A stretch of 64,000 nt of DNA from Moniliella sp. 'wahieum'. Lineage: Eukaryota. How positions within the stretch are numbered: position 1 is the stretch's first letter; each line of letters begins with the position of its first letter. Location of the stretch: the NCBI GenBank assembly GCA_003971905.1, contig RSEE01000045.1, forward strand, positions 372,001 through 436,000, in the 5' to 3' direction. Below, piece by piece: positions 1-64,000 of this stretch. The position numbers and the translations under genes are program-made. Under the pieces are notes generated by a model. That model was not told where the DNA came from and made no database searches. It saw only the letters and a list, made by a program, of their open reading frames with translations.

Positions 1-12
1 TGCGTTCTCCTT

Positions 13-182
13 CGCCCTAGTTTGCTCGTAAGCGTAGGGCGCAACAGGGCGTAACGCGTACCGTGTGCCGGGTTTGTTGCAAACGATCTGAAATGTTCGT
101 ACACATCAGGATCTAACCCTATTTCATTTGGGCGCAATTAACTTTTTGTGATAACCCTACCACAAATCCATGCACAACCCTA
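13..182. promoter_or_regulatory. Cluster of TAGGG/AACCCTA (telo-box, Tbf1- or Homol-E-like) motifs upstream of RPS15
   Basis: CGCCCTAG at ~14-20, TAGGGC at ~35-40, CTAACCCTA at 113-121, TAACCCTA at 152-159, CAACCCTA at 175-182. All lie within ~260 bp upstream of an r-protein gene. Confidence 0.5.
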
Positions 183-269
183 CTGCCTTCCAGCAAGCTT
201 CTGCTGTGGCGCTTGCGACACCAGACGGCCGGAGGCGCGTACGTGTGCAAGCCAGACCAACTGCCCAAT

Positions 270-922
270 ATGTGAGTACCTCTTTCCACGCTCGTTCCGG
301 GGGACGCAGGAGATCTCGCCATACGTGGGTTTGGGGATGATCCTGAGGCGTGTGCTGGTATCGCCCTTGTGATCTTATCCATCCCGGGCTTTTGTCCGTG
401 TCATGGGAGAAAAGTCGGACATGCGAGGCGTGACTGGGGCTTGAAAGATCTGGGTTGCTAACTTTGTTTGTGTAGGGACTCTTACGACGCTGCTGAGGCG
501 GCCGCCCTCAAGGCACGCCGGACCTTCAAGAAGTCCTACTACCGCGGGATTGAGCTCTCCAAGCTCCTCGATCTGAGCAACGAGGAGTTCATGGGCATTG
601 TGCACGCCCGTGCTCGTCGTCGCTTCCAGCGTGGCCTCAAGCGCAAGCCCATGGGTCTCATCAAGAAGCTGCGCAAGGCCAAGCAGGAGGCTCCCCCCAA
701 CGAACCGCCCTTGTCAAGACCCACTTGCGTAACATGATTGTCGTGCCCGAGATGATCGGCTCGGTGATTGGGATCTACACTGGCAAGGTCTTTGCCACGG
801 TCGAGATTAAGCCCGAGATGGTCGCCCACTACCTTGGCGAGTTCGCCATGACCTACCTCCCTTCGGCCCACGGTCGCCCTGGTCTCGGTGCCCAGGCTGG
901 CCGCTTCATTCCCCTCAAGTAA
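270..922 (+). CDS. RPS15: 40S ribosomal protein S15 (uS19); exon 1 270-271, intron 272-475, one apparent frameshift near 705
   Basis: Translation reads [24 protein letters not shown]...[15 protein letters not shown]...[17 protein letters not shown]...HGRPG...FIPLK*. GTGAGT donor at 272, GCTAAC branch at ~457, TAG acceptor at 475. Confidence 0.97.
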
Positions 923-1313
923 AGGGGCGGCTTCTGTCATGGATTTGGGCCATCATCCATCTCGCTGGAGTTGTGCATCTTTGGCGTCTTGTTGACGGCG
1001 CTATGCACCCTTCTCACCGCGGCTCACCTAAAAGTGTTGGTACCACACCAATATATGTACCCGCATGATGCATGACCCTCATCAGGCTCCTTCGAGTAGT
1101 TGCGTTATATCGTTGCTGTAGCAAATGATCTTGCGTCTACGCCACGACCAGATAACTTGAGATGTATACGGGAGTTAGGTTGACTATGTGCGAGTCATTT
1201 GCAGAGCAAAGGGTAAGGGCACTCTATCCTATGCAAAGACCTTCATCGTGTTTAACAAGCAGTGCATACCACATTTCGAATAGGTAGATTTAACAACGAG
1301 TAAGGCTGCAAAA

Positions 1314-1385
1314 GGGCGGATAGCTCAGGGGTAGAGCGCTTGCTTAGCATGCATGAGGTCCGGGGTTCAATTCCCTGTTCGTCCA
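1314..1385 (+). tRNA. tRNA-Ala (AGC), intronless
   Basis: Cloverleaf: acceptor GGGCGGA/TTCGTCC with G3:U70, D arm GCTC/GAGC, anticodon AGC at 1346-1348, T loop TTCAATT. Followed by a T-rich Pol III terminator. Confidence 0.97.
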
Positions 1386-1756
1386 TTCTTTTGATTCGCT
1401 GCGCGTTCTTTTTGGAAGAACGGTTTTACACCGATTCACTTGCGTGCATGTCCATCCTGTGAAATAAACTGTGCAAAGAACATGCGGCTCAGAGAGTGCT
1501 CTGTGTTTCATACGGGTCTGGACGTTTGACAACTGGGACATAACGATGGCCTTGAAGCCAACAGGGATCATGGAACCGTACGATTGACGAGAGAGAAAAG
1601 GCGCCAGTAGGATAAGGCAGGAGGTACAAGAATGGTCAAAAGGAAGCGTAGGAGCAGTCCTTTCCAAGCTGGCCATCGGGAGCCGACCTCCACATAGAAG
1701 GAGTCCCAGCCGGAGAACCGCGTCGTTGGTCAAATCTACAGAAGCAGAAAGCCAGA

Positions 1757-2999
1757 TCAAGGGGTCGCGTTCCAGATCTGTACAGTACTGTCCCACGCGG
1801 TAGTGGCCACCTTGTTGGGCGTGAATAGGGCCCAGGACGCCCATGACAAACTCCGTGTGGCCAGTGTGGATTTTGAGCAAGGGATTGCCCCCCCGAGGTG
1901 TCGCGGGTGAGGCAGGGACCCCAGGCGCCTGCAACGCAGACGCCGATTGGGGAGTAAATTTCCACCCTGGTGCTCCTGGCGGAGGGGCGGCTGCTGCGTT
2001 CCAAATGCGGGCCGTCATGTCATATCCTCCCGAGACAAGAATGTCAGCCGAGTGGGGGGACCAAGCGACTGTGCGAACAGCGTACTCGTGGCCACTAAGC
2101 ACACCGGTCGGAGCACTGGAGGCAGCTGAGTTGCGCAAATCGTACACCTTGACCATGCGATCGGTAGCACCTGTGGCAATCGTCATAGGCCGGTACTTGT
2201 TCCAATCAAGCGATAAGACTTCACCCCCGACATGCAGTTGAGCTGCTGGTCGTGCCGGGGGTGCGCCAAGCCCACCCCCCGTACGCGTGTCAAACAAGCG
2301 CACGTACCCATCCCCGCACGCCGAGGCAAATACGGTAGGGGTATGAGGGGACCACTTGGCTGCGTACACACACCCTCCATGGGCGGTGAACGAGGCAACC
2401 GAGTTAGGCTGCTCGGGATGCCAGACGCGCACGCTGGCGTCCCACGAGGAAGTGAGGAAGAGCTGCTTGTTGAGATTGTTCCAATCCATGCCAAATACTT
2501 CTCTGGAATGCTCACGCCATGCGCGAACAGGGTGGTCCCGCAGGTTAATATCCCATAGGTGTACCCTTCCATCGCCTGCAGCCGTAGCGACCTGGTTCTC
2601 ATGGGCTTCGCTCCAGGCAACAGCATACAGACCATCCTGGGTGTCAAACGCATTCTCAATCCTTGCTCCTGCCGCAACAGACGGCGTCGCACCAGGAGGC
2701 GTGGGCGCTACACCAACGATGTGTAGCCGCCCATTGCCCACCAGACCATAGTTGGCAGCCCCGGCAGTGGCGAGACGGCCTTCAAAGAAGGGACTCCAGG
2801 CAACTGCATACCCAGCAAATCCAGGAGTGGGGAGGACGGTGCCAGGGGGAACAGGTGCTCTGCGCGGAGCAGCAGGTGGTGGCTTGAGGGAAGCAGCTGT
2901 ACCCCCGGGGGGCGGAGGGCCGGGAGGAATGGCGGAGGCCACTGGGTTAACCCCTGGTGGTCCACCGACCGGGCGTGCGGGAGGAGGGGGGCGGGACAT
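1757..2999 (-). CDS. PEX7: Peroxisomal targeting signal 2 receptor (WD40), frameshift near 1835
   Basis: Motifs PGFAGYAVAWSPFFEGRLATAGAANYGLVGNGRLHI, FDTQDGLYAVAWSEAHENQ and GHEYAVRTVAWSPH. The C-terminus WALFTPNKVATTAWDSTVQIWNATP* is in a shifted frame. Confidence 0.95.
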
Positions 3000-3396
3000 G
3001 GTGTACGGCACTTGCGATGAGTGGCGTCGGATGCGGAGATAGAGGCAGGAAAGTGTGAGGCTCCGATACCTGGCGGCAGTAGCGAGATGGGCGGGGACGA
3101 GGATGGCAGAGCAGAGGAAGGCGCTGGAGGTGTTGGCTTCGCCTTCAACGCCCGATTCTCCCCCACCACCGGCTTGCAGGCGGGGCTAGCCGGATTTGTT
3201 CCATCAGAGACTGGCCTGGTGGCACCGCTGGGATTAATGACGTTGTGCTCGCCTGAGAAAATTTGATTTGTTCAACTCGCGATGCCTTCTTCTAAGCCCA
3301 CAATCCGTCCGCACCGACTCGTCAGCCTCACCAGTCTCGCCCTCAGCCGGAGCTGCAGGGCAGCGTTCTGAACCCTCAGCATCTTCCGCACCGTCG

Positions 3397-3472
3397 CAGC
3401 AGCAGCAGCAGCAGCAGCAGCATCACCACCAGCGCCATCATCAGCATCACCACCAGCGTCATCAGCGTCATC
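3397..3472 (+). repeat. (CAG)n microsatellite followed by CAT/CAC/CAG degenerate triplets
   Basis: About 8 perfect CAG units, then CATCACCACCAGCG-type repeats, between the PEX7 start and the syntaxin stop. Confidence 0.85.
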
Positions 3473-3722
3473 TACACACTACACCTTGCGCAGGGCCAAC
3501 ATGCTCCTAGTAGAACCCCTTTCACACTAAGGCGATTGTCCACCGGGAAAAGGGCGAGAAGAGACGTATGGCATCATCACAAGAGGCTAAACTGGTTATT
3601 GTGCTACACCATGAAAGTCGAGCAGGTATATGAACGCAAGTAGAGGGAGAATACAGCAATGCGAATGGTGCCATCCCCTCCAACGGGACCGGAGGTACTT
3701 GGAGGGGCAAGTGGTAACGCCA

Positions 3723-4991
3723 TTATATGCCCGTACCCCCGAAGGATCGGGCGACTTGAGTACGGGCGTAGTCCTGCTCCAGCGCCGCCCAGCGCTTGGC
3801 AAATCCAGTCGCAAAGTGTGGCTCCTCCCGAGCAACAACACCAACCCCCATGTCAAAGGTAGAAAGGGAGAGGGAGCGGCGTTGGTTCTTGTTGTCATTG
3901 TTGTCGTTGCTATGGCTCTTGCACATTCCATTTCCGCAGATGGCCCCAATGACAGCAATGATGATGATGATGATCAGAACCACGCAGATGCTAAAGAGGT
4001 GTCAGTTTCTTCAAACGGAGCACAGCTGAGGACAGTATACACACATGAAGCAGATCTTGCGCTTTTTCCGGGCGCCGCGAGCTGAAGTGACTGCTTTCGT
4101 TGTATGGTCATGCCCAGTCTCCATATTCTGATATGTGTTTTGGGCGTTGGCGGTGATCATGTCCACCTGCTCATCCTGCTCCGACAGCAGCACGTCCACA
4201 TCATTAAACAGCTGCGCCAGCTCAGCCATTGTCTCTTCGATCTTGCGAATCTCGGCATGACGATCTTGGACTTGTCGCAAAGCATTGGTCGCTTCGCCAT
4301 GGCGATTGCTGCTCATAAGTGCCTGGGTAAAGACGCCCCCACTGCCCTCGAGAGCAGCCTCCACCTCTTCCTGGCTAGCGTCGGGCTTGATTACACGGAA
4401 CTGGCGCTCAGCCCGGGCACGCAGCTTGCCGCGATACGAGGACTCCAGCTCCGTGTAACGCTGCACATGGCTCTTAAACTTGGTCCGCAATGCCGCTACT
4501 TGGCTCTCTTGAGTTTGGCGATCGCGCCCGCCCGGGAGGCGGTTAGCTTTGGTGGCCAGCACCTGGATCTTACTCTTGGTCGCGCTCGAGAGTTGTCGCG
4601 CAGTGGACGAGGCAGCGTCAACATCCTGCTGCGCCATGCGCTGGGAGTCGTCATCCAAGTTGGACAGGCTGGCGTCTTGGGCGCGTTGCACGCGCGCAAT
4701 CGCATCGTCCATGGCGGACAAGGCATTCTGCACCTCGGTCACTTCATCCCAGAACGATCGGGTCGGGTCTGGCTTAATAGACGTGAGCTCATATGTACTT
4801 TCCCCAGGGGCTGAGAGGGAAATGCGCGACTCGTACTTGGACTCATCGGCAGGGGCATAGCCATATCCACCATAGCCGTACGAAGAGGAGTCCTCGTGGT
4901 AGCCGTCGCCAGAAACGGGGTGGTAGTCCGACTGGGTGTAGCCCACGCCGCTGGGGCCGTTGCGGATGCCGGCAAGGCGGTCGCGTGCCAT
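3723..4991 (-). CDS. SSO1: Plasma-membrane t-SNARE syntaxin (Sso1/Sso2 type); intron 3991-4044
   Basis: N-peptide MARDRLA, Habc region, SNARE motif VQDRHAEIRKIEETMAELAQLFNDV...AVTSARGARKKRKICF. Splicing (GTGTGT...CTGAC...TTTAG) restores the TM segment IICVVLIIIIIIAVIGAICG. Confidence 0.93.
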
Positions 4992-5996
4992 GGTCGATGG
5001 TGGTGGTGGTGCACGCCAAAACCCACACGCTGATTGAGATGGTGGTGGTGGCGAGCAGGCGGCTGCGCCGCGCCTGCGCTCCCAGCCAGCCTGTCAGCGC
5101 TCCACCGCAGCTGCAGCGCCACGCCCGCCCACGCCCCGGCTGGAGCGAACCACGTCGGACACTGGCCGCGTGCCGTCGTAGGGGAGGGTGCTCCGCACCG
5201 CGGCATTATCCACCCGCAGCAGGGGGGCAGTGTATGTGGCAGTCATGTTGTTGGCTCAGGCGCTCAGGCGCCCAGGACCCGCGCTCGGCCATTGCTCCGC
5301 CTCACTAGTCACTCCCATCAATCACACCGCGACCAGCGCAGCCCGGGCGTACTCCTGCCGCTCACGCACTCCGGGCGCTCATGTGGCGACGCTGGCGTCT
5401 GTCGCCACACTCACTAGCGGATGTTGTATTCGCGCACATGTCTACCACACTTGTTTGTATCTACTCGCGACACCTCATGCATCAGGCTAGAAGGGGCTCT
5501 AGTATTGGAAAGAGTAGGCAGACGATGAAGACACCTACCCCTTGCCCAAGATGCTGTACCGTCATACCTACCATTAGAACGGACACACAGACGAAGTGTA
5601 CAAGTTACAAGCCAGGGGCAAATGAAACCAGTGACTTGCTCGGCACTACATACTAGTATTAGTGAGAATTCATCCTTTCGTCGTTACTCTTCCCTCCTCC
5701 CGGCGATGCATGTCCCCAGTGAATACTTTGACAAAGGATAGGGAAAATATAGCGTATGAAAACATCGCCCGTTCAGCAACGTTTAGCGAGGATGTATGGT
5801 GAAGCTGAACGCTGCACACCAGTGGACACTGAACATTCAACTGAATATCAAGGCCACCACCATCATCTACCTTGACAAGAGCACGCAATGATGCAGGTAG
5901 CAAATGAGCGTCATAAAACGAGAGGGCCTTGGGAAAGGGGTTCCTACCCATGATGCTTCTCACACCCAAAGACAGAGGAGAGATATTGATACCATG

Positions 5997-8566
5997 CTAC
6001 TGGTCTGAGGGTGGTGCTTTGCGTTTACCCAGGGCGATTTTCAACCCGCCTCCCACCGCATCCCCAGAAGATGGAGGGACAGCGGGGGAAGGGAGGGACG
6101 CACTGGAGTGAAGCCTGGCTTGAATGCCGCCGCGGAACCATACTTGCAGTCCCATCCGACGAAGCTGACAGGGGAACGGGGCACGGCAGATGCTTGGTTG
6201 CGTCGCTTTCCCCGTCCCGAGCTCTCCTCACCTAGAACAGGAAGCACATCAGCCGCAGGTTGGAAGACGCCTTGTCCTTGTTCTTGCCTTTGGCCAGGGA
6301 TGGCCCCTCCGCCGGGGTAACAACCGAAGTAGTGCCTTCGGGGCGACGGGCCGCCTCGGAGGAAGCCAACGCACTAGCCCCCAAATCCCAATCCTGTGGA
6401 GCATTCCCCCTACCCACGACACGACGAACCATGTGCGCCTGTCCAGTACGCTGCGCTCGCATGTTAAAGCGGTGGCCAGGCCCGAGGGGGTATCACCTGC
6501 AGCCATGCGCTGTTGTCGGAGCTGAAGCTCGCGCTTGCGCATGGCGCGCTCTTGCGCCTTGAACCCTGGGTTGGTTCCATGGAATTTGTGCGACAACTCC
6601 TTCCATGCCTCTTGGCGTTCAACTCGCGACCGAAGGAATCGTGGTACTTGAGCTCAACATTGGGGTTGTAGTCGGCGAAACGCTGCATGGCCATTTGGCC
6701 CATAAGCGCCTCACGTTCCCGATTTTCCCGCTCACGGGTGGCCTGGGTCTTGCGATCACCGAGCATTTTACTCCTCTGCCGCTCCCTCCTCCTCCCGCGC
6801 TTCCATTTTACGTTGGGTCAACCAGACATCTTGTTGCCGCTGAATTTTCTCCTTCTCCAACTGCTCCGGTGTCATGGTGTCGAGCGCGTTCGAGTTTCGC
6901 AACAAGGAAAGCGTTGCAGCCAACCCACGACTTACCAGGGGCTCCTCCTTCGTCTCCGGATCCTCGGCTTCTGTTAGTTCGGCTGCGTCAGCAGCATGTG
7001 CTTGGGAAACAGCCTCCTCAGCCCCCGCTGGGCATTGAGCTCCCTCTCGACCTCGGCCATATCGACGTCTGGCTCATCTTCCTCGGGGATGGTATCGACA
7101 CTACGCAGGCCAGAGGCGCTCTCCTCCGTCTTGATTCGCTCTAACCGACGACGACGCGCGTCGGCCTCAACTTGGTCCTGCTGAGCTTCCTCTTGGCGAG
7201 ATCGAAGATGACGAACAAATTCCGAGGTGGCATCGAATGTCACTTGTCCCCCTTGGTCTTCTTGTTTGACCTCTACACCCCCGAGATCATCAGGAACAAC
7301 CGACTGGATGCCCCCGGCCAACTGCGCAGCCTCCTCCTCGGCTTTCTTTTGCGCTGCCAAGTTTTTGGCGATCATCTCGGGCGTCGTCTTGGTGATAACC
7401 TTCTTGGCCTTATGACGTCGAGAGCGGGCTAAGGCTACAGACAATTCGTCGTCGTCAACAAAGTTGTCATCTTGTCCGCCGGAAGCACGGGACCGAGCGG
7501 GAAGAACTGCAATGTCCAAATCCATGGCTTCGCCTTGTGGTTCCGACCCAGCTGGGTCATCCAACTCGTCCAAGCGGACTTTGGTCGCCTTGCGCTTCTT
7601 CTTCGGCTTTTTAATCTTGAACCCGGGCTCGCCGGGCTGCAGGTAATCCGACGCCAACTGAGTCTTGTCGTAGCTCAAGTCCACCAGAATTTTGTTGCGC
7701 GCGGCCGCGGCCTGCTCGTGCTGTTTCCTCCGCTCTTCCGCCCGGTCAATCGCAGGGGTGGATCCGAGACAAAGCCCTTGGGTTCCTCCGTCTCCACCAG
7801 CATGCCATCGCGGTCCAAATCGCCATCGTACTTGCTGAGGACACCCGACTTGCGTGACTGAGAAACAGGCGCAGGAAGCGCATCGTTCTCAAACTCATCG
7901 TCATCGAGACCCGTATACTTTTGCGCCCCCTTGGCCCGTTCCAAACGGATCTTGTCCCGTTCATTTGAGCCAGTGAACTTTCTACCAACTCATCGTCCCC
8001 ATCGTCCAACACATTCGAGTCTTTCAGAGTCAATGTCACCTCTTGTCCTTCGCCACCCAGGCGGGACCGCAGGTCCTCCAGATCATGAGCGACTCGCATG
8101 CCCAACACATCCTTCTCCCCATAGGTGCGTTGCAAGGCGCGCACCGCCTCGGCCTCAGCTTCTTCCCGTTCTTTGGCTAAGCGTTCAGCATTGATCTTGG
8201 CTCGCTTGCGTTGCTGTTTGAGCCACTTTTTCGCCGACGCCTCTTCCGTCTCGGGCGCTGCGGGAGGGGCTGCCCCAGCGCCCGTGTCATCATCCCCAAG
8301 GGTGGGACCGGCGAGGCGCTTGCCCAGCTCCCGGCGGTCACGCAGTTTCTGTAACCGGGTGCGAGTGTCTTGTTCTTGCCGATTCCTCCTGTCCTCCTCA
8401 CGTTTCCGGCGGTAGTTGTTTCGGCCTCGGCGTCTTTGTTTGGTGGCGGCTGCGAGCCGTCGTCGGCGGGGGGTGCAGGCTTGGATTTGGCCCGGTCATC
8501 CACAAGAGGCTTGAGACCGAGCTGAATGCGCAGCTTGTTGGTTTCTTCTAATGATATGGACTCCAT
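5997..8566 (-). CDS. SNU66: U4/U6.U5 tri-snRNP protein Snu66/SART1, multiple frameshifts
   Basis: N-terminal HIND motif MESISLEETNKLRIQLGLKPL, plus LTLKDSNVLDDGDDEL, QLASDYL, NFVDDDEL and YNPNVELKYHDSFGRELNAK...LSHKFHG. Confidence 0.92.
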
Positions 8567-9890
8567 GTTGACAGTGAGCCGTAGTGCTACCCCCCTGGTG
8601 GTGGCGGTTGGTGGTTGGTGATCCTGATTTTTGGATGTGCTTTGGGCGACGCGGTCGAGGTGGCTGGACCAGAGCCCAGTCACTTATTACATGAGCGGAA
8701 GTGGGCGCTCGTTCCGCCCTGCGTTTGTCCCGGACACCACATCACATGTGCCTGCCATCACACTGCGCGTGCTGCGGTCGGTGCAAAGGCGGAATCATCG
8801 CAGCGCCAATTTGCAATGTGCTCAAGCTGGAGGCGGAATGGGGATGCATGGCATGGTGGATGGTTTGCGTGCGGTGACATGTGTGATGTCCCCCACCGCT
8901 GCTCTCTCATTGTGGTCTGCCCGCTGCATGGCGGAGCTGTCCAGCCAGTCCGTCTGGCGCACGCACAGACCCTTCGTTCCCCCATCCACTGCTTCGCTCA
9001 TTAACATTGCGTCGGCCATCCCTTTCCCTCTACGATGGTCCTGCACTCTCCTCCCGCCGGCGGCTCCACCCTGCCATGGGACAAGCAGGTGCCTCAAAGC
9101 ATCTCCCGCAGCTGTGGCCACAGTGACCATTCAGGGGAACCAAGCCGGCAGAGCTCGAGGGGAAGCGGACTACCAGCCCGATCCCACGAGGCGTGTGCAT
9201 GCGCATGAACTACGCCCCAGCCGTTCTGATCTACCATCCGTGTCCAGTGGGCCTATGAGCGCACCTAGTGTTCGATGGCAGGCATGATGCATGACATGCG
9301 TGGCAAGTGTGGCAGGGAGACCAATGGCTAGTAAGGGTACAAGCTGAGAGGATGGAGAGAAGGGCATGGCGCAAGCAAAGGAAAGCAAACATGCGCTAGA
9401 CCACGGGTTTGGCGGTGCAAGATGCGGTGGGATAAGGCCTCAGGGCAGTGCGTACTTCCCCCACCGCCACCGCCACAATGGCGGTGGGAAAGGACGACGA
9501 GGCCGAGCAGATTCCCGCGGACGACAGCGAGGGCGCGGGACAACACAAGGGTTGAGGTTGAGACAGAGTGAATGAAAAGAATGGGTGAATGAGTTCAACT
9601 TGAACACCCAGCCTACCCTGCCTCCCTCCACCCAGAAAAGCAAGACTGGGTAGCGGCAGGCAGACAACGCATTCCCCGCCATAGGATCATGGTGGCCACC
9701 CTCTTTGACCCCATGAAAGAAACGGGGATAAATATAATGCACTGTAGACAGGATGTTGCGCTGGAAGGATGAAGAGCAAGGTAGGGGGGGAGGGAATATC
9801 GCATCGGCACTGGTAGATATAGCTCGGCCAGACCGATATACAAAAGGGGAGGAAAGGACAGGCAAGGCAATCGACTCATCCACCACGGCA

Positions 9891-10466
9891 TCAAGTGCGC
9901 CCAATCGCATCGACACCAGCAGCTGTTATGCGACACCCTGGGCGGATCGGTGCGGGGAAATATGGCTTGCCTGCCCATTCGGACCAATTCCTGGCTGCTC
10001 CCATGGGGTGTTTGGCCCGGACTGGCATCCAAGAGCGAGGGATACGGCTCGGTGCCAGTCTTGGAGAGTGGATTGGTGCGAATCGAGCGGAGCAGGTGGA
10101 GGGGGAGGCCAATGCAGAGGCGGGGAGGTCAGTCCCATAGACGAGGCGGGCTCGGATTCCGAGTGCGGGTTTGGCGCCCGGCAAATATGTTGCCCAAGAT
10201 GTGGCACGGCTTGGTCCGGGATGGCTCGTCGGCACGCCCGCTTCCAGGTCGGGCTCGGGAGCGCTTCGTTTCGCAGGCCAAGAGAAGGAGACTGACTGGA
10301 AAAGCTTACTCGACCGTATCTTCTTGCGCTCGGCGGCAGCCATCATGTCAAGGTAATCATCGCCTAACGCGTCGTGCAGAACCTCCTCTCGGACCGCCTG
10401 CACATCCTCAATCGTTGGCAGTGCCATCACGTTCGGCGGTTTGAGGGGCGGGGGGCGGCGTCGCAT
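9891..10466 (-). CDS. Hypothetical protein, possibly a frameshifted continuation of the KNR4 gene
   Basis: 191-codon ATG ORF with a protein-like N-half (ALPTIEDVQAVREEVLHDALGDDYLDMMAAAERKKIRSS), starting ~70 bp after the KNR4 stop. No family recognised. Confidence 0.4.
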   Translation of the reverse strand: MRRRPPPLKPPNVMALPTIEDVQAVREEVLHDALGDDYLDMMAAAERKKIRSSKLFQSVSFSWPAKRSAPEPDLEAGVPTSHPGPSRATSWATYLPGAKPALGIRARLVYGTDLPASALASPSTCSARFAPIHSPRLAPSRIPRSWMPVRAKHPMGAARNWSEWAGKPYFPAPIRPGCRITAAGVDAIGRT

Positions 10467-10535
10467 GGCGGGTGTGGCAGTACCGGATCGGTCGAGAAAG
10501 AGGATGAGATAGAGATACCCCCAACCATGCCCGCT

Positions 10536-12055
10536 TCACTCCGAGGGAAAGGGTGGGTGATCTGGCGTTGCGGCGTTGGCGTTGGCGTTGGCGTTGGCGG
10601 TGGCGTCGGCGTCGGCGTTGGCGTTGGCATCAGTGTCGGCTAGGTCGGTTGCGGCACCAGAGGAAGTTGAAGCGGTGGGAGGAAAAGGGTCCCGCAAGCC
10701 ATAGAGTGGGTCTACGAGGACGTGTTCGCGATGATCGCCAATGTCCTCGCTTGCTGGATGAGTAAACTCGTCGTCGCGGTCTTCTCCTGGATCATTCGTA
10801 GCGCCTTCAGCTGACGCCAAGCGAGCTCGGCTACCGAAAGGCCGCGGAAGTACACCCCTCTTGTTCCCAATGGCGGGCACTTTCTTCTGCCAAGGCCTCA
10901 AGCACGCTGACCCTTGTAAGGCTTGCGAAGCCGGAACCCGTACCCACCTAAATGGGCACTGGCCAAGCCGCCGCAACAACATTGGAGCCAGTGGTGCCTC
11001 CAAAGTGTCCTCGTACCCAATGTAGTCTTCCTCGTCGCTGTTCTCGCTTGGCTCCTCGGAAAGAGAGAAGAACTCGCCGCGTCAACGTGTCGGCGAGGTA
11101 GGCGAGAAAGTGGGCCCAACCACCTTTCCCACTGCCGGGTGGAGGACAACCTTGGTGTCAAAATCACGACCAAAAAAACAATCACTTGCCCCACTCTCCG
11201 TGGCCTTGGGAAGAGTGGGAGGGCGAAGGGTACGGAACGGGAGAGGCGCTGGGGACGGGGCTCGAACCGCACTCAAAGACGAATGGCCCGTAAGACCTTC
11301 GTGTGAGGTGCCAAGCCCGCGTAGAGGTGAGGCGGGGAGGAAGATGCGATTGCCTGAGACGAAGGGCGGACGTCGACAATGGATGTGCTGGCCATAGCAC
11401 CCACCAAGCTGTTCCCATTCCGTCTGTCGGGGCTCATACTAGGTGGACTGAGATCGACGCCAATGTAGTTGCCCATTCGGTCGGTCACAAGGGGGATCCA
11501 GCCGGGATTGCTGTACTGGGACGCGACCCAGCCGTCAGGACAAGACGCCATGTTGGCCTTGACCGGGGTCCCGAAGGCCCCACGGAGTCCGGAGAGTGAG
11601 GCCATGGCCTCCTCGATGGAGAGCATGGGCAAGCCCAGGACGAGCAGCACGGGAACGGGCCAGGGCGGCATCGGAGGAGAGCGACTCGTGTCCTGGCCAT
11701 TGACCAGCGCAAAGCTCTCCCGCACGGCAGCGGGCAAGTGGCGACCCAGGCGGCGCTCGAACTCCTGCACGGCCTCGGGGGCGGGGCAGCGGGCAGGTTG
11801 AGTGTGTCGGCGACCTGGGGAACTGGCGCCGGCACCAGGTGGGATGCGGGCCAGGGGCGCAGAACGGGGGTAGGCGGCATCCTGGCCGGGGGGGAGACGC
11901 GGAGCGGGGGGGGGGGTCGGGGACGGAGGAGGCGGGGGCGGTGAAGGCAGGCGCCACGAGGGTCGACGCCGACGCCCCAGTCGGTGGGGGTGCGCTCGGA
12001 GGGGGGGGGGCAGGGCGGCGCGGAAGAAGGCGGCGACGGCGGGCAGGAAGGGCAT
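10536..12055 (-). CDS. SMI1: Cell wall assembly regulator Knr4/Smi1, frameshifted
   Basis: EFERRLGRHLPAAVRESFALVNGQD, LGLPMLSIEEA, MASCPDGWVASQYSNPGWIPLVTDRMGNYIGVDLSPP and GQVIV(F)GRDFDTKVVL match the Smi1/Knr4 domain. Confidence 0.9.
10564..10628 (+). repeat. (GGCGTT)n hexamer repeat encoding Ala-Asn/Ala-Asp in the KNR4 C-terminus
   Basis: About 10 near-perfect GGCGTT/GGCGTC units. Confidence 0.85.
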
Positions 12056-12406
12056 GGCAGCCGAGGGAGCCGAGGGGGCCGAGGGAGCGCGGGCCGGTGG
12101 GGCCGACAGAAGGAGCGGTGGTGTGGTGGGCGCTGCGATCGGCGACGGCGGGCTGAGATCAGCGATCGGGGGCGCCCAGCCGAGTGCCAGGTGCCGCACG
12201 TGCGGTGAAATGTTCACCCGCCGCCCGCCACGCGCCCGCAGACGGGCAGTGCCACGTCCTGCCACGTCCCTGCGTCGGTGCAACCGTAGCATTTGCGCGC
12301 GGGCCACGTGATTCCATGCACCCGTTGTACCATTGTCGGTGCAACTGGCCGCCGCATTTTTCGTAGAGTGGGGGCCGCCGCTCCCCCACCGCTCTCCCCC
12401 ACCTCC

Positions 12407-13354
12407 ATGGCCGGCACCAAGCGCAGCGCCGACACCAGCGCGGCAGCGCCCGCCCGCCCAGCTCCACAAGGGCCAGGCCGCGGCACTGGATTCCGCATTG
12501 CCCCTGCGCCATGCCACGCGACGCGTACCAGGCGGAAGTACGTGCCTCCTAGTCCCATGTTCCTGCCTTGCGCCTGCGCCTGCCTCTGCCTCTGCTCACG
12601 TTGCCCTTCCGTTCCAGTACAACGCAAGAAGCCGAGCTGATCGAGAAGGCGAGAATCAAGAAGGCATATGCCAAGGGCGTGCCCAGCGTGCGCTGGACGC
12701 TCCTTCGCAGCTCCTCTGTCCCCCGGCCACCCACGAGGACGAAAGCGAGCTGGCCTCCTCGGGACCAGAGGACTGAATTCCGAGTCCGAGTCCGAGTCCG
12801 GCCGGTCCGAGTCCGGGTCCGAGTCCGGGTCCGAGTCCGGGTCCGAGTCCGGTCCGAGTCCCAGTCCCAGTCTGACGACGACGATGCATCGAGCAGCAGG
12901 AAGGTTGTCAACGACTCATGGCGCACACCCTGCCAGTCGAGGGAGGAGGCCGAGGAGGAGCAGGGCCGATTTGCTTCGCAGTCCAACCCCCTCGCCTCGC
13001 TGTTAGACCAAGCGGAGGAGGAGCTGACCAAGAAAGACAAGCGGGAAGGATGGCAGCGCCACCTGCAGAAGGGGAGGAAAACGTGCGTTTGCCCAGGCCA
13101 AGAAGGAAGCGCAGGCGCAAGCTGCCCGCCTGGCTGCCCTGGAGCGCCAGGAGAAGCGCGAGGCTCAAGCGGCTCGCAAAACTCCCGACGAGGCTCGTGC
13201 CGAAGCGCGGGGCCAACGTGTGCGCCATTCCAAGCTGTGGAACAAACCTGCTGGCTCGCACCAAGGAAGGGCGCGCAACCAGCCCAACCTTTCGGCGCGG
13301 GTGAATGTATACTTGGATCGGATCAAGAAGAACCAAGCTGGCGGGCGCCGATGA
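12407..13354 (+). CDS. FYV7: rRNA-processing protein Fyv7-like; intron 12538-12617, frameshifts
   Basis: GFRIAP...K|VQRKK(A)ELIEKARIKKAYAK and C-terminal GRARNQPNLSARVNVYLDRIKK resemble the Fyv7 family. GTACGT...CCAG intron. Confidence 0.65.
12779..12871 (+). repeat. (TCCGAG/TCCGGG)n hexamer repeat, likely encoding SE/SG in the FYV7-like gene
   Basis: About 14 tandem hexamers. Confidence 0.85.
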
Positions 13355-14087
13355 GGCGGCCCCTCGGCTCCTCTCGGCTCCCCTCGGCTCCCCATTTCTG
13401 TTCATCTCGTGCCATCCATCTTGTGCTACCCCTCCCACATCGAGTCTTCTCGCCGCCTCCTCTTCCAATTAGATCAAACGATTGTGCTTGCCTTGCCTTC
13501 CAACAGGTACTGTACAGGAGACGGATACCAGACCAGTCGACTGCAGGGAAATCCAGCCCACAACGGAGGGTACTGTGCATCGCACGGGGAGAAAGAGGAC
13601 GCGTAAGGTCTCCATCGCCAACGTGGGAAGCCAGGAGACATTCTCCTCAACAGGATCCAATCCGACAGAGAGAGAACACGTGAACAGACACGAGACAGGA
13701 CTGCCATCCAATCGAAACCAAGGGGGGCCAAAAGATAGTGGAGCGCCGGGAAAAGAGCAGTGTTGCCTGGGCAATCACACGTCACGGGCCGATCGTGCAA
13801 CCCAGAGTCGTCGTAGGGTACGCCCAAACAAAAACAGAGCAAAGCGAAATTCGCACAACTGTGTCGTCTCAACAGCCACAAAGGCGAGAAGCCGTACTAC
13901 ATGGAGAGGATATAATAGATGGAATGAGGGGGGGGGGGGGGGAGAAAAGAAGGAGCATGCGTAAGGAACGTAGGTTCACACTCGTACACGGGAATCGGCG
14001 CCATCGCCATTGCTCAGGGCACACGCTCAAATGGGGTCAGATGGGAGAACCAAGCGCATATTAGAAGGGGTAGCGTGGGAGGGGGCA

Positions 14088-17000
14088 CTACTCCATTGCC
14101 ATGGGAGGGGAGGGGAGGAGGGGACTGGAGGGGGCGTGGTGGCGCTTCCCAGTCACGGGGGAAGTGATCGAGGCAGGATCGGGCGAGGTAGGAGAGGGCG
14201 GAAAGCGTGCGTCGTCGTCCCAGGCAGAAATCTGGGGAACCAAGGGAGACGATGCCGGTTCCGAAGAGGCAGGCACCACGTCCAGCATCCGATGCCCCTC
14301 CTCTGATCCACCACCAAGTTCACGCCTGTGCCGTGGCCGGACGCGACGACGGGCCGAGCGTGCTGCGCCCTCCTCGTCGGCCGTGCCGGACTGGGACAAA
14401 CGCGAGGCGTCACCTTTTTGGAGCTCGGCAAGGAGCGTCTCGGCCAAGATGGATGTGGATTGACGGTTCGCAGCCTTGAGCGCCGACATGGCCGGCATCT
14501 CTGGCTCGTTGCCTTCAACAGGCGGGGCCGGCTCAGCAAGACCAGAAGTTGGCGCACCCATTGAATAGGACGGCAGCGTCGGCGGTACCGAAGGTGCGGC
14601 CGGATCCGAAACCATTGTCCCCGACACGTTGGATGCAAGTGACCGAGCCGAGGCGTGACGGCGAGCCTTGCGTCTATGCCGGCCGGAAGGTCCACCCGTC
14701 TGCCGCAAATGACCCAACAGCGACTCGAGCAATTGCCCATCCTCCGACGCAGCCGATTCCTTGCGCTGCAGAGCGAGTTGGCGTTCCTTCTCTCTCTCTT
14801 CTGCCAGCGCACGGCGCTTGTCCTCCAGCTCGCGCTGCTCGTTGATCAGAGCATTATCCTTCTGCGCCTTGCGGTACGAGGCGACAAATTCGCGGAAAAT
14901 GCCAAAAAGTCCTCGGTGCGAAGCAGTTGCTGGGCCGGAAGCCACGCCGACGCGGGTCCGGACCCTCCCCATAAAACCGCAACACATCCGCATAAATCCG
15001 TTCCGACTTTTGCACTTGGTCGCTCAGTCGGCTCAGCTCTTCAGACGCAGTCTGCAGGAAAGGCAGCATCAGGCGCGCATATGGATCGGCCACAGTTTCC
15101 TGATTCTCAAGATGCGGTCCAGCTCCCGCTTGTGTGGTAGCTGCCCGACTTGAGCTCGGCGAGCTCGCGCTTGAGATCCAGCAATTGCACTAAAACAGCC
15201 CGGTTGAGTCAGAGGAAAAGAAATACACGACAAAGGGGGAGAAAAAAGAAACCAAAAAACGTACCTCGGCACGCCGCCGCTGGCGCCTCGAGCTCGATGA
15301 GGAAACTCTCTGTCTCGGGGAAACACTGGTGCACGGAGCGCTCAACAAAGTGCAGCAAGGGTGCCATCAGCAGCTTTCGTCGACAAGCTTGTTGATGGAC
15401 GAGATCTTGAACCCAAACGCACCCCCTTGGATGCCGGTTTGCGTTGAGAAAGTTGCCCATGGTGAGAATGATGTGAAGCAGGCGGGAAAAGTGAGGCGCA
15501 TGCATCAACTGTTCGGCGCCGGTACGAATCTTGAGCTGGTAGACTCGATCAGGTCGTACGTTTCGCGATAGCGAGAGTAGTAGAGCAATCCCTGCACCTT
15601 TTCCTGAGGTGAGGCACGGTCATCAAAGAACCACCAATCGATCCGCAGGGTGCAGCAGCAGCAATTGCTCGTTCGACGCATTGCGGTACTCACCCAGCTG
15701 GCCTTTGGTCTCGCTCTCAGGATAGTGCCGCAGCAGTTCGGACAGAAAGCCTTGGTCCAAAATCGAGGGGCGACAATGGGTAATGTCGTCAGCCACTTCC
15801 TCGGGCGTAGCATGCTTGCTGTCCGTGATACGAGACTTGACCCGGCGCAAGATGAGCTCGATGCCTTGCCGTGTCTGGAGGGAGAGGTGACTGGTCAATT
15901 CCACCTTGGGCTTCTTGGCCGTGGCAAGAGCCTTCTTGGGCATCTGAGCGGCGGAAGTCCGATTCCATCACTTGGAACAGGCCCGACGATTTGAGAGCCT
16001 GGGCCAGCGCAAGCTCATCCACATCCATTCCCTCGCTCTGGCCCCAAATCGTCTCGGCAGCATGAGCGGGGGGCAGCTTGTCCCATTGCAGCTGCTTCAT
16101 CCGTGCGCTCGCCATCTCCAACACCTCTTTCCGCCTCAGCATCTCCCGCATCATCGCCGAGTCAGGCGGGGGGGGAGGTGCAGCGGGGCCAGCCATCCCA
16201 CGGGGGCCCATGTACGAGTTGCGCATGTTGAGCACCGAATCGCGCATCCCATTCGCGGCCGCGTGAGGCGACGCGGGCGAACGCGGCAGCGCCGAATTGG
16301 CCGATGGACGAAGACCAGCCATTCCGCCCATCCGGCCAGTGCAACGTTCAACGGGGGTGGCGGTGGAGGCGGCGGCGGAGGAGGAGGGGCATCATCCCCA
16401 GCAGCGGTCGTAGCCAGTGAAGAGGGGAGCGGCCCGGGCGGTGGTGGTGGTGGGGGAGGTGGGGGGGGAGGGGGAGAAGAAAGTGGCGATAATGATGGAA
16501 GTGGTGATGAGGATGGGATGGGGATGGGGATGGGGATGAGATGGAGATGGGGGCAGCAGGAAGCAGAACGAGACTCTGGCCTCAATGAGTGCAGGCTCCG
16601 ACTTGTGTGCAGAGGGTGGTTTAGATCCAGGGTTACGCACGCTTCCGGCCCAGGAGTAGGTGTCAGCGCGCGTGCGGAAGAAAGGGCGGGCTCGGGACGA
16701 GGGGTAACCGCGGGCTCGGATCCAGGCGTAAATGCAAGACCCGACTCCATCTCCGCTTGAGCTGGGTCTCAAGCTCAGGCGCATACCCAGGCTCACTTCC
16801 AGGTCTGGCAGCAGACTGAGACGCGTGCGCCGGAGCCCAGTCTGGAGCAGAAGAGCGCATGGCGGGAGGAACGGCAGAAGAGGCAGGAGAGGAGACGTCT
16901 CTGGCCCCTCGGTCCCGATGGCCAAGGTAGGTGTGAGAGTCGGCACGGCGCTGTGGATGCTGGCGCCGACGGACGGCGAGCGACGCTGGATTGGTCCCCG

Positions 17001-20000
17001 CTGGAGGTAGTTGTTCTCCCCGGGAGGGGCACGGGGAGGCTCGTAGGCGGTAGCTCTTCGCGCCGGGGAGGAGGGCGAGAGAGAGGACGACCGATGGGAC
17101 GCTGGCTCTCCAATCCGGCGCCTGCCCGGCGGGGCGAAGCAGCGAAAGCGATGCCGGAGCACGTGTCGGGGACAAGGAGTCTGCCACTGCGAGCTGAGAA
17201 GACGAATGGGGAGCCGCCTCGCAGGGACAAGAGAAGGCGCCAAAGTGGGAGACGATGTCGACCTCTGCGACGATTGGCGCGAGAGCGAAGGAATCTCGTT
17301 CCAGCTCAAGGAAGGGTTGGTGGCACTTGGTGTTACTCCCGTTCCCGCCCTGTCATATGCCGACGCCATTTCACGCTCCATGCGTTCGCCAGCAGGAATG
17401 GTCGGCGTAGCTGAGGCAGCTGATGCAGATGCGGGTGGTGATTCTGGCACGGGCATGGGCAAAGATGCTGGTGATGGTGCTGAACCTGGCGCTGGCCTTG
17501 GCGCTGAAGTAGGGGCGTGACCAAGTGGCCTGAAGTGGACCGGGACGTATCGATCTTGTGCTGTCAACGGGCACGGCCACCTGAACTGCGCCCTCAGCTT
17601 CGGACAAGGACGAGCGGTCGGGCGTGTGTTCTGCCTCGCGGTCTGGCAGACTGGGGTCGGAGTAGGACGCGACTGCGCCCGAGGGCGTACGGGAAGAAGG
17701 GTCTGCGGCAGCAAGAGAGGGGGCTTCAGACCGTTGGCGCGCTTTCAGCCTTGCTTCGCGTGCGCCCGCCATGCGCGAGCCCATGTCGGCGTTCGAGGCA
17801 GGCGACGAGCCAGGGCAGCCTCGATCTGGGTGCGGACCTGCGCGGCGGCAGCGCGTCCGAAGGCGAGTCGGGGGCCTGCGAAAACGTCAAGTGTCCCTCG
17901 GACGAGGGCGTGAGCAGCGCCGCTGCACCCAGCTCGGCCGCACCATCCTCGCTCGCCCCGTCCACCTCGTACCTCGTTTCTGGCTCGCTTCCTCCTCCAC
18001 CGTCGGCTGAAGACGCTCGGCCTGCCTTGCCTCCTCCAGGCCGGCGTGAGCCATAGGAAGCCCACCCGACGTGCGCACACTCTCCTCCCCATTGGCCCAG
18101 GGTGGGAGCCCGGTCCAGACGCCGAGCCAGCGACAGAGCTCGAGCCCACCACCGAGCCCGAACCCAACCCCGAACCTGATCCCGAACCCGATGCCGACCC
18201 TGGCCTGCGATGACCACGTTTGGACGTGAGGATCTTTTCCGTCCGAACACGCTCGACTTGCTTGCGCAGCGCATCCTCCATCTTGCGAATCAACACGGGC
18301 GTATCCTCCCGCCCATCGTCGGGGGTATGGTGGATGGGCCTGTTGGATCAACTGTTGAGCCTCCCACAGCTGCACCTCCAAGTGCGCGCACCGATCAATG
18401 AACGCTTCTTGCATCTGCGCCGCATCCAGCTCAAGTGCATCCTTGTTCTCCCTTGCCAGGACAGGTCGGCCTCGAGCTGCGCGACGCGCTTGCGCAGCTC
18501 AGCAAGTTCCGACGCCAGCTCCACCGTCTCTTGAGCCAGGGACCGATCCACCGTGGCCAACTCCGCGCGGTAGCGCGCGGAGTCGGACCGCGTTCGTCCA
18601 CGGCCTGGTCCTTCCCCGACGTGGGAGGCAGCACGGGCCACCGGATCGGCCTCCTGGTCCGCAGCTGCACAGGTGCGCGTTGGGACAGGCGCGCAAGGCG
18701 CTGCGAGGCCACCTTGAGCTGGACTTGGAGGTCCTTTTGGATGACTCGGCCTCGCTCAGTTGCGCTTGCAGCTCATTCCGTTCGGAGCGGAGGGTATCGA
18801 GCTGGCCTTGGTCTTCAATCTGCTGCACGAGCTTGTTGACGCTCAAGCCTACCGTCGAGGCGAAATCGTTCCCACGGAGGAACTCGCCCTTCTCATCCAT
18901 CGCAACCGCCGTGACGAGAGAATCGATGAGCTTGTACCGCGTGGCCAGGCCTCGGGGTCCTGTTGGATCAAGAGCAGATGCTGGAGGGCAGAGAGGAAAA
19001 AGTCGTAGGCGCGGGACCTTCGACCTTGCTCACGATTGCCTTGAACACGTCCACCGGGTCCGACAGGTCGCCACCCTGCAACAGCCCGCCCTCGCAGCTC
19101 TCGTTGAGCTCCTCCAGATCGGCCGCGCGCCAGCCTCAAACACCTCGATCTGCTGGTCCAGATCAGGGTACTTGAACGCGCGCAGCTTGATGAGAATCCG
19201 TTGCAGGCCCGACGCGTCCAGCTGGTTGCGCAAGTGCACGCGCACTTGGTAGTCGGGCGCAATAGCAGGATGCAGAATCGCATTGATGAGGAACATGGTG
19301 TTGACCGCGTACTCGTTGAGTGTTGTTTCGTGCGACGCAGCACCCAGTCGAGCAATTCGTGCGACGCGCCCACCAAGCTGCCCATCTTGCCCGCCCATCG
19401 ATCGTGCGCTCCAGCACGCTCATCCACGCATCGAACCGGCCATGCGTGCCCTCGCTCTGGCGAAGATCATCAAACCCGCGCAGCACAAGTTGCTGCCCTA
19501 AGGTTTTTCCCAATGGCACAAAAACAACAAAATGTCGGCCACCTGCCGACGCGTGGGAAGGTGGCCGACGTTGTGGAGGCCACAATGCTCGATACACACT
19601 TGGGTTGTCGAAGCGCATCGTTCGCGCCCGGACGCGAGTTGAACAGCGCACGGAACGCCTTGAGCACCCCAAACTCGAGCCGAATGTCAGCTTCCGTCTT
19701 GAGTTGCTTTTGGTGCAGCGTGGCCAGCAGCTGGCCCAGCGTCGCCGTGCCCTCGGCATGCACAAACTCGTCGATCCAGCCCATGGCGCACGTGCGCAAG
19801 GTCACAGCCAACGCTTCCAGGTCAGTCACGGTCACTTTGCCATCCTGGATGCGGCGGATGAACCGTTCGGGCGAGGAACGGGTACTTAAGCCGGTCCCTT
19901 GGCCTTGGTGGCCCTTGCTGGGGGTCGACGTGGTGGTAGCCGGAGCGGCGTGGCGGCGCGTGCGAGCCGCGTGCCACTCGGTGAGTCGGTCGTTGTACAC

Positions 20001-21277
20001 GAGCGACCACTTGTTGTCTGTGCTCATGGCCATCATGTTTTTGCTCGAAGACGCGCGCCGCCACCTTCCAGCAGATCCAGTTTCTCAACCAACTCCTCAA
20101 ACATGCGCTCTACCGTCGCCTCATCCGGACGTTCCATGTAAAACTCGGCTGGGCCAGAGCGAGTGACAGTTTCCTTCATCCCCGCTAGAGTGGGCAGAGC
20201 ACCCGACCCACTAGCAGCGCGCGGGGGAGGCGCATAGGGTCGATTTGGGTTGGAGGAGTTGGGCTCGATGGATCGGCCAGCGAGGAGCCAGACAAGGAAG
20301 GTCCGGGAAGGTGTGGTGCGCTTGGCCTTTGTCTTCACTGGTGGCAAGTCAGGTTCAGAAAGAGTGAGGTGCAGGGGTAGAGAGTGGACCGCGGGGAGAG
20401 AGATGCTGGCAGAGGCACCAACCGGAGAGGCACTGCTCGACAGGGGGGGGAAAGGACCCAGTCCCACTGGTGTCGCGGCAGAGGATGGGTGCCCAGTGCT
20501 GGCCAAAGGACTGGGCAAGGCCGGGTTGCTGCCGCTGACCGTCATCGGGTGAGGGGACGAAGAAAAGCCATTTCCGGCAGACACGCCAAGTGCGCCGCGG
20601 GAGGGTGGGAACAGAAGGGGAAGCCGACGAGCAGAAGAACGGCGGTTTGGCACACGTCAGGCCCTGGGGAACAACACTTGGCTTGTATCCCTCTGTGTGG
20701 ACGAGGCAGCGGTGTGGAAGGGTGGGGGGTGTTGGTGTGGTGGTGGTGGTGGCGGCGCTGAAGAGAGGAGACGAAGACTGCGACCCGAGCCGTTCGTGGG
20801 CGTCGCGGCCAAACCCAAAGGAAGACGCGGCGAGCGTTTGAGATGAGGATCCAGCCGAGGTGCGCGACGAGGGGTGAGCGGCATGGCGCGCGGCCCACTC
20901 GGCCTCGCCTGGCAGTGGTGTGGTGCCAGACGCAGAGGAGATGGGCTGAGAAGCAGGGGTGTCAGCAGGGTGGCCTACGCAGAGAGCGGAGGATGGGAGA
21001 GCGCAGGACGCACAGTAAGGTTGCCGTACAAGACGGAATCGCGCGAGAAGCCGGTATGGCCGGTCAGGGTGGGGGCGGAGATGTCGTGGACTGTGTCCCA
21101 AAGGCGCGTGGGCGGGGGCGGGAGAAGAGGGAGGTCGGGGGCGGGGCGGCGGGGGGGAGCGGGGCGGCGGCGGCGGGAGGGGGAGAGGGAGGGTGCGGGC
21201 AGCTCGGAGTCGGGCTGGTCGTTGGATGGGCTGGGCGCGGCGCCTCGTGGGCGGCGGCGGTCAAAGAGGGACTTCAT
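14088..21277 (-). CDS. BNI1: Diaphanous-related formin (GBD/FH3, FH1 poly-Pro, FH2); intron 15190-15264, many frameshifts
   Basis: GBD region VERMFEELVEKLDL...KWSLVYND...LAVTLRTCAMGWIDEFV; FH3 region QVRVHLRNQLDASGLQRI; poly-Pro at ~16350-16470; FH2 motifs MKQLQWDKLP...TIWG, LLHIILTMGNFLNA and VLRFYGE. The start codon is approximate. Confidence 0.92.
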
Positions 21278-22092
21278 GCGGCAGGCTGCGCAGGGGCGCC
21301 AACAATCGAAGCAGACATGAACCGGGCGGCGGCGAGAGAGAGCGTAAGCGAGGATGGGGGTGGGGGCGGGGGCGGAGGCGACGGCGACGATGAAGGCGAC
21401 GATGAAGGCGAGGGCGACGGGGCGAGGCGAGGGCGACGGGAACGACAGAGGCGGCGGAGCGGAGGCAGATGGCACGAGTGATGCTGCGAGCGGGCGGTGC
21501 GGCGGAGCTTCTGGCGGCGGCGAAAGCGGAGGCGGCGCTGCTCCCGTGGGCGGCTCGGGGGGCAGATGCGCCGAGCAGCGCAGCGCAGCACAGCGCCAGT
21601 GTGCGCGCATCCGCCTCCGCCGAACACACACTGCCCCCGTGCGGCGGGCCATGCATCGCAACGCCTCGGCTGGATGCGCATCACGTGTCACATGCATCCC
21701 ACTCAGATTCACTCTGGTATTCGCCGGCAGCTGGGGCGGTGCGAGGCGAATGTACAACGCGTAGTTGAGCTGAAATTGCAACCCCACTGAATCCTCCGGC
21801 GACGATCCCAGCACGCGCCCACGAGTAAAGGGGGAGTGGTGGAGGTGCGCGCTGTCCGCATCACCCGTCCCGCGCCGCCGCCAGGCCTGCGTCGGGGTGC
21901 CCTGGCTCTGCCTGGCATGCCACGCCCATCGCGTCTTCGCCCCTCCCGCCCCATCTCGGATCTCACATTCGATCTCACACCAACCAAACCCACCGCCTCC
22001 ACCGCCCCTGTCACACGCGCCTGCATCGCAAGCTTCAAGCTGCCCTCCGTCGTGCGCACGCACCCGTCCATAGATTGCCTTCTCAGACGCCG

Positions 22093-23210
22093 CTACAGGC
22101 TGTGGGCACGCAGGATGCAAGCCAGCCAGCCACGCCCGCCCACCGCACCAGCTCTGCGTCAGATCCGCGCCCGGCGCGCATCGGCCCCAGCGACGTGTCG
22201 CGCGCCCATGCCAGTCGCCGCAGCAAGGCGGTAGCCAGGCACCCGGTGGGCCGGGTCGCTAGCCGCCCGCTGCTACCGGCACCACCACCGCGTCCGTCGG
22301 TGCGCCGGCGCGGAGCAAAGAAGCTGCTTACTGACCCAACCGATCCCGGTTCGACCGGCGACGCAAGGTGGAGCTCAGCCAGGCCATAGGCCGTGGCCAG
22401 GCGCAGACGCAGTGCATACCAGTCCGTCTTGGTTTCAGCGTACCGTCAGTACTCCGTCTCAGTCCTTGGCTCGTGTCTCTTTCCCTCCCAGAACGGGCGC
22501 AGACTCACATAATACGACTCGTCCTTCCACCCCTTTCTCGCAGGCGCTCGTAGCGATCCGCCATGCCCGCCCCACCAGCGGGACTGGCGTCGGCATCGGT
22601 TGCCGCATCAGCGCGGCCCATGCAGCCCCCCCGGCACAACAGCTGGCACGCCGTCGACAGCGGCTGGTACACTCGGCCGCCATGCCTGTCTCGCACCCCC
22701 CCCCGCACAAATACGTCAGCAACTCCCCAAATGCAAAATCCCTATCCCAAATCCCTAATCCCCCTGGCCCTCATCGGAGGACACGTACGTCCACCAAGTG
22801 TTCCCTCACCGATCCTGCTTTCCGTAGCCGCTCCTCCAGCACGGCCACCACCGTGCCATACGGCGAGCGGGCAGTGGGGCGTCCGCCTGGTCGGCCATCA
22901 CGGTTTGCACCGCGCATTGGTTGGCCTCCCTGTCCCACGCAGCCGAAGCCTGTGGTATAGAGGGGTTGGTATCGCGCAGCGCGTCAGTCGGTGGTCTTCC
23001 AGCACGGTGGGCCAAGGCGTGGTCGACGAGCGCAGGTGGCAGCCTCCTCCTGGTCAAGGCAGCTGGGGCGGGGGCGGGAGAGGTGGCAGAGGTGGCGGGT
23101 GGCGGAGGCGGGGAGGTCAGGGCAGCCCGCACAGCCGCAAGACGGAATCCATGCTGGAAACATGGGGCAAGGATGTGCAAGAGGCGCGCGCGCAAGCTGG
23201 CGATGGACAT
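22093..23210 (-). CDS. COQ9: Ubiquinone biosynthesis protein Coq9 (divergent); introns ~22686-22788 and 22428-22508, frameshifts
   Basis: Rebuilt across frames: MSIASLRARLLHILAP..HGF; VVAVLEERLRKAGSVREHLVD; PVPLVGRAWRIATSAC; TDWYALRLRLATAYGLAELHL (cf. Coq9 DWYTKRAxLxxIYxxxELxM); C-terminal W..ILRAHSL*. Confidence 0.75.
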
Positions 23211-23974
23211 GGAGCCGGGAGGCGCAAGCGCAGCGCAACGTGCTTCGCTTTGGTCCCAGTGGTTGGCGGTGGCCAGCGCACCCACAGCGCCAAATCAACC
23301 GATTCTTCGGAAGATCGCCCACCAGGTTGCAATGTTGCAAACGAGCGTGCACCACCACGCACCACCGCGCACTCCCTTCGGGCATGAGCCTGTCACATGT
23401 CATGGCATGAAGCTTGAAGCTTGAAACTTGAAGCCAAGAAAGAACAACCATCACGCTAACCTTATTCTTTTCTGCCAGCCCCGGCCGAGGCTCAACGTTT
23501 CAACACGCTCAACGTAGCTGGCGCAAGCGTATCCCTGGATCCACCGACGCTCCAGAAACAAAACCAAGAGACGCCAGCGGCGGCATTGGTCCTCCAAGCT
23601 TCATTCTTCCCGTCTTTTGGATGCCTCGTCCCACATCCTACCTGGGCAATGCTTGATGCGCCGAGCCAAAGGACTTCTATATCAGCTCCAGCTCCAAGCT
23701 CCAAGGAGCAAGCGGACTTGCGCTGGCCCCCCCCCCGTCATTGCAATTTCAAATCCATTGCCAAAAGCAATCGAACCACCCGGCCGATCTGAGCAAGCGT
23801 TTGTAAGCGGGCGCCAGTGTGCCCCGTGGGGTGCGCTTCCGGTCCGCCCCACACGGGCGCCCTGCCGCCTCTCTGACGCGCCCGGCGATTTCCCCGGCTG
23901 GAGGCAGGCCGCCTTGCTCTTCTCCTCCACCGCCCTTGCCTCGCCTCGCCTCGCCTCGCCTTCGCCAAGGTCCC

Positions 23975-24603
23975 ATGTTGGTTGCTCGTGCCCCCTCTGT
24001 GCTCCGCGCGACGTGCGCCGTGCCCGCGCGCGCGCTTACCGCTGTTCCGCGCCGCGGCATGGTCTCTGCCGCCGAGCGCTGGAACGAGGACGACTGGCAC
24101 AATGCCCATGCGCTGGTCAAGACCAACTCGCTCAGCCTGGACAAGGCGCTGCCCGATCTCGAGGGCAAGTGGAAGAGCATGTCCAAGCCCGAGCAGATTG
24201 GCACCTGGGTCCTGCTCGAGGACATTATGAAGAAGGACTGGACCGAACTCTCGCTCGCGGAGAAGCGCGCTGCCTACTTCATTTCGTATGGTCCTATGGC
24301 CCGCGCAAGCTCGAGCCGCCCGGGACACAGACCAAGGTGCTCATCGGTACCATCCTCGCCTGCCTGGCTGGGTACGCGTTGACAGTGTCGATCCAGTCTG
24401 TGGGAGGTACGTACGTTTCCCCCTTGCGTCCAACAGGGCTGACCTGCGTCGACACCAGGTGCCAAGGACCGTCCCGAGAGTGGAAGCCCGAGTGGCAGGA
24501 GGCAATGAACGAGCGTGCGATCAAGGAGAAGAACGATCCAATCACCGGCCCCTCCTCCGAGGGCTACAAGGGAAAGGGCTTCGTTACCAGCTACCCCATT
24601 TAA
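23975..24603 (+). CDS. COX5: Cytochrome c oxidase subunit V (COX4 family); intron 24407-24458
   Basis: Presequence-like N-terminus, LPDLEGKWKSM...MKKDWTELSLAEKRAAYFISYGP, a TM segment, and EWQEAMNERAIKEKNDPITGPSSEGYKGKGFV. Confidence 0.95.
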
Positions 24604-24951
24604 GCTCGTTGCCCACCCGCCCTTGCCCTTGCCGCGGCCCGGCGACGGCAAGCGCACTGCCCGCTTGTTTGTGTATGGCGATGAGAGTACCCGAAATTTA
24701 CCTTGTACCTGTGCGGCGCGCCTCTGGTTCCAGGCGCGGCCCCTGGCGGCCTACCCCCCTCCCACTGACAGGAGCACGAATGAACCAACTGCATCCCAAA
24801 ATAGTGTCCCTAACCTGTCATCTACGGGAATCCTAGTATGCCTGACTTAGTCCCATGTCGATCCTTCAGCACGCCCACGGCGGACAGGTAAGATGTCCAA
24901 CCTACGTTTCCCTCGGCCACGACCGAGCCGGGCCAGCGGACCGTGGACTGG

Positions 24952-26218
24952 CTAGCGACTGAGCCGGGGAGCAAACGGCGTCAGCGCCACGGGGGTCACC
25001 AGACTTCCCACTGCCATAGTGGACATTCGTCTCCGCTTGCTTGTGGCGCGCTGATCCTCGCCACCTTGTTCGTCCGGGGCGGGGCGGTAGTCCACGGGAA
25101 AGCAGGATGCAGCGCGCAAGTCCATCAACAACTGTGCCTCTTGCTCGGCTGCGGGGGGCAAGTCGGCGTAGTCTGCCTCTGCCTCTGCCTCGGCCCTGGC
25201 CTTGCACGCGCGCGGGAGCTTGCATCTCCCCCCTGGGCCAGCGGGGGACGGCGGACGCTGTGCGGACCAAGCGGGATCGGAGCAAGGCGACGTGCCAGGG
25301 ACCGCATGGCCCATCAAAACCGAGGAAAGGGTAAGCGGATAGTAGGTGGCGGGGGGAGGTAGGCGACAGCGCCCTGGGCAGGCTCAGGGACTGGGAAAGC
25401 GCGTGGTGGGCACAAAGGTGGCGGAAGCCCAGCTGGCTGCCTGGGGCGAGACGTGCTTGCACCCCCCCACCTCTGACGCTGGGACTGACGGTGCAAGACC
25501 GTCCGCGTCCGAGGGGACAAGGCGAGGTGTCGTGGCCTCACTGCGGGATGAGGTGCGCGAGCTGGAGAGGCGCGCTGGGGGGGGGTGTGCCACGTGGCCG
25601 CGGAGGAGGAGAGGCGGTACTGGTGGAGAGAGTGGGTGCGAGAAGTAGGGGCGGAATGGGCGTTGGGCTCAGGACTGGACGATGGACACTCTGCAGCCTT
25701 GAGTCGGGCGACAAGGTTCGCTTGGGTGCGAAGCAGATCCTGGATATAGTCGTGCAGTTCAAACACATATTCTACCCTCTGTTGTCAGAATGCATATATG
25801 GAGCACCGAGGAACCCAAGGACCCAAGCATCTGACTCGGACTCACCGACAGTGTGCGTCAGGACATCCAGCTTGTTGAGCCCCAGCTCCTCGTCGTAGTA
25901 CCCGGGCGCGGTCGCAGCGTTGGGGGGGGAGGGCGGACGGGTAAGAATGGCAGTCTGCAGCTTGGCATTGGCAGCGAAAAGACCGGAAGCCTTGGTCTTG
26001 GTGTAGCGGTTTGCCAACGGGCCCGTGATGGGCAGGGGGCAGCCAAAGCGACTGGCCATGAGATGAGCACAGGCGGGCACAGTGTTGCGCAACACAAGCA
26101 GACGGTCATTGATCTTTTCCCGTCGACGGCGCTCAATCTGGGAGTGGAGCTCCCGACGAGCCCCCTCGCGCTTGCCGTGGTGAGAAGCCTTGCGCTTCGG
26201 AACGGCCGGCGTAGTCAT
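24952..26218 (-). CDS. bHLH transcription factor; intron 25772-25845, frameshifts in the C-terminal half
   Basis: Basic region and helix 1 RRELHSQIERRRREKINDRLLVLRNTVPAC. Helix 2 GLNKLDVLTHTV|EYVFELHDYI after splicing (GTGAGT...CTGAC...TAG). Confidence 0.88.
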
Positions 26219-28068
26219 GGCAGAGAGCAGGATGTGCAGCGGTAAGCGGAGCAGGGAGGATGGGGACCGTCGTCGCCCACAAGCAGGAGCGGCTGCGATT
26301 CGAATCGGGGGTTCTTGTTGCCTGGTCTGGGGCACACAACTACAGCGTATCTATATGAACCCACACTATACTTAGCTACGGGCAGAGTGTCGCATAGCTG
26401 TTGGACCGAGACTGCCTCTCGGACGCAGGACCAGGGCAGCATAGATGCGGTACGATACGGGGGCGACCACCCAGTGCCTTGCGTCTGGTTGTTCTCGTCA
26501 CATTTCCAACCCGGCGCCCACGCGACCGTTGGGTGTGGGGGATGCTGCACCCTGCGGTGAAAGAACAGGCAGGAGAAAGGCCAACCAGTGTGCCAAGTAC
26601 GAAGGACCATGGACCATGGGCCACGGACCACGGACCATGGAACCGACAGGGGACCCCGCGCCTGTTGCCATGCCCACGCCCCCCGCCCCACGCTGCCTAT
26701 TCTCTCCGTTCTGCGCTCTACCCGCAGCAGCCCCCGCAAGTATCATACGCCCCGAACCCTCGCCCGCCACCCACACGCGCTGCGTTATAGCCCTTGCGTC
26801 GGCTCGCGCACCCCCACACTCGCCTCCCGCCGCCCCGCGCCAAGCCAACTGCTCGCCCAGCCCCTCGGCTCGGGGCCAGCCTTAGCCTGCATAGGCCTTA
26901 CTCCCATCGGCGCGCTCCGTGGTAATTCAATGTTTCAGCCCAAGACGATGGCTCGCGACTCCCTGGTCGATTGGTATCGATCATCGATCAGGCCTCCCAA
27001 GGATTGCCCTTCTAGGCCTTTAATTAGGGCTGGCATTGGTTACCACCAGCATCAGTATACACCCCATCAAGCTCTTCACGCTTCAAGTTGCTTTCCCACT
27101 AGTAGTCCGTGCACGTATACAGAGAGTCCCTAGAGTCACCGACCCCTCTGTCACACCTTATTGTGCTAACAAAAACCCCTCTTATTTTCCCTCTCGCGGT
27201 CTTTATTGTTGTTGTTTAGCCCATTACCCACCTTGCCTTCTTTCTTCGATTCTATATCTCGGAGAAGGGATCAGAGACCAAACCACGTCATCTTCTGGGC
27301 GCAACATTGACCTCATCATCGTCGTCATTGTGCTCGCTCATTAACTATTCCTCTACCTGCCGCCAGAGCCCCGCGTGAACCGGGAAACATCCTTTTTCTC
27401 TCGTCAGTCGACGCGAAAGCAAAAGCCATTAAGAAAGTGTCGGGGTACATGAAGTCCACATCATAAAAACGCCCTGCTCGGGATGAGCTACAACCTCGTC
27501 CTCGACCCACGGCGAGAGCGCGAGCACCGCAGCTGCTCGGCGTGCTAGCCTTAGTGAGAGGGTTGATAGGACAGGATCGACGCTGGGTCGGCTTGTTCTG
27601 TTGGCGGCAACGTCGTGCATTGTTCGTTGCCAGTGCGTATGCATCATCCGGATCAGAACGATCGCGACGTTTGCACCTCAGGAGCTGGTTACAACGTGAA
27701 ATTCTGTCACCGCCACGCCTCCGGCGACTGGCCAAGCGTACCGTGCAGAGGTGAGCTGGCACCGATCATTAGTGGGAGATAGACTGTATAGTAGGCCACC
27801 ACTTCACCGGAACCGGAACGAGGAGGTAAGAGCTAGTCTGCCAGATATTCTGCCAGATATTCTGCAAGAGCCAAGCTCCCAGTCCACAGCCATGGCATGC
27901 TGCGTCGGTTCTCGTTGCCGGGCAAGAACGCAGGACCAGGCGAGGCACCTCGTCCACGTTGCCGTGACGCTGGCTCGCTCTCAAACCGTTTGGCCAATGG
28001 TGGTGGCCCTGTGCGATTCCACGGTCAGCCATCTACCTCCTGCCTGCCCCTTCGTTCCCGTGTCCACG

Positions 28069-28538
28069 TCAGCGTGCCGCCGTATCACCTACCTCGTGCA
28101 CCTGCTCTTGAGACGGCGAAGTAGCGGACCAGCCGACGAGCAGGCCGTGCTCTGCGCTCGTCTTGGGAACACATGCACATGCACATGACCCCCCACTTGG
28201 TGCGCAATCGGCCTTGTTCTGCACTACAGTGTAGTCCCCAACCGCCTGCGCCTGCGCCAGGTTCTTGGTCACAGCCAGCACGTCCGATAGCTGCTCGTCC
28301 GGAACGTCGTCCAGCCGCTCATGATGGTACGTGGGCACGAGCAACAAGTAGCCCTTGGACGTGGGACCGCTGCTGATGCAGAGTGGGTAGTGCATCGACC
28401 ATGCACAGGGAGCTGGCCGGGGCAAACCAACCCCATCCTCCAGTAATGCTTAGCTCGTCTCTGTCTCGAACACGTTGTGCACCGCGATCGGGCCGCGGAA
28501 GATGGTGCAAAAGAGGCAGGTGGCCCCCGGTGGGGCAT
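28069..28538 (-). pseudogene. HNT1: Degenerate HIT-family (Hnt1/Hint) gene
   Basis: CLFCTIFRG..., GPTSKGYLLLVPTYHHERLDDVPDEQL, YTVVQN, histidine triad HVHVHV, PK..EHGLLVGW. In-frame TAA at 28450-28452 where Tyr is expected, and no clean intron donor. Confidence 0.7.
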
Positions 28539-29623
28539 CGGGGCACCGTTCGGTCGAGGTCAGTTTCTCGCCGCAAGCCTGCACACTGCCCCCGCCCAAA
28601 GCAGCAGGAACCAGCGCACTATGCACGTGGAAGGAATGTAGGCAGGCCGCGTTGGTGTTCATGCTCCCCGTGCGGCCCACGCACCAAGGCAAGCCGACGG
28701 GGCGCGGACGGCCAGAGCACGGCGGAAGGCGGAACGAGACAGCACGCACATATACTAAGAAGATGTCGCACGACACGGAGCACACGGTGGGCTGGATAGG
28801 GAAAGAGCGGCGCTCCCCTTGGCGCTGCAAGTTAGCCGTGGCGCGCAACCTGAGGGAGCAGCTGCCTCTCGAGTACCTTGTACACACAGTGCACGGGCAT
28901 GTGCGGTAGTCGGCTCATCTCATCGATTTCGCGAACTTGCATCGGATTCTCCGATTGGAACACGTCTCGGACGGATGGATTGGTGTGGTGGAGGACGGCC
29001 AGGCCGGTGGCAGAGGGTTTCAAGGCCGTGGTGAACGTGTTGGACTCAACTCAACGTCGGGACCCTGAAGCCCAGGCCAGGGGTTGGTTACGAGTGACTT
29101 TGATCTCCCGTTCCAAACAATAATAAAGGAGCGCAATAAAGAGAGTCACAATGGCAGCAGCCGGGCTTTCCGGTATATAAAGGTCGTTTCGGGTTGTCGC
29201 TGTTTCTTCCTCGCGAGGCATTGTGTGGCATATGCGCTCCATTGCAACGAGGTGCCTCTCAGTTGCATCATTTCCATTGTGCACCCCACGAATTGGGAAC
29301 CCCCTATGGCAGACAAGGCTGCAATGGATGGACGACAGCTTCTACGCCATGGTTTCGCACGGGGAATCTAGAGGCGAGGTCGACGAAAGAGAGGTTCAAG
29401 GGATGGGATTACCAAGATAGTGAAATGAGAGGTAAGGGAAGGCGAGGTACCTGCCACGGCCAGTAAGGAGTGGGGAGTTGAGCGTAGGGGAGAGGGGGGG
29501 GGAGGGAGAAGGCATGAGACGGCGATAAATAAGCCATAGAATCAGTACAGAACTGCACCAGGGAGAATGTGCAAGTCCATACGGGAGCAGGGATAGAGCC
29601 CTCGCCATGCCTTGGGTCAGTCC

Positions 29624-30849
29624 CTAAGATATGGGGAGGAAGAGGGGGGGGAGTATGCATAGGGGGAGGCCTCTGGCCTCAGCAGGCCCGACGTGAGAGT
29701 CTGAACCAGCAGATCTTGCGTGTCTGAGTGACCATCGAGGGGTCCCTGCAAGGACCATGGCGGGTCCGGCGGGTCCCAACCTTGACGAGCGAATGTCGAA
29801 GGAGCGAGGTACGAGAGGAGTGGTTGGCGCGCAGCCGTCCCGAAGCGTGTGGCTATTAGAACGAATTGTGATCAAGGTGCAACGGAGCGCAGGCCCAAAT
29901 GAGGTAGTTACCAGCGAGGCACTGTTGAGAAATCAGCATCATCAGTGTCAGTTCCAAGCACTTCCTCACTACCGAGATAGGACGACGTACACAAGGACGA
30001 CTTGCGGCCCAGCTGGCGCGTGATGGGCTGCCGAATGTTGACTGCCAACGGTTCCAGTTTGCCCAGCCGACTGCTGGTGGAATCGTCGTGGCCGTGGGGA
30101 GGACCCGGCATGGCAGGATGCACCTTTTCCTTGGACCGACGCGAGCCCCATCCGAGTGAAGCGAACGGACGCGCAGGTTCGCTCTTGGCCGGACACGCTG
30201 GACCATGTACAAAGGGAGATGCGGTAGCATGGTGCGCGTCGCCAAAGGCGAGCACCTTGGGTTGGTGGCCCGGTGCTGACGCCGGCGGAGCCGGAGCAGG
30301 CAGGGCCAAAGACGGAACGGGGTAGGCAGGAGGGTCGAGCTAGTGGGCGTAGGGGGCATGGGCGGGGCCAGGAGCGGAGGAGAAGGCGCGCGAACGGTGA
30401 GAAGGTGAGGAGGGAGGGTAAGGGCTCGTGCTCAAACGACGACGAGTGCGGCGGAGACAGTTGGCCAGCCTGGTTGACCTCGGAAAAGATGGCGCCCGCC
30501 GCGCGACCAGCAATGGGCGCCGCTGGCGGCGGGATGGGCGCGACGGGCTGGGCAACATAGTCGGCCGGCACCTGGCCGATGAGGTACTCCTCCAACAGCA
30601 GATAGGCGCTGTTGGAGTGCACATGCTGGATCGGGTCGTCGAGCACATCGCCGAGATCCTTGCCGGCAAACTGGAGAATCAGTCCTCCCCGCCAGGATGG
30701 TCGAGGACAAAGTCAGACAGGTCGTACACCTGTCGGTTGTAGATGACCCAGCAGTCGTTGAGGCGGGCGTGGCGGGCAACGTCGGCGGCAGGGATGATGC
30801 GGAGGCCGTTGGCGACGGGGGCATTGACATTGTCAAACCAGCGAGCCAT
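29624..30849 (-). CDS. Protein with an N-terminal cytochrome b5 heme-binding domain (Scs7-type) and a Pro/Ser-rich tail
   Basis: IPAADVARHARLNDCWVIYNRQVYDLSDFVLDHPGGED..LQFAGKDLGDVLDDPIQHVHSNSAYLLLEEYLIG, with both heme His ligands apparently present. The 3' end is approximate. Confidence 0.82.
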
Positions 30850-31370
30850 GGTGGGCGATCGGAGCAACACGCGGGACGGTGGGGAGGGGTCGCGAGGGCG
30901 GAGCGGAGGGCGTGAAGCGGGGGGCTGGACGCTTGGAGGCCAAGGCGGGGGGGTGGGGGCAGAGGGGCGGGGCGCAGTGTGCTGTGGGCTGCTGGTGGGT
31001 CTGTTGGCTGGCTGGCTGGCTGAGGCGCTCAACATGCACTCGAAATTCAATCCAGTCGTTCGGCGCTCACCGGTGAGGCTCACCGGGCCAGCTGCGGTGA
31101 GCTGCGACGCAACCACGCAAACAGCGCAGGCAGGCGCTGGCACCCGCGCGCTTGCCGCGCCACCAGGCCACTGCACGCCCTGCCGCCGCAGGGGGCAGCC
31201 CAGCCAGCGCCCAGCACCCGCACGCAGTACGCACCGCAGCGCTCCGTGCAGTGCCTGGCAGCCGGCGCAGCTGCCCCCGTGCTGCGCCGTACTGCCGCCG
31301 TGCTGCCAGCGCTTTAAATCTCAGACTATGTAGGCCTCCGTTTGTTACAAGCTACAAACACCGCACTGTG

Positions 31371-33057
31371 TCACGCGTCACGCGCCCCACGCACCAACCC
31401 AAGCCGTGGTGGGTGTCGTACGTAGTCTGTCGCCGCCTGTGGCAAATGAGGTGTGATGCATGATGCACGATGCATGGTTGCCCACTCCCACTGGCGCTGT
31501 GCCCAGCACTTTCAACTCCCGGCCACACTGCTGGCACACGCCCGACCCCCAGCGTCAATATGGATCAGCACCAGAGTCAATCTCAGATCTCAGCGCCTCA
31601 GCCGGCAACCTCAGAACACAGAACACCCCGAGGACTGAGGACTGCGTGTCGACTGCTGCGTACAGAGTCCCAGGTGGCCCCAGGCCCCATGCCAGCCGCC
31701 AGGTGTCAGGACCCCGGTATGTACAGTGCTCTTGGCCGGTTCTCAATATTCACTCTCTGCTGCGCTGCATGCATCATGCATCATGCATCATGCATCCGAG
31801 ACCGATGGTATAAGGCCTGCTAAGGCGCTCAGCGCGATCCACTGCTGTGAGCGCCTGAACATTCAGTAATTCTGGGACTCATTTACCTCTACGCCTCAGC
31901 GCCTGAGCTTAGGACAGACAGACCAAGCAACGATACTCGAGCAGTAAGCACTAGCATACCACCGCATCCATGATCCAAGTCCAGACTGGCCCAGACCACG
32001 CATTGATCGGGGAGCTTCCAAGCCTCAAGCTTCAAGCTTCAAGCTTCAAGCGTCAAGCCTCAAGGAGATAAACATTAAATATTAACTCGTCGATCATCGA
32101 TCACCGACCATCGATCGATGCCCCCCTGTGCGGGCAATGCGTTGCCAGATCGATGTTGGTCACCGGTCACTGGTCACCGGTAACCACTCACTTGCTCACT
32201 AGCACTAGTCAATATCAATGTCATACATATCACATGCCACATGTCACATGTCACATGCCACATGTCACCGACCACCGATCACCGATCATCTGCCACACCG
32301 AGCCAGCAGAGTCAAGCTAGTCACTAGTCACTAGTCACTAGGCACTCGTCTTCTGGTCATCTGCATGGGCCCGTGTGGGCCGGGCGGCGCTGGCGTTAGC
32401 TATGCCGCGAAGAATTCGACACGGGCGTGCGCTGGCAAAGCTTACTTCCAACATAGCGCCGCGTTGGATATTTTACTGCCCTCCACACAGCGCTCCCCTG
32501 CCCCAGCCGGGCTCCCCCCTCGGCTTTACCTGCTGTAAAATTTAATCCTGACCGGCTACCGGCTACGTTTCCTAGCCCCACCTGAGCCCCGCGAACCCAG
32601 CCTCGGCGCCAGTCTCTCGGCACTCAGCCTGAGCTCTCACTAGTCACTGGTCACTAGTCACCGGTCCCCCGACAAGCTGCTCCCGCGTGCAGCACCAGCT
32701 GGACCATGTAAGCGCTAAGCTGTACCCCGCTTGCTGCACCCTGTCCGCTGCACCATGCCTGGTGCCAACGCTGAGCTAGCGCTTGCCGCGGCTGGGATTT
32801 GTGTACAGTAAGAAGTTGTCACGCTGCGCTGCCACGTTGCTCCCACACACGCAAAAACAAACAATCAAGGTCACCGGTCACGTTGTGTCAGCCACCAGGG
32901 AGACATGTGTCGACATGTCAACACGTCACCCATGTCACATGCATCACACCCTAGCCTCATTGGTGATCGGTGATCGATGAGCGCTCAGCCGCAGCGCTCC
33001 GCACTTGCCAACATGACAATGTCCCCTTAGGCCTTAGGCCTTGGGCCTTACAGCTTA
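31371..33057. repeat. Dense cluster of 7-bp-periodic tandem arrays (TCA-N4 family)
   Basis: (CATGCAT)4 at 31768-31795; (CAAGCNT)6 at 32019-32060; TCGATCA units at 32090-32117; (GGTCACC) units at 32158-32185; YCACATG then YCACCGA at 32230-32290; (CTAGTCA) units at 32317-32344 and 32637-32664; (TTAGGCC) units at ~33027-33057. Confidence 0.85.
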
Positions 33058-36000
33058 CTGGTGGCCTTGCCAGTGTGTCACGTGTCCCACACGCCAGCGT
33101 TGCTCCCTTTCCCATTTGAAATGTCACATCTCAGAATCCGAGGCATGCCTTGCCAAGGAGAGCCACGCAGGCCAGCGCCAAGGTGGTCTATTGACACAAA
33201 AAAGCGCACAAAAGAAACGAATCCCTTCTTCCCCAAGGCGCTATATATACAACGACAAGTGTCTCCATCGTGCGTCTCGGTGGTCCACAGAGGTTAGGAA
33301 TTGGAGATACACAGCCTACTGTGTTATAATAGAAGCGGCTTAGTGACCCCAGCAAAAGAGTCCCTTCGGTACAATAAGACGATCAGTAAGTTCTTCGTTC
33401 CGCCTCTCACCACCTCTTGCACCGCCAGTTGTGCATCCACCAGTAAGGGTAGCACCGTTTAGCGCCTATTCCGTACACTTCCCCATGTGGTACCTTTTCA
33501 ATGCGCAGGTGCTGAGGATGCCGTGTGCGTGACGGTCACACACAGAGAGGACTATACTGTTGACACCTTTTTTTGCTAGTATTGCGCCCTTCGCCCGGCG
33601 GGTGACATCAGTGTTTTGGAGAAATTTTTCACTTTCTTTTTTTTTGGAACGTGACGCACAACGGTCATTGACCCGACCCTACCTTAGAAACCGCTCTATG
33701 AAAGGGAGCAGGATGATGGTGGATCTATTCCAGAAGAGGAGCCCGTCAGGGGCAGAACATAAGGGAGAGTCGGATAACAGAGTGTGGAAGGAATGTGATT
33801 TGTCAGATCTGCTTACGCGCTGACACGCTCTGCAGTCAGATGTACAAACCCATCAGCGATAGTTGTTAATTCACGTATATCAAGTCGAGCGAAATAAAGG
33901 AAAGGGGAAGAGGACGAGGGGGTAGTAGTAGAGAGAAGGGAGAGGGCATTATGGATTGAGAATGGGGCGGTGCACGTAAATTAACGGGTGAAGTGTATAA
34001 ATGCACTCGGGCGCGAGAGATGAGCTTGCCTCTGGCTAGTATATTCGGTCGTACAGCAGCCTATGGTGCATATGATGCATCAGAGGCCTCAGGTGTGGCA
34101 ACACCATATGGCTGATCAGTCTTGGCCCTTAATTCAAACCATCAGTCCGAAGAGAGGGCACAGAACTCTGGGGGGAAAGAGCTGGAAGACCGATTTCTGC
34201 GTCTGCACTCGTATACCCTCTGCATGTTCCCTGTCATCAAGGAACCGTCGCTTCTATGGGGGCAACGCGACCTACACTCGACAAATGCGCAGGTTTTCTA
34301 TATCTCTCATCCTTCTATGTCCATTCCAGAGTTGCCTAATAGCCAACCACGCACCCCCACTATACCTCACCCCCGACTCTGCATGTCCACACACCCTATC
34401 CTAACCAAAATCCCACCAACATACTACTTTGGTGTTACGGGCTGCGTTGGATCTGAGATAGTCCGAGCCAAACTAAGACTTACCTGCTCCGCACAAGCCC
34501 AATAGAGCGCGCTTCCGCAGTCCAATCAAGTATGATGATGGTTGGTTAAATTAGGTACGGTGGCCCGAGTAGCCATATGTCCGCGCGACAATCGTCGCCC
34601 CCCGCCCAAGTGCAAGTCGGATCGCCTAAATAGGGCCACCAAGTTTGTGGTATCTTTGCGACGACTGTCGTCTCCGTTCCCGCTTCCTTTTCCTTTCTCG
34701 GTAGCGCTTGCGACACCAACCCCTCTTTTGACGTGTCTTCCATTCTACACCCCTTCGTGTATCCGTTTTCCCTTTTGATCTAGCTTGTACCCTGCCAGTG
34801 GTTTTGTTGGGGATCCTTTCCCCCACCTTTCATTCTCGTCCTCTTTCGTCTTCACTCTCGTCCCTTATCGCCTATTCTATCCGATGCCTGCCCGTTTGCC
34901 AGCCAATTGATCCAGTACAGGCAGCCTCCTCTCCTCTTAGCTTCCATCTTCTCTTCCGACCTCGTCCTCCAGCTCTCCATCCGTCCAGTCGCGCGAGCCT
35001 TCCTTCAGCCGCGTCGGTTCCCCGTATCAGGGCATCGCTTAGGTTCCTGTCCAGCCACGTCTCGACAGCCGTCCCTGTCCAGTCTCAGCTCTGGCAGTGT
35101 TTGTCCGCCACTGCCTCCTCCGGTCCCTAAGCCCGGGAGGTTTCAGACAGGTTACTACGGCCCAAGCCCCGGCGCATACGCTGCCTTGCCTCACGTGCAG
35201 CCGCGTCAGCTTCGCACCCAAAGACCTCTCCTCATCACTAGCCCCGCTCGGATCCACCCACTATCCCAAGCCCCAAACTACCGTGAGTCGACCTGCTGTC
35301 TCCTAAGGGACTGTACCCCATAAACCTGGGCGTGCCCCCTGGCTGAGCCTGCCCGTGGCATAATATCCTCCACAGTCTGCTTCACGCAGTTGAGCCGATA
35401 TATACTCCACAGTCAGACTACTATGCATTTGACGCTCCCCCATTTTGTGTGGGCCTTGCCTACTATTACTACAAACATATTGCTCTTTCCTCTGGGTATA
35501 AACTAAACACTACACCTAATACTCTACAGTAATACATCAATTAAGGACGAATGGATGGGACGGGCAGGTAGCTGTACAGCGTGAAGCCCACATATGTATC
35601 GATGAGCGATGTGAGGCATGACTCTCTTCCTTTGAGCCTTATTGTCGCAACAGAGTAATAGGTACAAGCTGAAAAGATTCTTGGCGTCAGCGAATGAAGG
35701 CAGGAATTATGCAAAAAGGAACATTCCCTAACTAACACACACACCTGTGTTTGGGTACCTTGACGCTTGTCCAGTTCTGCCTGAGGCATGAGGCGGTCAC
35801 GGAGCGACGGAGGCCGGAGGAGGGGGCCCGAGCTCATCCTATGCTCCCATCTGTTGTCTCCCTTTCACCTAGATTGTGTCTACCGCAAGACTCGATTGGC
35901 TTTTGTCTGAAAGTCGAACACACCCACATGCATACAGTCCCTGTGGTACCGGCAAAATGATCCGTACGTTCGCTTTTGGGATCCCTGATTTGATCCGGCC

Positions 36001-37849
36001 TTGAATTGTTTGTGGGTGTTTGCTTGGAGACTCAAGCAAACTCTCTCATCACTTTGGATCCCTATACACTTGTGTCTGTTTTCGACACGTCTGACATCCT
36101 AATCGAATGGCCGTTTTGACCACACACCGTGGCGAGACCCCCCCATCCTTCTGATTATATCGACAAACCAGTAAAGAGATAAAAGGGGAATGACCACATG
36201 CCTTCTTCTCAGCGTGAGCCTGACCTGCATATCGACTGTGCTCCAACTCTCTCTTCTGTCTCTGCCCCTATCAGGCTCTCCTCTTCTTGAAGTATACCCA
36301 ACCATAAATTCTTCTCTTTCTCGCCAGAGAGCGGTCGAGTGCATCCAGACTGCTATCGCGAGCATCTCCGTTACTAGGACACTACACGCTCCCTCCGCAG
36401 CTGATGCAAGGACGGGTGGAACTCCAAATTGACCACTGACTTATACTGCAGTCACCTATATAGTCGTAACATATTCCCCCAAACGACACGGTTAAGTGAA
36501 GGCCCAGGAGGCCTGCCAGTCACCAAAAGAGGGAGGGCCTACTGTATGCAGACGAAATTTTCCTAGCAGATCCGACGGGCTTCTAATATACGGAAGGCCA
36601 CCGGAACCGCCCAGGCCGTGTGAGCAGAAACCCGGTCAGTCATGAGGGGGGAAGGGCAAGGAGGCACAGACCAAGTGGGACACAGAGACGATATCATGAG
36701 AGCGGAACGCAGCCACCGAACAGTGTGTCCAGATCCTGATCAGTTGGGAAAAATTACAATAGTCGAGAAGAGATGACGGAGAAGGCGCTTTCCCCTGAAA
36801 TCCCGGCCCTATCTCCTCTTCGTCAAGTTGGAGGTCCGTCTTAACCACAACAACGACAGGAAGGCAGTGAGGGAACCCTGTAGAGTAAACGTTTGCTGCC
36901 ATACCGTACCGCATCGGGCCCCAATGCCACGAAAACTTACCTCATTCATCAGTCCCGGCAGAAGAGCGACAAGAATAAATTGCATCCCATAAAACAGTAG
37001 GTAAACAAAATCCACAGGGTTCGACGGACAAGTGCGCGGATACGCTTAATTCCCTCCTGCATTATAGACCACTCCGCACAGTGCACAAAAGGAATACCAC
37101 ACGCCTGGGCCCTGTTCATGTCAGTACTTAGTCCGTACCCACAGAGAGGTTTTTGGTCTCAAAACGCCTGTCTCATATGCTCCTGACCAGATTGGCGCCA
37201 AAACTTCCATCTACTGTGCTGGGGGGGTGGCTCTGTCGCTGCAGGCGTTGCTCGGCCTGTTGTCCTATATATGATGCTCTGTTACTGTCCGTGCGTGGCT
37301 CCCATCTGCTTGTGCCCTTCTTGAGGTCTCCCTCGCGGGAGCCATGCTCGCTGTTGCGCTTGTGCGGGGCTGGGCGTTGCTTGAGGGTGGGGGTTGGGGC
37401 GTGATGCAGATGAGGGGTGAGGGTTGGGATGGCATTGGCGGTCACATGCACATGTCGACCACAGGATGGTGGGGCAGCTGGAGGTACGGAGCGCATCACG
37501 TAAGCCTGAGCGGCACAAGGGCGACCGACACGGCACGTGACGGGCGAGCCAACAAGCCCGCCCACAGCGAGGGTGACAGTTTCAAAACAGGTAGAAAAAA
37601 CAGAAGAGAAGGCGCAGGCCAGTCGCCCAGCACCAGGCCGCGCCCAAGGAACACGCCGCACCCGGGCAGTGCTGCGTCGGCGCGCACGCGGCCAGTATGA
37701 GCCAGACCGGCCCACGCGGCTCGATGGTGGCGGCGTGTGGCGACCAAGCGGCTCTGCTGCCCGGTTTGCATTCGGCATTCCGCAGCTGCCCGCCCGTCAC
37801 TCGGCACTTCCGCCCGGCGCCCTTGGCCCCCTCCCACCAACTCCCCGCC

Positions 37850-38959
37850 ATGGCTGATGCTTCCAAGGCCCCCGAGGTCGACCTCGACAACATCATTGAC
37901 CGCCTCTTGGAAGGTGCGTTCTTCTGTCCTGCCGCCAATCGTGCGCCTACTGACTTCCGTCTGGCGTGCCTAGTACGAGGCTCGCGTCCGGGCAAGCCCG
38001 TGCACCTCGAGGAGTACGAGATCCAGCATCTCTGCCTCAAGGCGCGGGACATCTTCATCAACCAGCCCATCCTCCTCGAGCTCGAGGCGCCGATCAAGAT
38101 CTGTGGGGATATCCACGGCCAGTACTACGACCTTCTCCGCCTCTTTGAATACGGCGGCTTCCCGCCCGAGGCCAACTACCTCTTTTTGGGCGACTATGTA
38201 GATCGGGGGAAGCAATCGCTCGAGACGATCTGCCTCTTGCTGGCCTACAAGATCAAATATCCCGAGAACTTCTTCATCCTTCGCGGCAACCATGAGTGCG
38301 CTCCATCAATCGTATTTACGGGTTCTATGATGAATGTAAGTTGCCCTCTCCTGCGCTGGAGCGCCCTCCCACTGATCCTGTTGTTTCTTCTTGAAGGCAA
38401 GCGCAGGTTTAACATCAAGCTTTGGAAGACATTTACCGACTGCTTCAACTGTCTCCCCATTGCGGCCATCATTGACGAGAAGATCTTCACCATGCACGGT
38501 GGTCTCTCCCCCGACCTGCAAAGCATGGAACAAATTCGTCGTGTCATGCGCCCGACCGACGTGCCGGATACGGGCCTGCTCTGCGATCTCCTCTGGTCTG
38601 ACCCCGACAAGGACGTGGCTGGTTGGTCAGAGAACGATCGTGGGGTGAGTTTCACGTTTGGACCCGATGTGGTTTCGCGTTTCTTGCAGAAGCACGACAT
38701 GGACCTGGTTTGCCGCGCCCACCAGGTGGTGGAGGACGGGTACGAGTTTTTCGCCAAGAGGCAGCTGGTAACTCTCTTTTCTGCTCCCAACTATTGTGGC
38801 GAGTTTGACAATGCGGGTGCGATGATGAGCGTGGACGAGACGCTGCTCTGTTCCTTCCAGATTCTCAAACCCGCAGAGAAGAAGCAAAAGTTTGCATATG
38901 GAGGAGTGCATGCCGGGCGACCCATCACCCCTCCTCGCAAACAGAAGAAGCGGCAGTAA
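37850..38959 (+). CDS. GLC7: Ser/Thr protein phosphatase PP1 catalytic subunit; introns 37914-37973 and 38336-38396
   Basis: [45 protein letters not shown] and C-terminal RPITPPR. One 1-nt deletion near 38300. Confidence 0.98.
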
Positions 38960-39304
38960 GCTCCTTTCGAGGAGGGGAGGCTAGCTGTATGCCTCGGGGC
39001 TACCCCGCCAGGACTCTCGTCGGTCCTTTCCTAGGCAGATTGAGGCTTTCGTCTTTGCCCCCCCCCCCCCCCCTCCCCTTCTTGGCCTGCGTATTGCCAT
39101 GTTTCATTCGATGATGGTCCTTACGCTGAACTTGGTCAGTGCTGCAGCTTCAATGTAGCCTGCCCTCTGCTTGGCTTGTTTTGTCCCGGGAAAACATCCG
39201 TTAGGTTGGTGTGGTCCCGGCAAAGGCTTGTACTAGACGTCTATCTGCAAACCGAACCTCTCCCCCAAAGCCACATAGCGAGGTACATCTCAGCTGCGTC
39301 AAAT

Positions 39305-40066
39305 CTAGTACGTGAGCGACCAATTCCCAATCCCACAGGCTGCCGTCGTCGTACAGCAAGCATCGCATACGGCCCTCGCCCGAATCCCGACCTGAAACTC
39401 AGCATTCCGTACCAGATACATTAGGCCAGGGAAAGGAGGTACCAAGCGAACCAACGGGTCTGCCAGCCTTGCCAGAGGGGCTGCCCTAGGCACTCGCCTC
39501 GGCAGCCTTTTGGCCGCGAGCCACTCGTCAAAGTCACCAAGGATGTAGTGTTTCAAGTACTCGGCGCGCTCTGGGTCATTGCGATGCGGCCAGCGAGTGT
39601 AAGGGTCAAATTGCAAGTTGGTGCGGAAGGGGGCGGTGTAGAGCTGTGGAAAGAGAGGTTAGTCCTTGTCCTTGTTGTTGTTGTTGTCCTTGCCTGCCAT
39701 CCTTGTTGGTCCTTCCCCGAGCGGCAGCGAGAGCAACGGGTGAAGGACGGCAAGGGAGAAAAACAAACGTACCGCGTCGTCCCACACCAACCAGGCAACA
39801 AAAGAGGGAACGATGATACAGCCAATGATGACCACAGCCGTGGCGGTGGGGGTAAACTCAAAGTTACGGTCGGTGTGGTTTCGCATCACCGCCCACCGCT
39901 CCACATTTTCCGATTTGCGCAGCCCCCATTGAGCTTGGATGATGAGGGTCGCGGTTCGGCCCATGGGCAGCGAGTTGGCGTACAGATGCCCCAAGTTGGA
40001 CCGGGCGCGAGGCGCGCACAGAGGTGCCAAGGATGCCCGGAGAAGCGAAGCACCCGTCGCGCGCAT
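39305..40066 (-). CDS. NDUFB4/NB5M-like single-TM mitochondrial protein; intron 39644-39772
   Basis: ENVERWAVMRNHTDRNFEFTPTATAVVIIGCIIVPSFVAWLV resembles the fungal complex I B15 subunit motif. The GTACGT...CTAAC...CAG intron joins in frame to ORF 39305-39616. Confidence 0.6.
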
Positions 40067-40260
40067 CGTTCTGTCCCAATTGGTGGTGGGGGCGCCCGCC
40101 TGGCCTGGACGGGCTCGGGCAGGCCATTACAAAGCAGCCAACGGCGGAATGCACAATGCACGCACCGGCGGCGGAATTTCCGAGGTTGATATAATCGTCG
40201 ATCGCTATCAGCACGGCCCAGATGGGACGTTTTGGGTTGGTACCACCAGCCTGGTTTACC

Positions 40261-41859
40261 ATGTGGTTCCCTTGGGCTGCGCTGCTCGTTGTTGCCGCTT
40301 CCGTCAGGGCGACTCAGCTTCCCTTTGTGTCCCGCACCGATCCGATCCGCATCGAGCTGGGCGGCGTGGCGACGGAACAAGCTGATGGCCGCTCGGTGCG
40401 GGAACGCATCGCAGCAGCGACGATGCTCACTGGCACCCATGCCATCTTGACTCACCCCGACGTCCCAAGTGAGCGTGCGCATGAAGCGGATCCATGCTGG
40501 TAGCAACACCACCTCTGCAGGATCAAGTGATCCCGAAGCCTTTGTGACGAGGGGCGTGACGAGCGGGAGTGGGTACATTGATTCGATTGATGGCAAGTCG
40601 TGTTCTTTTACTTTTTCGAGTCCCGTACCAATCCCTTGAAGGACCCGTGCTGCTCTGGACCAATGGCGGCCCAGGATGCGCTCCCAATGGGTCTTTTATG
40701 GAACTGGGGCCGTGCGCATCACCCCGAGTCCAAGCACCGTTCAGGACCCCCGATCAACGCCACGAGTACAACCCCTACTCGTGGAACGAGCGGGCCAACA
40801 CCATCTTTATCGACCAGCCGGTGGCGTGGGCTTTTCATATTCGCGGTATGGGATTGAGGGGGCGAGAGCGACACGGGAGCCAAGGATGTGGCTCGGTTTC
40901 TTCAAATCTTCTTCGGCGTTCCCCGAGTTTCATCAGGCTGCCAGCGAGGCAGGTTTCATCTTGCGGGCGAGTCGTATGCCGGCCGGTACCTTCCTGTTTT
41001 GCGGCGGAAATTGTGGACCGGAACCGGGCAGTGGAGGAAGCAGCGTGGCGGGCCGGAAAGGAGGTCGACCCCAAGAAGCTCATCCCTCTCGATTCGGTCC
41101 TCATTGGCAATGGACTGACGGATGTATCGACCCAGTTCCCCTCGTATTATGAGTATGCCTGCACTCGCAACAATGGCTTGCACAGCCCATCTTGGACATT
41201 GCCTCCTGCACCCGGATGAAGGTAACGGCCGAGACGTTGTGCCGCCGATCTCACTCAACATTGCTCTGTCTCCTACAACCCTGACCGTTGCACCAATGCG
41301 GCAACAATTTGCGAATCCGAGCTGGCAGAAGCCTTCTTTGCCACGGGCCGCAACCTACGATATTTCGGACCCTTGCCGGTCTGGAATCGAGACGTTGTGC
41401 TACAGCATCACGGACGACATTAGTCTCTATCTTGATCGGGAGGACGTGCGGGAACTGGTGGGCGCCGAGCCGATTGGGTCCATTGGCCATTTCGCATCCT
41501 GCAACGGGCGTGCTCACCGAGTTCTACCGAAACCGCGACCCGTTTGTGGACAATCGCAGGTACATTGCGCTTCTTCTCGAGTCGGGGTGAGAATTCTGAT
41601 CTACAATGGTGATCTCGACTTTTGGTCAACTATGTCGGGCATCAAAAGTCCGTCGACACACATGGAGTGGAACGGCCAGGACGCCTTCTGGCCCAGCCGC
41701 TGAGAGGAGTGGATCGTATGGATCCCCTGCTGGAAAAACGCGCTCGGCGGACGGCCTGACCTGGGCAACGGTGTACAAAGCCGGGCACATGTCCCGTGGG
41801 ACAAGCCTATTGAAGCCCAAGTTATGCTCCATCGCTGGCTGGCCAAGCAAGACCTTTAA
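40261..41859 (+). CDS. PRC1: Serine carboxypeptidase S10 (carboxypeptidase Y-like), frameshifts
   Basis: Signal peptide MWFPWAALLVVAASVRA, FYFFESR..P..DPVLLWTNGGPGC, FIDQP, catalytic GESYAG, ILIYNGDLD and TVYKAGHM. Confidence 0.93.
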
Positions 41860-42085
41860 TCTCCTTTTTCCCTCTCCAAACGAGACGGTGTTCTAGGCCG
41901 CTTTTAATTGATCCTCCACATGTCGGGCTGGGCCCGTCGAGGTGGGAAAATGCAACAGCGTTATCACAGCTTGTGAATGGTTGGATGTGGTCATTGCGCC
42001 TGGTTTGCTCTTGAATCCCATGCTGGTATGAAGGGCACGGGAAACAAGCCTGTGGAAAGAGGTGCAAATAAGGCCATAAAAATTA

Positions 42086-42185
42086 CGTTCCATGTTGGGC
42101 TCGAACCAACGACCTCCCGATGCCAAATGAGCACGATAGGGCCGCCTTAACAGTCGGACGCTCTAGCCAACTGAGCTAATGGAAC
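42086..42185 (-). tRNA. tRNA-Asn (GTT) with a 26-nt intron (42122-42147)
   Basis: Reverse complement folds as acceptor GTTCCAT/ATGGAAC, D arm GCTC/GAGC, anticodon arm TCCGA-CTGTTA[intron]A-TCGGG, T loop TTCGAGC. A T-run terminator follows. Confidence 0.95.
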
Positions 42186-42626
42186 TCTTATCTCCAGAAC
42201 CTTCCATACAGCACACCACACATCGTGTTAATCAGCTTGGACTTGTCTGTTCGGGTCGATCGACAACCATACAACCTGTTGACTTCCTATTTGGTTTCCA
42301 TCCGAGACGTGAACGTAGGTAGAGTAAAGTGATTGAAGTCATCCCTTAGCAAACGATGGGGCAAATATAAGATGCAAGCAGGAACCTTGTTTTACGTTGT
42401 CAATCAGTTGTACACCATCAAACATAAAAGGCAATGAAAGAAAGCTCCCACACACGTAAAATGTAGAGGAAGTTGACAGAATTGGGTAGTCGTTATATAC
42501 ACAGGTGCGCCAAGCAAATGAATGAAGTTGGTGTTGAATTTCTTCCACAAAAGCAGGCGGTTCCAAAGCAAAAAAGAAACCAAAACCAAAACCAAAACGA
42601 TGGAGAAGAGAGGTGTGCGGGGGGGA

Positions 42627-44704
42627 TCACGGGTTATCTATCACACGAATGGGGCAATAAGCCGAGACACGAACAGGCGTGACTCTGGGTAGTAGAACCG
42701 ACCTGTCAGTTGTAGGGTAGGTGTATCGGCCATGCCCTGAAGCAGACGGGAGGGGTTTACGCTTGACCACGCTCACCATGCGACGGAAAACGCCAGTCTT
42801 TTCCACAGAGGAAGGGAGAATTTCTCCAGTAACCGATGGGCGGGGAAGAGGAACAGAGCCGTTCGCCTTGACATCGTCTTCATGCATACGTACCGACGGT
42901 ACACGCGGTAGCTGGACGCTTTGGTGTGGGAGGAGCGCATCGACGGGCGAGACGGCCACGGGGAAACGTTCAGAGGAGAAGCGGGACGGGTTGATGCCGA
43001 GGAAGACGTGGAACTCGTTGACGAAGATGATTCCGCTGGGCTGGAGGAGACCATTGGGCTCCGGAGGCTTGAACGGGACGCGCTGCAGCGCCCGACGGAG
43101 ACGTTGCTTGGTTTGTGGGAATTCGCTCCGGCTCCTGTCGCGGGCAAGTTCAAGCGGCACCCCTCGATCTCATGAGCGGCATGGGCGTCACCGTAGAGTG
43201 CAACCCAATCCTTGCCTTAATGGCCTGTTCGTTTTCTCTGTCACTTTCAGCCGAAGCGCCCGTTCCATCTCATCAATCTCCCGGAGAACGTGGCAAAATG
43301 GTTGTGCCGTCCGACGACTTGACGGAGAATGGTACCATCCGATTGACCGTACACCCAAGTGATGCGTCCCAACCATCTCTGATTCCTTGGCGGTCATAGG
43401 TAGTCTTGCCATGAATGTGAGGGCCGAGATGGAAAGCAGAAACACGCAGTTTGCGTCGGACGCCAGTTCCCGATCCCGAATGTAGGGGTCTTTCCTTCCG
43501 TGTCGATCCACTTGGTTGCCTCCCAAACTCCTTGACCAAACCCATGTGGGTCGCTTGCTTGGCTGCCTTCTCCTTCTGTGAGAAGGTCAAGTCATCCCGT
43601 CGACCGGCTCGGTGAACGTAAAGGCGTTCTGCACCTACCACCCATATCTTCCACCAAGTAATGGGACGGGATATGCTCCCACAATCCGCGCCGGACTTGA
43701 TAAACGCAATCTTTCACGCACCACGGGGTCAAGCAACGGGGAAAAGAGTCTTCCACACTCCCGAAAAGATCCAGGGAGCTCCGACGATGTACAGCTTGCC
43801 CAGCGACTCAGGGTAGTAGGAGGCTTCGAGGCAGTGGATGATGTAGGGACGGTATGGAAATCCACTGTAGAGACAAAGATCAGCATTCCGCACGGCACTG
43901 GCAAAAGGCAGAGAGAAGCACGAACTGTTGCCAAGCCAAACCCATTTAGGTCGAACAGGAATACAAGCTTCTGCTGCATGGGGTTGAGCAGACGGTACAG
44001 TTCGTTGGCCCAGAGTAACGTAAGGTCCTGGTGTGGTGCGGCGGCTGGGCGTGGCCAAGTGTTTGGCGACGTGGATGATCACAAGCGGCTGGCCCTGAGC
44101 GGTCGTGCCAAACGCATAGGTCTTGAGCGAGCGCTGTTGGTCAAGAAACTTGGGGTCCTCAGCGGGCGTTGCCCAAGTCAGCCTTGGCTAGCATCTCGTC
44201 CATCTTGGAATCCAAACGGAAGCGGATGGTGGCACCACACATGTTCATGGCACGAGAGACGTTGTGCTTCCGTGCGCGGAGGGAGGAAGCGGGAGAGCAT
44301 GTAGTCGGGACCATCCGCATCAATCAGGTCCCACAATCCCTTCCGAACAGCGTCGGGCCCATACCGCTTCAGCAGCTCGTCCATCTGCCCTTGCTCGTGG
44401 GCCATGTGCTGCGCGGCCTGTTCCTGGTCGGACTTGGCTTTCTTGGTGGGGCCAGTGGCGGCGGAAGGCAAGGCGGAGGATGCATTGGCGCCCTGGGCGG
44501 CACCCTTGGGCCCCATTGACCAGGTAAAGTACACCTTCCACATCTCCGCAGGTTGGCTGCTCCTCTGGAGTCAAGGAGGCCTCGGGCGGGCATAGGCAAA
44601 GTCGTCCATTCCTTGGCATGGGGGCCTCCGAGATGGATGCAGTTATACTTGCCGGGCTCCCAGCGGTGTGGCAGCGGGTGTGCCGGTTGCGGTGTGCTGG
44701 CCAT
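42627..44704 (-). CDS. CSR1: CRAL-TRIO (Sec14-like) phosphatidylinositol transfer protein, Csr1/Sfh2 type, with a Ser-rich C-terminal extension; frameshifts
   Basis: PDYMLSRFL(RARK), LVFLFDLNGFGL, YIIHCLEASYYPESLGKLYIVGAPWIFSGVWKTL, PLLDPVVRE and LGPHIHGKTTYDRQG. The 3' end is approximate. Confidence 0.87.
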
Positions 44705-45023
44705 GGCGATGGTGGGGGGGGGGGAGAGGCTGGGCAGGCGGAGTGTAAAATAGCTGCGGGGAGTGTAGGCGATGGATTGCGGGGCGTTGTGGGGGGCTAA
44801 AGTGGGGGCGGACCAGACGCACAACTTTTAGATCGTGCTTGCAAGCCACAGTGTGTGTTTACATTTCAACCTCGCCGTGGCCGTGTGTGCGGCACGAAGG
44901 CGGCAGTGTCAAAAAACCCCCCATCCGAGGCAGCACAACGGGCGCATGCGCGGGGCACAACACCCACAGCACAGGGTGTGTGCTGGCGCGGCAGACGCAG
45001 CGCCAGCTGACCCTGACAGGTCT

Positions 45024-45186
45024 ATCACGTGAGTGTGGCACAGGGCTGCACTGGCCTGCTGGCAGTGACATGTGACGTGTGGCCGCCGACAGGCTGCTGT
45101 GGCGCAATGCACACCCCATGCAGCATGCGGCATGCATGATCCGTGCGCCACGCACACGTGACCAGTGACCATGCCACCCACGTGAC
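45024..45186. promoter_or_regulatory. Three RTCACGTG E-boxes (Cbf1-type bHLH sites) in the CSR1/MKT1 divergent promoter
   Basis: ATCACGTGA at 45024-45032, CACGTGAC at 45155-45162 and CACGTGAC at 45179-45186. Confidence 0.5.
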
Positions 45187-45292
45187 TGCTCGCGCGCGCT
45201 GCTCGGAAGGTCGGCGGCGCTGAGCTCAGCAGCCCCCCCGCCTCGCTCGCCGCTGCCAGCGCTCCCCCGCCAGCGCCGCCACGACGCCCGCC

Positions 45293-47747
45293 ATGATCAG
45301 CGGCCTCGCCGAGTATCTGCACGACGCGGGCTGGTCAAGACCGTGCCCCTCGATGCGCTCGCCCACACCCGCCTCGGCCTCGACCTCGCCGTCTGGGTGC
45401 GCGCCGTGCTCGCCGAGCAGCCCGAGCCACTGACTGCCGCCGTCGGCGGCCTGCCCCTCGCGCTCGCCGAGCGCATCTCCCACCACATCGCCACCCTCCA
45501 GCGTGCCCTCGTTCTGCCCGTCGCCGTCATCCCGGGCATGGCCCCTGTCCGCTCCTACCCGCCCTTCAGCCACACCGACCACCGCCCCGCCGACCGCGCC
45601 AGGGCGTGGGAACTGTACGAGGCCCACGACCTCCCTGCCGCCACTGCCGCCTTTGCCCAGTCCAACTCCCTCTCCCCCCAGGACTTGGTTCGCACCACAC
45701 TCAAGGCATTGCGGGTCCACAATGTTCCTTTCCTTACAGCCCCCTTTCTGGCAGCGGCCCAGGTACGTCCTCTCCCCGTCCCGCGCCTGCGCTGCTGACC
45801 CTTGCTCGTCGCAGCTGGCCTACCTGGAGCGCCACCCCGCAGGCTTCATCCATTCCATGTACGGCAACGAGACACTGCTCATGTTTGACGGAGTGGAGCG
45901 CGTCATCACCTCGATTGATCTAGAAAAGAAGACGTTCAGCTTTGTATCCAAGGCTGCCGTGCTATCGGAGCTGAAGTGCAGCTCGGACGAATTTTTGGAT
46001 GCTTGCATTCTCTCTGGCTTTGAACACTGCCCTACATTCCCCCCCCTGTTGGATGGACCCCTGGCACAAGGATCTCCGCCCAGGGTCACCCCCCCTGCGG
46101 TCGTCGCCTTGGTCAGTACCGGGGCGGACAAGCGGCTGTGACGACCCTCGGTGGGGGGCCTAGCAGGGCCAACATCTACCTGGACTCGTTCTGTCGTGCT
46201 CGCTCGATGATCAAATTTTCACTTATCTTGTCCGAGGACGGCAAGGTGCTTCCGCTTCCTGTGGCCATTGGTCGGCCGCAAGGGAAGAGAAACGATGCTC
46301 GTCGTGCCGGCTCGGCGGTCGAGGGCGCGGGCGCGCACACCACGAGTCCGGGCAACCCTCCTGCGATTCGATTGGGAAATGGAGTTCTTGCGCCCACGGC
46401 GAGCCCGCTTCCTGAAGTACCTTCGGATTTGCATGAGATTTTCTTCAATCGGTTGCCGGACGAGATTTATACCCACCTGGCTCGCGGCTTGATTGGTCCG
46501 CAAATTTACCACTCGCTCTTGAGTGGCCAGTGCGTTGAACTGGAACCCCTAGAGGGCGGTGCGCTGCCCGAATACCACCACTTTGTTCGGCACACGTTGT
46601 TGGAGACCCACAGAGTCCCAAGTGTGTCAGCCTTGCCTTGGCGCGACCCAGCTCTCGGAGTACTGGAAGAACCGACGGGTGGCCGCCTTGTATTGGTTTG
46701 ATCCACGACATGCTCATGAGCTCAAATGGTCTTGCAACGAGACCCAAGCTCTCCTCACCCGCGTTTCTCGCTGGAACGTGCCCGGTAGCACCATCTCTCA
46801 TGCTTTGACCGAGCAACCGTACGGAAGGATTGACCTGCTACTCTGCCTCTGCAACGGCCAACACCCACCGGGCTCAGACTACCATCACGCCCTGGGGGCC
46901 GAATCATGCGCCGCTGAAACGCAAGGACGAGGTGGTGGTCAACACGCGCTTCCGTCTGCTGGAACTCAGGGGGTTTGTCAACCACGAGCACCTCCACACC
47001 GAGCTAGGTCGGGCTCTGTTTTGGCCATCAAGGAATTGCACGTCAACGACCCGCTGCAAGAACCGTTGTATGTGGCGTTGGAGTTGGTGCGAGCGTATGT
47101 GCTGCATTCGCGGTACTTTAACCATGGTCACAACCGTCTTCTCGGGCGGCCCGGCCCTTGAGGCGATTGATGGCGTGGGCGACAAGGCGCTGGAAGAAAT
47201 CGGCATCTGCTCCTGGTGATGCGAACCATGTCGTTGGTGCCCATGACCTTCTTGCCACAGAGTTGGGATGCGCCCTTGTCGCGGGAACTGTTGGCGTTCC
47301 ATGCGTTTGCGCGGGCCATGACGCGCTCCCTGCGCTCGCTAGCGGAAACGATTGCGAGCCATATGCTTGTCTCGGGGGCAGCCAAGTGCAAGGACAACGA
47401 GGTGTTGGGGGCCATTGCGCTCAGTCTGCCCTTCCAGTCCGAGCCCAACACGGGCCTGGGCGTGATTGCCAAGTGCTACACAGAAGGCTTGCTGACCTTC
47501 CTTGGCAAACCGGCGCACCAAGCCGACCCTGACGAGGTGGCGGAAGCCAAGTCGATCTTGGTCTCGATGCTGCAGGGCAACTTCCCAGAGATTCGGGATG
47601 TACGGCTGGAGCTGGTCCGGGGATTCCGCTTCTGCGCGCCCTTTTGGTCGCGGTGCGTCTGCTGGATAAGGAGGGCCAGTTGGACAAGGAGTATGTGCAA
47701 CAGTTTGAACTGGCCGACCAATGGTTGCAGCCCATGGTTTGGTGTAA
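45293..47747 (+). CDS. MKT1: Mkt1 (XPG/PIN-like post-transcriptional regulator); intron 45763-45814, frameshifts
   Basis: RLGLDLAVW, EPLTAAVGGLPLAL, FLTAPFLAAAQ|LAYLE, DEFLDACILSG, VPSDLHEIFFNRLPDEIY, RLLELRGFV and WDAPLSRELLAFHAFARA. Confidence 0.9.
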
Positions 47748-48661
47748 TCACAATGATGCATGGCAGATCTGTGCAGCCGACACAGTCCACAATCCAACTC
47801 TTTCCATATATGTGATTCGTCGTATGGGAAAACAAGGTGGCACAGAAATGAGGGCCACATGTACGTGTGCCGAGGCGAGCGAAATGGGGAGAAGAGAGTG
47901 CTAACCCAACAGAGTACTAACCCAAGGGAATCCAAGGAATGGGAGAAAACCCCATGTGTTGATCTGAACCGAGATGAGGGTGGTGGGAAAAGAATGTTAC
48001 CTGGCAGATATACTATGCGCCTGTGCCCTGCATCGTGCCTACCAAAGTTGCACTGCTGCCAAGGCGTGCTGGGCTCGATCTATCTTCATGCTAGGATCCC
48101 GATACAAATCTGGACCCTTACCACGAGTAGAAAGTACTAAATCCGGATGACGGACAACACAGGGGCCACCTGGAGGAGGGCGGGGGTGCAAGCCTGTCAA
48201 GCCTTCCTTGTTTCTATCCATCTCTATCCCTCTATCCCGGCCAACTTCTTCGTGGGATGGGACCTCTATCGATCGCGCGCGACGGGCGAAAAAAATATGA
48301 GTTGGTTGTGCAGAGCAGGTAAAATGGCGCAGTTCCGGCCAGGTGTTAGGTCAGTGGACATGTGACATTCACATGACAATCAGTAGTGGCTCCAACCTAT
48401 TCCTTCGACCACGAGCCGTAATGTGCATGGGATCTCAGTTCCAGACGCGGACGAGACGGCCTTGTGCATGCTAAGCATGCCCATTGGGACTTCTTCAGCA
48501 AAGTGGATGAGTGGGAAATAAGCAGCGGGGCCCAGGCCGCGTTGGGGACGGACTACGAGCCTGCGTAAGCGCTGAACGCACTGCATTTGATTCGGCAGCA
48601 GGAAGAATGTGATCACAGATGGAGCGAGAGGGCCTGGTACAAATACAGCGTGTGAAGATGA

Positions 48662-51191
48662 TCATGTGCCAGAGTAGCGGTGGGGATACAGCAGGTTATA
48701 CCAAGTAACCAGATCACGGTACAGGGTTAGGTTTAGTCCCGCTCCAAGTTCTCCACCGCCGTCAAAATCTCTCCCAACTGGAGGTGAAGTTTGCGAATGA
48801 CCAGCTGGTCGACCGCATGGATACTTAGGTGCCCCTTGGACTCGCCATCTGCTTCCCGCTCCGGCAGGGGCGATAGGAACGAAGCCGGCGCAGACCCTGT
48901 GGTCGGCACGGGTACCGCCACCGTGGAGGCCGTACTGGCCACCTCGGCTACCCTGCCCAGGGCTGCCCAGGTCGCGCAACTCGAGTTTCATCGCAAACAG
49001 CGCAATCTTGCGTGCATTCACTTCCGACGGACGCCAATCGCCAATCTTGACGTCCAGAGCCAGCTCTGCTCCCGGCCCTTCCAGCCTAAGCCCAACGCTC
49101 CCCCCACGCCCGTGCGCAGCGTTTGGACCGCCTTGGCATAAATCTGCAGCGCCGTGCTAATCAACAGCGTTGCGCTCGTCTGCGCCGTCGGGTTGGAACG
49201 GCACGTGGGGCAGGAGGTCGAGCAGGCACAGCGCTCACTCACCGCCTGCGAAGTGTGGAGCGTAAGTTGGATCGAACGGGCTAGGTCGCCTGTGACAGAA
49301 GGTGTCCGGGCCGTGGCCACGTTGCGCTCAATGCTAATCAGCGCCACCCCAGCATCGCACAGACACGTGCACCCGGTCCATGCGGATTCGGCACACAGTA
49401 CACTTGGCGGCCGTGGCTGTGGTCAGGATCGGCGTGGGCATGACCATGATCATGATCATGCTCCTTGTGGCTATGGCCAGAGCAACCTTGATCGTGAGGA
49501 GGAGGGGCAGGCAGAAGAAGAGGAGAATGAGAATGGACAGCAGGGGTAGAGGGGGACTGGTGTTGAAATAGGCCGGGCGAATCCACAGGGCCAAGGATTG
49601 ATGTATCGTGCTTGATCCGAGCACATTGGGGAGTGTGTCGAGCGGCTGCCATAGCCGCCGCCTGGGCTCCCACAGCGGCAGCTTGGTCCCTTGTGGAACA
49701 GCCAGAACAGCTTGGCCCACCGAGACTGGATACCTTCTTGGAGCAGCACTCCTTGTTTTCCGAGGCGCTGGCTTGGAGCAGCACTCATTGGTTTTTCGGG
49801 GCGCTGGCTTGGAGCAGCAGGCCTTGGGAGACGAAGAGACGGTGGAGGCACTGGCACTTGCACTTGGAGTCGACACGGGTACCAGTTGCGGAGGTAGGTA
49901 ATAGACTTTGCCTTATTACAGCAGTCATCCACACCATTTTCCAACCGGTCCTTCGAGGGGGAGTGTTGGAAGGCAAATGAGTTGGGCGTCGTTGAGGCCG
50001 TACTTGAGGCTGGCGTGAAGTTGGGGCTAGATGCCTTCAGGGGCAAATTCTTGGAAGAGAAAGAGGACAGGTCACCAGGGTTCCACCAGCTAAAGTCAGC
50101 TGGAACTGCATAGGCGACTCGGGGTCAAGAATTGCACTCCCAGCAAGTAATGTTCTGGGTCCAAATCGTCCAGCCAGTCATGGGCCGAGGAAACGGCGGG
50201 GGGAGGCGGCGAAGGATTGAGAGGTTGGGCGGGAAATGGCCAAGCGCTGCTGGGTCCATCGGAAGCAAGGGGACAGGAGGAGTGTGCGAGACAGTTGGGT
50301 AGGTACCGGCTCAGACGGTGTGAAATTGGGTACCAGTGGAATCGACTTGGTTTCTGGCGAGACCAGGTCGTGGCCCAACTGCAACAGGTCCGAACGCTCA
50401 ATCTGTAGCACATCCAGCGAGCGTAGGAAAGCAGCAAGACCCAAGTCATTGGGAAGCGGATGGAGAGGTGGTCTGTGGTACTGGTTCAGTGACAGGGTCA
50501 GATGGGGGTACCACGGCAGCAAGGGAGGGCCAGGGAGTGATAGAATCGTGTGGAAATGGTCCGGGCGGCGCAGATGCAAAACCACTCGAGGTCCCTGTCT
50601 GACTCGTCGGCCAATGGTTTCCGTTGGTGGACGCTTCGGCAGTAACGGCAGATCCAGCGGGCGCCTTGGCACTTGAGATGGGAGACGAGGTATCGGCGGT
50701 GTCAGGCTCGAGCTTGGCTCTAACCTTGGTCATGCGCTTGCGAGGCAAGGGCCCGCCCCATTTGTCCTGCGGGCGCTTACGGGGACGCCCAATCGGATCA
50801 CGCGCGGCTACATGGTGTCAGTGCTGACACAGGGGAAGAAAAGGAGTGCGCACCATATCGACAAGCGACGCCACTGCGCTCGCACCGGAGACAGCCGCCC
50901 TGGCGGCGGAGCGTCCGTCGCACTTGAGCTTGCGGTCGCGGCAGCACTCGCACGCTGCGCGGATGACGAGCCCGCGCTTCACGGCCTCGGCGTGGGAGAG
51001 CATCTGCCCATCAGGGGCGACGAAGCAGGGCGTGGCGGCGGTGGCGGCGGGTTTGGAGGAGGGGGAGGGGCATGTGCACGTGGGCCCACAGCAGCCACAG
51101 GGCTCGTTGGGGGTGGGAGTGGCGGTGGGGGTGGCGGCGGCGGGTGCGGGGGGCGCGGGGGGCTGGTGGAGGCGGCGTCCATGGACGCCAT
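48662..51191 (-). CDS. Zn(II)2Cys6 transcription factor with a Cys/His-rich central region; intron 50808-50853
   Basis: ACECCRDRKLKCDG....CLRCERSGVACRY|AARDPIGRPRKR across one frameshift and the intron. Both ends are approximate. Confidence 0.85.
49738..49820. repeat. About 36-bp tandem repeat (2+ copies) encoding CCSK motifs
   Basis: TTGGAGCAGCA recurs at ~49738, ~49773 and ~49809, with conserved flanking GGCGCTGGC. Confidence 0.8.
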
Positions 51192-51800
51192 GCTGGCAGG
51201 ACGAGCGGTGAGGTCAGCAGCCCCGTCCACGGCTTGCTCCAATGCAGACATCCAGGAGGTGGCGGTGGGCCGAGTCGACGGCAGAGACGAAAGTTGTGGC
51301 ATGTGGGCAGAGGCATAACATTATGCAATGCCCCAAAACGCTCCGAGCCGTCGAGCTCCGCCGCGTCCGCAGCAGCCCTGGTGCCAGTGTTCAAAACGCT
51401 CCGGCCACACTGCCCCTGCGCCTGCAGCCACGCACACAACATGCAACACTTGCCTTATTCATTTGTCATTTCCGCCCCTGAGAACTCACCTCAGGCTCAG
51501 GACTCCACTCAGGGGTACACAGAATGGGTGTTGCTGGTTGCCTTTTAGGGCGAGCCGCCATGTGGGGCCTCATAACCAGCACCAGGGATCGAGTCAAAAG
51601 GCATTATAATCTTGCAGGGCTACCGCCCCCCATGGCAGCGTCTCGCACAGACGACAGATGCATGGCAACGTCTACCGTGAGTACACAACACCCACAGGTG
51701 GTTGGCAGGGCGGAAGCACAGCGCAAGCGCAACGGCAACAGAAAAATAAGAAACAAGAAACAAGAGAAGCAAGCTAGCAGCGCGCGGCCATCGGTCGGGA

Positions 51801-54558
51801 TCAAACGGCCAATTGCAGTCCAAAAAGAAGCAAAAGAGGGAGGGGGGCATTGGCATAGCTGAGAGCGGGATCGGGAAAGCGGACAACGAGGAGCTCGGGA
51901 CTCCGGAGGCGCGGTGCACTTGAGTCGGCAGACCAGAAACGTCTATACGGCATGCTTTGCCTTGGCAATCCACCGGCCATTTTGCCCTTTTTACATCGCG
52001 CCATCTCCAGTGCCTCCTCGCCGCGGAGGACCAGAAAGTCCTGAGCCGCAGCCGGACTGCCCCTCCCGCCCGCAGCATTCGGCGTCCGCACACGCGAGTC
52101 ATGCCCATAGGCATACTCATTGTCCGAATCCCAACCAGCCTCTGCCGCCTCCTGGGAGTCAGAAAAAGCCACGCGGGGCGCACCCGGCGCGTACTTCTCC
52201 GCATCGGTGCGCTTCTTTTTCTTGCCCAAACCCGGATGCGAGCAAATCCTTCATGCCCCGCTTGTCCCATCCACACCGAACCAGCATGGCCGCCCGAATC
52301 GGTCCCGCGCCCGTCAACGGCAAAGGGGTAGGAGCGACGCTCGGCGCTTGGCTCCGGCGTGACGGCGTCGGTGAGCCGCACGTCGGTTTTCCTGTCTGCA
52401 AATGCAGCGCAAGGGCAAAGCTGGGAAACGCAGTAGCATAGCATATACAAACAAGCCGAGTTCCCGCTAAAAGGGGGAGGGGAGATGAACATACTCGCTG
52501 TCGTCTGATCCGTCGATCCATTTTGGCCACCGGGCTGCTGGGCCGCCGCCGCCGCCGCCGAAGGGCTCACGTTCGGGGCCGGGACGGGATAACGGCTCCA
52601 ATATGCTTGAGTCTGGTGCAACAAGTGCGCTGCTCCATGGCCGGAAGCGGATGGAGACGGCCATCAAAGGCCACTGGGTGCAGGCACACGGCAAGTGCAG
52701 CGCTTTTCCACCGCCGGCAGGACCGGATCCCAGTGGGTCCGACGGTTCGCTCAGCCAAGCCAAACCGGGTCGTCATCCAAGCGCCAAAGCTGTTGGTTGG
52801 CCAGGACGAACACACCTGGAGCGCCATCGGTCTCGGCACTCAATAACTGGGTCGTGTTCGACAATTGTTCCGACGCACGGCACATAGATCACGTCCATTC
52901 TTCCCGCGCGGTAGAGCACGGCGAGGCCATTTGACTGGGATGAAGATGCCGCGCGCACAATATCGCCAAGTGCAAAGAGCGCTGCCCACGACAAGCCATG
53001 GTCGCCCACGCTTTCCGATGCAGGGCCTGTGGCTGTGGATGACACAACAGGCGGCAAGAAAGGGGGCGCAAGATCGAGTGTGGTCAAAAACGTTTGTATC
53101 GCCACTGCCGCTCGGGCCCGTTCGTCCGCCTCATTGAGGGTGACCGCCGAGGAGCCTTGCCCTTGGCCGAATTGAACACGGTCCTAAGCTCCGCCAATCC
53201 TTGACCCGAAATTTGTCGCGCAGTCACGTCGGCCTGAGCCACAAACTTGCTCAGCCGATCCACATCGGCAGTAGCCGTGAGGCGCAGAGCGTCAATGGCA
53301 GTCTGATTGGTGGCATCGAGGAGGCCGCCGTGGGCCAAGTCGACACCAGCCATGCGGAAGAGTGCGATCACCCACGGGGATCGGGCAGCTTGGGTCTCGG
53401 CCTGCGTTGTTAGGCGTGGGGCCGGGAAAGCACGCGCATCCGTCAGACTGGCGTTGAGGCTAACGCGGCGAGAGAGGTAAGGAAGGACGCTGAGTGCGTC
53501 TTCGAGAACCAGGCGCGTCGGGGTAGGGTCGTCGCGTCCCAACAGGTACTCCCCCACGAGCGAGAGAGATAGGCATGGTCCACAGCAGGACGGTTCGGAG
53601 GCGTAAGAGTCAGCTCCCCGCGCAGAAGGAGAACGTTGACCAGAGCAACGAGGGGCGTAGCACCAAACTCATTCTGCCGGATCACTTGCCGGTCCGTAAC
53701 ATTCCGTCAGATTGTTGGAAAACGATTCGCTTCACGTCCCACTGGACCCCATGATCGTTGGCGGAGGCTCGTCCTTCTCAGGCGTAGCGGTAGCCACAGA
53801 CGAAATAGGAAGAGGCGCACCTAGTCCGGGCGTCGGGCTAGTGGAAACCGCAAACGGAGACGGGGCCGCCACCGGGGAAACGCCAAATGCGATGAGGAAT
53901 CCAACTGAGATAAATCACCAAATGGAGAGGGTTGCGGGGGCGGTTGAGACAAATCACTAAATTGCGAGGGTTGCGTGGGGTTGAGTCTGTAGATACGGCA
54001 GCTGCTGCTGCTGTTGGGAGACAGGCAGATCAAACGGTGACGCTGAAAACATTGAACTCCCTGACGGCTCTTGGTGAGTGGGCTGGGCAAAGGGGTTCGT
54101 GGCAGCAGATGGGGGCACGAAAGCCTGTTGGCCCTGAGACCCGGCGCCGGTAGAGGAGGCGAAGCCAAACACATCAGCCGAAGGTGCAGGAGGGGAGTGC
54201 AGCGCAGGAGCAGGAGCCGGAGCGGGAGCAGGAGCCGGAGCGGGAGCGGAGCAGAGCGGAAGTGAAGAAGTAGTCCTGGGTTGGGCACCAAAGCTGAGTC
54301 CAGCAAGGTCGTTCGTGAGGGAATTGCTTTGGGCACGGCTGGAGGCAGTGCGAATGGGTTGCTGCCCAAGGTCAGCGAGCCTTGGTCCCCCGGCGAGGCA
54401 AAGGCGGGTGCGGGCGCATGGGCGAAGGCGGCGATGGGCTCGGGGGCTGCAAATGGATTGGACTTGTCATTCCCCGCAGCGTCTGTGGTAGGGACGAAAA
54501 GGGTTGCTGGGGGGGCGCCAGGGCGCAGGAGACGGCAGAACGGATTCGTGCCGCTCAT
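51801..54558 (-). CDS. MINDY-family (DUF544/Miy1-like) protein, apparently catalytically inactive, with N-terminal NPF motifs
   Basis: VIRQNEFGATPLVALVNVLLLRG (cf. xxQNENGPCPLLAxxNxLLL), LFRMAGVDLAHG (cf. LFxxxxIPLxHGW) and GLAVLYRAGRMDVIY (cf. ELxVFFRNNHFST). Probable intron at ~52394-52494. The 3' end is approximate. Confidence 0.75.
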
Positions 54559-55033
54559 CGGCGAGGGAGGGCACCGGTGGGGGGTATATGGTGGTGGGAG
54601 CAGCCCTCCCAGCCCGTGTTGGCCGCGCCGCGTCTGGGTCTCATATGGAGCGTGTACACTGCGCGGGGCTGTGCGTGGCCCACGCTGCATGACGTCACAG
54701 CCAGGCGATGCGAACGTGCGTTCCTGAGGGGTGGCTGCTGTAGTTAGTACTTGGTTGCCAAGCAACGCAGCACACCAGCCAGCCACCACAGCCACCGTGC
54801 CAGACAGAGCATATCCATCATCGATCAGCGCCAGATCAGCGCGATCAGCGTGCCAGTCGCCGCCGCGCGTCACCCGTCATGCGTCACACGTCACCTGACC
54901 GGCCGGACTAACCCTACCCTGAGCCTCAGGAGCGCTACTCGAGCTTTTTGCCCGTAGCTGCTCCCAGTACTCGCCAACACACAAGCCCCATTCAACATGC
55001 ATTAACCTGCGCCCACCTTGCGGCCGCCAACAT

Positions 55034-57401
55034 CTACACCGTCTCCGCTCGCATCTTCTCCACAACGTCGTCCAGGGTGCGCAACCCGATTTTCCGAAGC
55101 CCTTCCACTCGTGCTTGGCAATGTGACGAACATCCGACAAGGTTGCCGACATGATTGCCGGCTCGTGCGGAGCCACGACACATCCCGCCACCACCATCGA
55201 CGGAAGAAATTTGCGCCTCCTCTGGTTCCTGTTCTTGGTCCTGGAGCCGATCGGCGGAATTACCTCCGGATACGGGGGGTCCAGCACGCGCTCATACACT
55301 GTTCCGTTCCTGAGATTAACAATGGACGCTGCCTGGGTGCGGTCAATTGCCTGCAACAAGCGCCCATCCAAAGACCAAATCTATTCCAAGCGCAGTCGTG
55401 TCACAGCCGTCATCCAGACCACCAACATCAATAAGAGAAACGTACATAGATCTTTCCGTCAGCCGACCCCGAGTAGATGTACTGTTGGCCTGTCGTCGCC
55501 GCGGGCGAAAAGTTGCAGCGGATCAGCGTCTCGGCAACTGTATGCCCAGTGTAAGATATCACGACGCGTCCTCTCCGCTGCCACCGTGCGATCCGGCTGT
55601 TCCCGTGGATGAAGCGTCGCTGCGTAGCATCCGCAGATCCCACAGCTTCACGTGGTGATCCTTGCCATTCGACAAAGCATATCGTCCATCGCCCTTGGGC
55701 GCCACGTGCGTAATCCGCTTGTGTGCCCTCGCAACTCGCCCATTGCCTTGTTGTCTTGGATCGAGCGTCGGTCCCACACCTTGACCACCGCATCGTCGCT
55801 CCCGCTCACCACAACCTGGGAGCTGGCCGCGTCGGCGAACGCAACGCTGTTAACGTCCGCGCGATGCCCCAGGACGGGAAAGATTTGGTTTGAGCCTCAA
55901 TGTCGTACATATGGATCGATCCCCCCGCCGCACCGGCAATAATGTCTCGTCCATCTCCCGAGAATCGCACGCTGAATAGTGCCCCATCCATCCTCCTGCT
56001 GTAACCCCTTTGAGGACCCATGTCCAGCAGCACCTCTTCTCCCGCGCCATCGTCCTGCTTCATAGGGTTATGGACTGGCTCCTCGTCATCGGGGGAGTAC
56101 AATGCCCCTTGTTCGGGGTGTACTCAGGCGGATCATCCTCGTCCAGGGGAAAACGCATCGGTGGGGGAACCTCGGGGTGAAATATAGGTGCGATAGGTAC
56201 CAAATGCACATACTGAGTGAGGGAGCTGTAAATCATCCAGTCGTTCTGCGACGACAGAGCCATCGGTCAAAGTCCAAGCGACACGCTTCGTTGGCAAAAG
56301 TCTTGCGCAAATCCATCGTTGTCAGCTGGGCCCCGCGTTCGTAGTGTTCGCCCGCCATCCACTCTGCAATCCCCACCTTGCCGTTCGGACCCCATGCTTG
56401 GACGCCGGGGGTAAATCCAGGCTGGGTCCGTACGGTAACCCAAAGTCTTGGTGCACGTCACTAAGAACGACCATCGGCAGAGTATTGCGACACATACGGC
56501 ATGTCGTTGTAACGCCACATCTCCCCCCCCCGAATTGGGGATATAGGTGGACAGATCAGGACGTCCCATTCGTACCCAACCCTGTGGCATGAGAACGAGC
56601 ATCGTACACCAGATTGGCCGGGTTGCCGCCTCCCTAAACATAGAACTAGATGTAGTGCCATCCTCCACCGCGACGCCAGCGTGACCAAAGAAAACTTCCC
56701 GGTTGCTTCCTCCGTAGTTGTGCCTCCGTGGGTCTGGCGGCGGGTTCATCGTGAAGCGGGTCTCGAACGGAGAAGGTGTGCCAGTTTCTTTTAAAAAGGC
56801 ATCCATAGCCAGGCCGCCTGAGCCGGTCAGGCCCACTAACGAGTACAGGCTTGGAAAGGCAATACAAGAGCAGGGTTCATCGGCACGTCTCCCAGCATGG
56901 CGGGTAAATTGTTGGTTCCAATGGGGACGATGGGGAGGCTGCATCCAAAGGACTTTGTCAGTGCCAGAAAGGTGTCAACGGTTGAAAATAAGGCTTACCT
57001 TACCAAAGTCGCCGTGAAACGGAGCTTCAGTCCGCCCTCAGGGCTGGGTGACCCGTGTATCGAGGGTGGCACAACAGGTCCCATATAGCCCCATGGGTCT
57101 TCTTCGTCATGGTCTTCGTCATCATCGTCGTCATCGTCAAATAGTCATCGTCATCATCGATATCATCCACCTGGTTAATGAAACGGCTTGATGCGTTGTT
57201 CTCATGGGATCTAGGGTCATCCTCAAACTGCTCATCATCGAAACCGAGGGAAGAAGGGATGTTTGCGACGTGGGGCGGCCGAAACACATCGGGGATGATG
57301 GGGCCGTCATGCGACATTGAGACCAGCATGCCGCCCTTGGATTCCATTAATGCGATCATCCGACGGCGGCGCGCCTCTTCGGACTGGGCGTAGAACTGCA
57401 T
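55034..57401 (-). CDS. DCAF11: WD40 protein DCAF11/WDR23 (LEC14B-like), frameshifts and introns
   Basis: YVSQYSADG, WMIYSSL, LFSVRFSGDGRDIIAG, SGSDDAVVKVWDRRS, THVAPKGDGRYALSNGKD, YTGHTVAETLIRCNFSPAATTGQQYIYSGSADGKIY and KHEWKG. Confidence 0.88.
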
Positions 57402-58218
57402 GATGAGGTGGTAGTGGTGGTGGTGGCAGGAAGCCAAAGCACGGCCAGGCAATTCCGTCCGCCAACCCAATGCCCAGACTGAGGTCTCAGAGATAGAGAT
57501 GGGCTGAGCTCAGCAAATTTCAAATTGTGCACGTCCCAATTTCACCTACTCGCATCGTCACCCACCCCCAAGTCGAGCGTACCATCCTGCCCCTCCAGTA
57601 TGATGGTGGGACCAGTTATCACGGAAGGCGGGGTGGTACTTTATCTGGTGGCTTGAGAGCCGGACAAAGACGAGGAGAACCAAATACTCAAGGAAACAAA
57701 GGATTGAAGTCGGCTTGTCTCATCGACCCGGCCCAGCACACCACCAAGGGGCATGTGTGCCGCTAGGGTTGCGTCGCTCTTCCTCCTCGAGACACACACC
57801 TATGATAACACTGCCTCTATATAGTCTACCGTGATGATCGACCCTGGTGAGCCTCACAACTAAGGGAAATGTCAGAGAGCAACGAAACAGTCCCTCTTAG
57901 CTTGGCGGCCAGGCCGCGTCACATGAGGCCTGGGGGCCTGGTGGTAAAAACGGTGAGATGGCGCAGAGGTGTGTGGCGCTTTTTCTCGCTCGCGCGAAAG
58001 CGCATTCGCTCTCTGTTTATATATTGGCTACCTCCACACTCTAAAAGAAATAGCATCCTCCTTTGCCATATTCCATCCTCCCCACCCCCACTTCCATCTC
58101 CATCTCCCCAGCACCTTCACAAAACTATATCCCCACCCGTTCCTTTCCTACATCTACTCCAACGTTCTTTTTTCAACCAGCAGCGACCGCACTAACGCCC
58201 CCCCCACCCCCACTTACG

Positions 58219-59664
58219 ATGTTCAACGTTGCCGTTCTCCTGGCTACGGCGAGCCTCATGGCTGGCCATGCCTGTGCTCATGTTGGTGCGGATTTCCCGG
58301 GCGTCTTGCGCCCGCGTTGCAAGCCGATGTGGCGAAACGCGGCATGCAGCGCCGCCAAGCGAGTTATAATGACCAGTCGTGGCAGACGATTACGGACGCG
58401 CGACTGAGTGCAAGTATTACAACTACGCCCCGGCCTCTTCTTTCACCAAGGCCTTCCCCCCAATTGGCAGATTGCCGACATCATGCCTGGTGACCAAGAG
58501 GCCCAATCGGTATGGGCTAACATCCAAAAGCAAGTACAAGTCCCCAACACGCCTCCCAAAGGGCAACCATCGGGGTCCCAACAGGGTACTCAGTATAACG
58601 CGGGCGAAGATCCTGATTGCTGGTGGACGTCATCAAGTGCGTTCACCCCAAGGCCCCTGGAGTCCCCCCCGACACGTTTACGTGCGATGAGCCGGGTACC
58701 TGGGGTTTAACCTTTGATGATGGTCCCAACTGCACCCACAACGCCTTTTATGATTTCCTCAAGTCAAAGAAACAAAAGGCCACACTCTTTTACATTGGCT
58801 CCAATACTCAACTGGCCGCTTCAAGCTCAACGTGGCCTGACTGATGGCACCAACTTGCAGCCCACACCTGGTCTCACCACTACATGACGGCACTTACTAG
58901 CACACAGGTATTTGCTGAGCTTTTCTATACCGTCAAAGCTATCAAATGGGTCACCGGTGTCACCGTGACCTCCTGGCGTCCTCCCTTTGGCGATGGGACG
59001 ACCGCGTCCGTGCGATTGCCTATGGGTTGGGCCTTGAGACTATCATCTGGACTGATGATACTGACGACTGGAACGTTGAGCCCCAAGGCTCTGTTGCCAC
59101 CTCCCAAATCGAGGGCAACTATGCGTCGATCGTGAGCAAGGCCAAAGGCCCCCGGACAGACGGGAGGTGTGGTGGTCCTCACTCATGAAATCAACGCAGA
59201 CACCATGCAGCTGATGATGACTGGTGCGTCTCTCCCCGTCTACTCTCTCATGTATTTGAAGATTCATGGGACTCACGAACTAACTCTCCTTATACGCAGA
59301 GTACCCCACGATCGCTGGGGCGTACAAGTACATCACCCCTGTGCATGTGTGCCAAAACAAGACCCAGCCCTACCGTGAGGCATCATTTGTTTACCCCAAC
59401 TTTGAGCAGTACACAGGTGGGAACATTATGCCTTCCGGTCTTCCCTCAGCCAGCGACATCACTGCCTCCTCCGTCGCCTCCATCGAGGTAGGCATCGTGT
59501 CTTCCAGCTCTCAAGCTACCCTCCAACCCAGTGTCTCTGGATCGGGTGGAGGAAGAAAGCCGATGACCAGACCTCCAAGTCCGGTGATGTGACGCTTGTT
59601 CCGCTGGCAGGACTGGGCTCTGCTGTCCTCGCCGCCCTCGGCGGCTGCTGCCCTCGCCGTCTAA
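58219..59664 (+). CDS. CDA: Secreted, probably GPI-anchored chitin deacetylase (CE4, MP98-like); intron 59224-59299
   Basis: Signal peptide, DPDCWWT, WGLTFDDGPNCTHNAFYDFL, HTWSHHYMT, WRPPFGD, VLTHE, then a Ser-rich and hydrophobic C-terminus. Confidence 0.93.
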
Positions 59665-60399
59665 AACGTTTTTGTATTCTCTGTCGTGGATGATGGATTC
59701 TCTGCCTACACGATCCTGGCATACTTTGATGACCAGTTACCTGACCACTCTTTTTTCCTTGCAACGAAACTGGACCTCACATTGGGAATGTTGACACCAC
59801 GGCCGTTCAGTTGATCCGGCATTCGCACTGTGCCCATCATCTTAATTTTTGGCTGGTATATATACACAGCCCTTTATTTTTTGCTCTTTTTCCTCTGCTC
59901 TAGTACCCTAGCAGGGGGCACGTTTCCTCTTCTCATCCCCGCTGGCTTACGCTGCTCTTACTCTCCACGAGGACATTCATTTGAATGATGGTTGCGCACG
60001 ATCAGAAGTGAACAAACCTTCACCATGCGAGGTGTGACATGTGAGCAAGTGAACGTTGAAGTAGAGCTACTGCAGCGGGTGGATGACATAAGCAAGCGTG
60101 ATCGCATAGACGAGGATGCATGATGCATGATGCATGATGGGGCGAAGGCGGGGCGCAGGCGTTCTGGCGCAGACACGCGGCGCGTCCGCCCGGCACCCAC
60201 CCGCCCTTCTTCCCCGGCCAGCACAGTCAGCCCTGGCGCTGTCTTGGGCGCCATTCGTGTCGCAGTGCGCTTGCTCTTCTTTTGCTCTTGCTGTTGTTCT
60301 TGCTCTTGCTTGTGCTCGTGCTTTTGCTCTGGCCGCTCCCCCATCCCGCCCCTCTCGCTGTCTTTATCTTTCTTGCGTGCCCCACCCCTGTCCCTCGCC

Positions 60400-62433
60400 A
60401 TGGCGCCCAAGAACGCCGTCGAGGGCCAGATCTACAAGGCCACCTACAGCGGGGTCCCAGTGTACGAATGTGTTATCAACAATGTCGCCGTCATGCGCCG
60501 CCGTGCCGACGATTGGCTCAACGCCACCCAGATCCTCAAGGTGGTGGGGCTGGACAAGTCCCAGCGCACCCGCGTTCTTGAGCGCGACGTACAGCGCGAT
60601 ACCCACGAGAAGGTTCAGGGCGGGTATGGCAAGTACCAAGGTACGTGTGCTCTGGCAGAGCGTAGGAGGGTGAAGTTGACTTATGGCCAGGCACCTGGAT
60701 CCCTATGGAGAGTGCTATCAAGCTTGCTCACGTCTACAACATTGCCCATCTGCTCCAACCGATTACGAGCTACATGTCCAGTACCGCATCCCCCCCCCGG
60801 CACCCAAGCATATCACCACTAGTACCACCAAGGCCAAAAAGGCCACCCCGGCCGTTGCCAAGGCTAAGCGCGAGCTTACAGCTGACTCGGATAGCATCGA
60901 CCTTGATGCCTCCTCCCGTAGAGGCAACGCAGGAGGGCAGACGGTCCATCCAGCCGCGAGCGATGGGAGCCTGAGTCCCTCGCCCAGTGAGGCCTCCAGC
61001 TCTTCTCGCACACCTTCGCCGATGGATGCGGCGGAGCCCTTTCTCCCGCGTGGCTCGGGCCTGGAGCCAGATCAGTATGGCCGCTTCCCCGGTGACGAGG
61101 TGGACAATGGGGCGCGCTATGCGGAGATTATCCTGGACTACTTTATCTCGGAGAGCACGACAGTGCCCCACTGCTTCTCACGCCTCCTGCAGACTTTGAC
61201 CCGAACATGTCGATCGACGATGACGAGCACACCCCGCTGCATTGGGCCTGTGCAATGGGAGGGTACGGGTTGTGAAGCTGCTTCTATCTGCGGGGGCGGA
61301 CATGTTCCGTGTCAACACCTCGGGCCAGACGGCGCTGATGCGAGCGGTCATGTTTAGTAACAATTACGATCTTCGCAAGTTTCCCGAACTCTTTGATCTT
61401 CTCCATCGCAGCATTCTCAACATTGACCGTTCCGACCGCACCGTCTTCCACCACACCATTGACCTTGCTCTCAGCCGTAGTAAGCCACATGCTGCCCGGT
61501 ACTACCTCGAGACGATGCTCACGCGTCTACGCGAGTACGGCACGCAATTGGCCGATATGCTCAACTTCCCCGACGATGAGGGCGAGACAGCACTGACTGG
61601 CGGCGCGTGCCCGATCCAAGCGTCTGGTACGCATCTTGCTCGAATACGGCGCGGACGCCAAGAAACGCAACCATGAGGGCAAGTCGGCGGAGGATTATAT
61701 TGTGGAGGACGAACGGTTTCGTGCGTCTCCGCCTCGGACGGAACCTGTGGCAGCCGTCAAGATTGCCCCGCTTCCTTCACGAGCACATGTAGGTGAGGCA
61801 GCGCAGCGAGCTGCAGATCAGGCGGGTTCCATCGCCTCCAACCTAACTGCGCTGGCGGATGCGTACGATGCGGAGCTGGCCGAGTCGGACCGGATGCTCT
61901 CGCAAGCTCAGGCGTTGCAGGCCCAAATCTCAACCGAAACAAAGGAGAACGCCAGGGTGCTTGAGACGCTGGCCCAACGTGTCAAGGCGGGAGAGGGGCC
62001 CTCGAAGCACGGGGCCATGTCGCGCCACGTCTCCAGGCAGCCGTGGTCAAACGCCGGGCAGAAAATTTAGCTCGGTCCTATGCGTCCTTGCGGGCTCGCT
62101 CCAAACGTCTTCGCACCGATGGTGCGACGTTCGTCTCTACTCCCGATGCGGCCCCGGGCACAGTGGAAGCCTTCCTGCAGCCCCAACAGACTTGGCCACC
62201 GACCTGGCAAGGGCTCGAGACGAGGTTCTTCGCGCCCAAAAGGCGTGCTGGGCTGCAGAGGCTAGCTACTGCGATGCAGCTCTTGCTGCACAGGGCACGG
62301 GGCCTGCTATGGCCGCCTACCGCCGGTTGATCTCCCTCTCTTGTGGGGGGTGCCGGTAGAGGAGGTGGACGCGGTGGTAGGAGCATTGGGTAGCATGCTG
62401 GACCACTCTGGCGAGGCACCGGCGGCCATTTGA
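60400..62433 (+). CDS. MBP1: APSES/KilA-N plus ankyrin cell-cycle transcription factor (Mbp1/Swi4/Res family); intron 60641-60690
   Basis: [13 protein letters not shown]...[18 protein letters not shown]...[17 protein letters not shown], ankyrin region [16 protein letters not shown] and DDEGETALT, and a coiled-coil tail. Confidence 0.93.
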
Positions 62434-63753
62434 AGCTTCCAAGCTCCCGGTTTCAAGCTATAAGATTACTCATGGGGAAAACTTGAGAATGGGGAGGGGG
62501 TGGTCCTTGGTAGGGCTCGTTCCTGGTGAGAGGGATTGTGGTTGTCGAGTGTGGGATGCCGAGGTTTCCAGACTGGGAGGTCGGAGGAATTCCCCACTAA
62601 CAAGAGACTGGATTGAAGGGGTTGCAATAACCCCCCCCCCCTCTGTAACAGAGCATCCATTGAAGCCGTATTCGGTCTAGATTCGAGTTCTGGCAAGAGA
62701 GAGGTGGGGAGGGGGCAATGGGGATGACGTTGATCCGATCTTCGGAGGATCAGGACGATGCGGGGGAGGAGGTTGGTATAGACCAGCGATCAGATCCCCG
62801 ATCTCAGATCTCACTACGCCCGTTGTCCGGAGTACAATACAATTAAAATACGGACCCCACATATTCATCACCATCACCTGCATCACCAGCGTCACCGCCA
62901 CTGCTCTCTTCTCTGCGTTTGAGTGCGCCAGCCCCAAACAGCCGAATGCGTGGCTATGGCCGAACCCGGGCCGGGGGCAAAGGCGTGCGATGCTGGCCAC
63001 AGACATGACGCGTGACGATCGGTGACGATCGATGAGAGGATGGTGATCATGACGAAATGTGTGGCAGCTGTCGATGACGGTGCGATGTGACATGTGACAT
63101 GTGAGATTGGTTGCTTCGTAGGACGGCGTTGTCCGCGTGCGGCCTCAGGGCCTCAGGATCCTAGTCCCACCGCGCATCACCTCGCACCGAGGCCAACCTG
63201 GCTGCGTCCATTGCAGGCCCCGAATGGCGACGCCGTGGTCTGGCCACACCAGGTGCTAGCTACGGCACTGCACTACACCCTCTTGTACCCGTCCTTCTGT
63301 CTCTCCTCTCTTGCGGCAGCGCATGAGAGAGCCATTATATCATGGGCTCGCGTACAACATAGAAGATTGCCCGCCCGAATCTCAGCGGCATGTTGAGGCG
63401 CAGCCGCCCGTGCGTGGATGCGCTCATGCCCTCCTGCCCGCACTCCTGCCCGCACTCTTTCGCTGCCCCCGAGCCCAGCGCCCGGGGCGGAGTGCCGGTT
63501 AGCGGTTAGCGTCCGTGCCCCATGCCAGCCAGCGTGCCCACGCAGTTGTGCTCCCCCAGCACGCTCAGCCTGTGCGCACCAGCCCCGATCCACATCCCCA
63601 GCGCATGACGTAAGTCCCCCGCACACTGGCGCCCTCCTGCTTGCACCATCCGCAGCGGGCCAATATATACCCCCCCACCCCTCTTCCTCATCCGTGGGGT
63701 TTCTCTCCCCCTAATACTACCTGCCCGCACAGCCACCGCGCCAGCCCCCAACC

Positions 63754-64000
63754 ATGCGCTTCTCCCCCATCGTCCGCTCCATCCCCCCCTCCGCCGGGCA
63801 CGTCCCCCCTACCCCGGCCAAGTCTCGCGCCCCCTCATCGCGGTCGTCGCCGCCGGCGCGGCAGCAGGCTATTGGTACTACACTGAGCCTGCGCGGCAGG
63901 TGCGTCACTCTCCTCCCCCCCCGGAAAACTCTGACTAACATTGACCATGCCCCCACCCAGGCCCGCGCCCAGGCTGAGGCGGAAGCCAAGGCTCGCGAAG
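63754..64000 (+). CDS. Partial gene running off the window; probable mitochondrial single-TM protein; intron 63900-63960
   Basis: MRFSPIVRS..., then in a shifted frame LIAVVAAGAAAGYWYYTEPARQ|ARAQAEAEAKARE, with a GTGCGT...CTAAC...CAG intron. Confidence 0.6.
   Translation, partial: MRFSPIVRSIPPSAGHVPPTPAKSRAPSSRSSPPARQQAIGTTLSLRGRCVTLLPPRKTLTNIDHAPTQARAQAEAEAKARE

Follow-up and report, generated by a model that had tools for sequence, protein, structure and literature searches.

This locus raised the question of whether a gene on the minus strand, running from about 54558 to 51801 and encoding a MINDY-class protein, specifies a deubiquitinase without its catalytic residues that is joined to NPF motifs, and whether such a gene is still maintained. 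It lies in a stretch of 64,000 nucleotides from Moniliella sp. 'wahieum' that was analysed as a whole (the window), and it is known from one error-ridden assembly alone. Our best explanation, in which we place about even confidence, is that the gene encodes a basidiomycete MINDY-1/2-class pseudo-deubiquitinase with a multi-NPF N-terminus, which would act as an EH-docked scaffold or competitor.

By sequence homology, the domain is of the MINDY-1/2-class fold. It was followed through segments in different reading frames, as listed here:

52757..53777, minus strand: MINDY-like domain in five frame segments (Pfam; tblastn with P0026, P0030 and P0034; local HMM; hhalign)
53777-53703, minus strand: domain segment 1, frame 2
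53700-53569, minus strand: domain segment 2, frame 1
53566-53159, minus strand: domain segment 3, frame 0
53156-52881, minus strand: domain segment 4, frame 2
52879-52757, minus strand: domain segment 5, frame 0
53700..53703, minus strand: frame break, frame 2 to 1, near GGAAT
53566..53569, minus strand: frame break, frame 1 to 0, inside CTCTCTC
53156..53159, minus strand: frame break, frame 0 to 2, placeable only to within 53087-53183
52879..52881, minus strand: frame break, frame 2 to 0, by one base more or two bases fewer

The Pfam profile MINDY_DUB (PF04424, cut-off 27 bits) matched the ORF piece 53443-53706(-) with 36.2 bits over profile positions 14-70, and the piece 53084-53668(-) with 23.7 bits over positions 80-156. 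A local HMM built from 20 canonical MINDY domains gave 52.9 bits for a read-through of the domain, assembled by script with an X placed at every frame break, and hhalign reported a probability of 98.5% (E 2e-15). These HMM results uphold the assignment to the MINDY family made in an earlier note on this DNA. With the Armillaria homologue P0026 as query, tblastn returned four HSPs in collinear order (joint E 2e-12). The frameshift-aware aligner and MAFFT had pointed to a third site for the FL/GL/His block, at 53280-53130, which became superfluous given the collinear HSPs and was dropped. The C-terminal half of the domain was weak alone (1.8 bits, equalled by 2 of 300 shuffles); its frameshift-aware alignment, at 14.0 bits, was not significant, as shuffled codons gave 11.7 +/- 1.6 (maximum 16.3), and short pieces of a single frame near the His box had no match in Pfam or the PDB.

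At least five one-base frame errors interrupt the gene, and essential neighbours show frame breaks of the same type. In the SART-1 neighbour, profile positions 485-555 and 554-583 were found in overlapping ORFs in different frames, and the formin, S10 peptidase and MKT1 ORFs nearby are likewise fragmented. These breaks agree with the earlier description of indels as typical of this assembly, and we infer that those in the MINDY-like gene are assembly errors as well. The codon-usage score tracked the homology-derived frames and was coding-like.

Three codons of the domain bear on catalysis:

53656..53658, minus strand: ACG, Thr in place of catalytic Cys137 (phmmer, tblastn, alignment)
52899..52901, minus strand: AGA, Arg in place of catalytic His319 (tblastn, alignment)
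52796..52798, minus strand: AAC, Asn where the preferred alignment puts Thr335, the third residue of the triad

In a phmmer comparison with the PDB, QNEFGATPL paired with QNENGPCPL of MINDY-2 (6z49), T standing opposite the catalytic C, and tblastn with P0026 also set T there; the equivalents of G135 and P138 flank the Thr codon in the same frame and at family spacing. At the His position, tblastn paired P0026 LVALYRNLHLSVLY with LAVLYRAGRMDVIY (52994-52884), the 16-sequence MAFFT alignment concurred in placing Arg there, and the codon is flanked in frame by R at -3, V at +3 and Y at +5. Each codon is three base substitutions away from TGY or CAY, respectively, so that the Cys to Thr and His to Arg changes by multi-base substitution, claimed in the earlier note, were confirmed both by in-frame anchors and by all three bases. 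A rival His box, DLCAVRRNN (frame 1, 52890-52864), situated 10 codons downstream of the AGA box in another frame and with its His codon on a frame break, was first favoured and then rejected because basidiomycete homologues support the AGA alignment. An HMM of the C-terminal block did not separate the two boxes: 1.8 bits for the AGA reading vs 0.7 for DLCAVRRNN, equalled by 2 and 6 of 300 shuffles, respectively. The third triad residue, T335, is probably replaced too: both the 16-sequence alignment and the phmmer match to P0030 put Asn there, whereas the 120-sequence alignment pairs the family TD with an ETD 10 codons upstream instead.

In MINDY-1 numbering, the replacements are N134F, P136A, C137T, W240G, Y258V, H319R, S321D, T335N and D336Q, and the oxyanion-hole Gln Q131 is retained. 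The nine homologues compared at these sites keep N134, P136, C137, W240, Y258 and H319. Both the Cys and His motifs are present in 119 of the 120 listed homologues, the exception being a 194-aa fragment, and every one of the 119 scorable homologues keeps Cys and His. According to the available text of PMC4942677, C137A, H319A and Q131A/E abolish MINDY-1 activity, and W240 and Y258 are two of the four residues lining the pocket for ubiquitin L73; excerpts of PMC8550791 report that N134A impairs activity and that T335V, T335D and S321D reduce or abolish it. In the present protein the pocket (V210, W240, Y258, F315) reads L, G, V, Y, of which L and Y, but not G and V, are found in basidiomycete homologues too. 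Binding of the ubiquitin tail by the dead domain is doubtful because W240 and Y258 of this pocket are lost. The proposal in the earlier note of an inactive MINDY fold reused as a ubiquitin binder is therefore retained for the inactivity, as judged from the residues, but is doubtful for ubiquitin binding (W240G, Y258V), in favour of which there is only a weak MIU-like motif.

Upstream of the domain lies a low-complexity region with NPF motifs:

54556..54558, minus strand: putative start codon ATG (MSGTNPF...), frame 1 translation
53778..54555, minus strand: low-complexity N-terminal region, about 260 codons, frames 1, 0, 1, 0, 2 (three-frame translations)
54538..54546, minus strand: NPF 1, GTNPF, frame 1
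54497..54505, minus strand: NPF 2, PSNPF, frame 0, immediately after a C7 homopolymer
54451..54459, minus strand: NPF 3, KSNPF, frame 1
54352..54360, minus strand: NPF 4, GSNPF, frame 1
54089..54097, minus strand: NPF 5, ATNPF, frame 0
54040-54026, minus strand: F-x-D-L type repeat SPFDL, frame 0
53964-53950, minus strand: F-x-D-L type repeat QFSDL, frame 1
53925-53911, minus strand: F-x-D-L type repeat PFGDL, frame 1

The codon-usage score gave the same frame order for this region, which includes a (PA)n run near 54250-54200. At least four NPF motifs and a fifth in the adjacent frame beside a G run had been noted earlier, and all five were recovered, the C7 run of the minus strand being the G run of the plus strand; NPF 2 is probably real if the length of this run has been miscalled. 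Counted over the 127,996 codon positions of its six frames, the window contains 13 NPF, five within 450 nt here and eight elsewhere. Eps15-type EH domains favour (S/T)NPF, and S or T precedes all five motifs of the protein. None of the five matched NPFx(1,2)D, described as the Sla1 signal in the available text of PMC2199253. An alternative in-frame ATG is possible near 54690, upstream of the putative start; the ORF of the upstream neighbour terminates at 54877-54879.

The C-terminal path (52750-51800), in which homology and codon score conflict around a MIU-like motif, contains the following elements:

52396..52419, minus strand: MIU-like motif FALALHLQ, frame 1, followed by a basic stretch in frame 2
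51801..52250, minus strand: final open frame (frame 2), closed by the stop 51801-51803
52113-52099, minus strand: CLWA-stop, frame 1, a possible alternative CaaX end

When aligned, with frameshifts allowed, to an HMM built on 104 MIU regions of homologues, the motif scored 23.2 bits; 39 other tiles served as the null (15.2 +/- 3.2, maximum 28.5), which it exceeds by about 2.5 sd. The match of FALALHLQ to a MIU-like ubiquitin-binding motif is only suggestive because the null is noisy, one of its tiles scoring above 23.2 bits. The coding score is high as far as about 52100 and then drops. No clear CaaX end was found in the protein; such an end is present in 109 of the 120 listed homologues. CLWA-stop was the sole CaaX candidate, lies in the adjacent frame and equals in number the one match expected by chance.

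The nearest sequences, both by phmmer and by tree path, were P0026 (Armillaria novae-zelandiae, 367 aa; 58.3 bits), P0030 (Microbotryomycetes sp., 629 aa; 37.7 bits) and P0034 (34.7 bits). P0030 and P0034 share with the present protein an insert between the His box and the LVTD strand. Unlike it, all three keep Cys, His and Thr, have a CaaX end and carry no NPF, and their end branches measure 0.6-1.2 vs 5.53 changes per column; a branch of the latter length is compatible with relaxed constraint too. No orthologue with the same Cys/His substitutions was found by phmmer, word-index or metagenome searches. A 194-aa piece run with phmmer against 1.84 billion representatives had no close relative of at least 35 bits, its sole match, the repetitive 4641-aa protein P0001, being judged spurious. 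The Cys-box piece found no relative in the word-index search, and in the metagenome scan 598 patterns matched and none was confirmed; the ESM Atlas gave no usable match to the protein.

MINDY-1 and MINDY-2 (FAM63A/B) and yeast Miy1 (PF04424; 5jkn, 6z49), which are deubiquitinases specific for K48 chains, belong to the same domain family by HMM and BLAST. They have in common with the present protein the QN..G..PL.A..N.LLL context of the Cys loop, the oxyanion Gln, the FL, GL, His-box and VW blocks in collinear order, and possibly a MIU-like motif after the domain. The present protein differs from them in lacking Cys137, His319 and probably Thr335, as well as N134, P136, W240, Y258 and S321, in carrying five NPF, and in having no clear CaaX end. 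As far as its residues can tell, it matches the pseudo-DUBs, i.e., proteins with a DUB fold without catalytic residues; within the MINDY family, human MINDY4B, of the MINDY-3/4 class, is a known pseudoenzyme. Endocytic adaptors of the Ent1/2 and Yap1801/2 type, which bind EH domains as clients of Ede1, Pan1 and End3, likewise have several NPF in a disordered region, but the present protein is without ENTH/ANTH or another membrane-binding module, and its folded part is a dead protease domain.

That Cys and His are missing through an assembly artefact, the true gene being an ordinary active MINDY deubiquitinase, is scarcely credible. The assembly is indeed rich in indels, and a TGC triplet in another frame overlaps the Thr codon; however, both codons differ from TGY or CAY at every base, the conserved flanks lie in frame at family spacing (see above), and indel noise cannot give the changes seen at seven further invariant positions. 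Very improbable as well is a protein that is still an enzyme, with another nucleophile or a different substrate. Some labelled pseudo-DUBs later proved active (excerpts of PMC10919355 and, for USP53/54, of PMC12037411) and Q131 is retained here, but the nucleophile, the general base and the residue that orients His have all been replaced, Arg at the His position together with Asp at S321 is unlike any known arrangement of a thiol or Ser/Thr protease, S321D by itself reduces or abolishes MINDY-1 activity (PMC8550791, in the text available), and the ubiquitin L73 pocket is degraded too. A division into two genes, one for a small protein rich in NPF and the other dead, MINDY-like and starting near 53780, has somewhat more in its favour and is still improbable. 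Between 53960 and 53730 there are stops in all three frames and coding scores near zero, yet overlapping open segments give an unbroken path, no ATG-led start is evident directly upstream of the domain, and homologues possess a contiguous disordered N-terminus bearing NPF (see below). We infer that NPF region and MINDY-like domain belong to a single protein, joined only via several frame breaks, low-complexity sequence and low coding scores.

Unlikely, though deserving more weight than these, is a dispensable relic: a drifting MINDY gene or duplicate, with frameshifts that are partly real and NPF motifs left from an ancestral fungal architecture. For a relic speak the end branch of 5.53 changes per column vs a median of 0.19, the retention of 32 of 78 family-conserved columns, changes at nine positions that are invariant or have been tested functionally, five or more frame breaks in about 1 kb, and the lack of a close relative of at least 35 bits among the 1.84 billion representatives. 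Against it, essential neighbours share the type of frame break, codon usage follows the homology-derived frames, 22 of the 39 columns with at least 95% conservation are kept at an overall identity of 22-28%, and the NPF count has risen to five where loss would be expected. Stop codons were absent from the 338 homology-anchored codons vs 18 in 686 alternative-frame codons (2.6 per 100), which is hard to square with neutral drift on a very long branch; therefore, the gene looks like a maintained pseudoenzyme rather than an old pseudogene.

For the preferred pseudo-deubiquitinase, the papain-like MINDY fold would be kept and the residues for chain cutting lost (Cys137, His319 and probably Thr335; N134 and P136; W240 and Y258). 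The five (S/T)NPF of the disordered N-terminus would dock the protein on EH-domain endocytic proteins of the Ede1/Pan1/End3 type, where the dead domain would serve as a scaffold or competitor, not as an enzyme, and the MIU-like helix at the C-terminus may have retained ubiquitin binding. Recruitment of endocytic proteins by the EH domains of Pan1, End3 and Ede1 is stated in the available part of PMC3279396. Pseudo-DUBs are known regulators.

The earlier note had considered this architecture undescribed, but NPF together with MINDY is not unique to this gene. At least 150 aa precede the Cys box in 87 of the 120 listed homologues, and 41 of these 87 fungal proteins carry an N-terminal NPF, against 2.7 expected from residue shuffles; none of the 120 has NPF C-terminal to the Cys box. 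The motif is mostly (E/S)TNPF(R/L/K), corresponds in location to the NPF region described here, and is usually single, with two copies in four of the 87. All 41 NPF-bearing homologues have Cys and His intact, and 40 end in a CaaX type. What is new here is the combination of lost catalysis with more NPF motifs (five). Full-text searches of the literature found nothing on a MINDY protein with an NPF motif and no account of a fungal pseudoenzyme of the MINDY-1/2 class. The conserved TNPF ahead of the catalytic domain suggests that K48-specific MINDY enzymes of fungi may be recruited by EH-domain endocytic proteins, a by-product of broader reach that may outweigh the present gene. Such recruitment fits Miy1, a prenylated plasma-membrane enzyme in the available text of PMC11847538. 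A tentative extension, which we think less probable than the explanation of the gene itself, is that fungal MINDY-1/2 proteins would be general clients of the EH network via a conserved, overlooked (S/T)NPF, and that the present one would not trim K48 chains at the membrane but be a dead multi-NPF scaffold that occupies or arranges EH sites, where its MIU-like helix may read ubiquitin. The NPF-bearing Pezizomycotina MINDY proteins form a separate clade, well apart from the present protein; the long ones (e.g., P0058 and P0101) resemble it in a T/S-preceded NPF and a disordered region before the domain, but have an intact active site, a CaaX end and usually one NPF.

The window DNA is eukaryotic and GC-rich, and the minus-strand gene running from about 54558 to 51801 repeatedly switches reading frame. 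Two consecutive pieces in different frames matched the Pfam family MINDY_DUB, in agreement with the MINDY fold proposed in the earlier note. As a control for the frame breaks, a Pfam scan of 270 of the 286 window ORFs of at least 110 aa revealed other genes fragmented like the MINDY gene.

Pfam-matched pieces in the window
53443-53706, minus strand: MINDY_DUB (PF04424), piece 1, 36.2 bits (cut-off 27), profile 14-70
53084-53668, minus strand: MINDY_DUB (PF04424), piece 2, 23.7 bits, profile 80-156
6252-8683, minus strand: SART-1/Snu66, split ORFs in different frames
15212-20084, minus strand: formin (GBD, FH3 and FH2 domains), split, different frames
40560-41700, plus strand: S10 carboxypeptidase, split over ORFs in different frames
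46024-47812, plus strand: MKT1, split over ORFs in different frames

In SART-1, profile positions 485-555 fell in ORF 6467-6817 and 554-583 in ORF 6252-6653, overlapping ORFs in different frames, with two further pieces upstream. This split-gene pattern indicates an assembly with frequent one-base errors. Of the four MINDY-domain breaks that could be placed best, three shift the frame as the loss of one base would; the remaining one calls for either an additional base or the loss of two. The gene is known from this single noisy assembly.

A phmmer search with a 194-aa piece of the window protein against 1.84 billion representatives returned one match, a repetitive 4641-aa protein that we judged spurious. 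Word-index searches with the Cys-box piece found no relatives, a metagenome scan with that piece gave 598 pattern matches and 0 confirmed, and the ESM Atlas held no usable match to a piece. Metagenome contigs were then scanned with a degenerate version of the canonical Cys-box motif, which hit 116 loci; each had an ORF carrying the canonical motif. An alignment of 13 metagenome-locus ORFs and two window pieces served as a profile query (A2) and gave 298 matches; all homologue counts rest on the best 120 of these 298. Nearest among these 120 to the read-through (a scripted translation across the frame breaks, with X at each break) were P0026 from Armillaria novae-zelandiae (58.3 bits), P0030 from a Microbotryomycetes species (37.7 bits) and P0034 (34.7 bits). 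In all three of these MINDY homologues, of which the first two are named basidiomycetes, the active site is intact and the protein ends in a CaaX motif.

In a phmmer comparison with the PDB, the Thr of QNEFGATPL fell at the catalytic cysteine position in MINDY-2 (6z49), where the C-to-A mutant 6z7v has Ala, which bears out the proposed loss of the catalytic Cys to Thr. The proposed change of the catalytic His to Arg (AGA, 52899-52901) had a competitor, an FRNNH-like RRNN box 10 codons downstream in another frame, which we first preferred. A block HMM did not separate the two (1.8 bits for the Arg box versus 0.7 bits for RRNN, equalled by 2 versus 6 of 300 shuffles), and RRNN was ruled out by the basidiomycete homologues: tblastn with P0026 gave four collinear HSPs (joint E 2e-12), the fourth pairing LVALYRNLHLSVLY with LAVLYRAGRMDVIY, and the phmmer match to P0030 also covered a common insert and went on as far as the LVTD strand and VW motif. 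The Arg alignment is therefore right, and Arg stands at His319. An L-INS-i alignment of 16 sequences, numbered via mammalian MINDY-1 and agreeing with the papers' numbering at 13 of 13 published positions, gave the following residues.

Window protein residues at MINDY-1 positions (16-sequence alignment)
Q131: Q (kept)
N134: F
P136: A
C137: T
V210: L
W240: G
Y258: V
F315: Y
H319: R
S321: D
T335: N (the larger alignment differs)
D336: Q

According to PMC4942677, C137A, H319A and Q131A/E abolish MINDY-1 activity, V210, W240, Y258 and F315 line the pocket for ubiquitin L73, and yeast YGL082W is inactive although its catalytic residues are present. PMC8550791 describes the MINDY-1 triad as Cys-His-Thr, with activity impaired by N134A, substantially reduced by T335V and abolished by S321D and T335D. 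In the larger alignment the family's TD pairs with an upstream ETD of the window protein, which leaves the identity of the third triad residue in doubt. Both motifs, Cys and His, were present in 119 of the 120 homologues, the exception being a 194-aa fragment; since these homologues are the 120 best-scoring of 298 matches, divergent dead forms could hide among the remainder.

The window contains 13 NPF motifs over all six frames, five of them on the minus strand from 54546 to 54097, each of these five with S or T at -1. Four lie in frames favoured by the coding score and the fifth adjoins a C7 run whose miscalled length would bring it in frame; the earlier note had likewise read at least four motifs and a fifth in the adjacent frame next to a G-run. 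A perfect (Pro-Ala) repeat, APAPAPAPAPAPAPA, lies within the N-terminal region at 54200-54250 (minus strand), where the other frames read as Leu/Arg or Ser/Gly/Cys repeats. On the minus strand at 54040-53911, downstream of the NPF cluster and ahead of the MINDY domain, are three repeats of the F-x-D-L type (SPFDL, QFSDL and PFGDL); PFGDL presumably resembles adaptor-ear-binding motifs.

The pairing of NPF motifs with a MINDY domain, of which the earlier note was not aware of any description, proved to be shared: 41 of the 87 homologues with at least 150 aa before the Cys box (best 120 of 298) carry an N-terminal NPF, versus 2.7 expected from residue shuffles, and none of the 120 has one after the Cys box. 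The commonest form is (E/S)TNPF(R/L/K), and many fungal homologues with an intact active site (range P0029-P0119) have (E/S)TNPF(R/L/K)(R/K) in their disordered N-terminus, as do metagenome loci L010, L013, L018, L033 and L075. This conservation suggests that active MINDY enzymes may be recruited through EH domains. CaaX-type ends were present in 40 of the 41 NPF-bearing homologues and 109 of the 120 overall, and a MIU motif in 104 of the 120. Judging from these counts, the ancestral fungal layout seems to have been a disordered N-terminus with TNPF, a MINDY domain, a MIU motif and a CaaX end. Four features set the window gene apart from it: five NPF motifs, a dead active site, a MIU-like match that is weak (FALALHLQ at 23.2 bits; null 15.2 +/- 3.2, maximum 28.5) and the lack of a clear CaaX end. 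Yeast Miy1 is described as a prenylated plasma-membrane deubiquitinase in PMC11847538.

We found no paper joining MINDY with 'NPF motif', or MINDY with pseudoenzyme and fungi; MIY1 was absent from the 15 papers listed for EH domains, Ede1 or Pan1, and of seven papers that bring up both MIY1 and endocytosis, the abstract of the top one refers neither to EH domains nor to NPF motifs. Pairing NPF with MINDY is thus an ordinary fungal feature, apparently undescribed. The observation in the earlier note is confirmed and its interpretation supported in part: the MINDY-class domain is dead and follows a tail rich in NPF, but the pairing is not unique, and it is doubtful that the dead domain binds ubiquitin.

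A pseudoenzyme and a pseudogene were weighed on divergence and coding signal. A quick maximum-likelihood tree was built from 45 rows: the window protein, 15 of the 90 rows belonging to the main ascomycete group, and every one of the 29 that fall outside that group. In this tree the end branch of the window protein was 5.53 changes per column, against a median of 0.19 and a next longest of 2.07; P0026, P0030 and P0034 were again its nearest neighbours by path. Overall identity was 22% (median) to 28%, and the protein keeps 32 of 78 columns conserved at 80% or more and 22 of 39 conserved at 95% or more. The 338 homology-anchored codons contained no stops versus 18 in 686 codons of the other two frames, a count that is partly circular because stops helped to position the frame breaks. 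Codon usage, scored by training on six pieces with Pfam support, agreed with the homology-derived frame order. That a sequence this divergent has gained no nonsense mutation suggests a coding gene that is probably maintained.

Just beyond the presumed stop, frame 0 at 51720-51850 (minus strand) stays open over 23 hydrophobic residues, LLLLFLVSYFSVAVALALCF. This stretch is probably untranslated, since the DNA is pyrimidine-rich and its coding score low; less probably, it is a tail anchor. The downstream neighbour at 50818-51320 (minus strand) opens with proline-rich sequence, after which comes CECCRDRKLKCDG, which we take to resemble the fungal Zn2Cys6 DNA-binding motif; none of the ORFs in this stretch had a Pfam match at E up to 1e-5.
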